In this document: positions 1 to 64,000 of the stretch, piece after piece
Position numbering within the stretch: the first letter of the stretch is position 1
Layout: every line of letters starts with the position of its first letter
Assembly (NCBI GenBank): GCA_031423805.1
Contig: JANPGE010000211.1
Location: forward strand, 8,654-72,653
Length of the DNA: 64,000 nucleotides
Origin: Segetibacter sp.
Lineage (GTDB): Bacteria > Bacteroidota > Bacteroidia > Chitinophagales > Chitinophagaceae
Direction: 5' to 3'
Made by a program: the position numbers and the translations under genes
Notes under the pieces: model-generated
The model's input: only the letters and a program-made list of their open reading frames with translations
Told to the model about the DNA's origin: nothing
The model's database searches: none

Positions 1-897
1 AGAAACCATTCTACAGGGTTAAGGAATAGTTTGTTACTAACGTATACAAAAACTTTAGAACACTATTTAAAGGCTTCTGCAAATACACAAAATGCAAATG
101 CAGGAAATAACATTGACAGAATTTTTTGGTGGTTATCACATAATGCAACTGACTATGAAGAAATAATTATTGATGAAGCTCAAGACATTGAAAAAGCAAG
201 GTTTCAACGATTTTTCAACTACTCAAATAATATATCGTATGGAGCTGACCAAAGACAAAGTATTTATTTAAACCCCGAAGGTTTAAATGAGTTACTAAAT
301 TGGTTCAATGCAGACCACAGATTTCAAGCTAACGTTCCAATAACACTAAGTAGAAATTTTAGAAATTCTAAAGAAATACTTCTATTTACAAGGTCTGTAT
401 TTCCAAATTTTATGATTCCTCAAAATACAATAAACGGAGCCATGACAACTGGTTTAAAACCAATTATGAAATTGGATATAGGTTGGGATATTGATGGACA
501 AGTTGACGCAATCATAGATATAATAACTGATTTTCAAAGTGACACACATAATATTACTATTTTAGTTCCAACACAAAAAATGGTAGAAACCTATTATAAT
601 GCAATAAGAGGTAAACTTGCCGAAAATATTGCTTTGACAAAGTTTAGGGCAGAAGACGATATTTTTGAAGGTCTGTCTGGAGTACATATAACACCATTCA
701 AGTCATCAAAAGGAACTGAATTTGACACAGTTATTATTCCAGAGTTTGATAGGTACAGGTGGTTTATGGAAAACGGACATACCGTTAAAGAGAATGACTA
801 TTACGTTGCCTTTACAAGAACAAAATCAAATCTGTTTTTACTTTGTAGAAATGGTTTTCCAAACATCGGTGATATAAATACCGTAACAACAGAATAA
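1..897 (+). CDS. SF1 (UvrD/Rep-like) helicase, C-terminal part; 5' end lies outside the window
   Basis: The frame is open from nt 1, with no in-frame stop before the listed start at 31. SF1 motifs appear in order: IIIDEAQD (II, nt 163-186), GADQRQSIY (III), LSRNFRNSKEIL (IV), FKSSKGTEFDTVIIPEF (V), YYVAFTRTKSNLFLL (VI). Walker A must lie upstream of the window. The DNA is AT-rich. Confidence 0.75.
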   Translation, partial: RNHSTGLRNSLLLTYTKTLEHYLKASANTQNANAGNNIDRIFWWLSHNATDYEEIIIDEAQDIEKARFQRFFNYSNNISYGADQRQSIYLNPEGLNELLNWFNADHRFQANVPITLSRNFRNSKEILLFTRSVFPNFMIPQNTINGAMTTGLKPIMKLDIGWDIDGQVDAIIDIITDFQSDTHNITILVPTQKMVETYYNAIRGKLAENIALTKFRAEDDIFEGLSGVHITPFKSSKGTEFDTVIIPEFDRYRWFMENGHTVKENDYYVAFTRTKSNLFLLCRNGFPNIGDINTVTTE

Positions 898-898
898 T

Positions 899-2749
899 AT
901 GAGTAACTCATTTTACATACCGATACATTCAATGAATCTGGCTCACTATTTAGGGAGCGGGATCATTGCTCCATCTATATACATCGAAAATAATAATGCT
1001 GACATTCAAGATGGTTTAAGAAATTATTTACTACTTAGTTCTTCCAAGTTCACAAAAGATACGAATTGTGCAATAGAGATTGTATTAAATACGGAAGAAG
1101 AAGCACCAAAAAAAATAAGCGAAAATTTTTATTTATTTGATAAGCCTTTACCGATATCAAGAATAAAAGGAATTTATTTTACAAATGAAGAAAAAAAAAT
1201 TAGTTCAAACTTCGATATTACATCTGGATCAGCATTTATCCCTGAAGGACTTTTAAAAGTATCAATGGAAGAAAGTATCGATACCAAGGAATTGGAAAAT
1301 ATAGAATACCAACCATCGGAAAGGAACTGGACTAATTTTTTAAAAAGATACGACCAAATTCTTGGCGGCTTTTCTACAATGAAAATAAGTAAAGAAAATT
1401 TTCAAAATTACCCTACACACTATTTTTCAACTTTAGGTAACATCAATAACTTATTTACTAATATTCTTGATAAGCAAAACATCAGTATCGAAAATAGCTT
1501 TCAATTTGCCTTTACTAATGAAGGGAAATTCAAGGACTTCCACAATACAATTTATTCCGAGATTGATTACAGTGAAGTTCAACGGTATGCAGAAAATGAT
1601 AAGGTTAAATTAGAAGTAAAAAATGGCTTAGTTCAAATAGATAAAATTTCAGAAAATACACAAACTTATCTTGTTGCAATTTTAGAAAGTTATGGCAAAG
1701 GCAAAAGAAAACAAGTTGATTCTTTTATTTCAGATTTAATCTCTGGAAAGTTTAATGAAAAGAAAAAAGAAGGCTTATCGTTAATTTTTGGATTGAATAA
1801 GGGCTATAAGGCATTTAGGAATAAGTATAAAACATCAAATTTTGAGGTTGATATTAAGTTTCAACTAAACAGTAAATTAGACTACTACATAATTGAAAGT
1901 ATTTATCAGAATATTTTTAATAATTTAGATAACATTAGATATTTTCCTTACATAGATGAATGGCTGATCACAAGTAAACAAGCTGAAGCAGTAAACCCTA
2001 GTTATGTAACATATCAAATGGTCGATAAGACAATTATTTGGAAGGCTAAAGTGCTTTCGCCAATTGAATCACTTCTTAATAATATTGTCCAAAAAGTTTG
2101 TAGTTGGTTTCCAAGCTTTATTCAAGTAAAAAAAAATGAAATTGAGCTCATATTTAAGGAAAGTATAGAATTATTTGTTAAAGAAAATAATGACGATATA
2201 ACCAAACAACTAAACGCTGAATTAAATCAAACTAGAGTAACATTAAAACAATTTAAAGCTGAAATTAAAGAAAGAGAGAGTATTATAATAAAATTAGAAG
2301 CTGAAAATAAAAGTCTGCAAAACTCCTTCAATGAATTAAAAAATAAAATTGATTCCCAAGAAAAACAAAATGCAAATGAAAACACTGTTATTAGTGATGA
2401 GATATTAAAAACTGAAAAACTAACTACAGACAATCAGCTTGATGATGAAATAAACAACGAAAATAAGCAAGAGCAAAAAGATGAACTTGTAAGTCTTTAT
2501 GAGATAAAATCTGAACCATTATTGGTTCAAGAACCAGTTAAATCAAAGTCGATTATAAATCACACTAACAATGGCAGTCTATTTGAAAATGATTCTTCAT
2601 TTCAAACAAATTTTAGAGAGATTGAATTAAACAAAAAAAGTATGAACGATTTGAGAGAGATTGCTAAAGACTATAAGATTCAAAAATGTAGTGCAATGAA
2701 AAAGGAAGTACTCATTGATACAATTTTAAAATACGAGATACAACAATGA
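899..2749 (+). CDS. Hypothetical protein: unknown N-terminal region, coiled coil, C-terminal Rho_N/SAP-like motif
   Basis: 616-aa ORF whose ATG sits 1 nt after the upstream stop (TAA-T-ATG). I recognise no catalytic motif in the first ~430 aa. It has a heptad-like segment (QLNAELNQTRVTLKQFKAEIKERESIIIKLEAENKSLQNSFNELKNKI) followed by a polar/acidic linker. The last ~40 aa (MNDLREIAKDYKIQKCSAMKKEVLIDTILKYE, about nt 2624-2746) resemble the Rho N-terminal/SAP helix-extended-helix motif. Confidence 0.6.
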   Translation: MSNSFYIPIHSMNLAHYLGSGIIAPSIYIENNNADIQDGLRNYLLLSSSKFTKDTNCAIEIVLNTEEEAPKKISENFYLFDKPLPISRIKGIYFTNEEKKISSNFDITSGSAFIPEGLLKVSMEESIDTKELENIEYQPSERNWTNFLKRYDQILGGFSTMKISKENFQNYPTHYFSTLGNINNLFTNILDKQNISIENSFQFAFTNEGKFKDFHNTIYSEIDYSEVQRYAENDKVKLEVKNGLVQIDKISENTQTYLVAILESYGKGKRKQVDSFISDLISGKFNEKKKEGLSLIFGLNKGYKAFRNKYKTSNFEVDIKFQLNSKLDYYIIESIYQNIFNNLDNIRYFPYIDEWLITSKQAEAVNPSYVTYQMVDKTIIWKAKVLSPIESLLNNIVQKVCSWFPSFIQVKKNEIELIFKESIELFVKENNDDITKQLNAELNQTRVTLKQFKAEIKERESIIIKLEAENKSLQNSFNELKNKIDSQEKQNANENTVISDEILKTEKLTTDNQLDDEINNENKQEQKDELVSLYEIKSEPLLVQEPVKSKSIINHTNNGSLFENDSSFQTNFREIELNKKSMNDLREIAKDYKIQKCSAMKKEVLIDTILKYEIQQ

Positions 2750-4221
2750 GTTTCATAAACAGGTTTTTTAATGCTTCAAATTCAGTAGAAGATCTAACAG
2801 CATTTACTCAAAATAATTCAATAGAAATTTATGACTTTTTCATAAGTCAGAAAAATAGTAGTATTTCAAATTATAGGACAGAGATAGAAAATTTCATCTT
2901 ACCCAAATATGGTATTTATAGTCATTTAGATTTTGAAGACAATAAAAACCAAACATTTTTATTCTGCCTATTAGATGTATCACAAAGATTCGGGCTTGCT
3001 TTGGAATTTCAACAAGTATATAATCTTGCAAGGCAAAATAATGTTCCTTTAAATAGTCGTCTAAATGCTTCAGCACAATTCCTAGTTGGCGTCAATTCTA
3101 TTAATGATTATGAAAATAGGATAAATGAAATTTTATCAAACTTATCTGATAGCTTTTTAAAAGAGGAAGATAACGAGCAAAAAACAATTGCAACACTAAT
3201 TCATTTCTACACAGAAGTTTTTTACAATTTTGGCTATCAAAACATAAGCAGAGTAAACGAATTTAGAAACAATTTACTTGAGCAATTAAAAAAAGAAGAG
3301 TATGGTTTTCTTTTAACGCAAAGTGTTGAAGAAGTTTTATCTTATTCTTTAAATAATGTTGAAGAGCTTTACCAAGCAGTTCATACTAAAATTGATGAAA
3401 TTTTAGAAAGAGCAAGTCAATATCTCGCATTTAATATTGAACCTCATTTAATAGAATTAGATGGACATTATGCTGAATCATTAGCTGGTATTTCAGCAAA
3501 CTTTAAAGAAATAAGAAGTCTTTGTGCTAATTTATATTCTGTAGTTGCAAGTAATGAAATTTTCTGGTCTTTGCAGAGAGGAGTTAAAGTGCTAACTGAA
3601 CAAAATCAACTTTTAGCATACTTCCATAGTTATGGAAAAATGCACCAAGCTAAAATGTTGAGTGCAATTAAACCAATCGAACAAAATGAATTAAAAGGAG
3701 AACTTGAAATCTATGACTGGGGTTGTGGTCAAGGTTTAGCTTCAATTTGTTTTTTGGAATATCTCAATGTGCAAGAAATTGCATATTCTATCAATAAATT
3801 TACACTAATTGAACCTTCTGAAATAGCAATTAAAAGAGCATCTCTTCATCTTAGAAAGTTTACAGCCGACACTCAAATAATTACAATAAATAAAGACTTA
3901 GACTCTTTAGAAAACAATGATTTTGAGAGTAAAAATTTCGTCACTAAAGTTCATTTGTTTTCGAATATTCTTGACATAGATTTGTTTTCTATGAATGATT
4001 TAATCCAATTAATTAAAAGTAATTTTTCTGGCAAAAATATTTTTATATGTGCAAGTCCATTTGTTTCTAGCTTTAAAACTGAAAGAATAGATGGCTTTGT
4101 TCAGTCTTTTTCTGATAAAACAAATTTTGAAATAATTTCTAATATTTCGCAAAAAAATGGTGAATGGCCTGGTACTAATTGGACAAGGGTTATAAGAGTT
4201 TTCAAAGTGAATATTTTATAA
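2746..4221 (+). CDS. Class I SAM-dependent methyltransferase-fold protein with ~320-aa N-terminal extension
   Basis: 491-aa ORF overlapping the upstream stop by ATGA (2746-2749). It carries SAM motif I EIYDWGCGQGLA (nt 3706-3741) and an acidic post-I strand FTLIEPSE. No (D/N/S)PP(Y/F/W) or PCQ DNA-methyltransferase motif is seen, and the N-terminal helical region has no motif I can name. Confidence 0.6.
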   Translation: MSFINRFFNASNSVEDLTAFTQNNSIEIYDFFISQKNSSISNYRTEIENFILPKYGIYSHLDFEDNKNQTFLFCLLDVSQRFGLALEFQQVYNLARQNNVPLNSRLNASAQFLVGVNSINDYENRINEILSNLSDSFLKEEDNEQKTIATLIHFYTEVFYNFGYQNISRVNEFRNNLLEQLKKEEYGFLLTQSVEEVLSYSLNNVEELYQAVHTKIDEILERASQYLAFNIEPHLIELDGHYAESLAGISANFKEIRSLCANLYSVVASNEIFWSLQRGVKVLTEQNQLLAYFHSYGKMHQAKMLSAIKPIEQNELKGELEIYDWGCGQGLASICFLEYLNVQEIAYSINKFTLIEPSEIAIKRASLHLRKFTADTQIITINKDLDSLENNDFESKNFVTKVHLFSNILDIDLFSMNDLIQLIKSNFSGKNIFICASPFVSSFKTERIDGFVQSFSDKTNFEIISNISQKNGEWPGTNWTRVIRVFKVNIL

Positions 4222-4577
4222 ATGTTATTTTTGATAGGATTTTCTCTCACATTGCCATAAATAACATTTGTCATTTCATAAAAAAACTTCACTAAAATAA
4301 TACTCGTCCTTACTAGGCTTGGTAAACAAAAGTGTATTTCAAAACCAAAAGGGCTCTTCCCCTCATCCTCCTCATACCTCAACCCCGATCCTTACAAATA
4401 ACTTTTCAACCTATATTCTCCCACCTTATCCGTTAATGATTTTCTTCGTGGCTGTTTTTAAAATCTGGTTTACTTGTGGTCGAAAAAATATTTTACACAT
4501 ATTAATGACTATTTCACAATCCTTCCCCAATCCCATCCTCTCTTAATTTGTGTGCAATGAATTTCAACCCCTCTCCC

Positions 4578-6977
4578 CTACCCAATTATCCTCAACTTAG
4601 CATAGTTCAGCATTATCTTCTTTTCGCCATTATTATCAAACATTATTGTTGCTATAGGGTTGTGTGCCGATCCTTCTACTTTGGTTACTTCGCCAAAACC
4701 AAACTTTTGATGTTCTACTTTCTGGCCAATCTGCAAATCGGCTGTATCGCTGGGAACAAAATCTGCACTGGGTTTATGTTCTACCACTTTGGGAGTAGTA
4801 GGTGCAACCGGCAAATAAGCCGGTTTGGCAGGGGTTTTAGTGGTGGTTTGTCCATACTTTTCTTCTACCCATTGTGCTTTGGGTTTAAAGCCGGTAGCTC
4901 CATTCATACGATCAAACGCACTTGTTCCAAAATCATCAAAACCCTGATTTCTTGCACCACCACCTGCAAAACCACGGTCAAGGTATTGGTCGGGCATTTC
5001 GTCTATAAACCGGCTGGGCTCATTTTTTACCAATTGTCCAAAACGATAACGGGTGTTGGCATACGTGAGCCACAAATTTTTCTTGGCCCGGGTAATAGCT
5101 ACATAAAACAAACGCCTTTCTTCTTCCAACTCTTCACGGGTATTGATAGCCATAGAGTTGGGAAATAAAGTTTCTTCTATCCCGCCTACAAACACACAGG
5201 AAAACTCAAGCCCTTTTGCAGCATGAATGGTCATCAGTTTTACCACATCACTATTTTCCTTATCGTCATCTGCATCGGTCAGTAGGGTAATTTGTTGCAG
5301 GTAACTACCAAGGTCACCAACATTTCTCTCTTCGCCGGTACTATTGTCTATTATCACAACACCTTCATCATCTATTTGTGATCGGTTTTGCACATCATCT
5401 ACCCATTCTTTTATTGAGTTAAACAACTCCTGAATATTTTCATAACGGGCAAGTCCTTCGGTGGTTTTATCGTTAAAAAGTTCTTTTACCAGATTGGTAT
5501 GTTTACCTACCTGTACTGCCACATCATAAGCGCTTTTGGTTTGCAACAGACTTTGAAAATATTTGATCATCTGCACAAAAGCCTCTACAGACTCTGCTGT
5601 ACCTGCTTTAAACCCAAACTCCCTGGCACGGGTTAACACCTGCCACAGACTTAATTTGTTTTCATTGGCAGCTATTACAGCTTTTTCAATCGTTGTTTTA
5701 CCAATGCCTCTTACGGGGTAATTTATAATACGCTTCAGTGCTTCTTCATCTTGTGTATTTACAATAATGCGCAGATAGGCAAGTATGTCTTTAATCTCCT
5801 TTCTTTGGTAAAAGCTTACACCCCCATAAATACGGTAAGGGATCCCCATCCGGCGAAGACTTTCTTCAAATGAACGGCTTTGGGCATTGGTACGGTACAG
5901 TATTGCAAACTCTTTGTTGTGAAAATGATTGCGAAGTTTTTGTTCCTGTATGGTATCAGCAACAAATTTGCCTTCATCATTGTCGGTCATTGTGCGTACC
6001 AACCTGATCTTTTCACCTTCCTGATTGTCTGTCCAAAGGTCTTTAGGTATTTGACCTTTGTTGTTTTTTATAACCTCGTTGGCGACATTTATTATGCTTT
6101 TAGTACTGCGGTAGTTTTGTTCCAGTTTTACCACTTTTACATCGTCGTAATCTTTTTCAAACTGCAATATATTTTCTATGGTAGCTCCGCGAAAACTATA
6201 GATACTCTGTGCATCATCTCCCACTACGGCTATGTTTTCATTAACTGCTGCCAACAGTTTAATTATCTGATACTGCACAGCATTGGTATCCTGATACTCA
6301 TCTATCATTACATACTTAAACTTGTGTTGGTACTTGTGCAGCACTTCCGGAAAATCTCTTAGCAGTTCATACATTTTAAACAACAGATCATCATAATCCA
6401 TTGCTCCGTTTTTAAAACAACGTGCGGCATATGCTGCATAAATCTGACCGATCATAGGTCTGTTGCTACGCATATCTTCTTGCTGTATATAGTAGTCGTT
6501 TTGATAATCAGCCGGACCTACCAATGCATTTTTAGCCTGTGATATGCGACCATGCACAACACTTGCCTTGTAGTGTTTATCATCAAGATTCATTTCATTA
6601 ACAACCGTTTTAATAACACTTCGGCTGTCGTCTGTATCATAAATAGTAAAATTGCTAGGATAACCCACTTTGGGGGCTTCGGCTCTTAATATTCTGGCAA
6701 AAACGCTGTGAAAAGTTCCTATATAAAGATTTCTTGCTTCATTGGTGCCCAATATTTTTTCAACCCGCTCCTTCATTTCTGCTGCTGCCTTATTGGTAAA
6801 TGTTAGCGCAAGAATGTTGAAAGAATCAATCCTGTGTGCCTTCATAAGGTGGGCTATACGGGTAGTGAGCACTTTTGTCTTACCACTGCCGGCACCTGCT
6901 ACAATCATTATTGGTCCATCTTTGTGTAATACTGCTTCACGTTGCTGCTCGTTCAGCTCTTTCAGATAATCATACAT
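4578..6977 (-). CDS. uvrD: ATP-dependent DNA helicase UvrD/PcrA (housekeeping SF1A)
   Basis: 799 aa with the full motif set: AGAGSGKTKVLT (Walker A), MIDEYQDT, VGDDAQSIYSFRGA, QNYRST, TIHAAKGLEF, YVAITRAKKNL. G+C is higher than in the neighbouring operon. Confidence 0.9.
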   Translation of the reverse strand: MYDYLKELNEQQREAVLHKDGPIMIVAGAGSGKTKVLTTRIAHLMKAHRIDSFNILALTFTNKAAAEMKERVEKILGTNEARNLYIGTFHSVFARILRAEAPKVGYPSNFTIYDTDDSRSVIKTVVNEMNLDDKHYKASVVHGRISQAKNALVGPADYQNDYYIQQEDMRSNRPMIGQIYAAYAARCFKNGAMDYDDLLFKMYELLRDFPEVLHKYQHKFKYVMIDEYQDTNAVQYQIIKLLAAVNENIAVVGDDAQSIYSFRGATIENILQFEKDYDDVKVVKLEQNYRSTKSIINVANEVIKNNKGQIPKDLWTDNQEGEKIRLVRTMTDNDEGKFVADTIQEQKLRNHFHNKEFAILYRTNAQSRSFEESLRRMGIPYRIYGGVSFYQRKEIKDILAYLRIIVNTQDEEALKRIINYPVRGIGKTTIEKAVIAANENKLSLWQVLTRAREFGFKAGTAESVEAFVQMIKYFQSLLQTKSAYDVAVQVGKHTNLVKELFNDKTTEGLARYENIQELFNSIKEWVDDVQNRSQIDDEGVVIIDNSTGEERNVGDLGSYLQQITLLTDADDDKENSDVVKLMTIHAAKGLEFSCVFVGGIEETLFPNSMAINTREELEEERRLFYVAITRAKKNLWLTYANTRYRFGQLVKNEPSRFIDEMPDQYLDRGFAGGGARNQGFDDFGTSAFDRMNGATGFKPKAQWVEEKYGQTTTKTPAKPAYLPVAPTTPKVVEHKPSADFVPSDTADLQIGQKVEHQKFGFGEVTKVEGSAHNPIATIMFDNNGEKKIMLNYAKLRIIG

Positions 6978-7148
6978 ACGGCGAAGTTACGACCTTCAAA
7001 TTTTCTTAAATGCCCTTTATCGTTCTGTTTAAAAAAGTATGGGCAAATGGTTGTTTTTTGTTGAAAAGCCTACACATTATAAAAAGTACTGCACATGCCC
7101 GCAACATAGGCATACTTTTTTTTAGTTTTAGTTACAAATTTCATTTAT

Positions 7149-7292
7149 ATGAAAATGGTTACACAGTGGTTAGAAGATGCGCTCAATGATGTGCAGCTTG
7201 AAAAAGTTGGTATTAAACTGGTAATGCTTGTAATGATAGTATTAGGGTTAGGCGCATTAAGTTTGTACATATTGCTTAATAGTCCTGCCTGA
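7149..7292 (+). CDS. Possible 47-aa single-TM small protein, below the ORF-track cutoff
   Basis: Hand translation gives MKMVTQWLEDALNDVQLEKVGIKLVMLVMIVLGLGALSLYILLNSPA*. It has an ATG start, one hydrophobic helix, and sits in an otherwise empty 317-nt gap. There is no homology evidence. Confidence 0.3.
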   Translation: MKMVTQWLEDALNDVQLEKVGIKLVMLVMIVLGLGALSLYILLNSPA

Positions 7293-7294
7293 TA

Positions 7295-8125
7295 TTATTT
7301 AGAATACTCCTTCAGATTTGCTCTTTCTTTTTTTGAAAGGCTGCTGATTCCTCGCTTATGAATTTTTTCGAGTAACCTGTCCAACTCTTTCTGTTTGTTT
7401 ATCTTATTAAGATTATATCTGTCTTCTACAGTATAGTTGTGGTGGTTTTTGTAAAAAAGATTATCAATCAACAAAGCCTGCGGTTTGTAAACAATAAATG
7501 CTATAAAAGCAATGGCTGGCAATGCAATAACAGCAATCGTAAAAGTATTGGTAATTAATATGGATGGAGAAAGTATGATTGCAAATAGTACACCCGCCAA
7601 TCCGCCGCCCAGGTGAGCATCGTGGCCTACATTTTCGCTACGTGAACGGATGCCGTAAATGGAGATAACAACATAAATTAGCCCAAACAACCAACCGGGT
7701 ATGGCCGGCAAAAAAAACAAACTGATATCCATACCCGGAAATAATGCAATGGATGCAAAAATCACCGCATTGATAGCCCCCGATGCACCTACACTACTGT
7801 AATCACCTGCAAAGCGATGAATAAAAAGACTCAACAGATTGCCTCCTAACAATCCTGAAATGTAAATGAGAATAAATTTTATTGGCCCCAGATAAGATTC
7901 TACGCCACCACTAAAAAAGATTAAAGCAATCATATTAAAAACCAAATGGGTCCAGTTAACATGCAAAAATCCTGATGTCATAAGGCGTTTGTAATCTTTA
8001 TGCACCAATACAGCATCAACAATAAATGAATAGCGGTCGTAAAAAAACTGATCCTTAAAACCACGGTACGACGTAACAACATTCATGATGATGAGAATGG
8101 TACTTATTGAGATAAATGGCATCAT
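7295..8125 (-). CDS. Rhomboid family intramembrane serine protease
   Basis: Motifs FLHVNWTHLVFNM (HxxxxHxxxN), GASGAINAV (GxSG catalytic Ser) and HDAHLGGGLAG (catalytic His). Multi-TM, with a cytoplasmic C-terminal tail. Confidence 0.85.
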   Translation of the reverse strand: MMPFISISTILIIMNVVTSYRGFKDQFFYDRYSFIVDAVLVHKDYKRLMTSGFLHVNWTHLVFNMIALIFFSGGVESYLGPIKFILIYISGLLGGNLLSLFIHRFAGDYSSVGASGAINAVIFASIALFPGMDISLFFLPAIPGWLFGLIYVVISIYGIRSRSENVGHDAHLGGGLAGVLFAIILSPSILITNTFTIAVIALPAIAFIAFIVYKPQALLIDNLFYKNHHNYTVEDRYNLNKINKQKELDRLLEKIHKRGISSLSKKERANLKEYSK

Positions 8126-8240
8126 TTTATGGTATTTAGTACTTAGTATTTAGACTGCTTCGAAATTAATATATTCAACATTGTGGTAACTATATGGAAC
8201 AAATAAAAAATTCTCAATTTTGTCAGATTGATCAGGACAT

Positions 8241-8269
8241 CAAAACAAAAACCCGCCGGTTGGGCGGGA
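8241..8269 (-). terminator. Rho-independent terminator downstream of the esterase gene
   Basis: On the minus strand, the stem CCCGCC / GGCGGG (8252-8257 and 8263-8268, 5-nt loop) is followed by TTTTTGTTTTG. It begins 8 nt after the stop of the 8277..9008 CDS. Confidence 0.6.
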
Positions 8270-8276
8270 ATTAGTT

Positions 8277-9008
8277 TTAAAATTTATTTTCCAAAATGTA
8301 TGGAAGCATTTTGCGCCACGTTGGCCAATCATGTTTTATATCCTGACCCCAAACATCCAAATCGCACCAAATACCTTTGTCAAAAAGTAGTTGTGCAAAC
8401 CTTCTGCTTGCATTAGGATCTTCATAATCGCCGCTGCCTGTATAGATATGTATGTGATGGCTTGCCTTTATTTTATCAAGATAATATTGGTCAGAAAGAT
8501 TGCTGATATAATGCTCCGGGCTGTTGAAGTAAACCTGATCATCCCAATAGCCTTTGGTGTATTCTGCCAGGTTATAAACACCACTCATAGAGATTGCGCC
8601 GTTGATCATATCGGGTCTTTTCAGAAATAAATTCATGGCATGCAGCGCACCAAAAGATGCACCACAGGTATAGATAAATGTTTCCTGACTTGTGGCGTTT
8701 CTGATAAAAGGAATTACCTCATTAAAAACATACTCGTTAAACTGATTGTGCCTTATAGCCTTGTGCGACGGTTCCATTTCATTATTCAACCAACTTTCTT
8801 TGTTTATACTATCTATACTGAACACCCTGCATTTACCGCTATCAATCAATGGTGCAAGTGTATCAATCAGTTGAAACCTTTCATATTCTAAATAGTCAGC
8901 TGCAGCAGTTGGTATTAAGAGTACGGCAAATCCGTAATGACCATAAGATGCAATAGGCATTTCTTTGTTAAGCGAAGGGCTGTACCATGAGGCTAATTCT
9001 CTTCTCAT
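8277..9008 (-). CDS. Esterase family protein (alpha/beta hydrolase)
   Basis: 243 aa with the nucleophile elbow GASFG in YTCGASFGALHAMNLF. Overall similarity to putative-esterase (esterase D-like) proteins is judged from memory. Confidence 0.65.
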   Translation of the reverse strand: MRRELASWYSPSLNKEMPIASYGHYGFAVLLIPTAAADYLEYERFQLIDTLAPLIDSGKCRVFSIDSINKESWLNNEMEPSHKAIRHNQFNEYVFNEVIPFIRNATSQETFIYTCGASFGALHAMNLFLKRPDMINGAISMSGVYNLAEYTKGYWDDQVYFNSPEHYISNLSDQYYLDKIKASHHIHIYTGSGDYEDPNASRRFAQLLFDKGIWCDLDVWGQDIKHDWPTWRKMLPYILENKF

Positions 9009-9091
9009 AATTGTTGTTTAGTTTTTTTTAATAGTTTGAATTGCAAGACAAAATAGTACATTTTATTTGTGCAGCAGTTGCAAATTTTTTA

Positions 9092-9835
9092 TCAGGCTAT
9101 TGTAAGTTTACTCAATTCTTTCCAAAGGTCCCTATAGCACTGTGCTGCATAGCTGCTTTTGGCATAGGAAAGTACGGGTGCAAGGTGTTGCCCCATTTTT
9201 TCTACATCGCTTAGGTAGGGTATATAGTTTTTGAGAAAAATTCTGTTTTTATACTCGTTGGTCATTACTTCATTGTGCAGGTTCTTTCTAAGGTCAACCA
9301 TGCTAAAGAAGCTTTTGATTTTTGAAACATCCAGGTTGTTTTGCTGAAAATACTCCTGAACGGTATCATAGCTGCGCATACTTAGCGTGGTAGGTATATT
9401 GGGAATAACAACCCAATCTGCTGCATGAAAAATATTGTCGTGCAGCACAGAAAGACCCGGCGGGCAATCTATAATAACGATATCATAGTCATTTTTAATT
9501 TCGGTTATTGCTGCTTTTATGCGCTTTTTCCCTTGCTTAATGTCAGCCAATACCACATCTGCATTTCTTGCCGACAGGTCAGATGTTATAATGTCAAGGT
9601 TATCATAACCCGATGGCTGAATGACGGAAGCCAAATCAAGTTCATTGGATAGCAGTTTTTTTGCGCCGTTTTTTATGGCAGCATCCATCTGAAAATAAAA
9701 ACCTGCTGCACCTTGCGGGTCTAAATCCCACAAAAGGGTACGCCACCCTTCTTCGGCAGCTAAATAAGCAAAGTTGACGGTAGCGGCAGTTTTGCCTACT
9801 CCACCTTTCTGATTGTAAAATGCATAGACTGTCAT
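9092..9835 (-). CDS. ParA/Soj-family ATPase with no adjacent ParB
   Basis: Deviant Walker A at the N-terminus (NQKGGVGKTAATVNFA) and IIDCPPG (Walker B region); 247 aa. Confidence 0.85.
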   Translation of the reverse strand: MTVYAFYNQKGGVGKTAATVNFAYLAAEEGWRTLLWDLDPQGAAGFYFQMDAAIKNGAKKLLSNELDLASVIQPSGYDNLDIITSDLSARNADVVLADIKQGKKRIKAAITEIKNDYDIVIIDCPPGLSVLHDNIFHAADWVVIPNIPTTLSMRSYDTVQEYFQQNNLDVSKIKSFFSMVDLRKNLHNEVMTNEYKNRIFLKNYIPYLSDVEKMGQHLAPVLSYAKSSYAAQCYRDLWKELSKLTIA

Positions 9836-10279
9836 AAATTAAAAATACATTTTTTTAAAACACCGTGTTTAGAAAATAGAGAATAAAATGCCCGAAGCGA
9901 ATGGGGTAGTAAGTATAAAAAAAGAAAATGGTGAAATAAGAGTTGGTATAGAAGGGAAAATAAGCAAACAATCGTTAGAGGCCGTTTCCAACTCTCATCT
10001 CACCATATATCAAAAAACTAATAACAACCGGCAAAGCCAATTATTATTCAAAACCCAAATTTCATATTGCAAAAAACTTAATCGTAGAGTAAATGAGTGT
10101 TGTAAAATACAGCTCAAAAACAAATGGCTAACAATCGTTAGTAAAAAAGGCAGCGCAAAGATGTGGTTTTCTATTGTAAATATTAAATTTCTGTGAAGTT
10201 TTTTTTGGGGGGGTACTTTATTATTGTGCTGGATGTAGTGTCAGGTTTTTCTTCATTAGTCGTAAAAATTACACTTTTA

Positions 10280-10293
10280 GAATTCGCGAATTC
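10280..10293. promoter_or_regulatory. Perfect 14-bp palindrome GAATTCGCGAATTC upstream of the giant helicase gene
   Basis: Read directly in the AT-rich 430-nt leader region. Function unknown. Confidence 0.2.
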
Positions 10294-10628
10294 GGAATTG
10301 ATGAGTTCCATTTAGGGGACGTTTGCAGACAAATGCTATACAACGAAAGACTAAACCGTTGATGTAAACTAAAATAATTTAATCTTTTAAATAGAAAAAT
10401 ATTAATTTTCTTGAATTCTAAAAACTTTTATTCTGAAAATGTTTCTGCGAAAACTCCTAATAGCCTGTTGCGCCATAGTTAATCTCTTGCATCAGACTTA
10501 TGAAAACACCCGGCTGATGGTGGCAAATAAACAACATCCTAATCGGTACCCTAAGCTTTAACACATTCAGTTTTAGCCAATACAAAAAACTAAAAGCACT
10601 AAATTTACCCAACGCACCACTAAACAAT

Positions 10629-13600
10629 ATGGAATTAACAGAGAAACTTTTAACTGAACTTCAAAGACGACTTAAAATTGGCAATCGCAGAGGCGTTCAT
10701 TTAAATGCTATTCCAGCAAATTCAAGGTACAAGTTCGACTTAAACAGACTTTCATATATTGAAAAAAATATACCCGACAATTTTGTAAAGGCTTTGCTTT
10801 CTGAATTACCACTTAAATTCAGAATAAGTTGGAAGGATAATGTGCCTGACCTTAACTCTCTTTTTGAAGAAGACCAAGCACAGTTAGTGAAAATTACAAA
10901 AGCGTTTGAAAATCTTATCAATCAAACTGAAGCAATAGAATCTGAAAAAGGGATAAATACATTTGGGTTTGGTTTTCCAATTTTAGCTAGACGAGATAGA
11001 GCCGACAATAAATTGACAGTTGCTCCAATTCTCATTTGGTCATTAAGAATAAAGAGAACCAAAGAATTCAACACTTGGGAGATTTTAAGAAACGAGGAAG
11101 ACCCGATTTATATTAATGAGGTCTTAATAAATCATTTACAGAGTGACTCAAATATTGAGATTGAACAGATACCAAGTGATATGCTTGACGATGGTTTAAT
11201 CAACAAGGCTGAACTTATAGAAATTTGTTCAAAGCTAATTAGAACTGTAAATACTACATCTCCCGACGATTTAGAAGAAACATTCAAAAGGAAAATTGAT
11301 AAAATTACATCTATTGGTGATAAAGCACATTATGATAAACTCCCATTAAATTCTTCAAATTCCTTCATTGACTTTGGTGGCTTATTTTCAATTTTTGAAG
11401 TCCAAAAGCAAAATATTATTAATGATTACGGCAATCTTTTGGAGCTTGAAGGACTTACTATTGACCTGGAAGACTTAGAAGGTCATACATTTCAACCGAT
11501 TTCATCAGTTGAAACAGATCCGTCCCAACAAAGCATTTTACATTCGTTAGAAACCGCTAGAAATGTTTTAATTCAAGGTCCACCAGGAACAGGTAAAAGT
11601 CAAACACTTACTGCAGTCCTTATCAATGCACTTGAAAACAATAAAAAAACAATTGTAGTCTGCGAAAAAAGAACTGCACTTGAAGTTTTGTATAATGCAC
11701 TTATTGAAAAAGGTTTAAACTATCACTGTGTCTTAGTTCGTGATATAGTAAAAGACCGCAAAACGGTTGTTGATTCCGTTAGAGACAGGGTTGATACTTC
11801 TGAATACAAACGCTACCGATATAATTATTCAAAAGAATCCTTGGATAACTTAGTTATTAGAGCCAAGGACCTAATAATAAACATCAATAAGAAACATAAA
11901 AAACTTGACAAAAAACTTATTGGCAATAAATCTTGGTCAGATGTTGTCGGTAATTTGTTAGCCGAAATAAAAGGAAATACTGACGATAGCAATTTAAACA
12001 TTGAAAGGAATGTATTTGTTTACTCCACACCAGAATTAAATACATTACTTGATCATGCTCAAAAAGGACAACCACTATACACCGATTTTCTCCCAATAGA
12101 ATCAACATCGTTTATTAATCCATTAAAATTAATTGGTGACAATCCGTTCTTAATTGAACAAAATATAAATGATGACTTTGATAATTATGCAAAGAAAATT
12201 AAAGAGATCAAACTTCTTTTGGAAGCAAATAGAAGGGAATTTATTATTTTAAGAAATACAGAATTGAAAGATCAATGTGCTTCAATTAGCAATTGTATTG
12301 AAAACATAAAAGCGAAAGAAAATGAACTGAGTATTTTGGTTTCAATTACTAAAGAAGATTATTACAGTTTTAGAAAAGCTGAAATAGAAAGTCAAACAAG
12401 GGATATTGAAGTTCAGATCGAACTAATTTTAACGAAAAAAGGCGAGTTTGCTGAATTGTTATCTTCCACAAAAAACGATTATTGCAAATTTAGAGATGAA
12501 GAACTTAACAAACAAATTAAAGCTTTTTCCGAAATAATTGATTCAATTGATACCATTATAAGCGACAATGATAATAACCCCAACTTGACGAACGAGGTAA
12601 AAGTTAACAGCCTGTGGTTTAAAATACTTGCTTTATTTTCTAAACGAAGAAAACGAATAATTGCTGACCAATCGAAGTTGCAAACCGAATTCAAAGAATT
12701 AAAAAAAACAGTTGATATTTCGAAAGATTTCTCAAGTTCAGATTTTGAAGGCGATTTAAACTCTCAACTTAGCAACTTGGGTATATTTAAGAAAACCTTA
12801 ATTAACGTCCAACAGCATTCTAACAGCAAAACTCAAAAAGAATTTGAATCATTTAATCTGTCAACCACATTAGAAATTAAGGATTTTAGCATTGTTTTTC
12901 AAGCTATGCAATCGGTAATCCAAAACTCTGACAATTCGGAAAGTTTGCACCATCCACTTAAAACAATTCAATCTAAATTCAATGATTTTCTAAGGGAAAC
13001 TGAAGCAAATTTTGAATTGCTATCAAAATATTTACTCAAATCAAAAGACATTAAAATAAGCCATCTCTTTGCCGGTTCAATAAATGAGAATTTAATGTTC
13101 CTTAGAGAGATAAAGGAAAAATTGCACTTAATTAAAATTGATTTTAACAATAAAATTGAAACCGAATTCACTTCTTTCAATCTTGACACAATATTGAACC
13201 CAAATAACAATAATAATTTTATATACTTCCAAGAAATAACAAGCAATTCCGAAAATTCAGTAGAATTCAATTCCAAAATCAAGTCAATTCAAACCACCTT
13301 TGAAAATTTTTTATCAGAACTAAATTCTACATACCAATCCCTTTCAAGGGAGTTAGCCGAAAGTAAACACATTAGGCTACATTACACCTTTGACAAAAAT
13401 TTTCAAGAAAACAAAAGAATTTTATTAGAAATAAAAAAACAGATCGAATTAATTAGTGTTGATTTTAAGGATAGGGTTCAAAGCGAGTTTCATCAAAATA
13501 TAAGTTTGATGAAAATAAATCAAAATGAAATAATAATAACAAATTTACTTCAAATAACAGAAGCTCTAATCTCCCACGACTATACTGAAAATAATAGAGA

Positions 13601-15989
13601 TCAGTTCCTAAATTCAGAATATTCAACTAGCTGTATTTTACTAAGGAAAAAGATATTTGAGTTATTAAACGATCTCCACTCAGATGATTGGACGCTTGAC
13701 AAAGTAATATTCACAGAATTCTACAAATTGATAACTGATGTTGAAACTCATATCCGTAATAAGACTGATTATTTCAAGGCCGAGAAAGATTTATTTACAA
13801 TTGAATTTAAGTGGTTTCAGTTTTACAACGGCTTGTCCGAAACAAACAAAGCAATTGTAAATGAATTAAAACCTAAAAGCAATTGGAGAAAGTCTTTCTT
13901 GGTCTATTATCTTCATTCTTTGCTCGTAAGTTCTGCTAATTTAGATTTGCCAACGAATGATGAAGAACACAAAGAACTTGACAAAACTTTAAACGGATTA
14001 GAAAAAGAGCAATTGAAATATATAAAAGAGTTTTGGTTTTCAAAACAGATAGACTCCACAAGAGAATTTGAACAAAAGAACTCCAACCTTTCGGTAGCCA
14101 ATCTATATAATAAAAAAAGCGGAAGTAGATTTAAAAGACTTTCACTACGACAAATTGTTCAATTTGACGCAAATCTCTTTACGAACTTCTTCCCTATAAT
14201 TCTTACTTCTCCCGATGTAGCAAGTAATCTGTTCAAAGGAATGAATAGCTATTTTGACATTGTAATGTTTGACGAAGCCAGCCAATTGCGTTTGGAAGAT
14301 AATCTACCAGCGATTTTAAAAGGGAAGCAGATTATCATTGCAGGTGATGAACACCAAATGCCGCCATCAAATTATTTCAGCAAAGTTTTTGACGGAGCGG
14401 TTGAAGATGAAGAAGATTTAGAGGAAGAAAAAGAAATTGTTGTTGACAAAGACAACATTTTGTTGTCTTGCGAATCTTTGCTTGACTTCGGTTCTGAATT
14501 AAACTTTCAAAGAAAGCACTTAGACTTCCACTATCGTTCAAGACATCCTTTTTTAATTGATTTTTCCAATTATGCCTTTTACAATCAAAGGTTAAAGCCT
14601 TTGCCAAATAACTTTGACTATGTGCCGATAAAGTATGTTCAAGTCAATGGCACCTTTTCCGAACATACAAATGAAGCAGAAGCCGAAATGGTTTTATCAA
14701 TCATTGATAAAAATATAAACAGATTGCCAAACGGAGAATATCCGACTGTGGGAATAGCGACATTTAATATTACACAGCGGAATTTGATTAAAAGCAAAAT
14801 TATAGAGCGGCAAAAGTTCTCAAAATTTGAAGAGTTTAACACCAAAATTCAAGAGTTAGAAGAAAAAGGAATGTTCATCAAAAACTTGGAAAATATCCAG
14901 GGTGATGAAAGAGATGTTATTATTCTTTCAACAACATACGGTATAGGAAAAGACAGAAAATTTGCTCAAAGATTTGGTCCAATAAATCATTCAAAAGGTT
15001 ACAAGTTATTGAACGTAATTATTACCAGAGCAAAGTTTAAAGTTTATTGCTGTTCCTCTATCCCAGAGCAAGTATTTATGAATTATAAAGAATACTTGAT
15101 AACAGAAGGTTCAAATAACAAAAGAGCAGTTTTCTATGCATATTTGGCATACTGCAAAGCGGTTAGCGAATCTAATAATGACTTACGTTTATCTGTCCTT
15201 ACAACACTTGCAGAAAACACAACAAAAAGTGCAGGTTTCGATTCATTCAAAGGAGGAGATTTAGAATCCCCTTTTGAAGAAGAAGTCTATCAAAGTTTAG
15301 CAGACCATTTAGGAACGGAAAAGTTAATTCCTCAATTACAGTTTGCAGGTTTTAGAATTGATATTGTTTATGACCCAAAAATAGTTGGAGTTTCTAAAAT
15401 TGCTATTGAATGTGATGGAGCAAAATATCATTCCAGCAGAGAAGCATATTTATATGACAGCCACAGGCAAAAAATATTAGAAAATCATGGCTTTGTATTT
15501 CATAGAATTTGGAGTACAAATTGGTGGCGTAATTCGAGCAGAGAAACTACAAAACTTGTTGACTTTATCAAACAAATTGAATCATCTTCAAATCCAAACT
15601 ATAAAGACCATTCCCATACTGCATTTGCATTTAGTGACGAGATAGTAATTATTGAAGACTATATTTCGCAGACTTCTTTTATTGAGATTGAAAAAGATAA
15701 CCAAACTATTGAGGCAATTGAAAAGATTGCTCCAATTCAGACAAAGATTTTTAAAGAAGAAGTAAAACTAAATAGTAAAGTACAAGTTAAATATATGAAT
15801 AACGGCAAAGACATGAATGTTCAACTTGTCTCGACAGAGAACAACAAAAACGATAATTCAAGCGGTGTTCAAAAAGTATATTACAAATCCCCTTTAGCAG
15901 GTTCTTTACTTGGACATACGGTTGGCGACATCGTAAAAATTGGCAACCTTGACAACTTTGTAGAAATAATTAAAATCACAAACGATTAG
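10629..15989 (+). CDS. 1786-aa DUF4011-type SF1 (Upf1/DNA2-like) helicase fused to a DUF559/Vsr-like endonuclease and a GreA/B-C-like tail (Hhe-like)
   Basis: Helicase motifs: GPPGTGKSQT (Walker A, nt 11577-), MFDEASQL (II, nt ~14265-), AGDEHQMPP (III), IQGDERDVIILS (V), LNVIITRAKFKV (VI). About 890 aa of helical, repeat-rich insert lie between Walker A and motif II. Restriction-endonuclease-like DUF559 core: FRIDIVYD...IAIECDGAKYH...HRQKILENHGFVFHRIW (nt 15264-15532). The C-terminus VQVKYMNNG...YYKSPLAGSLLGHTVGDIVKIG (nt 15771-15986) is like the GreA/GreB C-terminal domain. Confidence 0.85.
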   Translation: MELTEKLLTELQRRLKIGNRRGVHLNAIPANSRYKFDLNRLSYIEKNIPDNFVKALLSELPLKFRISWKDNVPDLNSLFEEDQAQLVKITKAFENLINQTEAIESEKGINTFGFGFPILARRDRADNKLTVAPILIWSLRIKRTKEFNTWEILRNEEDPIYINEVLINHLQSDSNIEIEQIPSDMLDDGLINKAELIEICSKLIRTVNTTSPDDLEETFKRKIDKITSIGDKAHYDKLPLNSSNSFIDFGGLFSIFEVQKQNIINDYGNLLELEGLTIDLEDLEGHTFQPISSVETDPSQQSILHSLETARNVLIQGPPGTGKSQTLTAVLINALENNKKTIVVCEKRTALEVLYNALIEKGLNYHCVLVRDIVKDRKTVVDSVRDRVDTSEYKRYRYNYSKESLDNLVIRAKDLIININKKHKKLDKKLIGNKSWSDVVGNLLAEIKGNTDDSNLNIERNVFVYSTPELNTLLDHAQKGQPLYTDFLPIESTSFINPLKLIGDNPFLIEQNINDDFDNYAKKIKEIKLLLEANRREFIILRNTELKDQCASISNCIENIKAKENELSILVSITKEDYYSFRKAEIESQTRDIEVQIELILTKKGEFAELLSSTKNDYCKFRDEELNKQIKAFSEIIDSIDTIISDNDNNPNLTNEVKVNSLWFKILALFSKRRKRIIADQSKLQTEFKELKKTVDISKDFSSSDFEGDLNSQLSNLGIFKKTLINVQQHSNSKTQKEFESFNLSTTLEIKDFSIVFQAMQSVIQNSDNSESLHHPLKTIQSKFNDFLRETEANFELLSKYLLKSKDIKISHLFAGSINENLMFLREIKEKLHLIKIDFNNKIETEFTSFNLDTILNPNNNNNFIYFQEITSNSENSVEFNSKIKSIQTTFENFLSELNSTYQSLSRELAESKHIRLHYTFDKNFQENKRILLEIKKQIELISVDFKDRVQSEFHQNISLMKINQNEIIITNLLQITEALISHDYTENNRDQFLNSEYSTSCILLRKKIFELLNDLHSDDWTLDKVIFTEFYKLITDVETHIRNKTDYFKAEKDLFTIEFKWFQFYNGLSETNKAIVNELKPKSNWRKSFLVYYLHSLLVSSANLDLPTNDEEHKELDKTLNGLEKEQLKYIKEFWFSKQIDSTREFEQKNSNLSVANLYNKKSGSRFKRLSLRQIVQFDANLFTNFFPIILTSPDVASNLFKGMNSYFDIVMFDEASQLRLEDNLPAILKGKQIIIAGDEHQMPPSNYFSKVFDGAVEDEEDLEEEKEIVVDKDNILLSCESLLDFGSELNFQRKHLDFHYRSRHPFLIDFSNYAFYNQRLKPLPNNFDYVPIKYVQVNGTFSEHTNEAEAEMVLSIIDKNINRLPNGEYPTVGIATFNITQRNLIKSKIIERQKFSKFEEFNTKIQELEEKGMFIKNLENIQGDERDVIILSTTYGIGKDRKFAQRFGPINHSKGYKLLNVIITRAKFKVYCCSSIPEQVFMNYKEYLITEGSNNKRAVFYAYLAYCKAVSESNNDLRLSVLTTLAENTTKSAGFDSFKGGDLESPFEEEVYQSLADHLGTEKLIPQLQFAGFRIDIVYDPKIVGVSKIAIECDGAKYHSSREAYLYDSHRQKILENHGFVFHRIWSTNWWRNSSRETTKLVDFIKQIESSSNPNYKDHSHTAFAFSDEIVIIEDYISQTSFIEIEKDNQTIEAIEKIAPIQTKIFKEEVKLNSKVQVKYMNNGKDMNVQLVSTENNKNDNSSGVQKVYYKSPLAGSLLGHTVGDIVKIGNLDNFVEIIKITND
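12840..13484 (+). repeat. Intragenic tandem duplication, two units of 108 and 107 aa, inside the helicase insert
   Basis: Unit 1 starts EFESFNLS (nt 12840), unit 2 starts EFTSFNLD (nt 13164), and the next segment starts SEFHQNISL (13482). Hand alignment of the last 68 residues gives 24 identities (KxIQ..F..FL.E...L.S.L..SK.I...F...EN..L.EIK..I.LI..DF). Confidence 0.7.
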
Positions 15990-16006
15990 CCTATAATGCA
16001 TACACC

Positions 16007-16031
16007 TTTGCAGGTAAAGAATACCTGCAAA
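16007..16031. repeat. 25-nt perfect hairpin TTTGCAGGTA-AAGAA-TACCTGCAAA (copy 1)
   Basis: 10-bp perfect stem with a 5-nt loop, lying between the convergent 3' ends of the giant helicase gene (+) and the 16062..17114 gene (-). Identical to 20347-20371. Confidence 0.85.
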
Positions 16032-16061
16032 AGTGTCGAAAAACAGTAAATTAATTTCCCC

Positions 16062-17114
16062 CTATCCCTTGTAATAAGGCATGTGCGTATTGCTAAAGGC
16101 ATTTTCTGTATTGGTCCAGTTTTCTAGCATTTCATTTCTGGCTTTATTATTCTGCCCTATAGATTGGTTGTAAGTGTTTACTGCTGTATTAATTTCTTTT
16201 ACTGCTTTGTTGTAGTTGTCTACATCTTCTCTTGTGCGGCTCGATTCTGATTTGGCTTCAAATGCCTTTGACATCTTTTCAAAATTTTCCTGCTTTAAAA
16301 AATAATCTATGGTTTTTGGAATGTCATTTTCGCCTCTTTTCTTATAAAAAGACAGCGCCTGCCGGCATGCAGTTACCAATGTCATATCACCTTCAAAAGA
16401 TTTAGTTGTATCCAATATTTTAAGTCCCTCATCAGCATACTTAATTAGTGCGTTGCGTGATTGCTCCAGGTCTTTTACTTTCTTCTCGTTAATTGCTTTT
16501 GTTATTTCGCCATCTTGCCAATTGCATTTGAAAAATATTAAGTAAATCTGATTTTTATAATGGTTCAACTTGCCTGCAACCCCCATTTTTTCTGACAGTT
16601 CATCTTTAGGGCCGTTTACAATTGTGACCTTGTATTTTGCTGCAAAAGCAAGGCTTGCGGTGTGCATTTTCTTAGATGCCTCTTCCAGCTTTTCCCCGGT
16701 ATTTTCCTGCAGCAAAATGAAAGCCTGCATTTGGTCAAAAGATTGCTCGGCTATTTCTTCGGTGTTTACTATTTTACTATAATCTTCATTAAAAACATTA
16801 TAGCACAGTTGTATATAATCCATACTGCTTTGGCGCAATGAATTGTCGCCTTTATATATAGGAAGCTCTATGGTTTTGTACCTGCTGTTTGTAATGCTTT
16901 CCAAAACCTGCTGTCTTAATTTTTCAACTTTTCTTGCCCTGCGGCCATGTGCGGCAGCACTCATGTAAGTCATGTACTTTTTGTTCATTTCATCATGGGC
17001 ATTTACTATTGCGTTCATGTAAGTGCCCGGGTCTTCAAGGGTTTGCGCAGCAACATCTGCACTATACCTGCTACAAAAGAGTATGACTAAAATGGTGGTT
17101 AGAATTTTTTTCAT
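16062..17114 (-). CDS. Hypothetical secreted/lipoprotein-like helical protein
   Basis: 350 aa with an N-terminal signal-like MKKILTTILVILFCSRYSADVAAQ. Host-like composition, and sits 22 nt downstream of the S41 peptidase gene on the same strand. Confidence 0.55.
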   Translation of the reverse strand: MKKILTTILVILFCSRYSADVAAQTLEDPGTYMNAIVNAHDEMNKKYMTYMSAAAHGRRARKVEKLRQQVLESITNSRYKTIELPIYKGDNSLRQSSMDYIQLCYNVFNEDYSKIVNTEEIAEQSFDQMQAFILLQENTGEKLEEASKKMHTASLAFAAKYKVTIVNGPKDELSEKMGVAGKLNHYKNQIYLIFFKCNWQDGEITKAINEKKVKDLEQSRNALIKYADEGLKILDTTKSFEGDMTLVTACRQALSFYKKRGENDIPKTIDYFLKQENFEKMSKAFEAKSESSRTREDVDNYNKAVKEINTAVNTYNQSIGQNNKARNEMLENWTNTENAFSNTHMPYYKG

Positions 17115-17136
17115 GATTTATTTTTTAGGTAAAAAA

Positions 17137-19215
17137 TTAATTTTTCATTTGTATTGCCAATTCGTACGCTATTGTAATATAAGGATCCTTTTCAAGTTCT
17201 TTTTTTGACTGCAAATCCATTTCTTTCATGCTGCTGTTGGTGCTTAGCTTTTGTTTGTCAAAAGAATTGTTCTCTGCTTTATATGCTGCCGTAGCTTCCT
17301 TAGCCGAAGTTAATGATGGCAGCTCATCTGCTTCTTTTTTGCTGCTTGTTTGTAAAGTCAAAGAAATATCCTGTTTTGCATTATTTGATTTTGCTGTTGC
17401 TATATATTCCTTTAGTAGTTTAAAATAGGGTACCCCACTGACTTTATTTTGGGCAACCGTTTTTAACGCTGCTATTTCCAACCCTGCCAGCGGTTTATAA
17501 TATTTGTTTGCATCAATTTCCTTTAGCTTAATAGCAAGTTTGTTGTCAGACTCCCTTTCGCCGGAAACTTCTAATGCATCGGGCAGTAGAATATCAGGTA
17601 TTACTCCGCTAACCTGTGCTGTTTTACCGGTAATCCTGAACAATTGAAAGTCTGTAATTTTCAGGTAACTATCCGCTTTTATTTCTCTTATGTTATCATT
17701 TTCCAGGTTAATCGTTGTGTCCATTGGCAATACTACCTGACCTGTAGCTTTACCAAATGTTGGTGACCCAACAATAACGGCACGGTTATAATCCTGTAAA
17801 GTCCCTGCAACAATTTCAGAAGCAGAAGCACTATATCCGTTTACCAAAATTATTAACGGACCATCATAGATTGTTCCGCGGTTGCCATCTTTTAGTGTGA
17901 TAACTTTTGGGTCTTTGGTTTTATACTGACCTACAGGCCCCGCATCTATAAAAAGCCCTATTAGCCCTATTGCTTCGCTTAGCGAACCGCCTCCATTATA
18001 GCGCAGGTTTATGATCAATCCTTCAACGTTTTCTTTTTTCAACTTCATGATTTCTTTGGCAACATCGTTGGCGCAGCCATTGACCCCACTATTGTTTTCC
18101 CAATCTTCGTAAAATGCAGGCAGTGAAATATATCCAATGGTTTTGCTGCCTTTTAAGAGGTAGCTTTTTACATTCCCTTCGTCATCATCGTCTTCCAGCA
18201 TTTCCTTCCATAAAGTAATTTCTTTTATGGAGCCATCCGTTTTTTTAATTTTCAATTTTGCATTGTCGTGGTTGCTTGCACCAAGTGCTGCCCCAATTTC
18301 CCGCATACTTGCACCGCTTACGTCTATAGGCTCTTTTCCTTCCCACTGAATAGATAAAATCTTATCGCCCTTATTTAGCTGTCCGCTTTTAAAAGCCGGG
18401 CTACCTGGTTTTAATTCATTTATAACCACATTATCATCCTTGTCCACATCAAGGCTAAATCCAAATGCCATAGCTTTTTGCCCCAGTTCGCTTTCAAAAT
18501 TTTCTTTTTCTGTTGGGGGAAAATATTCAGTATGTGGATCAAAGCATTTTGCAATCGCATTGCAGTATTCTTCACTTACAGATTGTTCTATACCGCCGGG
18601 GCTTTGCAGCATAGCGTTTATGCGTCTTTTAAAATATTTCTGCATTTTTTGCCTGGTTACTGGTTCCACACTATCAGTCAATTTTTTTTGCTGCTTTGGT
18701 GAAAGAGGTAATGAATAATCAAGGTCTTCAATTTCATCTAGCACAGAAAACTTTAGTACTTTGTATAATTTTTTGCGCATGGCAGCTTCATTCACAGGAT
18801 AGGAAGTGTCTTCTGCAACTGTGAATTTTTCAGGAAGCGAAAAAACAAAAGATGCTTTTGCTATGGAAGTTACCATGGTATCAGCCTGTAGCAATCGCTT
18901 TTTAAAAATTGATATCAGGTTTTGTAAAAACCGGGTTTGCTTTCCCTTTATTTCATCGTCAATAGAGAATTGATAAGCAGATAGTGCCTTTATATCTTCC
19001 GTGGTGAAAAATAATTTATCATCATCAATTTCGTTGAGCAATGCGTTATATACATCTGCCGAGAAAGCGTCATCAATAGTCCGTGGTTGCACGTGAAATT
19101 TCGCCGCCAATCGTGTAATTACAAAAGCATCTTTTGCTGCTTTGCTTACTGGCTGTGCCATTCCACTAAAATGGAGCATCACATTAAACAGGGTTAGCCA
19201 TAAAATTTTATTCAT
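17137..19215 (-). CDS. S41 family C-terminal processing (tail-specific) peptidase with PDZ domain
   Basis: Signal peptide; PDZ segment GSPAFKSGQLNKGDKILSI; S41 motifs NLRYNGGGS and LVNGYSASASEIVAGTLQDYNRAVIVGSPTFGK. Confidence 0.9.
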   Translation of the reverse strand: MNKILWLTLFNVMLHFSGMAQPVSKAAKDAFVITRLAAKFHVQPRTIDDAFSADVYNALLNEIDDDKLFFTTEDIKALSAYQFSIDDEIKGKQTRFLQNLISIFKKRLLQADTMVTSIAKASFVFSLPEKFTVAEDTSYPVNEAAMRKKLYKVLKFSVLDEIEDLDYSLPLSPKQQKKLTDSVEPVTRQKMQKYFKRRINAMLQSPGGIEQSVSEEYCNAIAKCFDPHTEYFPPTEKENFESELGQKAMAFGFSLDVDKDDNVVINELKPGSPAFKSGQLNKGDKILSIQWEGKEPIDVSGASMREIGAALGASNHDNAKLKIKKTDGSIKEITLWKEMLEDDDDEGNVKSYLLKGSKTIGYISLPAFYEDWENNSGVNGCANDVAKEIMKLKKENVEGLIINLRYNGGGSLSEAIGLIGLFIDAGPVGQYKTKDPKVITLKDGNRGTIYDGPLIILVNGYSASASEIVAGTLQDYNRAVIVGSPTFGKATGQVVLPMDTTINLENDNIREIKADSYLKITDFQLFRITGKTAQVSGVIPDILLPDALEVSGERESDNKLAIKLKEIDANKYYKPLAGLEIAALKTVAQNKVSGVPYFKLLKEYIATAKSNNAKQDISLTLQTSSKKEADELPSLTSAKEATAAYKAENNSFDKQKLSTNSSMKEMDLQSKKELEKDPYITIAYELAIQMKN

Positions 19216-19474
19216 GCAAAAGAATAGTTGTGCAGTGAAAATATTAAAATATTTTGAATCGGTAACTGTTCAGCCAAATTGTTCTAAAAATGATTTTACC
19301 ATGTTGTTTCATGGTGAATCAAATATGCCGGTTCAAATTCGCATAACCGATATGAATGGAAAATTAGTGGGACTATTAAAAGGTAACGCAGCGCATAATT
19401 TCACCTTTGGTTCAGAATGGGCACCCGGAATTTACCTGGTAGAGGCCGTCAAAGTAACGAAATACGAACCTTGA
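19214..19474 (+). pseudogene. Orphan T9SS C-terminal sorting domain (Por_Secre_tail-like) remnant
   Basis: The ORF tail VTVQPNCSKNDFTMLFHGESNMPVQIRITDMNGKLVGLLKGNAAHNFTFGSEWAPGIYLVEAV has the pattern of a type A T9SS CTD. No cargo domain is present, and any upstream extension of the frame would run into the divergent S41 gene start. Confidence 0.6.
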
Positions 19475-19573
19475 AAGCTTTGAAAATAAAGTAGCACTTT
19501 TGTTTTAAAGTTTTTTTTATTGCACGGTGGCTCTTAAAATGCTGTTGATGAGGGACTCCAACAGGTTACAATG

Positions 19574-19625
19574 TTTGCAGATTTACAGGTAAATAATACG
19601 TGTAAAGTGTTGAATTAATTTATTT
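19574..19625. repeat. Degenerate third copy of the hairpin element plus its right flank
   Basis: CAGGTAAATAATACGTGTAAAG (19586-19607) matches CAGGTAAAGAATACCTGCAAAG at 19 of 22 positions. The flank AAAGTGTTGAATTAATTT matches copy 1's flank AAAGTGTCGA[~10 nt]AATTAATTT. A 6-nt insertion disrupts the left arm. Confidence 0.6.
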
Positions 19626-19696
19626 CAAGTTTAAGCCTCTTTCTCTACATTTTAATTTATCACCTTCGATATTTCAGGAAATTTCATAATTGTTTA

Positions 19697-19704
19697 TATT
19701 TTTG
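19697..19704 (+). promoter_or_regulatory. Candidate Bacteroidota -7 box TATTTTTG (TAnnTTTG)
   Basis: Exact match to TAnnTTTG ending 3 nt before the ATG at 19708, which implies a leaderless or near-leaderless mRNA. Confidence 0.35.
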
Positions 19705-19707
19705 AGT

Positions 19708-20025
19708 ATGCCAAAAATTTTTGAATACCTGGCTTATATTATACGTTTTTATTCCAATGACCATTTGCCTGTTCATGTCCATGTTCAGCTTCAGGAAAGG
19801 GAAAGTAAAGCTGAATTTCATTTTGATGAAAACAATGGTGTAGTTTTATTATTCAAAAAAGTTAAAGGCAAAGAGCCGCTTACTGAAACCGAAACAAAAG
19901 AAGTGGCGGTTTTTTTAAAAGAATATCAACAAAAAATTATAGAGAAATGGAACAGCATATTCGTGTTTCACCAAAAGGTAGATTGCGAAACAATACATAC
20001 AAAAATCAAAAAGAAGAAGTTATAA
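19708..20025 (+). CDS. DUF4160 domain protein
   Basis: MPKIFEYLAYIIRFYSNDHLPVHVHV matches the DUF4160 N-terminal signature (MP.I....G..F.FY.N.H.P.H.H). I prefer the ATG at 19708 over the listed start at 19690. Confidence 0.7.
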   Translation: MPKIFEYLAYIIRFYSNDHLPVHVHVQLQERESKAEFHFDENNGVVLLFKKVKGKEPLTETETKEVAVFLKEYQQKIIEKWNSIFVFHQKVDCETIHTKIKKKKL

Positions 20026-20297
20026 CAATCAGCAATGCTTATTACTTAGGCAACTTGGTTTTGCTGTTGGCATTTAGCAATGGGGTACAAAAAAGGCTTG
20101 ATTTTTCAACCATTTTTCAGCGACACCTCAAAGGATATTATGAACAATTTTCCACGCCTACAAAATTTAAACGCTTTGTATTAGCAAATGGCAATATCAG
20201 TTGGGGGAAAAACGAAGACGTTATTTTTCCTGTGAGTTTCTTATACAATCACCCTAAAGCTAAGAAGGAAAAAGAGGAAGTGCTATATGTGATATAG
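19947..20297 (+). CDS. DUF2442 domain protein, start uncertain
   Basis: LVLLLAFSNGVQKRLDFSTIF...NGNISWGKNEDVIFPVSFLY fits the DUF2442 pattern. The only ATG (19947) gives a 79-nt overlap with the upstream gene, and no canonical start lies near the domain start at ~20015. Confidence 0.6.
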   Translation: MEQHIRVSPKGRLRNNTYKNQKEEVITISNAYYLGNLVLLLAFSNGVQKRLDFSTIFQRHLKGYYEQFSTPTKFKRFVLANGNISWGKNEDVIFPVSFLYNHPKAKKEKEEVLYVI

Positions 20298-20346
20298 GTC
20301 ATTAGGGGGTGTCGCCACTTCCCCTACAGCCTAAATTATGTTCAAA

Positions 20347-20371
20347 TTTGCAGGTAAAGAATACCTGCAAA
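20347..20371. repeat. 25-nt perfect hairpin TTTGCAGGTA-AAGAA-TACCTGCAAA (copy 2)
   Basis: Identical to 16007-16031. It lies between the convergent 3' ends of the DUF2442 gene (+) and the E1 dehydrogenase gene (-). The left flank begins AGCCTA as in copy 1. Confidence 0.85.
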
Positions 20372-20414
20372 GGCATTTGCAAAAACGTTGACTATCTGTT
20401 TTGCAAAAAACATT

Positions 20415-22406
20415 TTAAAACTCCATTAACCTACTCACACACTCACCCAACCTTGCTTTGGCCATAAAGTTTTGCTCCAGTTCTATGCTGAATGGAATGG
20501 GTGTATCAAGTGAAGCGCAGCGGATAACAGGTGCATCAAGCATTTTAAAACAATGTTCGCTTATCCATGCGCTTATTTCGCCGCCGAGGCCGCCTATGAG
20601 TGTGTCTTCGTGTAGCAATAGTACTTTACCGGTTTTTTGTACCGCATTTTTAATGGCTTCATAATCCAATGGAAGCAATGTTCGCAAGTCTAAAATCTCT
20701 ATAGAAACATCTGGATTTTCGTTGGCATATTCCAATGCCCAATGTACGCCCATACCATAGGTGATGATAGTAATGTCGTCACCGCTTTGGGCTGTTCTTG
20801 CTTTGCCAATTTCTATTTCATAATAATTTTCAGGCACATTCTCACTGATCTTTCTGTATAGTGCTTTGTGCTCAAAATACATTACAGGATTGGGGTCGTT
20901 TATTGCAGCTATCAGCAGCCCTTTTGCATCAGTTGGTGTGCTTGGGTAAACCACTTTTAGGCCGGGTGTTTTGGTAAACCATGCCTCATTACTTTGGCTG
21001 TGAAACGGCCCTGCACCTACGCCGCCGCCTGTGGGCATCCGTATAACAACATCGGCATTTTGCCCCCAGCGGTAATAAATTTTTGCCAGGTTATTTACAA
21101 TCTGATTGAAACCTACCGTTGCAAAATCGGCAAACTGCATTTCCATAATACTCTTTATACCTTCCAGGCTAAGACCGAGTGCAGCACCAACTATAGCGCT
21201 TTCGCAAATGGGTGTATTGCGGATGCGGCTTTTACCAAATTCATTTACAAAACCTTCTGTTATTTTAAATGCACCGCCGTACTCTGCTATGTCCTGCCCC
21301 ATGATGACCATTTCAGGATGCTGCTTCATAGATTGATGCAGACCTTCTTTTATAGCATCTATAAACCGTACCTCTCTGCTTGCATTTTGCGACATAGCTG
21401 CATCGTGCAAAATGGGTTTATTATTTTGCGGAGCATATACATCTCTTACTTCTTCTTCTGTATCAGGTACAATGGGAGATTCATTGTAGGCTATTTGCAA
21501 TTCTGATTCTATCTGCTGTTTTATTTCTTCTTTGATCTGTTCAATTACGTTTTCTGAAAGTACATTTAGTGACAAAAGATATGCTTCAAAATTTTTGACA
21601 GGATCTTTTTCAGCCCAAATATCAAACAACTCTTTAGGTACATATTTGGTGCCGCTTGCTTCTTCGTGGCCCCGCATTCTAAAGGTCATACATTCTATCA
21701 AAAATGGCTTTTGATTATTAATACAAAATTCCCTAACGCCTTTTATAGTGTCATACATCTCGAGCAGGTTGTTACCATCTATTTTTACGCCATGCATTCC
21801 GTAACCTTTTGCACGGTCAACCAAACTTTCGCAACGGTATTGTTCATTGACAGGAGTGCTTAATCCGTAGCCATTATTTTCTATAATAAATATTACGGGC
21901 AAATCCCAAACTGCTGCCACATTTAATGCTTCATGAAAATCACCTTCGCTTGTACCACCATCTCCGGTGAAAGCGAAAGCTGCTTTTTGCTGATCTCTTA
22001 ATTTATAGGCTAATGCGGCACCGTCTGCCAATGCCAACTGTGGGCCAAGATGAGAAATCATACCGCAAATGTGGTGGTCACGGGTGCCAAAGTGAAAGCT
22101 TCTTTCGCGGCCTTTGCTATAGCCCTCTTTATTGCCCTGCCACTGCATAAAAAGTTTGTGCAAAGGCATATTTCGGGTAGTAAAAATGCCGAGGTTGCGG
22201 TGAAGTGGCATTACCCACTCATCCTGATGTGCAGCCAAAGCTACGCCTACAGAAATAGCTTCCTGCCCTATACCACTGAACCATTTGCTGATTTTACCCT
22301 GACGGAGCAATACGAGCATTTTTTCTTCAATCAATCGGGGAAGCAAAATGCTTTTATAAAAATGAACAAGTTGTTCGTTGGTAAGTTGTTTGCGGTCGAA
22401 ATGCAT
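20415..22406 (-). CDS. Fused 2-oxoacid (branched-chain/pyruvate-type) dehydrogenase E1 component, alpha+beta subunits
   Basis: 663 aa. The N-terminal half carries the TPP-binding motif FTGDGGTSEGDFHEALNVAAVW...IENNGYG. The C-terminal half is E1-beta/transketolase-like (NTPICESAIVGAALGLS, PFHSQS). Confidence 0.85.
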   Translation of the reverse strand: MHFDRKQLTNEQLVHFYKSILLPRLIEEKMLVLLRQGKISKWFSGIGQEAISVGVALAAHQDEWVMPLHRNLGIFTTRNMPLHKLFMQWQGNKEGYSKGRERSFHFGTRDHHICGMISHLGPQLALADGAALAYKLRDQQKAAFAFTGDGGTSEGDFHEALNVAAVWDLPVIFIIENNGYGLSTPVNEQYRCESLVDRAKGYGMHGVKIDGNNLLEMYDTIKGVREFCINNQKPFLIECMTFRMRGHEEASGTKYVPKELFDIWAEKDPVKNFEAYLLSLNVLSENVIEQIKEEIKQQIESELQIAYNESPIVPDTEEEVRDVYAPQNNKPILHDAAMSQNASREVRFIDAIKEGLHQSMKQHPEMVIMGQDIAEYGGAFKITEGFVNEFGKSRIRNTPICESAIVGAALGLSLEGIKSIMEMQFADFATVGFNQIVNNLAKIYYRWGQNADVVIRMPTGGGVGAGPFHSQSNEAWFTKTPGLKVVYPSTPTDAKGLLIAAINDPNPVMYFEHKALYRKISENVPENYYEIEIGKARTAQSGDDITIITYGMGVHWALEYANENPDVSIEILDLRTLLPLDYEAIKNAVQKTGKVLLLHEDTLIGGLGGEISAWISEHCFKMLDAPVIRCASLDTPIPFSIELEQNFMAKARLGECVSRLMEF

Positions 22407-22416
22407 GATGGCAGCT

Positions 22417-22770
22417 TTACTTTTTTATATGATCGCCTACAAGGCTTTCAATTATGGCTGCGAAAATAGACAATAAGATGCTAAACAACAGCGCAGACCA
22501 CCAGCCTTCTACACTAAAACCAGGAACAATGGTTGCGGTCCACTTAATTATGAGAACATTGATAACCAATAAGAATAATCCAAAGGTGAGTAAGGTTATG
22601 GGTAGCGTTAATAATATCAATATTGGTTTTACAAAAGTGTTCATCAAAGCCAATACAAAAGCCACGATCATGGCAGTAAAGAAACCATCTATATGTACAC
22701 CATTAAGTACATAGGCAACGGCCAATGCTGCAATTGCGATTATTAATACTTTGGTTAAGAATTTTGCCAT
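22417..22770 (-). CDS. Phage holin family (4-TMS, superfamily IV-like) membrane protein
   Basis: MAKFLTKVLIIAIAALAVAYVL...TFGLFLLVINVLIIKWTATIVPGFSVEGWWSALLFSILLSI matches the conserved core of this widespread small membrane family. I prefer the internal ATG at 22770. Confidence 0.6.
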   Translation of the reverse strand: MAKFLTKVLIIAIAALAVAYVLNGVHIDGFFTAMIVAFVLALMNTFVKPILILLTLPITLLTFGLFLLVINVLIIKWTATIVPGFSVEGWWSALLFSILLSIFAAIIESLVGDHIKK

Positions 22771-23136
22771 TGGATTATTATTAAAGAAATAACAGAAAGC
22801 ATATTTCAATAATTATTCTAAAACTACTCATTTAAGGTACTCAAAATATTAAACTCCTCCGGAGTTTAATAATTGTAAAATAACTCTTTGCAATGCATAT
22901 TTATTGTCATATAATGGCTCAAGCCGCCGGGCTTCGTTGTTTCAACGGAGCTGAATTCTCTTGTTTCTGAAACTGCTACGCATGTTTCAGAATCCCTACG
23001 CTTCGCTTGGGACTCCAGAGAATAAGGCTCCTTATGCAACAACTGTTGTAAAGAGCGAATAACATTTACAAAGCTTTTCCAAATCGAAAAAATTGATTTT
23101 TCTTTTAAATAATATTACCATTTATTTAGAAATTTC

Positions 23137-24417
23137 CTACACCACAACCAATTCAAAAAAGTCTTCTTTTACCAAATACTTTTGTGCCAGTTCTCTTATT
23201 TCAGCTGCCGGAATAGATTTTATGGTTTGTATGGCATCATAAAAATATTGGTCATCTAATCCATTAAGAATATAATTTTTCCAACGGCCGATTATCTGGA
23301 ACGGACCATCCAAATCGCCAAGAATACTGCCAATCATATAATTTCTTACCAACAGCAATTCTTCTTCATCCACCAATTCTTCCTGCAAAATCTTCATCTC
23401 TTTATATACTTCGTCTATAGTTGCTTCGCAAACATCTCTGCCGGCTTCTGTACTTATCAGCCAAGCGCTGTCCTGTATATGGTTTTGAAAATAACTGTGT
23501 ATGCCATAGGTATAACCCTTGTCTTCACGAATATTGCTCATCAACCGGGAACCAAAAAAACCTCCAAATAAATTATTGAGCACCTGTATTTTCATAAAAT
23601 CAGGATGATGGCGATTGGGAAATGGACGAGCTATGCGTATGGCACCTTGCACCCCATTTTCGTCATTAAAAATCCTGTGCTTTTTTTCTGCAAAAGCAAT
23701 TTGTTTAAATGATTTTTCTTTTAAAGTTTTTTGGTTTAGTGGCAAATGGCCAAAGGCATTGTTCAACTGCTGAAAAATATCCGGTGAAAGTTTTCCTGCA
23801 ACAAAAATCATGCATTTACCATTTACATAATAATGATTGTAAAACTGAACAATCTGATTTCTGCTTAAGGCTTCAAATTCTGCAATACTTGTGAATCTGC
23901 CGTAGGGATGTTCCTGACTATACAGGTATTTATCTATCAACCTATTGGCCATAAAATCGCATTTTTGAAGATTGACTTTTAAGCGCTGAATCTGATTTTG
24001 TTTGTAAATGGCCAATTCTTCTTCAGGAAAAATTGAGTCCGTAATGAGTTCTGTAACTATGGGCAGAACACTTGATAAATGCTTGTTGAGGCAATGCAAA
24101 GAAATAGTTGCTGTTTCGTTGAAGCAGCTTCTGTTCAGATAAGCACCATAGTAATCAAACTGTTCATTAATATCGTAAGCTGTTCTTTTGGATGTACCAT
24201 TTTTTAAGAGGAAGTTGGTAGAGGCAGCTACAATGTTTTGATCTTCGTAGCAGTTGCCGGCATAAAATACCAGTTCAACCATTGTCACTTCCTGTGCACC
24301 TGCATTGATACTATAAACCGGCACGTCATTGTCCAATACAAACTGTTCTGCTTTTTTTAGTTGCAGATTAAAATCAATTGCATCTTTTATTGGTGGGGCT
24401 ATCGTTCTGTTTAACAT
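23137..24417 (-). CDS. M16 family peptidase, non-catalytic subunit type (no HxxEH)
   Basis: 426 aa of pitrilysin-fold type lacking the zinc motif, in an operon with the catalytic M16 gene at 25084..26322. Confidence 0.75.
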   Translation of the reverse strand: MLNRTIAPPIKDAIDFNLQLKKAEQFVLDNDVPVYSINAGAQEVTMVELVFYAGNCYEDQNIVAASTNFLLKNGTSKRTAYDINEQFDYYGAYLNRSCFNETATISLHCLNKHLSSVLPIVTELITDSIFPEEELAIYKQNQIQRLKVNLQKCDFMANRLIDKYLYSQEHPYGRFTSIAEFEALSRNQIVQFYNHYYVNGKCMIFVAGKLSPDIFQQLNNAFGHLPLNQKTLKEKSFKQIAFAEKKHRIFNDENGVQGAIRIARPFPNRHHPDFMKIQVLNNLFGGFFGSRLMSNIREDKGYTYGIHSYFQNHIQDSAWLISTEAGRDVCEATIDEVYKEMKILQEELVDEEELLLVRNYMIGSILGDLDGPFQIIGRWKNYILNGLDDQYFYDAIQTIKSIPAAEIRELAQKYLVKEDFFELVVV

Positions 24418-24420
24418 GAA

Positions 24421-25080
24421 TTATTTTTTCTTGGTAAAAAACTTTTTACGAATGTTTAAAAAAGCAAGTGGTAAAATTCCTATAGATGCATATTCGAGTG
24501 GCAAAATAAAAGTTAACAACAGTACCAATGTAAAAGATATGCCTGTCAGGATTAGCTTTTGAGAGAACAATTTTTTATCCTCATCTTCCATTGGGTAACT
24601 GACATGCGGATGCTTTTTAGTTACTTGCCAAAACAAAAAGTACATGGCAAAACTAGCCAGCATATTATTAATCATAAATAACCTGAATGGAATAACCAAA
24701 ATGGCGGGATGGGTTAAGTTTTCATAAACAAATGCAGTCGTAAACGGGAAAAAAATGATCGGCAGCAATGTTAGCAGATTAAGCCTAAGCACCTCACTAT
24801 TATAGTCGTGGACGTACTTGAACAACAGGTGATGCTTTACCCAATAATTAGCAATTATAGCAAAGCTTATAATCAATGCAAAAAACTGAAATTTCAATTC
24901 CTTTAGCTCATGCCACAACTCATTGTAAGTGGTGTCTTGGGTAGCATGGGGAACTTTTATTTCTATTACCAACAAAGTAATAGCAATAGCAAATACTGCA
25001 TCGCTAAAAAAAGCAAGCCTTTCTACCTGAAATTCCTGCTTAGGGTGCTTTTCATTATGCAATTCTGATAGCTGATTCAT
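24421..25080 (-). CDS. TMEM175/DUF1211 family membrane protein (putative K+ channel)
   Basis: RLAFFSDAVFAIAITLLVIEIKVP carries the RxxxFSD signature helix; about 6 TM segments. Confidence 0.75.
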   Translation of the reverse strand: MNQLSELHNEKHPKQEFQVERLAFFSDAVFAIAITLLVIEIKVPHATQDTTYNELWHELKELKFQFFALIISFAIIANYWVKHHLLFKYVHDYNSEVLRLNLLTLLPIIFFPFTTAFVYENLTHPAILVIPFRLFMINNMLASFAMYFLFWQVTKKHPHVSYPMEDEDKKLFSQKLILTGISFTLVLLLTFILPLEYASIGILPLAFLNIRKKFFTKKK

Positions 25081-25083
25081 ACT

Positions 25084-26322
25084 TTAATTTGTACTGAAAT
25101 AGCGCATGGTATTGCTGTTGTTTTCATCAAAGATTTCTTCAGCAGCTTGTTTTATATCGGGCACCGTTATGTTTTTGTAATTATCCAAATCTGTGTTCAT
25201 CATACCTGCATCACCGAGTAACTCATAAAAGGCAAGGTTATTGGCACGGTTCATAATGGTCATGTCTTCAAATGCAATCATGCTTTCGGTCTTGTTCTTT
25301 ACTTTTTGCAACTCGTTTTCGGTAACAGCTTCTGCTTTTATTTTATTGATTTCCTGTTGAACAGCTTTTTCTGCATCAGCCATTTTTACCCCTTTTACCA
25401 ATCTTCCTTCTATACTTAACAAGCCTGCATCCACGCTACCCATGTGGTGGCAGTCAATGTTGCTGAACAACTGCTGTTCCTTAACCAATGCCTGATACAA
25501 TCTTGAAGAACCTCCACCACCCAATATGTCTGTAATAAGATCTGCCGTGTAATATCCTTTACTTAATCTTGGAGCTATATGCCATGTTTTAAAGAATGCA
25601 TCTAATGGTACTTTGGCCTGTACATCTAATACTCTTGCCTGTGTCTGCTTGGCTTCAACCGGCAGGTTGCGCATATATTTTTCTCCCATTGGTATTGGAC
25701 CAAACCATTTTGCCGACAGGCGTTTTACTTCTTCTAAAGTTATATGTCCGCTCACGGCTAGTATAGCATTAACAGGGCGGTAATGTTTAAAAAAGAAATG
25801 TTTTACATCGTCTATATGTGCTGTTTCAATGTGACTCAAATCTTTGCCTATCGTCATCCAACGATAGGGGTGTTGCTTGTATGACAGGTCACGAAGTTTG
25901 TGCCATACATCGCCGTAAGGCTTATTGATGTAATGCTCTTTGAATTCTTCGCAAACAACTTTTCGCTGTACATCAAGGCTTTTTTCGCTGAAAGCGAGGC
26001 TAAGCATTCTATCGCTTTCTAACCAAAATGCAGTTTCCAGATTTTCAGCAGGTAGTTGAATGTAGTAATTGGTAAGGTCATTGGTTGTGTAAGCATTGTT
26101 CTCCCCGCCGGCCATTTGAAGCGGTTCGTCGTATTCTTCTATATTGATGCTGCCACCAAACATCAGGTGTTCAAACAGGTGTGCAAAACCGGTTTTATGT
26201 GGGTCTTCATCACGGGCACCAACATCGTACATTACATTTACAACAGCCATGGGAGTACTATGGTCTTCGTGAACTATAACCCTTAATCCATTATCCAATA
26301 CAAACCGGTCAAATTTTATCAT
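25084..26322 (-). CDS. M16 family zinc peptidase (catalytic, HxxEH)
   Basis: GFAHLFEHLMFGGS carries the inverted zinc motif HLFEH; 412 aa. Confidence 0.85.
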   Translation of the reverse strand: MIKFDRFVLDNGLRVIVHEDHSTPMAVVNVMYDVGARDEDPHKTGFAHLFEHLMFGGSINIEEYDEPLQMAGGENNAYTTNDLTNYYIQLPAENLETAFWLESDRMLSLAFSEKSLDVQRKVVCEEFKEHYINKPYGDVWHKLRDLSYKQHPYRWMTIGKDLSHIETAHIDDVKHFFFKHYRPVNAILAVSGHITLEEVKRLSAKWFGPIPMGEKYMRNLPVEAKQTQARVLDVQAKVPLDAFFKTWHIAPRLSKGYYTADLITDILGGGGSSRLYQALVKEQQLFSNIDCHHMGSVDAGLLSIEGRLVKGVKMADAEKAVQQEINKIKAEAVTENELQKVKNKTESMIAFEDMTIMNRANNLAFYELLGDAGMMNTDLDNYKNITVPDIKQAAEEIFDENNSNTMRYFSTN

Positions 26323-26734
26323 ATATATTTATAAAAAAAGTGGAGCAAAGATAAAGGGATAAATGAGGCGAGGAATTTTTATGAATTTTGGGGTAGAAAT
26401 AGGTGAAAACTGAATACAACTTCATCTTTCTTTTATGGATTAAAAACAATTCTCAAAAAACAGGAATTCCTTTTTACTTGTTGAAAAAAGAAATTGACGA
26501 GGCATGACCTATTTGAACAATGCTCAATAGAGTAAAAATTGGGATTAATTTTTTGCCCCAAAGTAGTAACATTTTAATAGCATTGGGCAATGCCCGTAGT
26601 AGTATTATTCAGGCCATTTTTACAATTATAACGGAGTTGAACTATTTAAATACTTTAGTATTGTGTAACCCCGTAGGGGTTAATGTAATTAGGTTTTTTT
26701 AATTCCTCCGGCTACTCCGGTGGCTATTCAAATG

Positions 26735-26753
26735 AAAGCCTTTCAGGCTTTTT
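26735..26753. terminator. Hairpin AAAGCCT-TTC-AGGCTTT followed by T run
   Basis: 7-bp stem. On the plus strand it runs into TTTTT. It lies ~70 nt downstream of the minus-strand aspartyl protease gene stop, so it could act bidirectionally. Confidence 0.4.
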
Positions 26754-26820
26754 ACGTTTAAGATAATGCTCAATTCTTTCGATTAGGATATAAAATTTTC
26801 AACTTAATTAAATATTGGCA

Positions 26821-28065
26821 TCAATACGTTTCCTTCAAAAAACTCTTTACTTTAACCCAGCACATTTCCATTTTTCCATTTCGAGAAACCAAAACCTTTA
26901 CACGGGTGCCAATCTGCTGTAGAACATCTTTATAATTTTGAATATTGCCATTGAAAACATTATCCACCGCAATAATGATATCACCCGGCTTTAATCCTGC
27001 TTTTTCACCGGGTGAATCAGGTAAAACGTCTTCAATTATAATCTGACCGTCCAATAGATAAATGCCCAAACCGGTATAAGAATAATCAAAGTTTTCGCGA
27101 AAATGAGAATTGGGCTTCATATGAATTTCATTTTCTGCATAGTTTAATATCAGGTTAAAACGGCGCAACATGTCATTGCCTATGAGTCCGCCCAAGTCAG
27201 GATAGGAGGTAACATTATAATCGTCCTTGAAAATATGGGTAGGCACTTTCTTAAACGTATATGGCCCAATGGTAAGTTGTTTTATCGTAGTCAGCTTCAT
27301 TTGTTTCTTACCGCCCAATCCCTCTGCCTGTGTAGTAATTGTTTTTTTTCCTACTTTTAAAATACTACTGTCCCTTTCATAATCTTCTGACATTAGGAAT
27401 GAAAGGCCGGCGCCTGTATCAAAGAAAAAATTGCCATTACGGGCTTTTCCATCCTCAATAATAGCCGGCAAAACCGGAATATTATTAATTTTTGGTTTTA
27501 ACAGATAACCATTTCGAGGATATTTTATTCTGCCCTGTTGCCATATTTCAATCACATTTCTATCGTAATTAATTTTTACAATGAACTGTTTTAAAAAACT
27601 ATAGCCAATTATTCCATCTATTCGGATACCGTATGTACTTGTAAGCAACTCATAATCATTCAGATGAAAATCAAGGTGCTCCACATCAAGGTTTGGCAGG
27701 TGGAGTGTCCTGTCCATTACATAGCTTATTCTTCTAATGCTGGCAATTCCTCTAAGTGTACGTTGAGAAATCACTTTTGGGAGTTTATAATAATCCACCA
27801 ATGCAGAATCAAGTGAAATGCCGCCACTACCTGTATCTAAAATAAAATGGAATGAATCTGTAAAATCGTCTAAGGTTCCGGCAATTACCATAACACCACC
27901 TGATAGTATAGTAAAGGGAAAACTGGTGATGAAAGTTGCTTTTGCTGGCTGAATTGAATCTTTTACATTTTGAGATAATGAGCCGACAGGATTTAAATAC
28001 AGGAAAGCTAAAAGAACAATCTGAATTAAACCCTTGTAAAATATATGTTGTAATCCTATTCTCAC
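26821..28065 (-). CDS. Retropepsin-like aspartyl protease with two DTG lobes and a C-terminal PDZ domain
   Basis: FILDTGSGGISL and FFFDTGAGLSFL (two Asp-Thr-Gly motifs in one chain); PDZ segment SPGEKAGLKPGDIIIAVDN; N-terminal hydrophobic signal or anchor. Confidence 0.75.
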   Translation of the reverse strand: MRIGLQHIFYKGLIQIVLLAFLYLNPVGSLSQNVKDSIQPAKATFITSFPFTILSGGVMVIAGTLDDFTDSFHFILDTGSGGISLDSALVDYYKLPKVISQRTLRGIASIRRISYVMDRTLHLPNLDVEHLDFHLNDYELLTSTYGIRIDGIIGYSFLKQFIVKINYDRNVIEIWQQGRIKYPRNGYLLKPKINNIPVLPAIIEDGKARNGNFFFDTGAGLSFLMSEDYERDSSILKVGKKTITTQAEGLGGKKQMKLTTIKQLTIGPYTFKKVPTHIFKDDYNVTSYPDLGGLIGNDMLRRFNLILNYAENEIHMKPNSHFRENFDYSYTGLGIYLLDGQIIIEDVLPDSPGEKAGLKPGDIIIAVDNVFNGNIQNYKDVLQQIGTRVKVLVSRNGKMEMCWVKVKSFLKETY

Positions 28066-28246
28066 TCATTAATTTGTTTAGTATGTGCTGCCACAAGGCT
28101 CAATTTACACAAACTATTGTCTCGTGTCAGAACAATATTTATGAATGGAGTGTTTAGTTAAAAATATAGTTTGATTTATCTCTTAAAACTGTGTGAACCT
28201 TATAATGTGAAAAATGAAATCACCTTTGTAAACGAGTTGCATACCG

Positions 28247-28254
28247 TAATTTTG
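28247..28254 (+). promoter_or_regulatory. Candidate -7 box TAATTTTG
   Basis: Exact TAnnTTTG match 20 nt upstream of the ATG at 28275. Confidence 0.3.
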
Positions 28255-28274
28255 CAATTCTTTAAATAAACATA

Positions 28275-29399
28275 ATGCAATTAGCTGACCTGTATAAAAA
28301 GGCACTCAACTTTGAGTTCCTAAGTGTGGAAGAAGGAGTTTTTTTGTTTAACAATGCGCCTACCGCCGAACTGATGAACATTGGCAACGAATTGCGCAAA
28401 ATACAAGTGCCTCACGGCAAAGTAACCTGGATTATAGACCGTAATCTGAACACAACGAATGTTTGCATAGCCAATTGTAAATTTTGCAACTTCTACCGCA
28501 TACCCGGCCATGAAGAAGCCTACATTACCGATATTGAAACCTATCGCCGAAAAATAGACGAAACTTTTAAATATGGCGGCGAACAGTTGCTGTTACAGGG
28601 CGGCCACCATCCTGGTCTTGACCTTGCTTATTATGTAGATCTTTTCCGCAAACTAAAGGAAATGTACCCTACGCTTAAGTTGCATTCTCTTGGCCCACCG
28701 GAGGTAGCGCACATTGCCAAAATATCAAAAAAGACACATAGAGAGGTACTTAATGCATTGCATGAAGCAGGCCTTGACAGCTTGCCCGGCCCCGGCGCCG
28801 AAATATTGGTAGACAGGGTGCGCCGCCTCATCAGCAAAGGAAAATGCGGCTCACAGGAGTGGTTAGATATTATGGCAGAAGCACACCAACTCAATATAAC
28901 CACCAGCGCCACCATGATGTTTGGCCATGTAGAAACAATAGAAGAACGGATGGAACACCTGGTAAAACTGCGTGACGTGCAGGCTCGCAAACCTGAACAT
29001 GCCAAAGGTTTTATCGCATTTATTCCATGGACATTTCAGGATGTGGATACACTATTAGCCCGCATCCGAGGCGTTCATAATCTTACCACCGCCGACGAAT
29101 ACATCCGCATGATAGCCATGAGCCGTATTATGCTACCCAATGTAAAAAACATACAGGCAAGCTGGCTGACTGTGGGCAAACAGGTAGCACAAATATGTCT
29201 GCACAGTGGCGCCAATGACTTTGGCAGCATAATGATAGAAGAAAACGTGGTAAGTGCAGCCGGTGCGCCCCACCGCTTTACCGCCAAAGGCATACAGGCC
29301 GCCATAAAAGAAGCCGGTTTTGAACCCCAACTCCGCAACCAACAATACGAGTTTAGAAAAATGCCGGAGGTGATGGAGGAGCAGGTGATTGATTATTAA
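28275..29399 (+). CDS. Radical SAM enzyme of the MqnC/MqnE/CofH family (futalosine-pathway type)
   Basis: CIANCKFCNF is the CxxxCxxC cluster motif, and GANDFGSIMIEENVVSAAG is the C-terminal motif typical of this family. I cannot separate MqnC from MqnE by eye. Confidence 0.75.
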   Translation: MQLADLYKKALNFEFLSVEEGVFLFNNAPTAELMNIGNELRKIQVPHGKVTWIIDRNLNTTNVCIANCKFCNFYRIPGHEEAYITDIETYRRKIDETFKYGGEQLLLQGGHHPGLDLAYYVDLFRKLKEMYPTLKLHSLGPPEVAHIAKISKKTHREVLNALHEAGLDSLPGPGAEILVDRVRRLISKGKCGSQEWLDIMAEAHQLNITTSATMMFGHVETIEERMEHLVKLRDVQARKPEHAKGFIAFIPWTFQDVDTLLARIRGVHNLTTADEYIRMIAMSRIMLPNVKNIQASWLTVGKQVAQICLHSGANDFGSIMIEENVVSAAGAPHRFTAKGIQAAIKEAGFEPQLRNQQYEFRKMPEVMEEQVIDY

Positions 29400-29415
29400 G
29401 CTACCTAAAATCTTT

Positions 29416-29447
29416 AAAAAGCCGCCTCTGTTTCAAGTGGCTTTTTT
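29416..29447 (+). terminator. Probable Rho-independent terminator
   Basis: AAAAAGCC...GGCTTTTTTG, a stem flanked by A and T runs, begins 17 nt after the stop. Confidence 0.5.
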
Positions 29448-29709
29448 GTTGGACGAACATTTGTGCCGTGATTGTACATCGTTGTGTTATCCAATCCCGA
29501 TTTTTCTTCGGGACACGTCTAAAGGGTTGTGGTACTATTAAGCTTTTTCAAATACTGTTTCGAAATATAATGTGGTGTGCTTAGGGTTCAGAATTTTTTT
29601 CAAAAATTATAGAGCACTTTAAAAATAATTTTAATTATACTTTAATTATGCAAGTATAGTTATAGGGTTTGTTGTAAATATATTTACAATACCCAAATAA
29701 TCATGTTTC

Positions 29710-32175
29710 ATGAAAAAATCTATACTACTTCACAAAATCTTTTGCGGATTTCTTTTTTGTTCTCTTTGTCTTTTAAGTTTAAAATCCAAAGCAACGATTA
29801 CCGGAGGTACAGTTAACTTTGGGCAAGTTGGATCTTCATATGGGGGATACGCCTGTGCCGGAACCTGGCTTCCTATTTTAAATGCTCAAGGACCTACCGG
29901 AGGCTCGGGTCAGTATATGTATTCATGGGAAATCAGTTGGAAAGGTTACCCGCCTTATGATCCAACAAACGTAGGCGATACCTTTCCTACTCTTACAGTG
30001 CAAGTCTCAACAAATGGCGACATTTGGTATTATCGCCGAAAAGTTAAAGACCGTAACAATCCCAATGATAGCGCATACTCAAACGAAATTCTCACTGCGG
30101 CATATTATCTTTCAGCAGGTGAAATACAGTTTTCAAATTATAGTCTTTTAGAATATTCTGCCATAGGAACAACTCCACCATATATTCGGCAAACGGTACA
30201 GCCGCAGACCAACGATTTGGTTTCATCTTTTGAATTAGAAGCAAAAGTGGGCCTAAACGGTTCATGGTATTCCCTTTATCCAAGTTCCCAACCTTTACCA
30301 AGGAGTACACCTGATACGGTTTATTACCGAAAGTGGGTAACCATCAATGCAGGTTGTGTGACGGATGTAACAAATGAAATTACACTAATATTTTATCAAC
30401 CTATAGTATTTAACCCTGGTATCATATCATCGGATACAAACAATGTCTGTTCCGGCACCCCGATACATCTGATTAGTACCGCCACTACTGCACCCCCTCC
30501 ATTGGTTTACGAATGGGAGTATTCTGCGGATAGTTTAAGTTGGGGTCATGCCGCTTACACTGATTCTTTTACTATTAACAATCTTAGTGCTACCAGATAT
30601 TATCGAAGAAGTGTAACTGCAAACCACACAACTTACTATAGCAATGTAATTAAAGTCAGCCTTATTTCTCCCGGCAATCCGTCTGTTTTTGGCAATCAAC
30701 AGTGGAATATCTATGGATATAATGGAAAAAATTTAAACACCACAGGCATTACTTATAAAGGCTATTACACTACCAATGTGCTCAATATTAACACCCTAAA
30801 TAATTGGGCAGATTCACTTTCTCCATCAGCCGCAGCCGGGTATAAAGGTTGCCCTATTTCTAATGATAATTTTACAATTGCAGCAAGACGTTTAGGTTTT
30901 GATAGTGGTTTTTATCAACTGCAAATACCGCTTAATAATGATGCGGTTCAAATAAATATTAATGGTAGTGCTTTATATTCTGCCAATTGCTGCAATATCA
31001 ATCCTGCCAATCTTAACATAGGTAAACTAGGCCCATCTACAAAAATTGAAGTAATTCAAGCTACCGGCACAGCCCATTCTGCTTTGCAGGTTAACTTTAT
31101 TAAAATTGATACTGCAAACACAAGCAGCTATACCGATTCTTTGTGCAACACAATCAATGTAAGAAATCCGGCTTACAATCAATTCGTACCTCTTGTTGAT
31201 TCAACAGGACAAATTGTAGCAGCAGTAAATCCCAGTTATGTTTTTATAGGAACTGTAACAGTTGCAATGAAACATTCAGCACCCGGTGCTGCAAACATGC
31301 CGGTTGGCAACTTTGGTGTATTAAACATGCCACGCTATTTCAATTTTAGTGCAAGCAATTACATCAATACCCCTTTTCCAAATCCCGTAAAGGTGCGGTT
31401 GTACTACCTTAATAGCGAGTTTGATGATTACAAAATAGCTACCAACCAGCCATCCTTAACCATAAATGATTTGCGGGTGGCGCATTATGATGGTATTAAT
31501 CAAGATTGTAGTATTAACAACAATAGTTCAGCAGGTGACACACTTGTTCCAATAGGTTCAGGTCCGTTTGGCGCCAATGCTTTTTACATTGATGTTTTAG
31601 CAACAAGATTTTCAGAATTTGGGGTCAACGGGTCATTAAGTACACTTCCGGTAAAATGGCTTTCGGCCAATGCTACTGCACGTAAAAATGAAGTGTTGCT
31701 ACAATGGAAAGTAGCCAACGAAATGAACAATACCGGTTTTGAAATACAGCGCAGCAACGATGGAATTTCATATACTACTATTGGCAAAGTTGCAAGCAGA
31801 GGCAATTCTGAAACTGCAGTTGTATATTCATTTACCGATAAAGCAATGGTTGAAAACAGCACATTTTACTACCGCATAAAACAAGTAGATAAAGACAATC
31901 ACTTTAGCCTAAGTCCCGTTATGAAAGTGAAGCTGGATAACATTCACCAAATTGTGCTGCAATCTAATCCTGTAAACAATACTGCTACGCTAAGAGCTAA
32001 CAGTATCATTAGTCATATCTCCATTACTGATGTTTCGGGAAGAATACTATATAATGCCAAACATTCCTCTAATAAAGTATTGATTGATGTATCAACATTT
32101 TCTCGTGGAGTCTATCTCATAAAAGCATTGCTTGAAACAGGAAAAGAAAGGGTCTTGAAAATGGTGAAAGAATAA
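29710..32175 (+). CDS. Secreted multi-repeat protein with T9SS C-terminal sorting domain
   Basis: Signal peptide. Three ~100-aa N-terminal repeats each end in a YYR(R/K)xV...(S/T)NEI/SNVI motif. The C-terminal LQSNPVNNTATLRANSIISHISITDVSGRILYN...GVYLIKALLETGKERVLKMVKE is a type A T9SS CTD. Confidence 0.85.
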   Translation: MKKSILLHKIFCGFLFCSLCLLSLKSKATITGGTVNFGQVGSSYGGYACAGTWLPILNAQGPTGGSGQYMYSWEISWKGYPPYDPTNVGDTFPTLTVQVSTNGDIWYYRRKVKDRNNPNDSAYSNEILTAAYYLSAGEIQFSNYSLLEYSAIGTTPPYIRQTVQPQTNDLVSSFELEAKVGLNGSWYSLYPSSQPLPRSTPDTVYYRKWVTINAGCVTDVTNEITLIFYQPIVFNPGIISSDTNNVCSGTPIHLISTATTAPPPLVYEWEYSADSLSWGHAAYTDSFTINNLSATRYYRRSVTANHTTYYSNVIKVSLISPGNPSVFGNQQWNIYGYNGKNLNTTGITYKGYYTTNVLNINTLNNWADSLSPSAAAGYKGCPISNDNFTIAARRLGFDSGFYQLQIPLNNDAVQININGSALYSANCCNINPANLNIGKLGPSTKIEVIQATGTAHSALQVNFIKIDTANTSSYTDSLCNTINVRNPAYNQFVPLVDSTGQIVAAVNPSYVFIGTVTVAMKHSAPGAANMPVGNFGVLNMPRYFNFSASNYINTPFPNPVKVRLYYLNSEFDDYKIATNQPSLTINDLRVAHYDGINQDCSINNNSSAGDTLVPIGSGPFGANAFYIDVLATRFSEFGVNGSLSTLPVKWLSANATARKNEVLLQWKVANEMNNTGFEIQRSNDGISYTTIGKVASRGNSETAVVYSFTDKAMVENSTFYYRIKQVDKDNHFSLSPVMKVKLDNIHQIVLQSNPVNNTATLRANSIISHISITDVSGRILYNAKHSSNKVLIDVSTFSRGVYLIKALLETGKERVLKMVKE

Positions 32176-32191
32176 ATTCTTTTTATTTTAT

Positions 32192-32222
32192 AAAAGGCTG
32201 CCTTTTTTGGCAGCTTTTTTTA
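32192..32222 (+). terminator. Rho-independent terminator
   Basis: AAAAGGCTGCC-TTTTTT-GGCAGCTTTTTTTT, with GCTGCC/GGCAGC as the stem, then a T run. It lies 17 nt after the stop. Confidence 0.75.
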
Positions 32223-32335
32223 TTACCAAAACTGTATTTTAAAATTAATTTCAATAATTAATATTAGTTTGTTGTACACTTATCACCATTAACTAAGCAT
32301 TTTTTCGATAACCATTTTCACTAACTTTACTATTC

Positions 32336-33382
32336 ATGAAATGGAATGCTTTTAAATACCTTTTGCCTGTACTTATCTACGTTGGTTCGTGGGTTAGTTT
32401 TCATAGAACAGGTTTTTTGGTATGGCTGCCACTTATTTATGGTTTTGTACTGATTCCACTGGTTGAATTGTTTTTAAAACCTGATGATGAAAACCTGGAT
32501 GTTGCTGAAGAAGCAATTGCAAAAAAAGACTGGCGGTATGACCTGTTTCTATATCTCATAGTTCCGCTACAATATTTGGCTTTATTTGTTTTTTTACAAA
32601 TTATGCAACAGCCTGATATGCCGGTTGTGGACAGGGTTGGGCACATTTTGGTAATGGGTTTGCTTTGTGGTACGTTTGGTATTAACGTTGCCCATGAACT
32701 GGGTCACCGGGTTAATAGAACAGAACAATTTCTTGCAAAAAGCTTGTTGCTTACTTCGCTGTACATGCATTTTATTATTGCGCACAACAGGGGGCATCAC
32801 AAATTTGTATGCACACCTCATGACCCCGCAAGTGCAAGATTTGGCGAACCATTGTACCTATTTTGGATTAGAAGCATTACCGGTGTTTATGCTGAATCTT
32901 GGGGTATTGCTAATGCAGAAATGAAAAAGAAGGGCCTACCCGCTTTTCATTGGAAAAATGAAATGCTTCAGTTTCAGTTGATACAGATTATATTTTGCAT
33001 TCTTATTGTTTCCTTTTTCGGAATTGCAGTTTTTGCATACTTTCTTGGAGCGGCTATCATGGGCATCTTATTGTTGGAGACAGTCAACTATATTGAGCAC
33101 TATGGATTAAGTCGAAAACCTACCGGTGAGGGTAAATATGAAAGGGCCATGCCTCATCATAGCTGGAACAGCAATCACGTCATAGGCCGACTAATGTTGT
33201 TTGAATTGAGCCGACATAGCGACCACCACTACCAGGCTAACCGTAAATATCAACTGCTTCGGCATCATGACAAATCGCCACAACTTCCAACAGGGTATCC
33301 GGGCAGTATGTTGTTGGCTGCAATACCACCGCTTTGGTTTAGGGTTATGAATAGCAAGATTGCAGCACTTTCAATACAATAA
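32336..33382 (+). CDS. alkB: Alkane 1-monooxygenase (AlkB) / membrane fatty-acid-desaturase-like di-iron hydroxylase
   Basis: Four His boxes in AlkB order: HELGHR, AHNRGHH, NYIEHYGL, LSRHSDHHY. Multiple TM helices. Confidence 0.75.
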   Translation: MKWNAFKYLLPVLIYVGSWVSFHRTGFLVWLPLIYGFVLIPLVELFLKPDDENLDVAEEAIAKKDWRYDLFLYLIVPLQYLALFVFLQIMQQPDMPVVDRVGHILVMGLLCGTFGINVAHELGHRVNRTEQFLAKSLLLTSLYMHFIIAHNRGHHKFVCTPHDPASARFGEPLYLFWIRSITGVYAESWGIANAEMKKKGLPAFHWKNEMLQFQLIQIIFCILIVSFFGIAVFAYFLGAAIMGILLLETVNYIEHYGLSRKPTGEGKYERAMPHHSWNSNHVIGRLMLFELSRHSDHHYQANRKYQLLRHHDKSPQLPTGYPGSMLLAAIPPLWFRVMNSKIAALSIQ

Positions 33383-33504
33383 TCTATTCGGCTTGATAGC
33401 ATTTCCCTTATATGAAATAAAATGTTTTGCATCTGACACCTTTGCTTTGGGCAAAAATGGGAGAGATTTATACAGCTGGCACAAAATTTTAACTTCTTTT
33501 ATTA

Positions 33505-35955
33505 TTGAAAAAATTTCTCCGATACACACTCAAGATAATTGCAATTTTAGCCGGCATTTTTTTGCTTGTCTTTTTATCTATGTTCTTTTATGTAACAAGT
33601 CACAAAAAAGAATTAATTGAAAAAGCAAAAATTCAGGTTTCTGAAAAGTTAAATGGTAATGTTCAAATTGGAAATATTGATTTATCGTTTACAAAAAATT
33701 TCCCGCAGGTTTCTCTTTTATTAGAAAATGTTTCGGTTACAGATACGATGTACAGTGTACATCATCATGCTTTTTTACAAGCAGAAAAAATATATGTCAT
33801 ATTGGGAATTGGTAATGTTATGCTTCAAAACAATCCCTTATCAGGAATAAGAATTGATAATGCAAAAATTTATGTTTTTACAGACACTACAGGATATACC
33901 AATGCGTACTTGTTTTCTCCAAAAAAATCAACAGACACTTCAACCAAAAAATCAACTGCTAAAACAGAAATTGAAAGTATCAAGCTTAGAAATGTCCGTA
34001 TTGTTATGGACGATCAGTTAAAAAATAAGTTGTATGACTTTGAGGCTATAAAAGTCAGTTACAAGATAAATACAGAGGATTCGGTTCTGACTGTAAGAAC
34101 TAAAAATGATATACTGATTCATAGTCTTGCTTTTAATACTCAAATTGGAAGTTATGTTAAAGAAACATCTTTTGAAGGCAACTTTTATATTGCATTTGAT
34201 CTAAGAAAAAAACAATTAAGTTTTAAAGAGATCGAGGTCAATTTAAAGAAGCAACCCTTTACACTTTCTGGTCAATTTAATTTTACAGATTCTCCAACAT
34301 TTTCTCTGAAAGTATTTACAAAAAATATAAATTTTCAAATTGCCAAAAGTTTGGTTACTCCTAAAATTGCTTCTGCTATATCATTAGTTGATATTGACAA
34401 AGCAGTTGAAGCAGTTACAGCAGACATCAATGGGCCGCTTAAAGGTGGTGAACCTTTGGTTAAAGTAAATTGGATTATTAAAAATACGGCCATCAAGTCT
34501 TCCTTTGTAAACCTGTCAGATTGCTCCTTATCCGGTTCTTTTATAAATGAAGTAATTACCGGACAACCACGGAATGACCCTAACTCACAATTACATTTTC
34601 AACACCTTACGGCTGTATATGAAGGATTGCCAATTCAATCAGAAAATGTGTTCATCAACAACCTTTTATACCCCAGAGTTACCTGCGATGTAAAAGCAAA
34701 TTTTGAACTGCCTCAACTCAATAAAATAATAGGAAGTAATACGCTTAAATTAAAAGAAGGTAAAGGGCTTATAGATATAACCTATGAAGGGCCTTTAGAA
34801 AATAATACCAAACAAAATACACTATTGAATGGCAAAGTGAAAATAGATGATGGATACATGGTGTACAGTCCACGAAACATTCAAATGAAAAACGTTAGCG
34901 GAAACGTTTTATTTAAAAATACCGACGTATATGTTACGGACTTTAAAGGGAATGTACAAGGCAATAAGATTATGATGAATGGAAGTGGAAAAAACCTGTT
35001 AGCCCTCATAGAAACAAATCCCGGCTTAATGTTTCTGGACTGGAATATTTACTCCCCATCTATAAATTTTAATAGCCTGACTTCTTTGTTGCAAAAAAGG
35101 AACCCTAATGCCAAAGCACCTGCAAACGATACAAAATTGGGTAGTACAGCCAATCAATTAGACCTCATTGTAGAATATGCCAACTTTAGAATAAATGTAA
35201 AAGCAGATGAAATATTGTATAGAAGGTTTAAAGCTTCTAATGTAAATGCAGCCTTATCCCTTATTAATGAAAACTGGTCTATAAATAGTCTCTCCTTACA
35301 ACATGCAGGTGGTAATATGCATATAAATGGTACACTTTTCGAAAAAAACTCAACTACATATGAAGCAAATATTAAAGCAAAAATGGAAAATGTAGATGTT
35401 AATAAGGTAATGTATGCATTTGATAATTTTGGGCAAAGAGGTATCGAAGCTGAAAACCTCAAAGGAAAATTGACTTCTTTAGCCGAAGTAAAATTAAATA
35501 TAGACCGTAATACAGAGCAACCTTCCAATTTAATCGGGTTTGTAGATTTTTCCCTGAAGAATGGGGCATTATTACATTATGAACCTCTTAAGAAAGTTCA
35601 GACAATTATCTTCAAAAATAGAAATTTTGATGAGATTCATTTTGCAGAATTAAAAGACCGGATTGAGATAAAAAATAATGAATTTACCATCAATAGAATG
35701 GAAATACAAAGTACAGCACTGACGCTATTTGTAGAAGGGCTTTACAGTGCAAAGGGCAACACCGATATCAGCATTCAGGTACCTATCAGCAACCTTAAGA
35801 AAAGGGGCGAAGATTACACCCCTGAAAATAAAGGTGTAGATCAAAAAGGGGGAGCAAGTATTTACATAAGGGGACAAACAGGAACTGATGGTAATGTTGC
35901 TTTTAAGTTAGATGTATTTAAAAAGCTAAGAAAACAGAAACCATCCGTAAAATAA
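33505..35955 (+). CDS. AsmA family protein
   Basis: 816 aa with an N-terminal TM anchor (IIAILAGIFLLVFLSMFFYV), a long beta-rich body and a basic C-terminus. The family call is from overall resemblance only. The start is TTG. Confidence 0.5.
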   Translation: MKKFLRYTLKIIAILAGIFLLVFLSMFFYVTSHKKELIEKAKIQVSEKLNGNVQIGNIDLSFTKNFPQVSLLLENVSVTDTMYSVHHHAFLQAEKIYVILGIGNVMLQNNPLSGIRIDNAKIYVFTDTTGYTNAYLFSPKKSTDTSTKKSTAKTEIESIKLRNVRIVMDDQLKNKLYDFEAIKVSYKINTEDSVLTVRTKNDILIHSLAFNTQIGSYVKETSFEGNFYIAFDLRKKQLSFKEIEVNLKKQPFTLSGQFNFTDSPTFSLKVFTKNINFQIAKSLVTPKIASAISLVDIDKAVEAVTADINGPLKGGEPLVKVNWIIKNTAIKSSFVNLSDCSLSGSFINEVITGQPRNDPNSQLHFQHLTAVYEGLPIQSENVFINNLLYPRVTCDVKANFELPQLNKIIGSNTLKLKEGKGLIDITYEGPLENNTKQNTLLNGKVKIDDGYMVYSPRNIQMKNVSGNVLFKNTDVYVTDFKGNVQGNKIMMNGSGKNLLALIETNPGLMFLDWNIYSPSINFNSLTSLLQKRNPNAKAPANDTKLGSTANQLDLIVEYANFRINVKADEILYRRFKASNVNAALSLINENWSINSLSLQHAGGNMHINGTLFEKNSTTYEANIKAKMENVDVNKVMYAFDNFGQRGIEAENLKGKLTSLAEVKLNIDRNTEQPSNLIGFVDFSLKNGALLHYEPLKKVQTIIFKNRNFDEIHFAELKDRIEIKNNEFTINRMEIQSTALTLFVEGLYSAKGNTDISIQVPISNLKKRGEDYTPENKGVDQKGGASIYIRGQTGTDGNVAFKLDVFKKLRKQKPSVK

Positions 35956-35975
35956 TTATAACAGCAATAATTTTT

Positions 35976-37754
35976 TTATAAAGTTCTATCCAGATTTTCC
36001 AACAATTCAATAGCCTGTAAACGGTGTTGCATTGCTTCTTCCTGATTAAATGCAGGGGTATACATACCTAAAGTACACTGTTTAATAAGCTCATCCATTT
36101 TCAAAAGCAAAACAGATTGTGTAAGATGCTTATTTGCATATTCAATTATTTCAGAAGGCTTTATTTTAAATCTTTGATTTAAATATTCTCCCAGATTTCT
36201 ATTTAAGTTTTTGTAAAAGAAAGAGGTGTTTTCTCCGGGTTCTAATTGCAAAATATTATAAAGATATGCAGTGGACAACATTTCATTATTAGTTACAGGA
36301 GGTACAACTTCTTTAACAGGTGTAATAATTTCAGGGGGTAATTTAGCTCTTCGTGTACCACTGTACCACGCAACACCCAATACAATTGCCAACAAACCTA
36401 CCCCAATAAATATATACAACCGTTGGTCAAAGTCATCGTCGTTTATAAATTGTGCAGATTTTTTAATTATATTATTAGAACCCGGAACAACTTTTAAGAG
36501 AAAGGACGGTGTTACTTTATTTACGTATGTTTTAGCATTAGGATCAAAATAGGTAAACAATACCTGCGGTAAAATATAATTCCCCATTTTATCAGCAGAA
36601 AATGGAATGGTAAATATTTTTCTGTTGATAACAGGATTGGCATCTCTATCAATTTCTTCTGTCTCTGTAGCTTCAAAAGACTCTATGCCTTTGGGCCAGT
36701 TCATAACGGGCACCTTTACCGGCTTAAGGTTTCCTGCTCCTTGAATAATTAGGTGCAAATGATTCGTTCCGTTGGTTGTAAATTCTTCTTCACCTGGTTG
36801 AATAGTAATCGTGAAATCTCCTATTGCTCCGCTCAAAATTCCATTTCCAACATATGGTGGCAAAGACTTTACAATAATAGCCAGTGACTTATTCTGCAAC
36901 TTTACAACATGATTTTCGGTGGGTCCTATACGGTTGCCAAAAACATCTGTGCTACTACTACCGGAAGCAGTACGAAATGAGACATCGTTTTCTACTTCTG
37001 CAGTGGGAAGCATTAATTTACCCGAATCAAGTGGGGTTAATTGTACTTTTCTGATGATAAATACATTATATTCTTCACCATCTATTTTTTCTATATGCTG
37101 ATTCTGATAACTACTGGTTAATTCTACAACGGTGCAACCATTGAAAGCGGGTTGTTTTACAACTTTTGATCTTGACTTTAACCGAGTACATAATTTGTAG
37201 GTAGCTATTATTGGTTCGCCAACAAAACAGTTTTGTTTACTCACTTCGAGCCTTACGAACATATTTCTTTTAATTTTTTCCACAGCATCTTCACCTGCCC
37301 GCAACGATTGATTGGCGGGCAGTTGGTCGGGCAATAAATCCAGTAAAGATGGTTGTGGTTGTGCAGTAGCCGGCGAAGTGCCACCAATATGGCTAGTATT
37401 TTTTACCTGTACCGAAACCTGATTACTTCTTTGTGGTTTATTGTTGATTAATGCTGTAGCACCGGGTACCACAAGTACACCACCAACACGTGGCTTAAGC
37501 ATAACCGCATAAATGGTTTGCTGACTTACCGTATTTCCTGAAAGTATTTTAGAACTACTCAAATCTGGTCCCGAAACCATGGTCCAATTTGCAAAGCGGG
37601 GAAGATTAAACTGATCCATATCCACATTATCTGCAACATATTCCACCTGGAGTACATCTTCGCGGCCAATGACCTTTTGAGACACTCGTGTAGTAAAGGA
37701 TTGCCCTATACACACCTGCCACAACAATAATAATATAACAATGCAATATTTCAT
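35976..37754 (-). CDS. BatD-like protein
   Basis: 592 aa with a signal peptide, a BatD-type N-terminal region (VSQKVIGREDVLQVEYVADN...LPRFANWTMVSGP...) and a single TM near residue ~450 (LYIFIGVGLLAIVLGVAWY). It is not in a bat operon here. Confidence 0.55.
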   Translation of the reverse strand: MKYCIVILLLLWQVCIGQSFTTRVSQKVIGREDVLQVEYVADNVDMDQFNLPRFANWTMVSGPDLSSSKILSGNTVSQQTIYAVMLKPRVGGVLVVPGATALINNKPQRSNQVSVQVKNTSHIGGTSPATAQPQPSLLDLLPDQLPANQSLRAGEDAVEKIKRNMFVRLEVSKQNCFVGEPIIATYKLCTRLKSRSKVVKQPAFNGCTVVELTSSYQNQHIEKIDGEEYNVFIIRKVQLTPLDSGKLMLPTAEVENDVSFRTASGSSSTDVFGNRIGPTENHVVKLQNKSLAIIVKSLPPYVGNGILSGAIGDFTITIQPGEEEFTTNGTNHLHLIIQGAGNLKPVKVPVMNWPKGIESFEATETEEIDRDANPVINRKIFTIPFSADKMGNYILPQVLFTYFDPNAKTYVNKVTPSFLLKVVPGSNNIIKKSAQFINDDDFDQRLYIFIGVGLLAIVLGVAWYSGTRRAKLPPEIITPVKEVVPPVTNNEMLSTAYLYNILQLEPGENTSFFYKNLNRNLGEYLNQRFKIKPSEIIEYANKHLTQSVLLLKMDELIKQCTLGMYTPAFNQEEAMQHRLQAIELLENLDRTL

Positions 37755-37998
37755 TCAATATTCGATTGTAACAAAAATAAGGCAACAGAAAAAAGCAAAG
37801 CCACAAATTGGGTGAACAGGGAGTTAAAAATAAAAAAGCAAGGACAATTAGTTTTAAAAACAACTCACCGCAACCCCTCTTTCTCTGTTTTTTTATAGCC
37901 CGTAATTATGATAACAGACTCTACGGCTTTAGTAATGAAATGATATTTGGTTGGTTAATTTCCTTTCTTTGCCCCAAAAACACTAAATATATTGATAC

Positions 37999-40317
37999 AT
38001 GTGGTATAAATTGGGTGAATTTATTCTTCGTTTCCGGGTTCAATTGCTGATTGCACTCTTTGCAGCCACTGGCATTATTACATTTTTTGCTGCTAAAGTG
38101 CAATTGAGTTATGATTTTACCCGGGCAATACCCACCGATAATCAAAAATACATTGAGTTTGAAGCCTTTAAAAAAAAGTTTGGCGAAAATGGTGGCGTTT
38201 TGGTTGTAGGTATTCAAACCAAGGATTTTTATACCCCTATTGTTTTTAATTCTTTGGTAGCATTAGACAACAGGCTGAAAAAAGTAAAAGGAGTTGATAA
38301 CATTTTAAGCATTCCCGAAGCTGTACAATTAATAAAAACAGACAGTACAGATAAATTGGTTCCAACTCCTGTTTTTGTAAAAGGAAATAATACAGCACAG
38401 CAACTTGATAGCTCAAAACAGGTTTTTGAAAATCTGTTGTTTTACAAAGGTTTGCTTTACAATCCCCATACAAACGCCTATTTATTAGGGGTAAATGTAA
38501 ATAAAGAACTAATCAACAGTAAATATCGCTCCACGCTGGTAGCGGATATTATGAAAGAGGTTCACCAATTTGAAAAGGATTCCAAACTCTCTGTGTATGT
38601 AAGCGGTCTGCCATTTATCCGAACTACCATTGGCGATCTTATTAAGTCTGAAATGAAATGGTTTTTGATCGGTTCACTATTACTTTCTGCTATCACACTT
38701 TTGATTTTTTTCAGATCGGGCAGTGCTGTTGTGATGAGCCTATTGGTAGTGATTATGGGAGTGATATGGAGCATGGGTACTATGGTGCTGTGTGGCTATA
38801 AAATCACGTTGCTTACAGCGTTAATACCTCCATTGCTTGTAGTGATAGGCATTCCAAATTGTATTTATTTTTTAAACAAATATCATACTGCGTACAGAGA
38901 GTCTAATGACAGACACGAGGCCTTGGTAACCATGACAGGCCGTATGGGTATTGTTACACTGTTTTGCAACATTGCAGCAGCTATTGGCTTTGCTGTATTT
39001 GCATTTACCAAAAGTGCCTTACTCAAAGAGTTTGGAGTAGTGGCGGGCATAAACATAATGATGCTGTTTATCATTTCGCTCATTTTTATTCCGGCGGTTT
39101 TGAGTTATTTACCACCTCCAAAACCACACCAACTAAAGTACCTTGACAACCGATGGCTTACCGGTATTTTAACAAAACTGGAGCTATGGACAATACATCA
39201 TAAACATTGGATTTATGGTATTACTCTGGTAATAACAATGATAGCAGTAATAGGAATTTTTCGACTAAAAAATGAAGCTTACATAGTTGATGATTTGCCC
39301 AAAACAAATAAAATATATACCGACTTAAAGTGGTTTGAAAACAATTTCAATGGTGTTATGCCCCTGGAAATTGTAGTGGATACAAAAAAGAAAAGAGGGG
39401 TTACAGCTTCGCTGAAAACTTTTAATAAGATTGATGAGTTTTCAGCTATTATAGCAACTGACACAAATATGTCAAGGCCACTTTCAGTAGTAGAAGGGTT
39501 GAAGTTTCTAAAACAATCCTACTACGATAATGATAGTACAAGTTACGCCACCCCATCAGAATTTGACATGCCCTTTCTAGCGCCTTACTTAAAAGCAAAA
39601 ACCGACAGCACCAAAAACACAGCCCTCTCTAAGTTAATGAATGGCTTTATTGACAGCACTAAAAGATATACCCGCATAAGCCTTAGCATGAAAGATGTTG
39701 GCAGCAAAAAATTACCCGTTATTTTAGACTCACTGCAACAACAAGCCAACAGAATTTTTGACACTGCATCTTACAACATACAGTTTACAGGGGCAAGTGT
39801 GACATTTCTTGAGGGAAGCAAATTCATTATCAACGGTCTTAAGGAAAGTATCATTTGGGCATTTTTACTCATTGCAATGTGTATGTTATATCTTTTCAAA
39901 TCTTTTAGAATACTGCTTTGTTCATTGATACCCAATATTGTACCGTTGGTAATAACTGCAGGTGTAATGGGTTGGATGGGTATTGCTTTACGACCATCAA
40001 CCGTACTAGTTTTTAGTGTTGCGTTGGGTATTGCTATAGATGTCACCATCAGATTTTTGATAAATTACAAACAGGAGTTGCCATCAAATTTTAATAATGT
40101 ACAAACTACAATTGAGCAAACCATTCGACACACAGGTATTAGTATTATGTACACCTCGTTGGTGTTAATTGCCGGATTTGTAATTTTTTGTTTTAGTGGT
40201 TTTGGGGGCACCAAAGCTTTGGGTTGGCTTACTTCACTTACATTAATAACCGGCACAATAACCAATCTTACTTTACTCCCTGTTTTACTACTGGGTTTCA
40301 AAAAGAAAAATCAATAA
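37999..40317 (+). CDS. MMPL/RND-superfamily exporter
   Basis: 772 aa with two blocks of ~6 TM helices separated by a soluble loop, the typical MMPL topology. Confidence 0.7.
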   Translation: MWYKLGEFILRFRVQLLIALFAATGIITFFAAKVQLSYDFTRAIPTDNQKYIEFEAFKKKFGENGGVLVVGIQTKDFYTPIVFNSLVALDNRLKKVKGVDNILSIPEAVQLIKTDSTDKLVPTPVFVKGNNTAQQLDSSKQVFENLLFYKGLLYNPHTNAYLLGVNVNKELINSKYRSTLVADIMKEVHQFEKDSKLSVYVSGLPFIRTTIGDLIKSEMKWFLIGSLLLSAITLLIFFRSGSAVVMSLLVVIMGVIWSMGTMVLCGYKITLLTALIPPLLVVIGIPNCIYFLNKYHTAYRESNDRHEALVTMTGRMGIVTLFCNIAAAIGFAVFAFTKSALLKEFGVVAGINIMMLFIISLIFIPAVLSYLPPPKPHQLKYLDNRWLTGILTKLELWTIHHKHWIYGITLVITMIAVIGIFRLKNEAYIVDDLPKTNKIYTDLKWFENNFNGVMPLEIVVDTKKKRGVTASLKTFNKIDEFSAIIATDTNMSRPLSVVEGLKFLKQSYYDNDSTSYATPSEFDMPFLAPYLKAKTDSTKNTALSKLMNGFIDSTKRYTRISLSMKDVGSKKLPVILDSLQQQANRIFDTASYNIQFTGASVTFLEGSKFIINGLKESIIWAFLLIAMCMLYLFKSFRILLCSLIPNIVPLVITAGVMGWMGIALRPSTVLVFSVALGIAIDVTIRFLINYKQELPSNFNNVQTTIEQTIRHTGISIMYTSLVLIAGFVIFCFSGFGGTKALGWLTSLTLITGTITNLTLLPVLLLGFKKKNQ

Positions 40318-40333
40318 AGGAATGATTTTTTTA

Positions 40334-40367
40334 TTGAGGATTTAAATTGCATTTGAGGATTTAAATT
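40334..40367 (+). repeat. Direct repeat TTGAGGATTTAAATT x2 (19-nt period)
   Basis: The copies at 40334-40348 and 40353-40367 are identical, and each contains the palindrome ATTTAAAT. They lie ~175 nt upstream of the M23 peptidase start. Confidence 0.6.
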
Positions 40368-40540
40368 TTTATAAAATTGAAATACCTTTTTTTATTCAAC
40401 GTTAATAAATTTATAAGCAAAGCGAAAGGTTGAATGTTTGTTTACACAATCACAAATTCTATTTCGGTGCAAAAAAAGTTGAGCAGAAAAAAGATATTTA
40501 CATAAGCACGATAAGCATTTTATTGTATTTACTTGCAAGT

Positions 40541-42289
40541 ATGGTGGTAGTTTTAAATTGTTTGAAAAGTGTTTTTTTGATGGTATTCTTAACCATCAAT
40601 TCAATGCTATGTTTTGCACCGGTTAATTCTCAAAAGTTTTATACCCAACCGGTAAATTATCCCAAAGGCTATTTTAGAAATCCGTTAGATATTCCGATAA
40701 AGCTTGCTGCCAATTTTGGAGAATTGCGCACCAATCACTTTCACATGGGTTTTGATATTCGCACTAATCAACGGGAGAACCTGCCTGTGTATGCAGCAGC
40801 AGGCGGTTTCATCAGCAAAGTAAAAATTGAAAAGGGAGGCTTCGGCCGCGCCATTTATATTACCCACCCAAATGGTTATACAACCCTATATGCCCACCTC
40901 AATAATTTTTATCCGGCGCTTCATGAGTTTGTTGTAAACAAACAGTATGAAGATAAAAAATGGGAACAGGAAATGACGCTTACCCCTCAACAGTTTCCGG
41001 TTGCAAAAGGCGATTTTATAGCATACAGTGGCAATACGGGAGGTTCTGCAGGTCCACATCTGCATTTTGAAATCCGGGATACAAAAACCGGCAACAACCT
41101 TAACCCATGGTTATTTGACATGGGATTACCCGATAATATTCCACCTGTAATTTATCGTTTATATTACTATGACAGGCAATACAGCACTTACGAAAATAGC
41201 CCACAAGGCATTGCACTAAAAGGATCTTCAGGAAAGTATACTACTTCTGGTTCGGTAGTAACCTTACCTACACCGTATGTAAGTTTTGGAATTACTGCAG
41301 AAGACAAGACAACCCCATCATCGTTCAATTTTGGTATTTATGAAGCTTCAATTTCTATAGATGATACATTGCGAAGCTCCTTTCGATTGAATGATTTTTC
41401 TTATGACGAAACCCGCTACCTTAATGCAAGTATTGATTATAAAACAAGATTGGGGGGCGGTTCATACATACAGCATCTTTGCAGGCTGCCCGGCAATAAA
41501 TCCTCTGTATTTTCAAAAGGTGAAAACGGCGCCTATTTCATTAAGGATACAGGTATTCACGAAGCTTCTATTGATGTAATTGATGCAGAAGGAAATGCAA
41601 CTAATTTGCATTTCAACTTCAGGTATGACAAGTCTAAACAGAAACCATATAAACCTACTGACCAATCAATGATTTGCTCACCAAACATTGAAAATGTATT
41701 TGCTGCTGAAAATATTGTTGCTGCTTTTTCTACAAATGCTTTTTATGATACAGTTCATTTAGTTCATACCGAAGAAAAATCTGTTGAGACAGGTGCTATT
41801 TCACCAGTACACAATTTGCAGAATTATCAGGTACCGGTTCATGATAGTTTTTCGGTTAGAATACAGCCATCTGTAGCCTTAAACAGTTTACAAAAAGAAC
41901 GTGTAGTTATAAAACTGGTTAGTCATAAAAAAAAGGTTGTTACTAAGGGAATCTGGAAAAACAATTGGATGGAAGCAAAGTTCCGCGATCTGGGTATCTA
42001 CACCTTGCTTTTAGATACCATACCTCCAACAATAAGTCCTTTAGGTTGGGTCAATGGAGGTTATATCGGTAGTCGCAAATCTTTTGCATTAATTGTTAAG
42101 GACAATCTTGAAAACATTAAGAAAGTAGACGGATTTGTAGACGGAAAATGGATTTTATTCAGCAAAAGAGACAATATGATTACACATACTTTTGATGGAA
42201 GAATAACCCAAGGAATGCATGACTTAAAAATTATTGCAACAGACGAAGCTGGCAATGAAACTGAAAAGATTTTTACATTTTCCCGCTAA
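40541..42289 (+). CDS. M23 family metallopeptidase
   Basis: HFHMGFDIRT (HxxxD) and GNTGGSAGPHLHFEIR (HxH). I prefer the ATG at 40541, which gives a signal peptide (MVVVLNCLKSVFLMVFLTINSMLCFAPVNSQ), over the listed TTG at 40430. Confidence 0.85.
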   Translation: MVVVLNCLKSVFLMVFLTINSMLCFAPVNSQKFYTQPVNYPKGYFRNPLDIPIKLAANFGELRTNHFHMGFDIRTNQRENLPVYAAAGGFISKVKIEKGGFGRAIYITHPNGYTTLYAHLNNFYPALHEFVVNKQYEDKKWEQEMTLTPQQFPVAKGDFIAYSGNTGGSAGPHLHFEIRDTKTGNNLNPWLFDMGLPDNIPPVIYRLYYYDRQYSTYENSPQGIALKGSSGKYTTSGSVVTLPTPYVSFGITAEDKTTPSSFNFGIYEASISIDDTLRSSFRLNDFSYDETRYLNASIDYKTRLGGGSYIQHLCRLPGNKSSVFSKGENGAYFIKDTGIHEASIDVIDAEGNATNLHFNFRYDKSKQKPYKPTDQSMICSPNIENVFAAENIVAAFSTNAFYDTVHLVHTEEKSVETGAISPVHNLQNYQVPVHDSFSVRIQPSVALNSLQKERVVIKLVSHKKKVVTKGIWKNNWMEAKFRDLGIYTLLLDTIPPTISPLGWVNGGYIGSRKSFALIVKDNLENIKKVDGFVDGKWILFSKRDNMITHTFDGRITQGMHDLKIIATDEAGNETEKIFTFSR

Positions 42290-42294
42290 CGCAT

Positions 42295-42933
42295 CTACTT
42301 AATATCATTTCCATAAGTCAGCAATCCCCAAATTAGGGCTATCCCAAAGCCAATCAAAATCATTCCGCTAATTCTGTTAATAAGATGAATGTTGTGTGGC
42401 GTAAGTTTCTGCCTGATTTTTCCGGCAAGCATAACTTTAAAAATATCAAAACCAGCAACTACAACAAGGCAGGTGAGGTACACCAATAATCTATAGTTAA
42501 GGGGATGTACCAATAACGAGGTAGATGTAAGCAGCCAAAACCCAATTACACTCGGGTTAAGCAGGTTCATAAAATATCCTGACAAAAAGATTTTTACATA
42601 ATGGTGCGTTTCCATTTGTATTATCTGCATACCGTCATTGTTGACCGCAATTTTTTTAAAAAAAGTAACATAAATACCTAAAGCTATTAACAATGCACTA
42701 CCGCCTATGCCTATAGGCACTTTGTAGTCAAGCATGTTTTCAAACATTTGTGTAAAGAGATTGCTGATAAGCACAATTGTAATATCACTTGCAGAAACAC
42801 CGGCTATGAATGCAAACCCGCCTTTATGTCCATGGTTGAGGCTTTGTTTGATAATTGAAAAAATAACAGGGCCAACCGAAATGCTTAACATCAGTCCCAA
42901 AGCCAATCCTTTCAATAATGCGGCAATAAACAT
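42295..42933 (-). CDS. LysE family translocator
   Basis: 212 aa with ~6 TM helices and an N-terminal MFIAALLKGLALGLMLSISVGPV typical of LysE/RhtB exporters. Confidence 0.7.
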   Translation of the reverse strand: MFIAALLKGLALGLMLSISVGPVIFSIIKQSLNHGHKGGFAFIAGVSASDITIVLISNLFTQMFENMLDYKVPIGIGGSALLIALGIYVTFFKKIAVNNDGMQIIQMETHHYVKIFLSGYFMNLLNPSVIGFWLLTSTSLLVHPLNYRLLVYLTCLVVVAGFDIFKVMLAGKIRQKLTPHNIHLINRISGMILIGFGIALIWGLLTYGNDIK

Positions 42934-42987
42934 ATCGTTAGTCTATTTTCATTTGGTCGGTTTGTAGTTAACCGGTTAATCAAATAT

Positions 42988-44514
42988 TTACCAACCTTTT
43001 TCTTTCAGAAAATTCATCCATTCATCCAGCATTTTTCCCTTAAGCACCCGGGGAAATTTATGCTGTCCGCCAACTTTACCTTTTTGGCGCATAAATTCCA
43101 TAAACTCTTTTTCTTTAAGCACATCCAGAAATACGCCTTTTAGGGCACTAGTTCTTTCCACTGCGTAATCATCATTCAACTCTTTAAGTTTTGCATCTAT
43201 TTTTTTCAGAAGCAACTCTTTATCTACTAAATCATCGCAGGCTACATACCAATGATGTGCAAAAAAGTTATTGTAAGGTACACCTGCTACAGTAAACTCC
43301 GGTATAGAAATGTTCATTTCTTCAGCAGCAATACTTACTGCATGGTTCATATTATCCACACTTAAATGCTCCCCTACAAGGCTCAAAAAGTGTTTGGTTC
43401 TACCTGTAATAATAATTTCTGCCCGTTCCTTATTTACAAACCGTACGGTATCGCCTATAAGGTAACGCCATGCCCCGGCACTTGTGCTTAACAGTAATGC
43501 ATAGTCCCGGTTTTCCTCTACTTCATGAATCATCAGCACTTCCGGGTTTTCAACCATGTTGCCCTCGCTGTCAAAATTTATATCGTCAAAAGGAATAAAC
43601 TCATGAAAGATATGTTCAGATGTAACCAATCGCATGCCCTTGCTGTGTTGAAGATCCTGATAGGCTATGAAGCCCTCACTTGCCAGATAGGTTTCTATAT
43701 AAATAAGTGGTTTGGCCAATAGTTTCTCAAAACCTTTTTTATAAGGTTCAAAAGCTACACCGCCATGAACAAAAAAACCCAGGTTTGGCCATATATCATG
43801 AATGGAATTTAACTTGTAGCGTTCAATTATTTTCTCAATGGTCAGTTGTATCCAGGCGGGAACCCCAACAATAAAACCAATATCCCATTGGGGAGCTTTT
43901 TCTACTATTTCATTTATTTTTTTATCCCAATCGCGGTTTCGGGCTATTTTTTTTCCCGGCAGGTAAAAGGGTTGAAACCAAAATGGTGCTTTAAGTTGTG
44001 TAATACCGCTTAAGTCGCCTGAATAATAACCTTTTTGTTTTTGCAATTGGGTGCTGCCGCCAATGGTAAGCCAACCTTTACCAATTGATTTTACAGGTAA
44101 ATCTTCGTAATGTCTTAGGCTTAACAATTGCTTTAACATGACCATTTTATTGCCCTTCAACAGATCGTTGGTCACCGGTATATACTTACTGGCAGATTCG
44201 CTTGTACCACTGCTTAGTGCATAATATTTAATCTTACCCGGCCAGCATATATCAGGTCTGTTTTCAAGGGTTTTGTGCCACCAGTCTTTATAGATTTTAT
44301 TGTAATCAAATACCGGCACCAATTCCTGAAACTTTTTAGCAGGGTGCCTGTTCAATAATATTTCGTCAAATCTGAATTGCTGTCCAAATTCAGTAAATCT
44401 GGCTTTGCGCAGCAATTTCTTTAAAACCCTGATTTGCTGTTGCTTTATATTATTTTCCGGTAGCCTTAGTGCCCGTGCTAATCTTGCTGGTATTTTTATG
44501 TCTATTATTGGCAT
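42988..44514 (-). CDS. GH3 auxin-responsive-promoter family protein (acyl-adenylate-forming fold)
   Basis: 508 aa. LRKARFTEFGQQFRFDEI and YYALSSGTSESASKYIPV are typical of bacterial GH3-family proteins. Confidence 0.75.
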   Translation of the reverse strand: MPIIDIKIPARLARALRLPENNIKQQQIRVLKKLLRKARFTEFGQQFRFDEILLNRHPAKKFQELVPVFDYNKIYKDWWHKTLENRPDICWPGKIKYYALSSGTSESASKYIPVTNDLLKGNKMVMLKQLLSLRHYEDLPVKSIGKGWLTIGGSTQLQKQKGYYSGDLSGITQLKAPFWFQPFYLPGKKIARNRDWDKKINEIVEKAPQWDIGFIVGVPAWIQLTIEKIIERYKLNSIHDIWPNLGFFVHGGVAFEPYKKGFEKLLAKPLIYIETYLASEGFIAYQDLQHSKGMRLVTSEHIFHEFIPFDDINFDSEGNMVENPEVLMIHEVEENRDYALLLSTSAGAWRYLIGDTVRFVNKERAEIIITGRTKHFLSLVGEHLSVDNMNHAVSIAAEEMNISIPEFTVAGVPYNNFFAHHWYVACDDLVDKELLLKKIDAKLKELNDDYAVERTSALKGVFLDVLKEKEFMEFMRQKGKVGGQHKFPRVLKGKMLDEWMNFLKEKGW

Positions 44515-44675
44515 ATTGAAATGGGTACGAAACTACGCTAAATAGACGTTTATCGTTCCTTGATTCTGATTACTCCATACAGAAGCAAGTTAGGTGGTTA
44601 ACTTTTATTATGAAAGGTTTTTTCATCTGCAACTTGGATTATGGAAATGAGAAGTAGAAATTCACACTAAAATAG

Positions 44676-44683
44676 TAAGTTTG
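44676..44683 (+). promoter_or_regulatory. Candidate -7 box TAAGTTTG
   Basis: Exact TAnnTTTG match immediately upstream of the GTTCAC operator array. Confidence 0.35.
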
Positions 44684-44684
44684 T

Positions 44685-44736
44685 GTTCACAAATATCAAC
44701 TGTTCACGTTTTCGTGAACATAAAACCTAAGTGAAC
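44685..44736 (+). promoter_or_regulatory. Operator-like array of four GTTCAC/GTGAAC half-sites, including a perfect inverted repeat
   Basis: GTTCAC at 44685-44690; TGTTCACG-TTTT-CGTGAACA at 44701-44720 (8-bp arms); GTGAAC at 44731-44736, overlapping the GTG/ATG start region of the downstream wHTH gene. Confidence 0.6.
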
Positions 44737-45732
44737 ATGACAGAGCAGGAAATCATATACATGGCTTTGGAAAATCTACATAAGAATGCTCACATTGAAG
44801 CTGTTTGGGAAAGGTTTTCTCAAAAAGAAGTGGATGGACAGGCAATATTCCATATTGACAATCAACAGTTGAAATACTATGTTGAAATAAAGAATGAGCT
44901 GCGAAGCCACCAACTCCAGCAGATAATAGGATTTGCAGAACAATACAAACCCTTTATGGTAGCTGCAACACGTCTATATCCAAAAATTAAAGAGGAACTT
45001 AGGCAGAACAATATTGCATACATAGAAGCAAATGGAAATATTTATTTGAAACATGGAAAAACCTTGTTGTGGATTGATGCGAACAAACCAATAGAAACCC
45101 AACAGGAGAATGTAAACAGGGCATTTACAAAAACAGGTCTTAAAGTAGTGTTTCAGTTTCTGTTAGATGAAGCTTTTATAAACAAACCATATCGGCATAT
45201 AGCGGCATTAACAGAGACAGGCATTGGAAACGTTACAAACATTATTAAAGGTTTAAAGCAGGGAGGCTTTTTACTTACCGTTGCTAAAAACAAATATCGA
45301 TTTGACAACAAACCCGCTTTATTACAAAAATGGGTTGCAGCCTACCATCTCAGGCTGAAACCAACATTGAAGCAGGGAACCTTTCGCTTTCTAAAAACAG
45401 AAGATTTCAATAACTGGAAAAACCTGCACTTAAATGGTGAAACAAAATGGGGTAGCGAACCGGCAGGAGATTTATTAACCAATTATTTGAAACCGGCAGA
45501 ACTCACCTTATACACCACAGAAACCCGGAACGATTTGATAAAAAACTACCGGATGGTTCCTGATGAAAAGGGAAATATCAAGGTATTTAAAAAGTTTTGG
45601 CATAACGATGAAAGGAATGATAACGTAGTAGCGCCGTTATTAGCCTATACAGACCTAATAAACACAAACGACGGCAGATGTATTGAAACAGCACAAAAAC
45701 TTTATGAACAATATTTACAAGACAAATTTTGA
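44731..45732 (+). CDS. wHTH-containing putative regulator/antitoxin (AbiEi-like) with an N-terminal PD-(D/E)XK-like motif
   Basis: 333 aa; the likely true start is the ATG at 44737. VDGQAIFHI...YYVEIKNEL resembles D...ExK, and ALTETGIGNVTNIIKGLKQGGFLL is HTH-like. It is paired with the downstream nucleotidyltransferase. Confidence 0.5.
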   Translation: MNMTEQEIIYMALENLHKNAHIEAVWERFSQKEVDGQAIFHIDNQQLKYYVEIKNELRSHQLQQIIGFAEQYKPFMVAATRLYPKIKEELRQNNIAYIEANGNIYLKHGKTLLWIDANKPIETQQENVNRAFTKTGLKVVFQFLLDEAFINKPYRHIAALTETGIGNVTNIIKGLKQGGFLLTVAKNKYRFDNKPALLQKWVAAYHLRLKPTLKQGTFRFLKTEDFNNWKNLHLNGETKWGSEPAGDLLTNYLKPAELTLYTTETRNDLIKNYRMVPDEKGNIKVFKKFWHNDERNDNVVAPLLAYTDLINTNDGRCIETAQKLYEQYLQDKF

Positions 45733-46540
45733 TGAGGTTAAGGAAGTATATAAAGGAATATTTGATGCCTTGGAGAGGGCATTAAAAAAATTTGATATAG
45801 ACTACTATTTGATAGGAGCCCAATCGAGAGATGTTTGGACGAACCATCTGGATTTAGATAAAAGAACAACAAGAGACATAGATTACTGTGTATATGTAAA
45901 AGACCTTCACACTTGGAACAATCTTACGGAATATCTGATAAAAGAGGAACGCTTTAAAAGAGACGAAAAAAAGCCATACCGGTTCTATTATAGTGAAATA
46001 GTTGACCTGATACCATTTGGTGGTATAGAAGAAAATGGTGAGGTTGTATTAACTAACCCAACAACTGAATTGTCGGTATATGGGTGTAAAGAAGTCACCG
46101 AGGAAGCTGTAATAATTGAAGGTAATTTTAAAGTAGTGACTGTGGCTGGATTATGTGTTATGAAACTGATAGCATACAATGAAAAACCAGATAGCAGGGC
46201 AAAAGACATAGAAGATTTCTATTTCATTGTGAAAAATTACCATGAAATAGCTGGTGAAGAATTATTTGAAGGAAATTTTGGTGACCTTTTAGTTGATGAT
46301 TTTGAAATGCAGATTGCATCCGCAAGAATGCTTGGCAGACACATGACACCCATTTTAAAAAAGAACAACGCATTGAAAGAAAAAATACTTGATATACTAA
46401 ATCACCAATTAAGAGGTTTTGGCGAAACCGATATTAACCAAATGTATGAAGTAAGAGAGAACAATGATGAATTAGTACTTAAGTTTAAATTGGTTTTAGA
46501 AACTATAAAAGGAATAATAGATACAGAAAATTCAGGCTAA
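45683..46540 (+). CDS. Nucleotidyltransferase-fold protein (AbiEii/MNT-like putative toxin)
   Basis: LIGAQSRDVWTNHLDLDKRTTRDIDYCVYV fits the minimal NTase pattern G[GA]xS...DhD. It overlaps the upstream gene by 29-50 nt depending on the start (45683 or 45704). Confidence 0.55.
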   Translation: MKQHKNFMNNIYKTNFDEVKEVYKGIFDALERALKKFDIDYYLIGAQSRDVWTNHLDLDKRTTRDIDYCVYVKDLHTWNNLTEYLIKEERFKRDEKKPYRFYYSEIVDLIPFGGIEENGEVVLTNPTTELSVYGCKEVTEEAVIIEGNFKVVTVAGLCVMKLIAYNEKPDSRAKDIEDFYFIVKNYHEIAGEELFEGNFGDLLVDDFEMQIASARMLGRHMTPILKKNNALKEKILDILNHQLRGFGETDINQMYEVRENNDELVLKFKLVLETIKGIIDTENSG

Positions 46541-46656
46541 AAAATTTTGAAGTTAGCAATGCCTTAACTAACTGAAGTTGTCCTCGCTTAGTAGTTTACG
46601 TTAAACAAAACCTCCAGCTTTCTTGCTACTTGCTACTAACATCTTGTTACTACTCC

Positions 46657-46664
46657 TATCTTTG
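46657..46664 (+). promoter_or_regulatory. Candidate -7 box TATCTTTG
   Basis: Exact TAnnTTTG match ending 5 nt before the ATG at 46670. Confidence 0.35.
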
Positions 46665-46669
46665 CCCCC

Positions 46670-47473
46670 ATGTTAAAACAAACGGTAATAGCCGCAGCCC
46701 ATGCAGGAGCCCTGGTTTTGAAAAAATATTTTAACGGACAATTTACCATTGCCAGCAAAACCGGTCTAAATGATCTGGTAACGCAAGCTGATAATGAAGC
46801 AGAAGATGAAATCATAAAAGTGATACGCCAACAATTTCCCGAACACTTTATTTTAAGCGAAGAGGCCGGGGAGTTGACTACAGAAAGTAACATAAAATGG
46901 ATCATTGACCCTATTGACGGTACTGTAAATTTTGCCCACGGCATTCCGATTTGTTGTGTAAGTATAGGTGTAGAACAGGATGGCGAAATGATATTGGGAG
47001 TTGTTTATAATCCTTTTATGAACGAATTTTTCTTTGCAGAAAAAGGAAAAGGCGCTACGCTTAATGACAAAAAAATAAGCGTAAGCACCAAATCTGATTT
47101 GGGCACAAGTTGTTTGGTAACAGGTTTTCCCTACGCTTATCTTGATATGCCCAACGGGCCTTTGCAGGTTTTTGAAAAAATGATAAGACAGGGCATACCG
47201 GTGAGGCGTTTGGGTAGTGCAGCTTTGGATTTATGTTGGGTAGCTGCGGGCCGCTTTGATGGATTCTATGAACATAACCTGAAGGCATGGGACAGCGCAG
47301 CAGGTTTTTTGATAGTTGAGGAAGCAGGTGGCATGGTTACAGATTTTAGCGGTAATTATTATTCACCTTATCAGCCAAGTATTGCTGCAACCAATGGACA
47401 TATACATGAAGAAATGTTATTAGCGGTTAACGGAAAATGGAATCCTGAACAATACAATTACAAACCTTTATAG
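46670..47473 (+). CDS. suhB: Inositol monophosphatase family protein (SuhB-like)
   Basis: LSEEAG, WIIDPIDGTVNFAHG and WDSAAGFLIVEEAGG are the IMPase signature motifs. Confidence 0.85.
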   Translation: MLKQTVIAAAHAGALVLKKYFNGQFTIASKTGLNDLVTQADNEAEDEIIKVIRQQFPEHFILSEEAGELTTESNIKWIIDPIDGTVNFAHGIPICCVSIGVEQDGEMILGVVYNPFMNEFFFAEKGKGATLNDKKISVSTKSDLGTSCLVTGFPYAYLDMPNGPLQVFEKMIRQGIPVRRLGSAALDLCWVAAGRFDGFYEHNLKAWDSAAGFLIVEEAGGMVTDFSGNYYSPYQPSIAATNGHIHEEMLLAVNGKWNPEQYNYKPL

Positions 47474-47486
47474 ATTATAAACAACT

Positions 47487-48521
47487 ATGGACAACAGAAC
47501 AGAAATATCAGAGTTGGGTGAGTTTGGACTAATAGACCATCTGACCAAAAACTTTGAAATACAAAACGCCTCTACCATATTAAGCATTGGCGATGATGCA
47601 GCAGTGATTGATCATTTTGGCAAACAAACAGTTATTTCAACTGATATGTTGGTCGAAAGCATCCACTTTGACCTCATGTACACACCGCTCAAACATTTGG
47701 GTTATAAAAGTGTAGTGGTAAACCTTAGCGATATATATGCTATGAATGCTACACCTACACAAATAACCATGAATATTGCTTTCAGCAACCGATTTAGCCT
47801 GGAGGCGCTTGACGATTTTTATGAAGGTGTATATGCAGCCTGCGAAAAATACAATGTTGACCTTATAGGTGGGGACACAAGTTCTTCCCAAAAAGGATTC
47901 ATCATAAGCGTAACGGCAATAGGCGAAATTGTAGCTGATAAAATTGTAAAAAGAAGTGGGGCCAAAAAAGGAGATTTAATTTGTGTGAGCGGCGACCTGG
48001 GCGGGGCATTCTTAGGGCTTACCTTGCTTGAAAGAGAAAAACAAATCTATCTTGAAAATCCTGCAATACAACCCGACCTGGAACAACAGGAATATATAGT
48101 AGGCCGTATGCTAAAACCCGAAGCTAGAAAAGATATTATAGACTTTTTTGAGCAAAACAATATACTGCCAACCAGCATGATGGATGTAAGCGACGGGCTT
48201 AGTAGTGAAGTATTACATCTTTGCAAGCAAAGCAATGTAGGCTGCATGTTGTATGAGGATAAAATTCCTGTGAATGATGATGCAAAACAATACGCCTATA
48301 AATTGGAACTTGACCCCACTGCCTGTGCATTGAGTGGCGGCGAAGATTATGAATTGGTATTTACATTGCCTCAATCAGAATATGACAAACTAGTTTTGAA
48401 TGAACAAATTTCAGTGATCGGGTACATTACGGATATAGAAGAAGGTGTACACATTACAACAAAAGGTGGCAATACACATAAACTGACTGCGCAGGGCTGG
48501 AACGCATTTTCAGGAAAATAG
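47487..48521 (+). CDS. thiL: Thiamine-monophosphate kinase
   Basis: ISELGEFGLIDHL, IGDDAAVI, STDMLVESIHF and GGDTSSS are the AIR-synthase-like ThiL motifs. Confidence 0.85.
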   Translation: MDNRTEISELGEFGLIDHLTKNFEIQNASTILSIGDDAAVIDHFGKQTVISTDMLVESIHFDLMYTPLKHLGYKSVVVNLSDIYAMNATPTQITMNIAFSNRFSLEALDDFYEGVYAACEKYNVDLIGGDTSSSQKGFIISVTAIGEIVADKIVKRSGAKKGDLICVSGDLGGAFLGLTLLEREKQIYLENPAIQPDLEQQEYIVGRMLKPEARKDIIDFFEQNNILPTSMMDVSDGLSSEVLHLCKQSNVGCMLYEDKIPVNDDAKQYAYKLELDPTACALSGGEDYELVFTLPQSEYDKLVLNEQISVIGYITDIEEGVHITTKGGNTHKLTAQGWNAFSGK

Positions 48522-48539
48522 TATGGAAATATCAACGAA

Positions 48540-50036
48540 ATGTTCAAACGGAAATTATTGAGGGCTTATGGGTGGTTGTTCAGTTTTTTAGTTTTCGTTA
48601 TTTTCTCATGCAGTGTAGAAAAAAGAAACTTTACTCCAGAAAAAAAATACAGTGCTAAGCAGTTAAAAGAAGATTTTAGTACACTTGAAGCTATTCTTCA
48701 TCATAGTCATCCTGGTTTGTATTGGTATGCTTCTAAAGATTCTGTAGATGGATATTTCAAATCAGCTTTTGCAGATTTAAATGATTCGCTAACAGAGCAG
48801 CAGTTTAGAAATAAAATATCTTATGCAGTTAGTAAAATTCATTGTGGCCACACCTCTGTTCGTCCATCAAAAAAATATGCCGCTTATTTTACAAAAAATA
48901 AAACGCCACAGTTTCCACTATCGCTGAAGCTTTGGAAAGATTCTGCTTTGGTTACTCAAAACATTATTAAAAGCGATTCTGTCTTAAAACGAGGGACAAT
49001 AATAAAAAGCATTAATGGCCGAAGCCTTACTTTTATTCGTGATAGTATTTTTCAATTAATTGGAACAGATGGTTACGCCAATGTTTTTAAATTTCAGGCA
49101 GTTAGCAACAATTTTCCTGGCTATTATAAAAATGCTTTTGGTATAGACAGTGAGTATGCAATTAAATACGTTGATACTTTGGGATACGAAAATGTAGCTT
49201 TTATCAAAAATTATTTTCCAAAAAAAGATTCCGTTGTAGAGAAATTGTTGCAAGACACTATAACAAAAAGACAAAGAAAAATTCAGGAATTAGCATTTAA
49301 ACGAAGTATCATTATTGATACAATGCTCCATACTGCAATAATGCCTGTTAATACATTTAGCGAAGGAAAACTGGGAAAGTTTTTTAGAAGGAGCTTTAAA
49401 AAAATACGGGAAGAAAAGGTTGAAAATTTAATTATTGATCTTAGAATAAATACGGGTGGAGATGTACAGGCTTGTACAAAACTTTTGCAATATTTGACTG
49501 ATCAACCTTTTATAGTTGCAGATACGGTAATAGCCAACTCTAAAACATTTATTCTTAAAAAAAATATCAAACCATGGTTTATTTATTGGTTAAGTATGCT
49601 TGTTTCAGGACGACGATATAAGGATAACACTATTCATTTCAGGTATTTTGAAAAACATATTTATCAGCTAAAAAAGCAAAACCATTTTGATGGAAAAATA
49701 TATCTAATTACTGGAGGTCTTACTTTTTCAGGTGCTACGCTTGTTGCCGGAAAATTGAAAGGTCAGCAAAACGTAACGATTGTTGGGGAGGAAACCGGAG
49801 GTGGCTATTATGGTAATAATGCAATTTTTTTACCCACTATCACCCTGCCAAACACGGGTATAAGGGTTACGCTTCCCCTATACAGAGTTGTTTGGGATAG
49901 TACAAGGATTAAAAATGGCAGGGGCGTTTTTCCTGATGTAGAGGTAAGACCCAACGCCATTCAATTAAAAAAGGGAATTGATGTAAAAATGGAAAAAGCA
50001 AAAAGTATCATCAAAAAGAATTGGGAAAAACATTAA
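48540..50036 (+). CDS. S41 family peptidase
   Basis: Signal or anchor sequence, then IIDLRINTGGDV and LITGGLTFSGATLVAGKLKG (S41 core). Confidence 0.7.
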   Translation: MFKRKLLRAYGWLFSFLVFVIFSCSVEKRNFTPEKKYSAKQLKEDFSTLEAILHHSHPGLYWYASKDSVDGYFKSAFADLNDSLTEQQFRNKISYAVSKIHCGHTSVRPSKKYAAYFTKNKTPQFPLSLKLWKDSALVTQNIIKSDSVLKRGTIIKSINGRSLTFIRDSIFQLIGTDGYANVFKFQAVSNNFPGYYKNAFGIDSEYAIKYVDTLGYENVAFIKNYFPKKDSVVEKLLQDTITKRQRKIQELAFKRSIIIDTMLHTAIMPVNTFSEGKLGKFFRRSFKKIREEKVENLIIDLRINTGGDVQACTKLLQYLTDQPFIVADTVIANSKTFILKKNIKPWFIYWLSMLVSGRRYKDNTIHFRYFEKHIYQLKKQNHFDGKIYLITGGLTFSGATLVAGKLKGQQNVTIVGEETGGGYYGNNAIFLPTITLPNTGIRVTLPLYRVVWDSTRIKNGRGVFPDVEVRPNAIQLKKGIDVKMEKAKSIIKKNWEKH

Positions 50037-50269
50037 ACCCCTCCCTTGTCCTCTGGTGATGGGTGCTTAATATAATTCTCAATTGCTTTTTCCTTGTCCC
50101 GGGTTTTTTCTTTTTGTACCTCATCATCCCATTTTGCGGATTGTTCACTTAACCCTTCTTTGATTTTAATTATTCCCTGACCTTCATTTTGCCCAATGCC
50201 CCCGGTATCGCTTGGGTCGGTTGGCATTGGGTCTTTTGCAGGTTCAGGCTTATTTTTTTGTTTTTCCAT
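50033..50269 (-). CDS. Hypothetical small charged/disordered protein
   Basis: 78 aa from the internal ATG (MEKQKNKPEPAKDP...). Low complexity, no motif. Its 3' end overlaps the S41 stop by 4 nt in convergent orientation. Confidence 0.3.
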   Translation of the reverse strand: MEKQKNKPEPAKDPMPTDPSDTGGIGQNEGQGIIKIKEGLSEQSAKWDDEVQKEKTRDKEKAIENYIKHPSPEDKGGV

Positions 50270-50504
50270 TTTTGCTTTTTTAGAATATATGCAAAAATAA
50301 AACCCGCTAAACAATGGTGGCCCAATGTGAGCTTAGCTATCCGGAAAAAATTTAGAGTTTGATGAATTGATACCCAACACAAATAATGGAGAACACCCTA
50401 GTGGAGGAGAAGATAATATGAGTATGCACAAAAATGCTTAGCTACAAAACATATTAAATAACATCTGCAGCAAAATGCAAATAAGGAAAACGTAAAACGG
50501 TTCG

Positions 50505-50512
50505 TATTTTTG
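50505..50512 (+). promoter_or_regulatory. Candidate -7 box TATTTTTG
   Basis: Exact TAnnTTTG match ending 4 nt before the ATG at 50517. Confidence 0.35.
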
Positions 50513-50516
50513 CTGC

Positions 50517-51917
50517 ATGAAACGTAAGCGGATAGTCCTCCAAAACCTGGTAATGGAAAGTTATGCAGCAGAAGGTAAATCATTGGCAAGAGTAGATGGC
50601 AAAGTCATATTTGTAGAAAATACTATTCCCGGAGATGAGGTAGATGTGCTTTTGAGAAAAAATAAAAAAGACTGGGCCGAAGGTATTGCGATTCATTTTC
50701 ACAATTATAGCAACCTTCGAATTGAACCGTTTTGTCAGCATTTTGGTATATGTGGTGGTTGTCAATGGCAAATGCTTCCTTATGAACAACAACTGATATA
50801 TAAACAGCAACAAGTGATTGATAATCTTAAGCGCATTGGAAAGGTTGATCTTCCTGAAATAATGCCCATTATTGGTGCCGATCAAACTACCCGCTACCGC
50901 AATAAAATGGAGTACACATTTGCCAATAAGCGTTTTCTTTTACCGGAGGAAATAAAAAACCCCGACATATCAAGCGAGGCAATGGTTGCCGGATTTCATG
51001 CCCGTGGTTTTTTTGATAAAGTAGTTCCTATTATAGAATGTCACCTTCAGGCCGAACCTACGAACTACATTAGGTTGGCAGTAGTAGAATATGCCAAACT
51101 CCATAACCTGTCGCACTATGACATCAGAAACCATACAGGATATTTGCGCAATGTAGTAATACGCATAGCTACTACGGGAGAAATAATGGTGAACATTGTA
51201 ATAGCACATGAAGACAAAAAAGCACGTACAGAACTGTTGGAATATATCTCTGCAAAATTTCCTGAAATAACAACCTTGCTTTATACGATAAATCCAAAAA
51301 TGAATGATAGCCTTTACGATTTAGAACCGCAAATATTTAGCGGCAAAGGCTATATAATAGAAAAGCTGGAAGATTTTGAATTTAAAATTTCACCCAAATC
51401 ATTTTTTCAAACCAATACCCGGCAGGGCGAAAAGCTGTATGAAGTAGCTAGAACTTTTGCAGAACTGACCGGACAACAAACAGTTTATGACCTGTACTGC
51501 GGCACCGGTAGCATAGGCATATTTGTAAGTAAAATGGCTGGTAAAATTGTAGGTGTAGAAACAGTGGAGGATGCCATAAAAGATGCAAAAGAAAATGCGC
51601 TGCTAAACAATCTGGGCAATGCATCATTTTTTGCAGGCGATGTAATAGACATTTGTAATGATGAATTTTTTGAACAGAATGGAAAGCCCGATGTTATTAT
51701 TACAGATCCGCCACGGGTAGGCATGCACGAAAAACTTGTGAAAAAACTACTGGATATTGCAGCACCGGTTATTGTATATGTCAGTTGCAATCCTGCAACA
51801 CAAGCCCGTGATTTGGCATTACTTAACGAAAAATATGAAGTCACTAAGATTCAGCCGGTTGATATGTTTCCACATACCCTTCATATTGAAAATGTAGTTC
51901 AATTAAAACTTCGCTAA
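50517..51917 (+). CDS. rlmD: 23S rRNA (uracil-5-)-methyltransferase RlmD/RumA
   Basis: TRAM-like N-terminus; Fe-S cysteines CQHFGICGGCQWQ; SAM motif DLYCGTGSIG; catalytic VSCNPATQARD. Confidence 0.9.
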   Translation: MKRKRIVLQNLVMESYAAEGKSLARVDGKVIFVENTIPGDEVDVLLRKNKKDWAEGIAIHFHNYSNLRIEPFCQHFGICGGCQWQMLPYEQQLIYKQQQVIDNLKRIGKVDLPEIMPIIGADQTTRYRNKMEYTFANKRFLLPEEIKNPDISSEAMVAGFHARGFFDKVVPIIECHLQAEPTNYIRLAVVEYAKLHNLSHYDIRNHTGYLRNVVIRIATTGEIMVNIVIAHEDKKARTELLEYISAKFPEITTLLYTINPKMNDSLYDLEPQIFSGKGYIIEKLEDFEFKISPKSFFQTNTRQGEKLYEVARTFAELTGQQTVYDLYCGTGSIGIFVSKMAGKIVGVETVEDAIKDAKENALLNNLGNASFFAGDVIDICNDEFFEQNGKPDVIITDPPRVGMHEKLVKKLLDIAAPVIVYVSCNPATQARDLALLNEKYEVTKIQPVDMFPHTLHIENVVQLKLR

Positions 51918-51960
51918 CTTTTACAGACCTACATTTGTATAAAGTACGCATTATTCAGTT

Positions 51961-52788
51961 ATGACAGAATTTAGACCCAATCGCTTTGAAACATTGCCCA
52001 TTGTTATAAAAAACCTACTTATAATTAATGGTTTATTTTTTTTAGCGCAGATTACAATTGGCAAAAGCGGATATATAAACATGGAGCAACTTTTTGGTCT
52101 GCACCATGTAAAATCTACTTATTTTCAACCCTGGCAACTTATAACACATCTTTTTTTACATGGCGGTTTTCTTCATATTGCATTAAATATGTTTGGTTTG
52201 TGGATGTTTGGTTCTACTCTTGAAACATTGTGGGGGCCTAAACGTTTTCTTACATTTTATTTATTATGTGGCTTGGGTGCCGGCATAATACAATTAGCCT
52301 CACTTTGGTATGAATATAATGATTTACTCAACAATTTTATTGCTTTAAAAAACAATCCTAATATTGATAAAATAATAGCTTTTTATAAAACCTACGGACT
52401 AAATCATGATACCAAAAGCATGAATTTATTACAAACCTATTATGATAACGATGGTTCACCGCAGGCAACTGCAGCGGTTGTAAAAAACATTTCTTACTAC
52501 ACCAACGAGTTTATAAGTAATCCAACTATTGGGGCAAGTGGGGCTGTCTTTGGATGTGTGGCCGCATTTATATATCTTTTTCCTAATACTTCTTTTATTT
52601 TTATCTTCTTACCAATCCCGGTAAAAGCCAAATGGATGGGCTTGTATTATTTTATTTATGAACTTTGGGGTGCTATTGCAAATAATCCGGGAGATAATGT
52701 TGCACATTGGGCACATATTGGCGGGGGGATAGTTGGCTTTTTATTGGTACTAACATGGAATAAAAAAGACAGAAGAAACTTTTACTAG
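51961..52788 (+). CDS. Rhomboid family intramembrane serine protease
   Basis: HLFLHGGFLHIALNMFGLW, GASGAVFG (catalytic Ser) and HIGGGIVG (catalytic His). Confidence 0.85.
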   Translation: MTEFRPNRFETLPIVIKNLLIINGLFFLAQITIGKSGYINMEQLFGLHHVKSTYFQPWQLITHLFLHGGFLHIALNMFGLWMFGSTLETLWGPKRFLTFYLLCGLGAGIIQLASLWYEYNDLLNNFIALKNNPNIDKIIAFYKTYGLNHDTKSMNLLQTYYDNDGSPQATAAVVKNISYYTNEFISNPTIGASGAVFGCVAAFIYLFPNTSFIFIFLPIPVKAKWMGLYYFIYELWGAIANNPGDNVAHWAHIGGGIVGFLLVLTWNKKDRRNFY

Positions 52789-52816
52789 TAATAAAGCGTT
52801 ATAAACAATTTCAAGT

Positions 52817-53734
52817 ATGAACATTTTAGAACAACATAGCAGAAGGAAGGTTTTACTAGGGCAAGATGGTAACTCGCTTGTCTTTTTGCTTGCAGTAAAT
52901 GTCATACTTTTTATACTTTTAAGCTTTGTAAAAGTTGTTTACCTTGTTAACGACAGTACTGCAGATGCATTCAGAGGACAGGTTTTTAGCTGGCTTACAG
53001 TACCTGCACAACCCATGGTTTTGGCCTCAAGACCCTGGTCTTTGCTCACTTACATGTTTGCCCATTTTGACTTTTGGGATTTGTTTAGCAGTATGTGTTG
53101 GTTATGGGCATTTGGGTACATTTTGCAAAACCTTACCGGCAACAAGAAATTAATCCCTGTATATCTATATGGTGGCCTTGCGGGTTCTATTACATTTTTT
53201 CTATTATCAAATCTGGTTCCGGCAATCAGGGTCAATATCAACAGTGTTTACCCATTAATGGGGGCAGGACCTGCAGTTATGGCTGTAGCTATTGCAACCA
53301 CTACTTTAGCTCCACAATACAGCATATTTCCACAGTTAAAATTTCCACTTTGGGCTATGACTTTGGTGTTTGTAATCATAAGGGTGGGCACAGTAGGTGC
53401 AGGCAATTATGGGCATGCCGCAGCTTTAGTAGCGGGTGGTTGTATAGGGTTTCTCTTTGCATGGCAGCTACAAAAAGGAAACGATTGGGGTCAGTGGATG
53501 AGTGATATGGTCAATTGGATGAATGATCTTTTTAACCCAAATAAAAAAAGACAAGCATACTCACCCAAAGATGAATTTTTCTATAAGACAATCCAAAAGC
53601 CTTTTGAAAAAATACCCCATGTAACACAGCAGCGGGTTGATGAATTGTTAGATAAAATAAACAGCAAGGGATATTATTCCCTGACCGAAGAAGAAAAGAA
53701 TTTCCTGAAAAAAGCAAGTAAGGAGGAACTTTAA
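52817..53734 (+). CDS. Rhomboid-like protein lacking the catalytic serine (probable pseudoprotease)
   Basis: Rhomboid-like TM layout, but the GxSG position reads MGAGPAVMA and the HxxxxHxxxN position reads HFDFWDLFSSM. The TM6 His is retained (YGHAAALVAGG). Confidence 0.7.
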   Translation: MNILEQHSRRKVLLGQDGNSLVFLLAVNVILFILLSFVKVVYLVNDSTADAFRGQVFSWLTVPAQPMVLASRPWSLLTYMFAHFDFWDLFSSMCWLWAFGYILQNLTGNKKLIPVYLYGGLAGSITFFLLSNLVPAIRVNINSVYPLMGAGPAVMAVAIATTTLAPQYSIFPQLKFPLWAMTLVFVIIRVGTVGAGNYGHAAALVAGGCIGFLFAWQLQKGNDWGQWMSDMVNWMNDLFNPNKKRQAYSPKDEFFYKTIQKPFEKIPHVTQQRVDELLDKINSKGYYSLTEEEKNFLKKASKEEL

Positions 53735-53738
53735 TTGC

Positions 53739-54854
53739 ATGAAAAAGCTTCTGCTGACATGCTTAACTGTTGGTACTTTTTTATGGGTACTCATCTATTT
53801 TTTAAGTTGTCTTACTCCTTACATTTCTCCACGATTTTTTTGGCCCATGTCATTTTTGGCTTTGGGATTTCCGTATTTAGCAGCCGGCATTATTGGACTC
53901 ATATTCATTTGGTTTTTTATCAGAAAAAAAATAAGTCTTTTTCTCGTAGTCATTTTGCTGGCAGGATATCAGAATTTATTTTCTACAGTTGGTATCCATT
54001 TTTTAAAACATCCTATTGCTAGGCCTGCCGGAGCATTACGCATTCTTACCTGGAATGTCAGGGGCTTTGACAATCCATCTACCTACATTGATACGCTAGG
54101 CTCCATTAGGCAACAAATGTTTGATTTTATCAGAGAAACCAATCCCGATATCATCTGCACTCAAGAGTTTACCGAACACTTTGGAAAAGGAATGGTGAGC
54201 AACACTACTGAACTGTTAGACATGGGTTATACTTATTATTACAGGACCAATGAAATGTCTCACCTCTATCCTTATGGTTTAGTGGTAAGCGGTAGTGCCA
54301 TTTTTTCAAGATTACCTATTACTGATAGTGGTAAGGTAATGTACAACGACTCATCTTATCCTGAACACATTGCTTATGTAGATATTCAAATGCAAGGCAA
54401 ACCACTTCGCATTTTTTCTACCCATTTTAAGTCGTTTAATTTTGGCTCTATATACATTGAAAATGATAACAGAGCCAAATTTTATGGCGACACAAATTTT
54501 ATTTATAATGCATCAAAGTTTGAAAAACTCAAAGTCTTTTCGCAGGATCATGTATTGCAAAGCAGGCTTGCAAAAAGTATCGTGAATAAAAGTCCTTATC
54601 CGGTTATTTTTTGTGGGGATTTAAATAGTGTGCCTACTTCTTATCCTTATCACAATATGGCTGATAACTTGCAGGATGCATTTCTGCAAAAAGGATGTGG
54701 TTTGGGAACAACTATGGATAGCCTGCCAAAAACTTTACGCATTGATTATTTGTTGGTTGATAAAAGAATTTCAATAAAAAATTATTTTCTAAGGAAACTT
54801 CACCTGTCAGATCATTATCCTCAAATAATAGATGTGAAATGGAAAGATGAATAG
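53739..54854 (+). CDS. Membrane-anchored endonuclease/exonuclease/phosphatase (EEP) family protein
   Basis: ~3 N-terminal TM helices, then LRILTWNVRGF, DIICTQEF, STHFKS, CGDLNSVP and SDHYP. Confidence 0.8.
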   Translation: MKKLLLTCLTVGTFLWVLIYFLSCLTPYISPRFFWPMSFLALGFPYLAAGIIGLIFIWFFIRKKISLFLVVILLAGYQNLFSTVGIHFLKHPIARPAGALRILTWNVRGFDNPSTYIDTLGSIRQQMFDFIRETNPDIICTQEFTEHFGKGMVSNTTELLDMGYTYYYRTNEMSHLYPYGLVVSGSAIFSRLPITDSGKVMYNDSSYPEHIAYVDIQMQGKPLRIFSTHFKSFNFGSIYIENDNRAKFYGDTNFIYNASKFEKLKVFSQDHVLQSRLAKSIVNKSPYPVIFCGDLNSVPTSYPYHNMADNLQDAFLQKGCGLGTTMDSLPKTLRIDYLLVDKRISIKNYFLRKLHLSDHYPQIIDVKWKDE

Positions 54855-54924
54855 AAATAATAATTTCTGTAACAGTATTTCTAAGTTTATAAACCGTCAT
54901 GTTGATTTATTATAACTTTACTGC

Positions 54925-56031
54925 ATGGCGGCAAAAAAAGTCAGATGGATTTTTAAGCGTTTTTTTCTAATACTAAACCTGGTGCTGTCTGCTGTTTTTC
55001 TAATCGCCTGCCTTGTTCCTTATCTCAACCCGGCACATTGGTGGTTTATGGGGCTCATAGGTTTAGCCTTTCCTTATCTGGCATTATTACTTATATTCTT
55101 TTGCATTTTTTGGGGGGTTACCAAACCGGCTTATCTGTTAATCCCAGTCATTACATTACTCATTGGTTATAAGCAAATAGGAGTACTTTTTGCCACAAAT
55201 AAATCAGTAGTTTTTTCAGAAAAAAAAGACAGTACACATTTTCGTATAGTTAACTGGAACATCAGAAGCCTGGAAGGATTGAGTAATAAATCCGAAAAGA
55301 AACGAATAGACAGGGCAACTATTCCCGAAACAATCATTGCTCAAAATCCTGACATTATTTGTCTTCAGGAGTTTAATAATTCTTCTATACAAAACAATAT
55401 TGCTCCATTTCTCTCCAGGTACCATTATTATTATTTTTCAAAAGATTTTAAACGAAGCAAACAAGGCTATAATTCAGGGAGTATTATTTTTTCAAAATAT
55501 CCCATTGTTGATTCAGGCAGAATACCCTTTCCCGATCCACAAGGCGGTAGCCTTATTTTCACAGATATAAAAACACACCAAAAAATCATCCGAGTTTTTA
55601 CAACACATTTGCAATCATATAGATTTAAGCAGGGTGATTATGATAATATGGAAGAAATAAAAAACACAGGGGATAAAACACTTCCTGCTTCAAAAAGCTT
55701 ACTTCAAAAAATGAAATTCGCTTATCAAAAACGAGGTGAGCAAGCTAATATTGTAAGAGATGCATTAGATGCTACACCATTTCCATCTGTAGTTTGTGGA
55801 GACTTTAATGATGTACCCAACAGCTATACCTATTTTCACATTCGCAAAAACTGGCAGGATGCTTTTTTGGCAACATCCTTAGGAATAGGCCGCAGCTACC
55901 TGACTATGGGTCCAACTTTACGCATAGATTATATTTTACCCGATAATAATTTCTCTATCCATCAATTTGATTTGGTTGACGAAGACTTAAGCGACCACCT
56001 GATGTTGGTTACAGACCTTAGTTTGAAATAA
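54925..56031 (+). CDS. Membrane-anchored EEP family protein, tandem paralogue
   Basis: Same layout as the upstream gene: FRIVNWNIRS, DIICLQEF, TTHLQS, CGDFNDVP, SDHLM. Confidence 0.8.
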   Translation: MAAKKVRWIFKRFFLILNLVLSAVFLIACLVPYLNPAHWWFMGLIGLAFPYLALLLIFFCIFWGVTKPAYLLIPVITLLIGYKQIGVLFATNKSVVFSEKKDSTHFRIVNWNIRSLEGLSNKSEKKRIDRATIPETIIAQNPDIICLQEFNNSSIQNNIAPFLSRYHYYYFSKDFKRSKQGYNSGSIIFSKYPIVDSGRIPFPDPQGGSLIFTDIKTHQKIIRVFTTHLQSYRFKQGDYDNMEEIKNTGDKTLPASKSLLQKMKFAYQKRGEQANIVRDALDATPFPSVVCGDFNDVPNSYTYFHIRKNWQDAFLATSLGIGRSYLTMGPTLRIDYILPDNNFSIHQFDLVDEDLSDHLMLVTDLSLK

Positions 56032-56170
56032 GTTTATTACAGACTGGTAAATATTTAACCGAAAAAATATTTTTCTTATATTCGCAATACTAATCGCACA
56101 GGTTGATGCAAATATTTATCCTCCATATACGTTTCTCCTGTTGTTGTTGCAATTGCTAATGCAACTCCCC

Positions 56171-56178
56171 TACTTTTG
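56171..56178 (+). promoter_or_regulatory. Candidate -7 box TACTTTTG
   Basis: Exact TAnnTTTG match 45 nt upstream of the cysS ATG. Confidence 0.3.
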
Positions 56179-56223
56179 CCTTATATCATTTTGTTTTTAA
56201 CCGTGTTCAACTTTATATAAAAT

Positions 56224-57741
56224 ATGTCAACACTCAAAGTATATAATACCCTTTCCCGTAAAAAAGAAGTTTTTGAATCCATAACTCCGGGTCACGTAGG
56301 TATGTATGTGTGCGGCCCTACAGTAAGTGGGGAAAGCCATTTGGGTCATGCCCGACCATATATCACTTTTGACGTAGTCTATCGCTACCTGCAATACTTA
56401 GGTTACAAGGTGAGGTATGTTCGTAACATAACTGACGCCGGCCACTTTGAAGAAGAAGGCCGTGAAGCTGAAGATAAAATAAGCAAAAAAGCATTGCTCG
56501 AAAAGCTTGAACCAATGGAGTTGGTGCAGAAATACACTAACCTGTTTCATTGGGCAATGAAGCAATTTAATACCATCGAGCCAAGCATAGAACCCACTGC
56601 TACAGGCCATATTGTGGAGCAGATTGTAATGATTGAAAAAATAATTGAACAAGGATACGCCTATGTAGCCAACGGCAGTGTTTATTTTGATGTAGAAAAA
56701 TACAATACAGATTTTAGTAAAACCGGTCTTCCTTATGGTATCCTAAGCGGTCGCACACTCGAAGATCAATTAGATAGTACAAGAGAACTGGATAATCAGG
56801 AGGAAAAAAGAAACAAATCAGATTTTGCTTTATGGAAAAATGCGCCTCCCGAACATATTATGCGTTGGATAAGTCCATGGGGCGAAGGCTTTCCGGGTTG
56901 GCATATAGAATGTTCTGCAATGAGCCGAAAATATCTGGGTGATCAGTTTGATATACATGGCGGAGGTATGGATTTACAATTTCCGCATCATGAATGTGAA
57001 ATAGCTCAAAGTGCTGTATGCAATCATAAAATGGCTGCCCGTTATTGGATTCACAATAACATGATTACCATCAATGGACGTAAGATGGGCAAGAGTTATA
57101 ACAATGTAATTAAGCTAAGTGAACTCTTTAGCGGTGGTCATCCAATTTTAGAGCAGGCTTATACACCTATGACCATCAGGTTTTTCATTTTGCAATCGCA
57201 TTACCGGTCTACTTTAGATTTTAGCAACGAGGCATTGCAATCTGCAGAAAAAGGATTGAAACGCCTATGGGAAGCTTATGAAGTTTTACAAAAGATGAAG
57301 TTGGATGAAATTACTTTTATAAGTTCAAATATTGATGCGGAACTTGATAATAAAGTTCAACGATTAATAGGCGAGTTTGGCGAGTTTATGGATGATGATT
57401 TCAATACTGCAAAAGTGCTGGCAAATATGTTTGAATTAGCACCGGTAATCAATGGTATAAAAGACAAGCACATTCCCGTAACCTCGCTTAAAGGTGAGAC
57501 ACTACGGTTAATGCAATCACAAATGAAATTGTTTATAGAAGATATTTTTGGACTCCAAAGTGAGCAGCAAAGTGATGGAGGAAGATTGGATAGTGTACTG
57601 CAAATACTGATAGAATTAAGAAAGGAGGCAAAAGCAAAAAAAGATTATGTTACTTCTGATACTATCAGGAAACAGTTATTGAGTCTTGGCATTATTTTAA
57701 AAGATGAAAAAGATGGAAATATTAGTTATTCAATAGCTTAA
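56224..57741 (+). CDS. cysS: Cysteine--tRNA ligase
   Basis: HLGHARPY (HIGH), KMGKSYNN (KMSKS) and WHIECSAM (zinc/cysteine site); 505 aa. Confidence 0.95.
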
Positions 57742-57848
57742 TAGAAAGTGCTATTTTTAATGTGGAAATGAATTCAAAAAAATCCATTTTAGAATTTTGA
57801 AAATAATTTTTTGAATGTAGAATATTACGAAATAATAAAACTGCTCCA

Positions 57849-58613
57849 ATGAAAAAAATCAGCTTATTAACGATTGTTATGATTTCACTTTATTCTCAAA
57901 ATATACTTGCACAGGGAGACCCCAAAGCAACAGAAGTTTGGAGTCCTGAACCTAAAATTGTAAGTACCGGTGCTACCAACACACCTCCTGAAGATGCAAT
58001 TATTTTGTTTGATGGAAAAAATCTGGACGAATGGTGTTCGGTAAATGACATAAAACAGCCTGCAAAATGGACTGTAGCAAAGGGTGCTTTTACTGTTAAA
58101 AAAGGAACAGGTAATATTCAAACCAAAAAATCATTTACAGATTATCAACTTCATCTTGAGTGGAAGATACCTGCTAATATTACCGGCGAAGGACAACTAC
58201 GTGGCAACAGCGGTCTTTTTCTTGCTTCTACAGGTGGTGGAGATTTAGGGTATGAAATTCAGATTTTAGATAGCTATAATAATAAGACATATTCAAATGG
58301 TCAGGCGGGAAGCATTTACAAGCAATATATTCCATTAGCAAATGCATGTAAGAAACCCGGGCAATGGCAGACATACGATATCATTTGGACTGCACCTCGT
58401 TTTAATGAAGACGGTTCGCTAAAATCAGCTGCTCACATTACTGCACTACACAACGGAGTATTGGTTCAAAATAATGTGGAAATAAAAGGTGTGACTGTGT
58501 ACATAGGAAAGCCAGAATATAAGGCACATGGCGCTTGCCCTATAAAACTACAGGATCACGGTGATAAAAGTGAGCCTATCAGTTTTAGAAACATCTGGAT
58601 AAGGGAGTTGTAA
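57849..58613 (+). CDS. DUF1080 (3-keto-disaccharide hydrolase-like) domain protein
   Basis: Signal peptide; FTDYQLHLEWKIP, GNSGLFL, EIQILDS and the C-terminal ISFRNIWIREL are typical of DUF1080. Confidence 0.75.
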   Translation: MKKISLLTIVMISLYSQNILAQGDPKATEVWSPEPKIVSTGATNTPPEDAIILFDGKNLDEWCSVNDIKQPAKWTVAKGAFTVKKGTGNIQTKKSFTDYQLHLEWKIPANITGEGQLRGNSGLFLASTGGGDLGYEIQILDSYNNKTYSNGQAGSIYKQYIPLANACKKPGQWQTYDIIWTAPRFNEDGSLKSAAHITALHNGVLVQNNVEIKGVTVYIGKPEYKAHGACPIKLQDHGDKSEPISFRNIWIREL

Positions 58614-58636
58614 AAAAAGACGATTCTAAAAAAAGA

Positions 58637-59650
58637 TTACAAGTTCTTATACTGCTGACCTTGTGGAATTTTATAGACCTTGCTCCGTATAAAACCTAAG
58701 AATCCATTTAGCTCTTCCTGGTGAAATTGCTGCCATGTCTGGTAAGTGCTAAGATTGGTAGCCGGGCCAAATAACCAAAAATTATAAGCTTCAAACATAC
58801 CTTCCTGAAGTAACTGTTTTTGATGCTCAAACAACCTGAAGGGGAAGGTATTGGCATGTGTATCGTACCAATCCAAAATAAATCTTGTACGTATTAATGT
58901 AAGAGATTCTGGGTTGACCCCATATCCAAGCTGACTTTTTTCTTTATTAAATGTTTCTGCTACTGCATCAGCAAATTGGTCGCTTTTTTTGTTGATTGCT
59001 TTTTTGGATTCAGGTGCAGCAAAGTAGGCTTTGTATTGGGCAAGCAACAGATTTTTCATTTCTGTACTTCGACCGGTAAAACTTTCCATATTTAAAAAAG
59101 TTTCTGCATACAAAATGCTCCAAAGGGCATTTCCGTTTTCTGCATATTTCTTAGCCAAATAATAATAATTATTAAAGTTATTAGGATCAACAACAATACC
59201 CTGTTCCCATAGTTTAATGGCTTCATTGGGTTGATTGGCTGCAAGCAAATCGCCATATTCACTATATAAAATACCCTCTGTAGGAAATTTTTTTAAGCCC
59301 TTTTTATATAGCTTATCCGCCTCTTTATCTTCTGCTATGGATTTGTATGCCAAGCCTAACATTTGGTATGTCTGCACATCTGCATCGTCCCTTTCAGCCA
59401 ATGGTTTTCCAAATGCTATAGCACTAGCGAAATCCCTTTTTACATAATAAGCAAACAGCAAATCTTTTGAAACCTCTAAATCGTTTGGTTTTGTTTGTAA
59501 TGCTTTGTTTAATACAAGTATTGCATTATCATAATCAGCTTTTTTCAAGAAATTACTGGCAGTTTCCCGCATAGCTGCAACATCATCCGTGGGTTGTGCT
59601 TTTGCAACTGAAACCATGATAACAAAAGCAACTAGAAAAAAATTCTTCAT
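58637..59650 (-). CDS. Secreted TPR-repeat protein
   Basis: Signal peptide plus repeated A/Y/L-rich 34-aa helical pairs (for example YDNAILVLNKALQTKPNDLE). Confidence 0.5.
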   Translation of the reverse strand: MKNFFLVAFVIMVSVAKAQPTDDVAAMRETASNFLKKADYDNAILVLNKALQTKPNDLEVSKDLLFAYYVKRDFASAIAFGKPLAERDDADVQTYQMLGLAYKSIAEDKEADKLYKKGLKKFPTEGILYSEYGDLLAANQPNEAIKLWEQGIVVDPNNFNNYYYLAKKYAENGNALWSILYAETFLNMESFTGRSTEMKNLLLAQYKAYFAAPESKKAINKKSDQFADAVAETFNKEKSQLGYGVNPESLTLIRTRFILDWYDTHANTFPFRLFEHQKQLLQEGMFEAYNFWLFGPATNLSTYQTWQQFHQEELNGFLGFIRSKVYKIPQGQQYKNL

Positions 59651-59690
59651 ATAGTAGGACTCAATATAAAATTAAATTGTGTGTTTGGGG

Positions 59691-60923
59691 TTACTCTATA
59701 AGGTGAGTAAGTAACCCATCTCTAAGTTTAGGCTCAAACCATGTGCTTTTAGGAGGCATAACATTGCCGCTATCTGCTATGTCAAACAATTGCTGAATAC
59801 TTACCGGAAAAAGACTAAAAGCAACCTTAGATTCACCACTGTCAACTCTTGTTACCAGTTCATTCAATCCACGAATACCACCCACAAAATCGATTCGTGT
59901 ATCTGTTCTTTGATCTTTGATGCCTAATACAGGATCTAATAAATTATTTTGTAAAATGGTAACATCTAATACACCAATTGGGTCATTGGTATAAGTACCT
60001 TCTTTTGAAGTTAATAAATACCAGTTTTTATTCAGGTACATACCAAAAGTGTGAATAGCAGTAGGCTTGACTTCCATCTCTCCCTTTTTTTCTATAGAAA
60101 AATGCACACTAATTGAGTTGAGGAAATCATCTTCAGATAAACCATTCAGGTCTTTTGCCACCCTGTTATAATCCATGATATACAACTGACTTGCAGGAAA
60201 CAGAGTAGTTAGAAAATAGTTAGCCCCTGCACTAGCATTATTTCCTAATGCAACTCTCACTTTAGCTGCTGATGCAGCCCTGTGGTGTCCATCTGCAATA
60301 TAAGTGTGGGGTACTTCTTCTTCAAACAATGAAGTAATTTGACTGATAGCGGAGGAATCATTGACCACCCAGATGGTATGTTGTATCCCATCCTCTGCTT
60401 CAAAATTATATACCGGACTTCTGTCATTTTTCCATTGGTCAAGAAGTGTATCTATAGCTTCGACATTTCTATAGGCAAGAAACACATTACCCGTTTGTGC
60501 ACCTGTAGTTTTTATGTGATTTATTCTGTCATTTTCCTTTTCAGGACGGGTAAATTCATGTTTTTTAATGATATCATTTTCGTAATCATCTACAGAACTA
60601 CCGCAAACCAAACCTGTTTGGCTTCGTCCATTCATTACCAATTCATAAATATAATAGCAGGGTTTGCTTTCTCTGAACAATACATTGCGCTGAATGAAGG
60701 CCTGAAGGTTCTGTTTGGCTTTATCGTATACTTCTGATGAATGTATATCAATATTATCAGGAAGGTCTATTTCGCTCTTGGTTATGTGGAGGAATGAATA
60801 TGCATTGCCTTGTGCAGCCGTTTTTGCTTCTTTACTGTTCAGTACATCGTAGGGCTTAGAAGCCACTTTAGATGCCAGTTCAGCTGCAGGTCTCAATGCT
60901 TTGAAAGGTGAAATTTTTGCCAT
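59691..60923 (-). CDS. DUF1015 family protein
   Basis: The N-terminal AKISPFKALRPAAELASKVASKPYDVL and IADGHHR are typical of DUF1015. The gene is adjacent to serC, as is often seen. Confidence 0.75.
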   Translation of the reverse strand: MAKISPFKALRPAAELASKVASKPYDVLNSKEAKTAAQGNAYSFLHITKSEIDLPDNIDIHSSEVYDKAKQNLQAFIQRNVLFRESKPCYYIYELVMNGRSQTGLVCGSSVDDYENDIIKKHEFTRPEKENDRINHIKTTGAQTGNVFLAYRNVEAIDTLLDQWKNDRSPVYNFEAEDGIQHTIWVVNDSSAISQITSLFEEEVPHTYIADGHHRAASAAKVRVALGNNASAGANYFLTTLFPASQLYIMDYNRVAKDLNGLSEDDFLNSISVHFSIEKKGEMEVKPTAIHTFGMYLNKNWYLLTSKEGTYTNDPIGVLDVTILQNNLLDPVLGIKDQRTDTRIDFVGGIRGLNELVTRVDSGESKVAFSLFPVSIQQLFDIADSGNVMPPKSTWFEPKLRDGLLTHLIE

Positions 60924-61159
60924 TAAAAGAATTAATTAAAGGCTGCAAGATAACATACTACAACAAGAGATGTATGCCTAAAGATATATCGTTGCAATAT
61001 GTTTCGATTTTTAACCTTTTTTGTAATATTAATAAGGCAATTTTTTATTCAATAACTCTATGTAAACAGATTAAGGTTTAAGGATTTTAATATTTTTAGA
61101 AAGCAATATTCATTTGTATGATAAATATCAGCTAAAGATGATTTAATATGGATTGCAAT

Positions 61160-62227
61160 TTACCCATTTTGCCATGCAAATTGTTTCATAATGCCAACAA
61201 GTACCTGAACACTGCTTAATGGTAGTGCGTTGTAGAAAGATGCCCTAAAGCCACCTACACTTCGGTGCCCTTTAATGCCGTAAAGATTTTCCTGCTTGCA
61301 TAAGTCCAGAAATTTTTTCTCCAATTCTTTATCCTCCATCACGAAAACCGCATTCATATTGCTACGGTCTTCTTTGGCCACCGGTCCTCTGAATATTGGA
61401 AGACTTTCAAGTGTATTATAAAACAAGTCAGCTTTTTGATTGTTTAATTGCTCAATTGCTGCTACACCCCCCATTTTTTTTAACCACCTAAGCGTAAGCA
61501 TACTTACATAAATTGCAAATACAGGTGGGGTATTAAGCATTGAGTCATTTTCTATGTGCACCCTGTAATCAAGTATTGTGGGGATTTTTCGTGAAACCTT
61601 TCCTAGTATGTTTTTATCAACAACTAAAATATTAACTCCAGCAATACCTATATTTTTTTGTGCACCTGCATAAATCAATGCAAAACGGTTGAAGTCCATT
61701 TGGCGACTCAAGATGTCGCTACTCATATCCGCAACCAAGGGTACGGCGGTATCAGGTATAGTATGCCATTGTGTACCCTCTACCGTATTATTGGTTGTAT
61801 AATGCAGGTACATTGCATCTTTAGGTACAAAAAAGTCTTGTGGCAGGTAGGTGTAGTTTTTATCTTTAGAAGAAGCCACCACTTCTACATTTCCAAATTG
61901 TTTGGCCTCTTTTATAGCTTTGGTCCCCCATATACCATTGTCTATATATGCCGCAGTTTTGCCTTCTTCCAACAAATTCATGGGTACCTGCATAAATTGG
62001 GTACTTGCACCTCCATGAAGAAACAAAACTTCTTTATCGGGTCTAAGATGCATTAATTCCTTTACCAACGATTGAGCTTCATGCAGTACATCTTCAAACA
62101 GCGGGGTTCTGTGTCCTATTTCTAATATTGATAAACCACTGTTGTTGTAGTTGAGAATAGCTTCGCTTGCCTGTTGAAAAACCTCTCTTGGCAAAATACT
62201 TGGGCCTGCATTGAAATTGTGTACCAT
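61160..62227 (-). CDS. serC: Phosphoserine aminotransferase
   Basis: MVHNFNAGPSILPREV is the SerC N-terminus, so I prefer the ATG at 62227. It has a class V aminotransferase core and YAGAQKNIG with the PLP lysine. Confidence 0.9.
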   Translation of the reverse strand: MVHNFNAGPSILPREVFQQASEAILNYNNSGLSILEIGHRTPLFEDVLHEAQSLVKELMHLRPDKEVLFLHGGASTQFMQVPMNLLEEGKTAAYIDNGIWGTKAIKEAKQFGNVEVVASSKDKNYTYLPQDFFVPKDAMYLHYTTNNTVEGTQWHTIPDTAVPLVADMSSDILSRQMDFNRFALIYAGAQKNIGIAGVNILVVDKNILGKVSRKIPTILDYRVHIENDSMLNTPPVFAIYVSMLTLRWLKKMGGVAAIEQLNNQKADLFYNTLESLPIFRGPVAKEDRSNMNAVFVMEDKELEKKFLDLCKQENLYGIKGHRSVGGFRASFYNALPLSSVQVLVGIMKQFAWQNG

Positions 62228-62423
62228 GCTGTAATAATTAAGCTGCAAAGTAAACGAAAGAAAATATGCAATACAGGATTAGAATGGAGATTTAAGTTCC
62301 TGGATAATTTTAGAAATCATATTCTAAACCGGATGAAGTCAATTTGAAATTTTTAAAACTAAATGATGTTGCAATTTAATATTCAGAAGCCTCATCCATT
62401 TGTTTACGAGAAAAAACGCTTAT

Positions 62424-63581
62424 TTATTTTGCCTTTTTCAAAATAATAAACCCAACCAAAGCAGAAAGCGAAGATCCAATTAATATACTCAACTTAGAGG
62501 CTGTAACTACCGAAACATCGTCAAAAGCAAGATTGCTGATGAACATAGACATAGTAAACCCTATTCCTCCCAAAAAGCCAATACCGATTAAAAAAGATAA
62601 AGTAATATCTTCCTGTAAGGAGGCCCAACCTGCCTTTATTAAAACAAGTGGAAATACGACTATACCTAAAACTTTTCCTACAAAAAGACCAAGGATTATT
62701 CCCAAAGAATTGGGTGAACCAATTTGTTGAAAAAAGCCCTGCGGCAGTACAATAGCAGTATTGACCAATGCAAACACAGGTACTATAAGAAAAGCTACCG
62801 GGTAGTGAAGAAACTTTTGTAACCTAATGGAGACATTGTTATCGTCAATATTATCAAAAGGTAAGGCAAAAGCCAGCATAACACCGGAGATGGTAGGATG
62901 CACACCCGATCTAAGAAAGCAATACCACATGACAACACCGGGTAGTAAATAAAATAAGAGGTTGCGGACACCCAGCCTGTTAAAGACCAACAACACTGCC
63001 CAAATACCTACTCCTGAAAGAAGAAAAACAAAAAATACAGTTTTGGTATAAAAAAAGGCAATGACTATGATTGCGCCTATATCATCTATAATAGCAAGTG
63101 CAGCCAGAAATATTTTTACAGAAGCCGGAATGCGGTTGCCGGCCAGCGAAAGAATACCAAGGGCGAAAGCTATATCCGTGGCCATAGGTATTGCAAATCC
63201 TGATTGCGATGGGGTTCCTTTGTTAAATAAGAAGTGAATAAGGGATGGTATTAACATGCCGCCTATAGCAGCTACAACAGGTAAAATTGCTTTTTTAATA
63301 TCTGACAATTCGCCATTGTATAATTCTCTTTCTACCTCGAGACCAACCATGAGAAAGAATATGGTCATCAGTCCATCATTTACCCAATGCTCTATACTTA
63401 GATTTAGAGATTCATGAATAAAACCTGCATTTGCATGATTCTGCATAAAAGCTACATACCCCGAACCAAATGATGAGTTTGCTATAGTAATAGAAACAAT
63501 GGTGCAGCATAACAATAACAGACCGGCTACTTTTTCGCTGTCAAAAAAGTCTTTAAAAAGATTGGCAAATTTCCCAGTCAT
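62424..63581 (-). CDS. nhaA: Na+/H+ antiporter NhaA
   Basis: WVNDGLMTIFFLMVGLEVEREL and IIDDIGAIIVIAFFY are NhaA signatures; 385 aa, polytopic. Confidence 0.9.
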   Translation of the reverse strand: MTGKFANLFKDFFDSEKVAGLLLLCCTIVSITIANSSFGSGYVAFMQNHANAGFIHESLNLSIEHWVNDGLMTIFFLMVGLEVERELYNGELSDIKKAILPVVAAIGGMLIPSLIHFLFNKGTPSQSGFAIPMATDIAFALGILSLAGNRIPASVKIFLAALAIIDDIGAIIVIAFFYTKTVFFVFLLSGVGIWAVLLVFNRLGVRNLLFYLLPGVVMWYCFLRSGVHPTISGVMLAFALPFDNIDDNNVSIRLQKFLHYPVAFLIVPVFALVNTAIVLPQGFFQQIGSPNSLGIILGLFVGKVLGIVVFPLVLIKAGWASLQEDITLSFLIGIGFLGGIGFTMSMFISNLAFDDVSVVTASKLSILIGSSLSALVGFIILKKAK

Positions 63582-63991
63582 TTTTTCTTAGGTCGCTTTT
63601 CTTCATTGAGCTTGCCGTAATCATTATAAATACTATTGAAAAACCACAGATACAAATTGCATACTAACCAACCAAAAAACATAGCTATGCCGAAGAATAT
63701 ATTTTTTCTGACAAAAGACTTAATATTTATCATGGTTGCTACTACCTTAGACACCACACCAATAAGTGCAATGATAACAACCCAAACTATTAACCTGACT
63801 GTGATATTTACAAATGAGTAATCCCAAAGATTTTTAAAAACAACCAGCGTTAATAAACCGCCTGCTACAGCTACTGCAAGTGCAAGTACCATGAACTTAA
63901 TAGTGCTGCTTAAATAAAATAGTTTAAATGGAACACGGCTTGACTCTTTAAAAACCTTTTCCATTTCACTTGCCTTATCGGGTCGGGTCAA
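63578..63991 (-). CDS. Hypothetical membrane protein, start uncertain (frame open to window edge)
   Basis: 3-4 TM helices and a 4-nt overlap with the nhaA start. The listed start is TTG, and the frame has no stop up to nt 64000. Confidence 0.5.
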   Translation of the reverse strand: MTRPDKASEMEKVFKESSRVPFKLFYLSSTIKFMVLALAVAVAGGLLTLVVFKNLWDYSFVNITVRLIVWVVIIALIGVVSKVVATMINIKSFVRKNIFFGIAMFFGWLVCNLYLWFFNSIYNDYGKLNEEKRPKKK

Positions 63992-64000
63992 ATAATCCTT

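Follow-up and report, generated by a model that had tools for sequence, protein, structure and literature searches.

A low-G+C operon beside uvrD

Of a four-gene accessory operon, referred to below as the cassette, the distal three quarters fill the first 4.2 kb (1–4221) of the window, the stretch of 64,000 nucleotides of Segetibacter sp. DNA analysed here (Table 1). Its three visible genes are co-directional and tightly coupled, as the original prediction had described. The frame of ORF1 is open from the first base to a stop at 895–897, ORF2 starts at the ATG at 899 after a gap of 1 nt, and ORF3 (2746–4221, plus strand, 491 aa) overlaps ORF2 by the 4 nt of an ATGA at 2746–2749. Across the family the junction between the helicase gene and ORF2 is mostly −1 to +3 nt, and that between ORF2 and ORF3 mostly −8 to +13 nt.

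Table 1. Features of the cassette and of its right-hand edge in the window
Feature	Position	Strand	Basis
ORF1, residues 47–344 of a compact 344-aa SF1 (UvrD-like) helicase	1..897	+	Pfam, PADLOC, motifs
ORF2, 616 aa: ART, putative ADP-ribose glycohydrolase, conserved extension, variable charged linker, Rho_N/SAP-like C-terminus	899..2749	+	Pfam scan, alignments A1 and A4
ORF2 aa 5–121, ADP-ribosyltransferase-fold domain (Pfam 2CompART)	911..1261	+	PF22546
ORF2 aa 144–400, Pfam 2CompARG (aa 144–311) and conserved extension	1328..2098	+	PF22545
ORF2 aa 401–575, E/K/N-rich linker, variable in length and sequence	2099..2623	+	Indels in A1 and A4
ORF2 aa 576–615, Rho_N/SAP-like helix-extension-helix module	2624..2743	+	PF07498
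ORF3 aa 1–284, conserved all-helical N-terminal domain	2746..3597	+	AF2 model, alignment
ORF3 aa 285–491, class I (Rossmann) SAM-methyltransferase domain	3598..4221	+	Foldseek, conserved motifs
Spacer between cassette and convergent uvrD, right-hand edge of the accessory block	4222..4577	.	G+C 0.348; homology break

The low G+C content first noticed in one sampled line (17 of 60 at 1021–1080) extends over the whole block, which has a G+C of 0.287 compared with 0.364 in the rest of the window. Every other segment of 4221 nt has at least 0.308 (outside mean 0.363, sd 0.018), and GC3 is 0.18–0.23 in the cassette vs. 0.36 in uvrD. Across the family, 52 of 58 loci have a cassette with more A+T than its flanks (p 4e-10). 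The convergent uvrD/pcrA gene (4578–6977) has its stop 356 nt from the end of ORF3, the distance given originally. In the closest relative (L098), whose uvrD is 93% identical, homology to the window ends at the uvrD stop codon, and the cassette is missing downstream of uvrD in relatives with 93% and 89% identical uvrD genes. The operon was acquired horizontally. A minus-strand ORF of 93 aa (4101–4382) did not align with the DUF427 gene that occupies the same position in L098. The visible neighbour of the window's copy is a housekeeping gene, uvrD, rather than a defence gene, and its left flank lies beyond the start of the window.

The helicase and its upstream partner

The 5′ end of the helicase gene had been predicted to lie outside the window. 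The gene is truncated there, but only 46 residues are missing, among them the Walker A GGPGTGKS; in the identical Logan contigs L001 and L002 the gene is complete (L001:92-1126), and the protein is a minimal one. ORF1 matches UvrD_C, UvrD-helicase and AAA_19 in Pfam and, at about 1e-12 to 1e-15, the NERD+UvrD, GajB and RT-associated helicase models of PADLOC. All of the SF1 motifs II–VI attributed to it were located (IIIDEAQD, YGADQRQ, LSRNFRNS, SSKGTEFD and VAFTRTK), and motifs Q and I–VI are at least 95% conserved among 42 family members.

A further gene upstream, also anticipated, was seen in L001, where an AlkB-like 2OG-Fe(II) dioxygenase ends 1 nt ahead of the helicase start. The HxD...H and Arg residues of AlkB are conserved across the family. 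In other lineages DUF1848, which the PADLOC model RTasDUF1848 matches at 1e-41, replaces or joins the AlkB-like gene. It carries a CX3CX2C radical-SAM-type motif and has a weak match to the PA0069 radical-SAM family. One or both of these genes immediately precede the helicase in about 95% of cases, at 54 of 57 loci from genomes and 39 of 41 from metagenomes.

Linkage, distribution and neighbourhood

When genome loci are anchored on ORF3, the helicase and the ART-ARG gene lie upstream of it in 64 of 66; on independent metagenome contigs anchored on ORF2, ORF3 is downstream in 66/66 and the helicase upstream in 71/71. The trio is an obligate, co-inherited unit. Relatives are present in 432 of 185,579 species genomes (0.23%), mostly Bacteroidota, and plasmids and phages hardly ever carry the cassette. 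PADLOC 2.0.0 returned generic UvrD-type matches for ORF1 alone and none for ORF2 or ORF3. No PADLOC system model describes the cassette, nor does the searchable literature, and it is a candidate defence system outside PADLOC's known set. None of the three observations named beforehand as counting against the original prediction was made: profile searches did not assign the trio to a known system, its genes co-occur almost without exception, and its G+C is low.

Defence-island settings are documented in many genomes. BREX genes (pglX, pglZ and brxL) enclose or adjoin the cassette at five loci (L021, L025, L034, L045, L062), and in some genomes it is next to type I R-M, YhcG or Schlafen-AlbA2 genes. 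Individual loci have Hachiman with GmrSD and SymE, a TIR protein, or a PIN toxin-antitoxin pair as neighbours, and pAgo and reverse-transcriptase genes are likewise found. The commonest neighbour families include R-M/BREX methylases, AAA_21, PglZ, TIR, RVT_1, Piwi, WYL and integrase; in this census of the 119 nearest ORFs each recurring family appears in 2–6 ORFs, as raw counts without a matched random control. Neighbours vary between genomes. No BREX gene belongs to the cassette itself, and the majority of copies, that of the window among them, have no BREX neighbour; the cassette travels in a BREX hotspot as a passenger and is not a BREX subtype.

ORF2 fuses an ART-fold domain and a putative ADP-ribose hydrolase

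The 616-aa partner of the helicase had been called uncharacterised, but it does have families in Pfam. It matches 2CompART (E 9.3e-34, 116.6 bits) and 2CompARG (E 2.3e-41, 142.2 bits), both far above the gathering cutoff of 27, and its C-terminus is the Rho_N module that had been recognised earlier (E 1.1e-7). The names of the first two domains refer to a '2-Component system'. In the cassette the two are always fused (within a single ORF at 72/72 loci), and three or four more genes invariably go with them, which the names do not convey. All ORF2 homologues found carry both. Judged from sequence, this identity probably gives the operon its effector chemistry.

In the AF2 model the ART domain has a pLDDT of 81–94 over aa 1–100 and 74–76 over aa 101–120, in blocks of 10 residues. 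Its best Foldseek match is yeast Tpt1 (7yw4; prob 1.00, TMt 0.59), and DarT (prob 0.99–1.00, with 1.00 for 7omw), CC0527, LT-IIB and ScARP are also among the best, with modest E-values of 1e-3 to 0.2. Tpt1 and DarT, the nearest folds to the predicted domain, are both transferases with nucleic-acid substrates. Among 45 diverse members D35, Q37, P85 and R88 are invariant, and conservation is 90% or higher at Y17, C57 and E60. The catalytic residues of the ART domain could not be matched to an H-Y-E or R-S-E triad, a sequence profile search retrieved no solved ART, and a Pfam scan of ORF2 gave no DarT or macrodomain match.

Residues 144–400 are probably a second catalytic module. G156, G298, Y303, K320, D328 and E333 are invariant across 45 members. 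The ARG part is modelled with a pLDDT of 47–80, and fold and profile searches found no PDB relative of this module, which on its Pfam name is a putative ADP-ribose hydrolase. The linker that follows is poorly conserved, with many indels and just 2 Pro and 1 Gly in aa 410–560. The coiled coil proposed for ORF2 was not demonstrated, heptad-type periodicity being not significant in a crude 3.5-residue test (p 0.15); the linker may be a long helix or a coiled coil. The LKxIAKxxxI...LIxxIL pattern of the Rho_N tail, presumed to be a nucleic-acid tether, is retained in most homologues.

ORF3 has an intact methyltransferase motif I

The AF2 model of ORF3 has a mean pLDDT of 92.3 and consists exclusively of helices up to about aa 310. 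The N-terminal domain has no family in Pfam or PADLOC, and D30, R81, Y155, N161, N166, D217, E237 and Y242 are invariant in it. The C-terminal domain has weak Pfam methyltransferase matches and Foldseek matches at prob 1.00 to METTL5, Bud23, CmoA, TrmI and HsdM. The DWGCGQG reported earlier is at aa 324, with D324, W325, C327, G328 and Q329 of motif I invariant, as are E356 (motif II), S406 and D410. By these motifs the SAM-binding site is intact. In agreement with the original prediction, ORF3 contains no (D/N/S)PP(Y/F/W), the motif IV of amino-methyltransferases. A housekeeping-type reaction on RNA is conceivable, as the nearest folds are those of methyltransferases for rRNA and tRNA.

Relationship to known systems

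DarTG consists of the ssDNA ADP-ribosyltransferase DarT and the macrodomain hydrolase DarG. The cassette likewise appears to pair a DarT-related ART fold with a putative eraser, single-stranded nucleic acid is a likely substrate for it too, and the defence-island context is alike. It differs in having no Pfam DarT or macrodomain, in carrying writer and eraser in one protein, and in its obligate helicase, methyltransferase, and AlkB or DUF1848 partners. Gabija combines the OLD-type nuclease GajA with the UvrD-like helicase GajB. ORF1 matches many PADLOC GajB models, with E down to about 1e-12, but the match is partial, ORF1 having 344 aa vs. about 500–600 aa in GajB, and the cassette lacks a GajA-type ATPase/TOPRIM nuclease.

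In eukaryotes, the AlkB demethylase ALKBH3 is coupled to ASCC3, a helicase that supplies ssDNA. The cassette also encodes an AlkB-family dioxygenase beside a helicase, its presumed partner. The resemblance would be functional only: ASCC3 is an SF2 helicase and that of the cassette SF1, and ALKBH3-ASCC3 has no ART or methyltransferase. UG25 and UG35, two defence-associated reverse transcriptases of the Class 1 UG/Abi (DRT-type) group, have a methyltransferase fusion and occur together with DUF1848 or a helicase of UvrD-like type (PMC9226505). By module type, this theme of methyltransferase, helicase and DUF1848 is common to the cassette, and RTasHel matches ORF1 at 1e-12, but no reverse transcriptase was found within the cassette at the examined loci. 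The recurrence of these modules beside such reverse transcriptases favours a defence role for the cassette.

Possible functions of the cassette

The most likely explanation, advanced tentatively, is that the operon is an anti-phage or anti-mobile-element system that chemically and reversibly modifies single-stranded nucleic acid. The gene order and coupling, the co-inheritance, the domain identities, the conserved catalytic motifs, the low G+C, the lack of the cassette at this site in close relatives and the defence-island neighbourhoods are observed. Gene context points to the anti-phage function, and we infer the substrate, the reaction directions, the trigger and the defence phenotype.

It is unlikely, though far from implausible, that the operon is a repair or 'counter-damage' module mending RNA or DNA modified by toxins or phages. 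Since AlkB and the radical-SAM-like enzyme are classic repair enzymes, such a reading fits equally well. AlkB or DUF1848 would remove alkyl or other base lesions, with single strands provided by the helicase as by ASCC3 for ALKBH3; the ART fold would act like Tpt1 on 2′-phosphate or ADP-ribosyl ends, the adjoining domain processing the ADP-ribose product; and the methyltransferase would cap or protect the mended molecule, like Hen1 in the Pnkp/Hen1 system. The conserved AlkB catalytic residues, the DUF1848 motif with its weak PA0069 match, the rank of Tpt1 among the ART-fold matches and the RNA methyltransferases nearest to ORF3 are consistent with this. The helical N-terminus and C-terminal methyltransferase of ORF3 may also resemble the architecture of bacterial Hen1. 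A role in repair or immunity has been proposed for ADP-ribosyl hydrolases (PMC11833690). Hen1 is, however, not among the top 50 fold matches of ORF3, the ART domain begins at residue 5, without the N-terminal winged-helix domain of Tpt1, and has a single invariant Arg (R88), and neither the examined loci nor the neighbour census shows a linked gene for a ligase, a kinase/phosphatase or an RtcB-type enzyme. Pure repair, moreover, needs no writer-type ART and methyltransferase at every locus.

Less likely again is a self-marking or hypermodification pathway, in which the enzymes would act in turn on host DNA or RNA, first methylating it, next oxidising it or applying radical chemistry, and finally attaching ADP-ribose that the hydrolase trims. 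The resulting complex modification would be an epigenetic self-mark alongside BREX or R-M. Repeated embedding between pglX and pglZ/brxL and beside type I R-M genes argues for it, as do the several modifying enzymes with no recognisable nuclease or membrane effector in the cassette (Pfam, PADLOC) and the alternation of AlkB and DUF1848 expected of interchangeable tailoring steps. But a system that sits within a BREX locus is usually a defence module in its own right, no partner that reads the mark or restricts unmarked DNA is consistently linked at the examined loci, where neighbours vary by genome, and motif IV, typical of DNA amino-methyltransferases, is missing from the methyltransferase. 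It is improbable that the cassette is a selfish, toxin-antitoxin-like addiction module stabilising its genomic island with no benefit against phages, its toxin being the ART and/or methyltransferase and its antidotes the ARG, AlkB or DUF1848 activities. The sporadic distribution, the low G+C and the toxin-antitoxin genes and integrases near some loci would suit such a module, and DarTG offers an analogous writer/eraser composition. Stabilisation would nevertheless call for fewer than the five enzymatic activities conserved here, an ATP-dependent helicase among them, and plasmids and phages, where addiction modules are common, almost lack the cassette; many toxin-antitoxin systems are also anti-phage, so that this reading overlaps with that of a defence system.

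In a defence system based on reversible modification, the ATP-driven helicase would engage foreign or replicating nucleic acid and expose single strands, with ORF2 tethered by its Rho_N/SAP-like tail. The DarT/Tpt1-like ART domain would then use NAD+ to ADP-ribosylate the exposed strand, blocking replication or translation, while the hydrolase-like domain fused in cis would limit or reverse the modification on host molecules as a built-in antidote. ORF3 may add a second, methyl mark from SAM, either a second lesion or a self-mark, and AlkB, or the radical-SAM-like DUF1848 in other lineages, would strip adducts of this type from the nucleic acid of the host.

Layout and Genomic Site

Three co-directional open reading frames occupy the left end of the window (table). 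The original prediction described them as an AT-rich, translationally coupled operon ending 356 nt from a convergent uvrD gene, and each part of this description was recovered. The frame of ORF1 is open at the window start, ORF2 and ORF3 are coupled, and 356 nt separate the end of ORF3 from the stop codon of uvrD/pcrA. SF1 motifs II–VI in ORF1, the DWGCGQG motif at residue 324 of ORF3 and a Rho_N motif at the end of ORF2 were also present as claimed. Low G+C content had been proposed from a sampled line (1021–1080), in which the count of 17 of 60 was reproduced, and it extends to the whole block: 0.287 compared with 0.364 in the other 59.8 kb of the window. No window of the same size elsewhere fell below 0.308 (outside mean 0.363, sd 0.018). 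Third-position G+C in the block is 0.18–0.23, compared with 0.36 in the adjoining uvrD.

The uvrD gene of the window is 83% identical to that of Segetibacter, which places the organism in Chitinophagaceae, near that genus, and not among the flavobacteria. The cassette is absent in relatives with uvrD genes 93 and 89% identical, and DNA homology to the closer of these, L098, ends at the uvrD stop codon. Downstream of uvrD, where the window has the cassette, one of the relatives compared (L096–L098) has a DUF427 gene and a 905-aa gene, and PIF1 helicase, HTH_40 and rho genes are found in two. Since homology ends at the uvrD stop codon and different genes are found there in relatives, the cassette occupies a synteny break downstream of uvrD among close Chitinophagaceae relatives. 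The rhomboid-family and esterase genes beside uvrD are syntenic with L098, which identifies the right side of the block as core chromosome.

On the reverse strand, a 93-aa ORF shares 121 nt with the 3′ end of ORF3, and the gene calls of the Logan contig L002 include it. It has no precomputed Pfam match on record and is probably a spurious gene call. That it is a remnant of the 93-aa DUF427 gene of L098 was ruled out, as there is no alignment past the uvrD stop codon. Farther to the right, a single 1786-aa ORF forms the second most AT-rich stretch of the window (G+C 0.314). It carries helicase motifs of the Upf1/Sen1/IGHMBP2-type SF1B class at residues of about 300–385 and about 1197–1474, and may be another accessory or defence-type giant helicase.

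Coordinates of the cassette, neighbouring features and selected loci in other sequences
Sequence	Coordinates	Strand	Feature	Remarks
Window	1–4221		Cassette block	ORF1, ORF2 and ORF3
Window	1–897		ORF1, helicase	5′ end off-window; stop codon 895–897
Window	899–2749		ORF2, 616 aa	Start one base past the ORF1 stop codon
Window	2746–4221		ORF3, 491 aa	ATGA overlap with ORF2
Window	4101–4382	−	93-aa ORF	Overlaps ORF3
Window	4222–4577		Interval between ORF3 and uvrD	Compared with L096–L098
Window	4578–6977		uvrD/pcrA	Convergent with the cassette
Window	7295–9008	−	Segment beside uvrD	Two genes
Window	7295–8125	−	Rhomboid-family gene	
Window	8277–9008	−	Esterase gene	
Window	10629–15989	+	1786-aa ORF	SF1B helicase motifs
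L003	1203–1838		AlkB-like orthologue, 211 aa	Chryseobacterium indologenes
L022	4163–5182		DUF1848 gene, about 339 aa	
L078	5537–9440		Cassette with ART-ARG gene absent	
L091–L095	about 6800–13100 per locus		DUF1848 gene, then giant ORF	IMG/VR contigs

The Helicase and the Genes Upstream of It

Two Logan assemblies (L001 and L002) encode an identical ORF2 and reach 229 nt further left than the window. They supply the complete ORF1, which is only 344 aa long, begins MPYYFNLPL... and contains the Walker A motif GGPGTGKS; thus just 46 residues are missing from the window. Pfam matches were to UvrD_C, UvrD-helicase and AAA_19, and an NCBIfam match was to the HelD C-terminal region. Among PADLOC models, those for NERD+UvrD, GajB and reverse transcriptase-associated helicases matched at 1e-12 to 1e-15. 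Across 42 family members the Q motif and motifs I–VI reach 95% conservation or more (GGPGTGK(S), DExQD, YGDxxQ, R167, KGxEFD and TR319), and with this full set of motifs ORF1 is assigned as a minimal UvrD-type SF1 helicase.

On L001 a gene with the C-terminus ...ELQHFWQHQVPKTSQKVDERINLTFRVIK ends one base before the helicase ATG, and its product has the C-terminus of an AlkB-like 2OG-Fe(II) dioxygenase. Only the last 29 residues of this gene are visible for the window's own genome (...HFWQHQVP...RINLTFRVIK). A full orthologue of 211 aa is found in the same position in Chryseobacterium indologenes, with a match to PF13532 at E 7e-33. In 39 sequences, conservation of residues H133, D135, H190, R202 and R208 is 95% or higher; from these HxD...H iron ligands and the RxxxxxR 2OG-binding motif, the upstream gene is predicted to encode an AlkB-type dioxygenase. 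The Chryseobacterium orthologue also aligns with the PADLOC model CARF_2OG over the model's C-terminal half (E 1.7e-57); in CRISPR-associated genes this same type of dioxygenase occurs as a fusion to CARF sensors.

AlkB, DUF1848 or both lie directly upstream of the helicase in 54 of 57 genome loci and in 39 of 41 metagenome loci. Of the genome loci, 22 have AlkB alone, which is also the arrangement in the window's genome, 20 have DUF1848 alone, encoding a protein of 339 aa, and 12 have both, in the order AlkB-DUF1848-helicase. The mutual substitution of these genes beside an invariant trio suggests that they do equivalent jobs. The DUF1848 proteins, on L022 and at 42 other loci, have a cysteine cluster, CX3CX2C (CPHECVYC), with radical-SAM-type spacing, which is close to the C-terminus and not the N-terminus. 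There is a weak NCBIfam match to the PA0069 radical-SAM family precisely at this motif, and the PADLOC model RTasDUF1848 matches at 1e-41.

The Probable ADP-Ribosyltransferase Protein

ORF2 had been predicted to be a coiled-coil protein ending in Rho_N. The Rho_N domain was confirmed at residues 576–615 (E 1.1e-7), but the coiled coil was not: simple 3.5-residue hydrophobic periodicity in the linker was not significant (p 0.15). The linker, residues of about 401–575, is rich in Glu, Lys and Asn, almost devoid of Pro and Gly, and differs in length among homologues. Two Pfam domains precede it, 2CompART (PF22546) at residues 5–121 (E 9e-34, 116.6 bits against a cutoff of 27) and 2CompARG (PF22545) at residues 144–311 (E 2e-41, 142.2 bits, the same cutoff). 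They follow one another in this order in one polypeptide in 72 of 72 loci. By these profile matches ORF2 is a clear member of the 2CompART/2CompARG family, and its domains are thus already catalogued; the source of the "2-component" names was not found in the literature searched.

An AlphaFold2 model of residues 1–400, built from 89 sequences, had a mean pLDDT of 75.9, with values in 10-residue blocks of 81–94 over residues 1–100 and 74–76 over residues 101–120. The best fold matches of the first domain in the PDB were yeast Tpt1, several DarT structures, CC0527, LT-IIB and the guanine-specific ScARP. As modeled, this domain has an ADP-ribosyltransferase (ART) fold, closest to ARTs that act on nucleic acid. 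D35, Q37, P85 and R88 do not vary among 45 members, whose identity goes down to 23%, and Y17, C57 and E60 are almost as constant; no mapping of the conserved residues onto the canonical H-Y-E or R-S-E triad was obtained. A profile search of the PDB with the ART domain found no solved ART by sequence.

The second module reaches past its Pfam boundary to about residue 400 and has the invariant polar residues Y303, K320, D328 and E333. It gave no Pfam match to the macro, ARH/DraG, PARG or NADAR families and no PDB relative by fold or profile. That it is a putative glycohydrolase is only what the Pfam name 2CompARG says. No match of note was obtained in sequence and profile searches of the PDB, whether with ORF2, ORF3, the ART domain or the ARG region; a Foldseek search of viral predicted structures (BFVD) with ORF2 gave nothing interpretable, and PHROGs yielded a generic helicase family and Rho_N-like tails only.

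The Methyltransferase

The model of ORF3 is of high confidence (pLDDT 92.3). It shows an N-terminal domain made up of helices only and, after it, a methyltransferase domain with a class I Rossmann fold. Foldseek matched the latter at probability 1.00 to many methyltransferases, the closest being METTL5, Bud23, CmoA, TrmI and HsdM. Invariant residues are D324, W325, C327, G328 and Q329 of motif I, E356 as the acidic residue of motif II and, beyond strand 4, S406 and D410. For DWGCGQG the invariance is partly built into the sample, the loci having been retrieved by motif patterns that included it. From its predicted fold, motif I and acidic motif II, ORF3 is taken to be a class I SAM-dependent methyltransferase, and it probably binds SAM. 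The original prediction noted that it lacks the (D/N/S)PP(Y/F/W) tetrapeptide, which is indeed absent; the sequence after strand beta-4 is FSNILD, without the PP(Y/F/W) of motif IV of DNA N6-adenine and N4-cytosine methyltransferases.

Co-inheritance and Distribution

Relatives of ORF3 were found in 432 of 185,579 species-representative genomes. The carriers are mainly Bacteroidota: Flavobacteriia, Chitinophagia, Cytophagia, Sphingobacteriia and Bacteroidales, the last with human-gut Bacteroides, Prevotella and Parabacteroides among them. A small number fall elsewhere, in Proteobacteria, Cyanobacteria, Chlorobi, Cloacimonadota and Clostridia. When six-frame ORFs of 80 loci were searched with family HMMs, the order helicase, ART-ARG, ORF3 on one strand was present in 64 of the 66 loci with enough upstream DNA, down to 27–32% ORF3 identity. 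When ORF2 was taken as the anchor instead, in 80 independent metagenome contigs, ORF3 was downstream of it in every case (66 of 66), and the helicase was as constant on the upstream side (71 of 71). Junctions are short throughout the family, mostly −1 to +3 nt and −8 to +13 nt. The trio is very clearly one unit.

One locus, L078, has AlkB, DUF1848, a truncated helicase and ORF3. At L049, L081 and L085, ORF3 (in L081 the helicase too) was matched as two or more separate pieces, possibly as a result of frameshifts. These four loci are decayed or variant cassettes.

ORF2 is absent from 50,697 phage genomes. Among plasmids, ORF3 had only partial matches to its methyltransferase domain, on two Moraxella plasmids, and one full cassette was found in IMG/VR. 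Since sequenced phages and plasmids essentially lack the cassette, an origin from either was rejected.

In 52 of 58 loci the G+C content of the cassette is below that of its flanks, and the mean difference across the family is −6.0 points (Wilcoxon p 4e-10). Genes of known defence systems recur beside the cassette. At five loci (L021, L025, L034, L045 and L062) a BREX PglX-type methylase lies upstream and PglZ/BrxL downstream. Other neighbours are type I HsdM and HsdR, the YhcG nuclease, Schlafen-AlbA2 proteins and a PIN toxin-antitoxin pair. Elizabethkingia has Hachiman (HamA and helicase), GmrSD and SymE toxins beside the cassette, Algoriphagus a TIR protein, and Flavobacterium N1719 an integrase with an AbiEii-like gene. 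A Pfam census of the 119 nearest ORFs from 68 loci is qualitative and had no matched control, each family occurring in only 2–6 of the 119; the most recurrent include Eco57I, N6_Mtase and MmeI methylases, AAA_21, PglZ, TIR_2, KilA-N, RVT_1, Piwi, WYL and phage integrase.

Comparison With Known Systems

The original prediction could place the trio in no named system, and the comparison bears this out. The signature genes of BREX, Hachiman, DISARM and Druantia are missing from the operon, none of the three proteins has a PADLOC match of these kinds, and the BREX and Hachiman genes of some genomes adjoin the cassette but are not part of it. More than 130 loci were covered, and in none does the cassette include GajA, the OLD-family ATPase and TOPRIM nuclease of Gabija. 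No PADLOC 2.0.0 model and no paper describing the multigene cassette was found.

Among the systems compared, the cassette would work most like DarTG, through the pairing of an ART writer with a putative hydrolase eraser on single-stranded nucleic acid. This likeness is at the level of fold; in sequence, ORF2 shows none of the features of DarTG, with no DarT or macro match in Pfam and no match in PADLOC. Tpt1/KptA proteins have an N-terminal winged-helix domain and an R-H-R-R catalytic tetrad, whereas the ART domain of ORF2 starts at residue 5 with no winged helix before it and has a single invariant arginine, R88.

Defence-associated reverse transcriptases (DRT) and UG25 and UG35 are set apart by the RVT domain, which is lacking in the cassette and found as RVT_1 in only 2 of the 119 neighbouring ORFs. 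UG25, a methylase-fused reverse transcriptase, associates with DUF1848, and UG35 with a UvrD-like helicase (Mestre et al., PMC9226505). On five IMG/VR contigs (L091–L095) a DUF1848 gene is followed by a giant ORF, whose N-terminal part is homologous to the methyltransferase domain of ORF3 and is fused to a helicase, SF2 DEAD/DpdF-like in L091, L092 and L094 and SF1 UvrD-like in L093 and L095. These partial matches were ruled out as UG25 methylase-reverse transcriptase fusions, being methyltransferase-helicase fusions, and look like an undescribed two-gene module. Together with the associations reported by Mestre et al., they indicate that this type of methyltransferase, a helicase and DUF1848 form a recurring conflict-associated module. 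What sets the present cassette family apart from related modules is the ART-ARG protein.

Interpretation and Significance

The cassette is a co-inherited, translationally coupled operon of accessory status in defence-island neighbourhoods. It has five conserved activities, namely a dioxygenase and/or radical-SAM-like enzyme, an SF1 ATPase, an ART, the second ORF2 module and a SAM-binding methyltransferase, together with a Rho_N/SAP-like tail. The original judgement of the block has proved sound. It belongs to a conserved and widely distributed cassette in a defence-island context. As read from sequence, the probable effector chemistry is ADP-ribosylation of nucleic acid with a built-in putative eraser, plus a methyltransferase paired with AlkB/DUF1848. 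On this reading the cassette would be a candidate member of the ART-based conflict systems.

Our main model, which we favor only tentatively, is defence by reversible modification of nucleic acid. The ART and the methyltransferase would act as writers, the ARG module and AlkB/DUF1848 as erasers, and the outcome would be that replication or expression of the invader is blocked. DarT and Tpt1 as the closest ART folds, the obligate helicase, the Rho_N tail and AlkB, whose canonical substrates are single-stranded, point to single-stranded nucleic acid as the substrate. A role of the same enzymes in repair, or in countering damage, seems unlikely; self-marking or a hypermodification pathway is harder still to credit, and a selfish addiction cassette is improbable.

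The defence model can be carried further, to an immune system with two matched writer/eraser pairs, the ART with its fused hydrolase and the SAM methyltransferase with AlkB or the radical-SAM-like DUF1848; in this specific form it is doubtful. The minimal helicase would expose single strands of the invader, on which the writers would place two different adducts that block base pairing, ADP-ribose and methyl, and the erasers would keep host nucleic acid clean. If this were true, AlkB-type "repair" enzymes would be components of immunity, and the second ORF2 module would represent a previously unknown ADP-ribose hydrolase fold.

Few known immune mechanisms (DarTG and CmdTAC) modify nucleic acid chemically instead of cutting it. 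At about 5 kb and four genes the cassette is compact and thus directly testable. If it serves in defence, it would add to these few mechanisms a system widespread in Bacteroidota. It would also give a function to DUF1848 and the 2CompARG domain, provide a biological rationale for the presence of AlkB genes in defence islands, and explain why the same methyltransferase, helicase and DUF1848 modules are found beside defence-associated reverse transcriptases.

Follow-up and report, generated by a model that had tools for sequence, protein, structure and literature searches.

Does the long helicase-nuclease gene carried on an AT-rich stretch of the Segetibacter chromosome encode a stand-alone defence protein, or does it belong to the core DNA-repair machinery of its host? 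The locus was analysed in a window of 64,000 nucleotides, i.e. the whole stretch of DNA under study, and its features are collected in Table 1. The original prediction of a single reading frame with helicase and nuclease motifs held in every particular: GPPGTGKSQT starts at residue 317, DEASQL at 1215, GDEHQMPP at 1239, GDERDVIILS at 1425, ITRAKFKV at 1465 and IAIECDGAKYH at 1591, which also places the Walker A lysine at K323, as proposed. The gene has a GC content of 31.4% and a GC3 of 27%, compared with 38-42% and 33-40% in the neighbouring UvrD, S41 peptidase, E1 dehydrogenase and ParA-like genes, confirming an AT-richness that had been sampled from one line of sequence (positions 12001-12060, 19 of 60 G+C).

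Table 1. Features of the helicase-nuclease locus (positions in the window; aa, residues of the encoded protein)
Feature	Position	Strand	Remarks
102-aa ORF, left flank, outside cassette	9888..10196	+	93% nt identity in L008, which is without the helicase
Swappable cassette	10214..15981	+	5768 bp, leader plus one gene; GC 31.5% vs 37-38% in flanks
AT-rich untranslated leader, part of cassette	10214..10628	+	absent from L008 homology
Helicase-nuclease ORF, Hhe-like class	10629..15989	+	ATG start, 1786 aa, no internal stop
N-terminal domain, divergent DUF4011, aa 1-290	10629..11498	+	alpha/beta fold, AF2 pLDDT ~90
RecA1 first half, AAA_11 N-part, aa 299-426	11523..11906	+	Walker A GPPGTGKS at 11577-11600
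Tandem helical module A, ~46 aa, two copies (aa 537-582, 583-628)	12237..12512	+	local alignment vs shuffles
Hypervariable all-helical insert, aa 541-1020	12249..13688	+	very long helices (AF2: H506-559, H567-646, others)
Tandem helical module B, ~108 aa, three copies (aa 697-803, 804-912, 913-~1010)	12717..13658	+	
RecA1 second half and RecA2, aa 1171-1480	14139..15068	+	DEASQL (motif II) at 14271-14288; GDEHQMPP (III), GDERDVIILS (V), ITRAKFKV (VI)
MTES_1575 / Vsr-like PD-(D/E)xK nuclease, aa 1549-1647	15273..15569	+	Pfam 88.7 bits
GreA/GreB/Gfh1-type C-terminal domain, aa 1710-1784	15756..15980	+	Pfam GreA_GreB (PF01272) 34.9 bits, cut-off 26.9
Conserved hairpin	16002..16036	.	inverted repeat I25, 15-nt arms, 93% complementary; right flank, adjoins cassette; kept in L008
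350-aa gene, right flank of slot	16062..17114	-	adjoins slot in window, L008 and L009

A BLASTN comparison with the sister MAG L008 gave 93% homology that was confined to window positions 7000-10213 and 15982-20303. Between these matching flanks L008 carries another cassette, 5464 bp in length, encoding SIR2 and HerA (387 and 523 bits with PADLOC), and L009 shows the identical arrangement at 97% nucleotide identity. Both cassettes have a GC content of about 32%, against a background of about 37%. In metagenome contigs from the same sediments the L008-type junction coexists with the helicase-type junction, and the depth of the helicase gene on these contigs was 8.8, compared with 13-23 on the flanks. 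The slot is a polymorphic chromosomal defence hotspot in Segetibacter, with helicase-nuclease and SIR2-HerA cassettes exchanged between conserved flanks. The helicase-nuclease is the sole gene of its cassette, in agreement with the prediction of a stand-alone gene, and the neighbours, which include a ParA-like gene, the 102-aa ORF, the 350-aa gene and an S41 peptidase, are ordinary chromosomal genes, as the description of the flanks as host-like had implied. Neither the 102-aa ORF nor the 350-aa gene matched a Pfam or PADLOC profile. A search for mobile-element hallmarks found neither a tRNA nor direct or inverted repeats at the cassette ends, and inside the cassette neither an integrase nor a transposase. 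The locus documents, in natural sediment populations, a Chitinophagaceae hotspot where such an exchange takes place without integrase, tRNA or repeats.

The left breakpoint lies just after a T8G7 run, at about 10198-10213. An AT-rich leader of 430 nt had been predicted upstream of the gene; the gap from the upstream stop at 10196 is indeed 432 nt with 33% GC, but in an alignment with homologous loci in other genera only the final ~45 nt before the ATG (about 10584-10628) were conserved. A riboswitch or sRNA in the leader was rejected, since an Rfam search returned no noteworthy match at E<=1 and conservation is restricted to those ~45 nt. Scans of the leader for terminators and sigma-70 promoters, a promoter class that does not cover those of Bacteroidota, gave nothing above chance. 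On the right side, the hairpin adjoining the cassette is probably a terminator shared by convergent genes.

Pfam profiles for AAA_11 (47.9 bits), AAA_12 (40.7 bits, residues 1294-1473) and DUF4011 (23.2 bits, cut-off 22.2) were matched, all three having been anticipated, and together with that for MTES_1575 the profile support lies far above chance. Residues G317-S324 of Walker A are invariant among 33 diverse relatives, as are motifs II, III, V and VI across relatives, and dN/dS for residues 1171-1480 is 0.008-0.028. The best Foldseek match of the motor was Upf1 (8rd3_A, E 5.8e-10), with SETX, IGHMBP2, Aquarius, Dna2 and Sen1 also found, and a phmmer search of the PDB with the protein matched IGHMBP2, Sen1 and Upf1. 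In the predicted model the motor is an Upf1-like SF1B fold in which RecA1 is split by an ~800-aa helical insert, and by analogy with the family its polarity would be 5'->3'. The best structural matches, Upf1, Sen1-SETX, IGHMBP2 and Dna2 (E 1e-8 to 6e-10, 15-22% identity), differ from it in lacking DUF4011, a Gre-like tail and an insert as large. In Dna2 a PD-(D/E)xK nuclease is likewise joined to the helicase, but it lies N-terminal, so that the domain order differs. The DUF4011 match in the N-terminal domain covers residues 88-170 and profile positions 76-158 only; the same profile was matched by 19 of the 33 diverse relatives, with a best E of 2e-8. With a dN/dS of 0.03-0.04, this domain is conserved on a par with the helicase motifs, and a search of the PDB with its profile found no relative.

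The nuclease had been described as DUF559/Vsr-like. Its Vsr-like nature was borne out by the MTES_1575 profile, for which the cut-off is 38.2 bits, so that the feared failure of profile searches to support a nuclease domain did not occur; the DUF559 half of the description did not stand, since that profile reached 17.4 bits, under its cut-off of 20.6, and the sister Vsr-like family MTES_1575 is the stronger match. The putative catalytic residues are D1578, E1594 and D1596, together with H1601 and D1610. Among the 33 relatives conservation is complete at D1596 and D1610 and at least 90% at D1578, E1594 and H1601.

Beyond the nuclease lies a GreA/Gfh1-like domain (residues 1710-1784) which the original prediction overlooked, preceded by a disordered linker at residues ~1677-1708 with a pLDDT of ~30. 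What the tail has in common with GreA, GreB and Gfh1 is the C-terminal globular domain of ~75 aa, in both sequence and predicted fold, including an SP..LLG..VGD motif. In the PDB, Gfh1 (2f23) was matched with an E of 0.018 and the SP[LM]..LLGH.VGD motif aligned, and Foldseek of the tail returned Gfh1 3aoi_X (5.5e-4) and GreA 9a7t_B (6.9e-4). NCBIfam GreA models were matched at positions 61-151 alone, with 28-36 bits against cut-offs of 139-145. The N-terminal coiled coil of GreA and GreB, which enters the secondary channel and bears the catalytic acidic tip, is absent from the window protein. A role as a GreA/GreB transcript cleavage factor, a protein of about 160 aa, was rejected since the C-terminal domain alone is present, and some 1600-aa members are misnamed in databases as 'GreA/GreB family elongation factor'. 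Pfam detected the Gre-type domain in 15 of the 33 diverse relatives; because 11 of the 33 end within 32 aa past the nuclease, the tail is dispensable for core activity, which counts against the mode of action proposed below. A literature search for Gre-like domains in defence proteins found nothing.

Single-gene defence systems of the Hhe helicase-nuclease type are widespread, and Hhe, with its helicase and nuclease domains, has been used experimentally as a single-gene anti-phage system (bioRxiv 10.1101/2024.10.10.617714, 10.1101/2024.04.14.589459). The window protein had been called Hhe-like, and it does share the domain order of Hhe: an N-terminal domain that in the window protein is a divergent, putative DUF4011, then Walker A, a ~900-aa helical insert, motifs II-VI, an MTES_1575 nuclease and a C-terminal tail. 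It is nevertheless not an Hhe equivalog, since the NCBIfam Hhe model (NF042953) gave 346.1 bits against a cut-off of 2000 bits; the best of the 33 relatives, with E 3.7e-108, was also far below the cut-off. PGAP-named Hhe and the window protein are 35% identical over 494 aa (the C-terminal half of the helicase and the nuclease, the latter aligning with that of Hhe) and 33% identical around Walker A, while no pairwise similarity was detected between their N-domains, inserts or tails. An hhalign comparison of the window N-domain profile with the Hhe N-terminus gave an E of 0.14, and the DUF4011 score is 129 bits in true Hhe, compared with 23.2 bits here. Unlike the window protein, Hhe has no GreA-type domain, and it is found on proteobacterial plasmids, whereas the window clade is found in Bacteroidota. 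The description of the protein as unusually long applies within its own clade, whose members measure 1460, 1609 or about 1750 aa, but not against Hhe with 1911 aa. Similarly, the distance from Walker A to motif II was measured as 898 aa, close to the ~890 aa originally given, but the wide gap is a class trait rather than an oddity, being about 940 aa in Hhe.

The best NCBIfam match was ProA (NF058533), with 434.1 bits against a cut-off of 1500 bits. This model was matched by all 33 diverse relatives; in the window protein the match comprises residues 284-1686 (helicase and nuclease) and model positions 641-1731 of 1903, so that about 640 model positions at the N-terminal end and 170 at the C-terminal end have no counterpart. 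The protein thus stays below the equivalog cut-offs curated for Hhe and ProA, the two named anti-phage families, an observation that speaks against the defence reading. PADLOC, a check that had been suggested, did match anti-phage models, although the best was PDC-S37 (PDLC05009, 451 bits) and not Hhe (PDLC02194, 273 bits). PDC-S37, a 1550-position model listed in PADLOC v2 as a phage-defence candidate only, matches the helicase core and nuclease alone (97 + 278 + 105 bits; relatives 385-484 bits), and residues 1-290, 541-1018 and the Gre-like tail are without a match. Nothing was found in the literature on ProA or PDC-S37. Judged by sequence and architecture, the window protein is of the Hhe class without being an Hhe equivalog, and falls in a distinct, Bacteroidota-centred clade of the Hhe/ProA/PDC-S37 superfamily, a large clade that is missed by current equivalog models.

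The combination of motor, insert and nuclease is also like that of CnuH from type III-B CoCoNuT, in which an Upf1-like helicase with a large helical or coiled-coil insert after Walker A is fused to a Vsr-like nuclease (PMC10542128), a likeness of description rather than of sequence alignment. CnuH belongs to a McrBC-type (CnuB/CnuC) operon, whereas the window cassette is one gene, and since no McrB or McrC homologue was found near it the locus is not a CoCoNuT operon. The authors of the CnuH study argue for RNA targeting (PMC10542128), and by the same token the window protein could be an RNA-directed immune effector, its motor tracking nascent transcripts or phage mRNA and its Vsr-like domain cleaving RNA. 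The closest solved folds are those of the RNA helicases Upf1, SETX, IGHMBP2 and Sen1, and a Gre-like domain would put the protein beside RNA polymerase, but Dna2, another close fold, acts on DNA, and no McrBC partner, HEPN domain or RNA-binding domain was found here. Where characterised, moreover, Vsr and DUF559/MTES_1575 nucleases act as DNA endonucleases, and we consider an RNA target quite improbable.

Comparison with close relatives indicates that the helical insert is evolving rapidly and by insertion and deletion, with 13-41% identity and 8-71% gaps where the flanking parts are 66-96% identical, and a dN roughly ten times that of the flanking parts. Positive selection in the insert was not supported, as pairwise dN/dS was 0.13-0.17 with dS saturated. 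The long helices of the model suggest a coiled coil or stalk; a Foldseek search with the model of residues 1-1190 was dominated by unspecific matches to coiled-coil proteins (SMC, MukB, JetC, dynein) at TM<0.1. Internal repeats, which were missed by a BLASTP self-comparison, were found using local alignment with shuffling. The module A repeat gave z=8.5, a score reached by 0 of 300 shuffles, and the module B repeats gave z=13.2 (B1/B2) and z=7.4 (B2/B3). In the 1609- and 1460-aa relatives the second copy of module A is missing and there are fewer copies of module B, and the extra length of the window protein is due to tandem duplication of these helical modules. The last copy of module B also holds an insert of ~26 aa that is unique in the clade (residues ~975-1000), and pLDDT falls below 50 at residues 962-995.

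Scoring of candidates gave more than 3000 close homologues, and at E<1e-30 the C-terminal half was matched by 6309 clusters built at 50% identity. Databases enter members of the clade only as 'AAA domain-containing protein' or, wrongly, as 'GreA/GreB elongation factor'. A phage origin was rejected, since two patterns tried in IMG/VR found no relative and 50,697 phage records yielded one weak, fragmentary match. The N-domain and motor share 80-95% amino acid identity across Bacteroidota orders, a level that is more usual in housekeeping proteins than in immune genes, which counts against the defence reading. Recent horizontal transfer was rejected as the source of this identity because synonymous substitution has come close to saturation (dS 0.5-2.7), and a dN/dS of 0.01-0.08 in the enzymatic parts at such dS indicates that the gene is functional. 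A search of RNA runs for the sequence returned none that contains it.

Such extreme purifying selection, with very high identity across orders, would also suit a housekeeping helicase-nuclease coupled to transcription or DNA repair. Much as Sen1, HelD or UvrD work with RNA polymerase, such an enzyme would resolve R-loops, transcription-replication conflicts or elongation complexes that have stalled, and both the GreA-type domain and the Upf1/Sen1/SETX-like motor would be at home in it. Pseudomonas aeruginosa has a DUF4011 gene among its core genes (PMC10250203), so that the superfamily is not always accessory. The original prediction had itself allowed for a universally conserved, syntenic protein of this kind. 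In the case of the window gene, however, a genome with 93% identity carries SIR2-HerA at that site instead, and six homologues were found in six different, unrelated neighbourhoods, from which it follows that the gene is accessory and not a syntenic core gene. The slot alleles also coexist within one population, and GC and GC3 are below those of the core neighbours. A housekeeping role is therefore highly improbable.

Known defence genes are present in five of the six neighbourhoods, and two homologues lie beside relaxases. The contexts included an MmeI-like RM with AbiE; a relaxase with RM, SLATT, AbiE and an integrase; Cap4 with HEPN-RES and SIR2-DUF87; CBASS with RM; and a relaxase with an AAA_15/21 ATPase with DUF4276, Peptidase_U49 and YobI. 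Homologues also occur on plasmids, including a Flammeovirga plasmid. Their presence on plasmids and mobilisable elements might indicate a module that acts against plasmids or other mobile elements, or stabilises its carrier element, rather than an anti-phage system; helicase-nucleases could in principle act on any incoming DNA, and the present data fit phage and plasmid targets alike. Since the nearest named relatives, Hhe and ProA, are annotated and used as anti-phage, and most of the neighbours belong to classical anti-phage systems (CBASS, AbiE, SIR2-HerA, RM), we regard this alternative as improbable.

With a probability of roughly 70%, the locus is a single-gene accessory cassette in a polymorphic hotspot, and its product a helicase-nuclease of the Hhe/ProA/PDC-S37 superfamily that serves as a stand-alone immune protein. 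The defence activity itself we infer from homology and neighbourhood. Beyond the domain identities and their conservation, which were observed, the steps of its action are proposals. The Upf1-like SF1B motor would use ATP to translocate 5'->3' along single-stranded nucleic acid of the invader, and the C-terminal Vsr-like PD-(D/E)xK domain would cleave invader DNA. The DUF4011 N-domain and the helical stalk in RecA1 may serve in sensing, autoinhibition or oligomerisation, with stalk length altered through tandem duplication of helical modules. The GreA-type domain, on its flexible linker, might dock the enzyme to the rim of the RNA polymerase secondary channel, which would couple surveillance to transcription, such as that of phage DNA, or to a polymerase stalled or hijacked by phage. 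The protein offers two mechanistic handles, namely a Gre-type domain suggesting RNA polymerase docking and a stalk in which whole helical modules come and go while the rest of the protein is nearly frozen.

A bolder form of the proposal, which we hold tentatively and consider rather doubtful, is that the protein is a transcription-coupled immune sensor-effector, tethered to RNA polymerase by its Gre-type tail and detecting phage takeover or phage transcription, with the stalk under arms-race pressure. Tethered in this manner it would ride on the polymerase or compete for it, detect phage, and then translocate and cut. If polymerase docking were true, it would provide a concrete sensing principle for the Hhe class. 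The T7 protein gp2 inhibits host RNA polymerase. The T7 class II genes 1.4-2 and 2.8 are listed in one report as candidate triggers of Hhe.

The cassette that comprises the 1786-aa helicase-nuclease gene and its leader (window 10214-15981) is well supported as a genuine accessory helicase-nuclease of the class of Hhe, a named anti-phage family, and it is borne by a hotspot. Two Segetibacter MAGs encode S41 peptidases with 97% identity to the one beside the cassette. The sister locus L009 showed an identical layout with the same 1786-aa gene (97.1% nucleotide identity over 12 kb), and the flanks of a second sister locus, L008, were 93% identical to window 7000-10213 and 15982-20303; between these flanks L008 bears another cassette of 5464 bp with SIR2 and HerA genes, together with three small ORFs (281, 151 and 128 aa) that had no match in Pfam or PADLOC. 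Both cassettes have approximately 32% GC, against a background of 37%. The breakpoints were sharp: the left one comes after a T8G7 run, and the right one, just ahead of a conserved hairpin, is only a few bases from the stop codon. A search for a tRNA, an integrase or flanking repeats at the cassette found none, which fits a swap by recombination between the conserved flanks. In contigs from freshwater-sediment metagenome runs (X1, X3 and X7), the L008-type left junction (window 10213) coexists with that of the window, a recurrent other sequence enters at 16003, and the depth of the gene was 8.8 versus 13-23 for the flanks. A joint of 10228 to 16007 in two of these runs could be an empty site, with one side matching over 25 nt only.

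All six of the SF1 and nuclease motifs originally quoted for this single ORF were located, with Walker A and motif II, put at about 890 aa apart, separated by 898 aa. The composition was likewise as described: window line 12001-12060 has 19 G+C in 60, and the AT-rich leader of some 430 nt is a non-coding gap of 432 nt with 33% GC. The ORF has a GC content of 31.4% (GC3 27%), and the neighbouring UvrD, ParA-like, S41 peptidase and E1 dehydrogenase genes have 38-42% (GC3 33-40%). The ATPase and nuclease residues are intact and conserved. The last 45 nt or so before the ATG were kept in homologous loci of Chitinophagaceae and Flavobacterium, the remaining leader was not, and this conserved segment probably represents a promoter or 5'UTR element specific to the family.

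Coordinates of features in the window, the encoded protein and related loci
Feature	Position	Detail
Helicase-nuclease ORF	10629-15989 (+)	ATG start, 1786 codons
Conserved segment 5' of ATG	about 10584-10628	AAAGnACTAAATTTACCCAACGCACCA...
Walker A, GPPGTGKSQT	residue 317	lysine K323
Motif II, DEASQL	residue 1215	
GDEHQMPP	residue 1239	
GDERDVIILS	residue 1425	
ITRAKFKV	residue 1465	
IAIECDGAKYH	residue 1591	
DUF4011	residues 88-170	Pfam 23.2 bits, cut-off 22.2
AAA_11	residues 299-426	Pfam 47.9 bits, cut-off 27
AAA_12	residues 1294-1473	Pfam 40.7 bits, cut-off 27
MTES_1575	residues 1549-1647	Pfam 88.7 bits, cut-off 38.2; Vsr-like restriction-endonuclease fold
GreA_GreB C-terminal domain	residues 1710-1784	Pfam 34.9 bits, cut-off 26.9
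UvrD/GajB-like helicase, C-terminal part	31-897	cut by window start
Protein with 2CompART, 2CompARG and Rho_N domains	899-2749	
491-aa unknown protein	2746-4221	
ParA/AAA_31-type ATPase	9092-9835 (-)	borders the slot
Second variable site	19260-20400; L009:142-5313	
Alternative cassette	L008:13230-18693	
SIR2	L008:15211-16515	PADLOC 387 bits
HerA	L008:16502-18292	PADLOC 523 bits
Ser/Thr protein kinase	L003:15126-16244	
Ser/Thr protein kinase	L012:12931-14649	also TPR and FHA domains
ParA-sized gene	L005:20021-20794	faint AAA_31 match
1217-aa relative	L011:7977-11630	38.8% identity

The motor is an SF1B, Upf1-like helicase by its best structural matches, which are Upf1, SETX, IGHMBP2, Aquarius, Dna2 and Sen1 (E 1e-8 to 6e-10). 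The Vsr-like nuclease of the original prediction held, though not as DUF559, which itself scored 17.4 bits, under the Pfam threshold, and the assignment rests on MTES_1575, which we take to be a sister family of DUF559. The GreA_GreB domain at the C-terminus had gone unmentioned, and is backed by independent evidence. With phmmer the tail matched Thermus Gfh1 (2f23, E 0.018) with an aligned SP..LLGH.VGD motif, and in an AlphaFold model of residues 1019-1786 (mean pLDDT 79) it matched RNA polymerase-bound Gfh1 (3aoi_X, E 5.5e-4) and GreA (9a7t_B, E 6.9e-4), following a linker of approximately 30 aa (pLDDT about 30) after the nuclease. The Gre N-terminal coiled coil was not found in the protein, and NCBIfam GreA models align at positions 61-151 only. 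NCBI and nr label some 1600-aa family members 'GreA/GreB family elongation factor', a misleading name that derives from this 75-aa domain.

PADLOC scored the protein at 451 bits against PDC-S37, a phage-defence candidate, and at 273 bits against Hhe, while the NCBIfam equivalog models gave 434 bits for ProA, also a named anti-phage family (curated cut-off 1500), and 346 bits for Hhe (cut-off 2000); 33 diverse relatives scored similarly against the named defence models. The protein belongs to a large, unnamed, Bacteroidota-centred clade below the curated thresholds of both families, whose Gre-type tail has so far not been described. The PDC-S37 model aligns with the helicase core and nuclease only, and not with residues 1-290, 541-1018 or the tail. 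A PGAP-named Hhe of 1911 aa from a Klebsiella IncFIB plasmid was aligned by BLASTP in two segments only, residues 1150-1635 (35% identity) and 295-421 (33%). Its Pfam domain order is the same (DUF4011 at 129 bits, Walker A, motif II, AAA_12, MTES_1575), but its tail of about 130 aa, unlike ours, is without a GreA domain. Since Walker A lies near residue 445 and motif II near 1385 in this equally large protein, both the giant gap and a length of roughly 1800-1900 aa are traits of the Hhe class. The Segetibacter protein is divergent, as first described, and long only within its own clade. In CoCoNuT type III-B, CnuH likewise has a Vsr-like nuclease fused to an Upf1-like motor that carries a helical insert behind Walker A (PMC10542128); CnuH works with McrBC homologues, and the Segetibacter locus has none of these.

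An AlphaFold model of residues 1-1190 (pLDDT 80.5) gave a confidently folded alpha/beta N-domain (1-290) and, past the first part of RecA1 to about residue 1150, a stalk that is nearly all helix, including helices of 54 and 80 residues; Foldseek with this model returned generic coiled-coil proteins only, with meaningless TM-scores. Aligned with eight close relatives (Flavobacterium, Sphingobacterium, Chitinophagaceae and Bacteroidales), the 60-residue blocks of residues 1-540 and 1021-1786 were 66-96% identical, the majority of them above 80%, and residues 541-1020 were 13-41% identical with 8-71% gaps. The stalk contains two tandem copies of a helical module of about 46 aa (z 8.5) and three of another of about 108 aa (z 13.2 for the first and second copies, 7.4 for the second and third). 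Family lengths group at about 1460, 1609 and 1750 aa and shorter relatives have fewer copies, which indicates that length within the clade arose by module duplication. Only this protein has a further insert, some 26 aa long and of low confidence, near 975-1000. In pairwise codon comparisons with three homologues, dN/dS was 0.01-0.08 for the N-domain, motor and nuclease (dS 0.5-2.7) and 0.13-0.17 for the insert, where dN was approximately 10 times higher; these pairwise values do not demonstrate positive selection in the stalk. The gene is old and functional, and strong purifying selection constrains all of it except the stalk.

The C-terminal 768 residues retrieved 6309 clusters (50% identity) at E<1e-30. 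All 33 full-length representatives have MTES_1575 with AAA_11/AAA_12, 19 have a DUF4011 match and 15 a GreA_GreB match, while 11 terminate within 32 aa past the nuclease. Tail-less forms are dispersed across a rough neighbour-joining core tree, in which some may be truncated gene calls, suggesting that the tail is modular and can be lost. The family is almost absent from phage genomes, and plasmids carry members. On Flammeovirga kamogawensis plasmid p1 (L011), a relative that lacks the Gre-like tail and whose insert is much shorter lies directly downstream of replication and ParA/ParB genes.

Six homologues on long contigs occupy six unrelated neighbourhoods, with known defence genes in five and relaxases in two: a Chitinophagaceae MAG (L003; MmeI-like RM, AbiE), Flavobacterium yafengii (L005; MobC, relaxase, RM, SLATT, AbiE, integrase), a 5.4-Mb contig (L006; Cap4 nuclease, HEPN-RES, SIR2+DUF87), Flavobacterium sp. 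(L012; RM and a complete CBASS operon directly upstream), Sphingobacterium bovistauri (L013; relaxase, RadC, AAA_15/21 ATPase with DUF4276, Peptidase_U49, YobI ATPase) and a metagenome contig (L014; an HTH gene and small unknown ORFs). With these differing contexts, and SIR2-HerA in the slot of L008, the gene is not universal and syntenic in the family, the pattern that the original prediction had set against a defence role. In L003 and L012, two unrelated genomes, the homologue is followed directly by a Ser/Thr protein kinase gene, either by chance or as a recurrent partner.

By analogy with Hhe, the protein would defend against invading DNA: its motor would translocate 5' to 3' on single-stranded nucleic acid, its Vsr-like domain would cleave DNA, and the DUF4011 domain and stalk may serve in sensing or regulation. 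Small accessory domains tether SF1 helicases to RNA polymerase in UvrD/PcrA (Tudor) and HelD (Gre-like N-domain), and Sen1 with Pol II is a further example; the UvrD encoded in the window itself has a Tudor domain, and both HelD and Sen1 were among the fold matches. A more speculative and rather doubtful idea is that the Gre-type domain docks at the rim of the RNA polymerase secondary channel, coupling surveillance to transcription. In one screen, T7 class II genes 1.4-2 and 2.8 and Bas63 g40 were candidate Hhe triggers.

The window also contains a second AT-rich accessory block (1-4221, GC 27-30%), in which 2CompART, 2CompARG and Rho_N are domains of a two-component ADP-ribosyltransferase / ADP-ribose glycohydrolase system. 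The ParA-like gene may be either chromosomal housekeeping or an element remnant; a like-sized gene lies beside the integrase gene of the homologue-bearing Flavobacterium mobile element (L005). Beyond the S41 peptidase gene, as seen from the cassette, lies a second variable site; the window contains nothing but small ORFs there, and L009 instead encodes a DDE transposase and a surface protein of 1219 aa (DUF7619/Por_Secre_tail).
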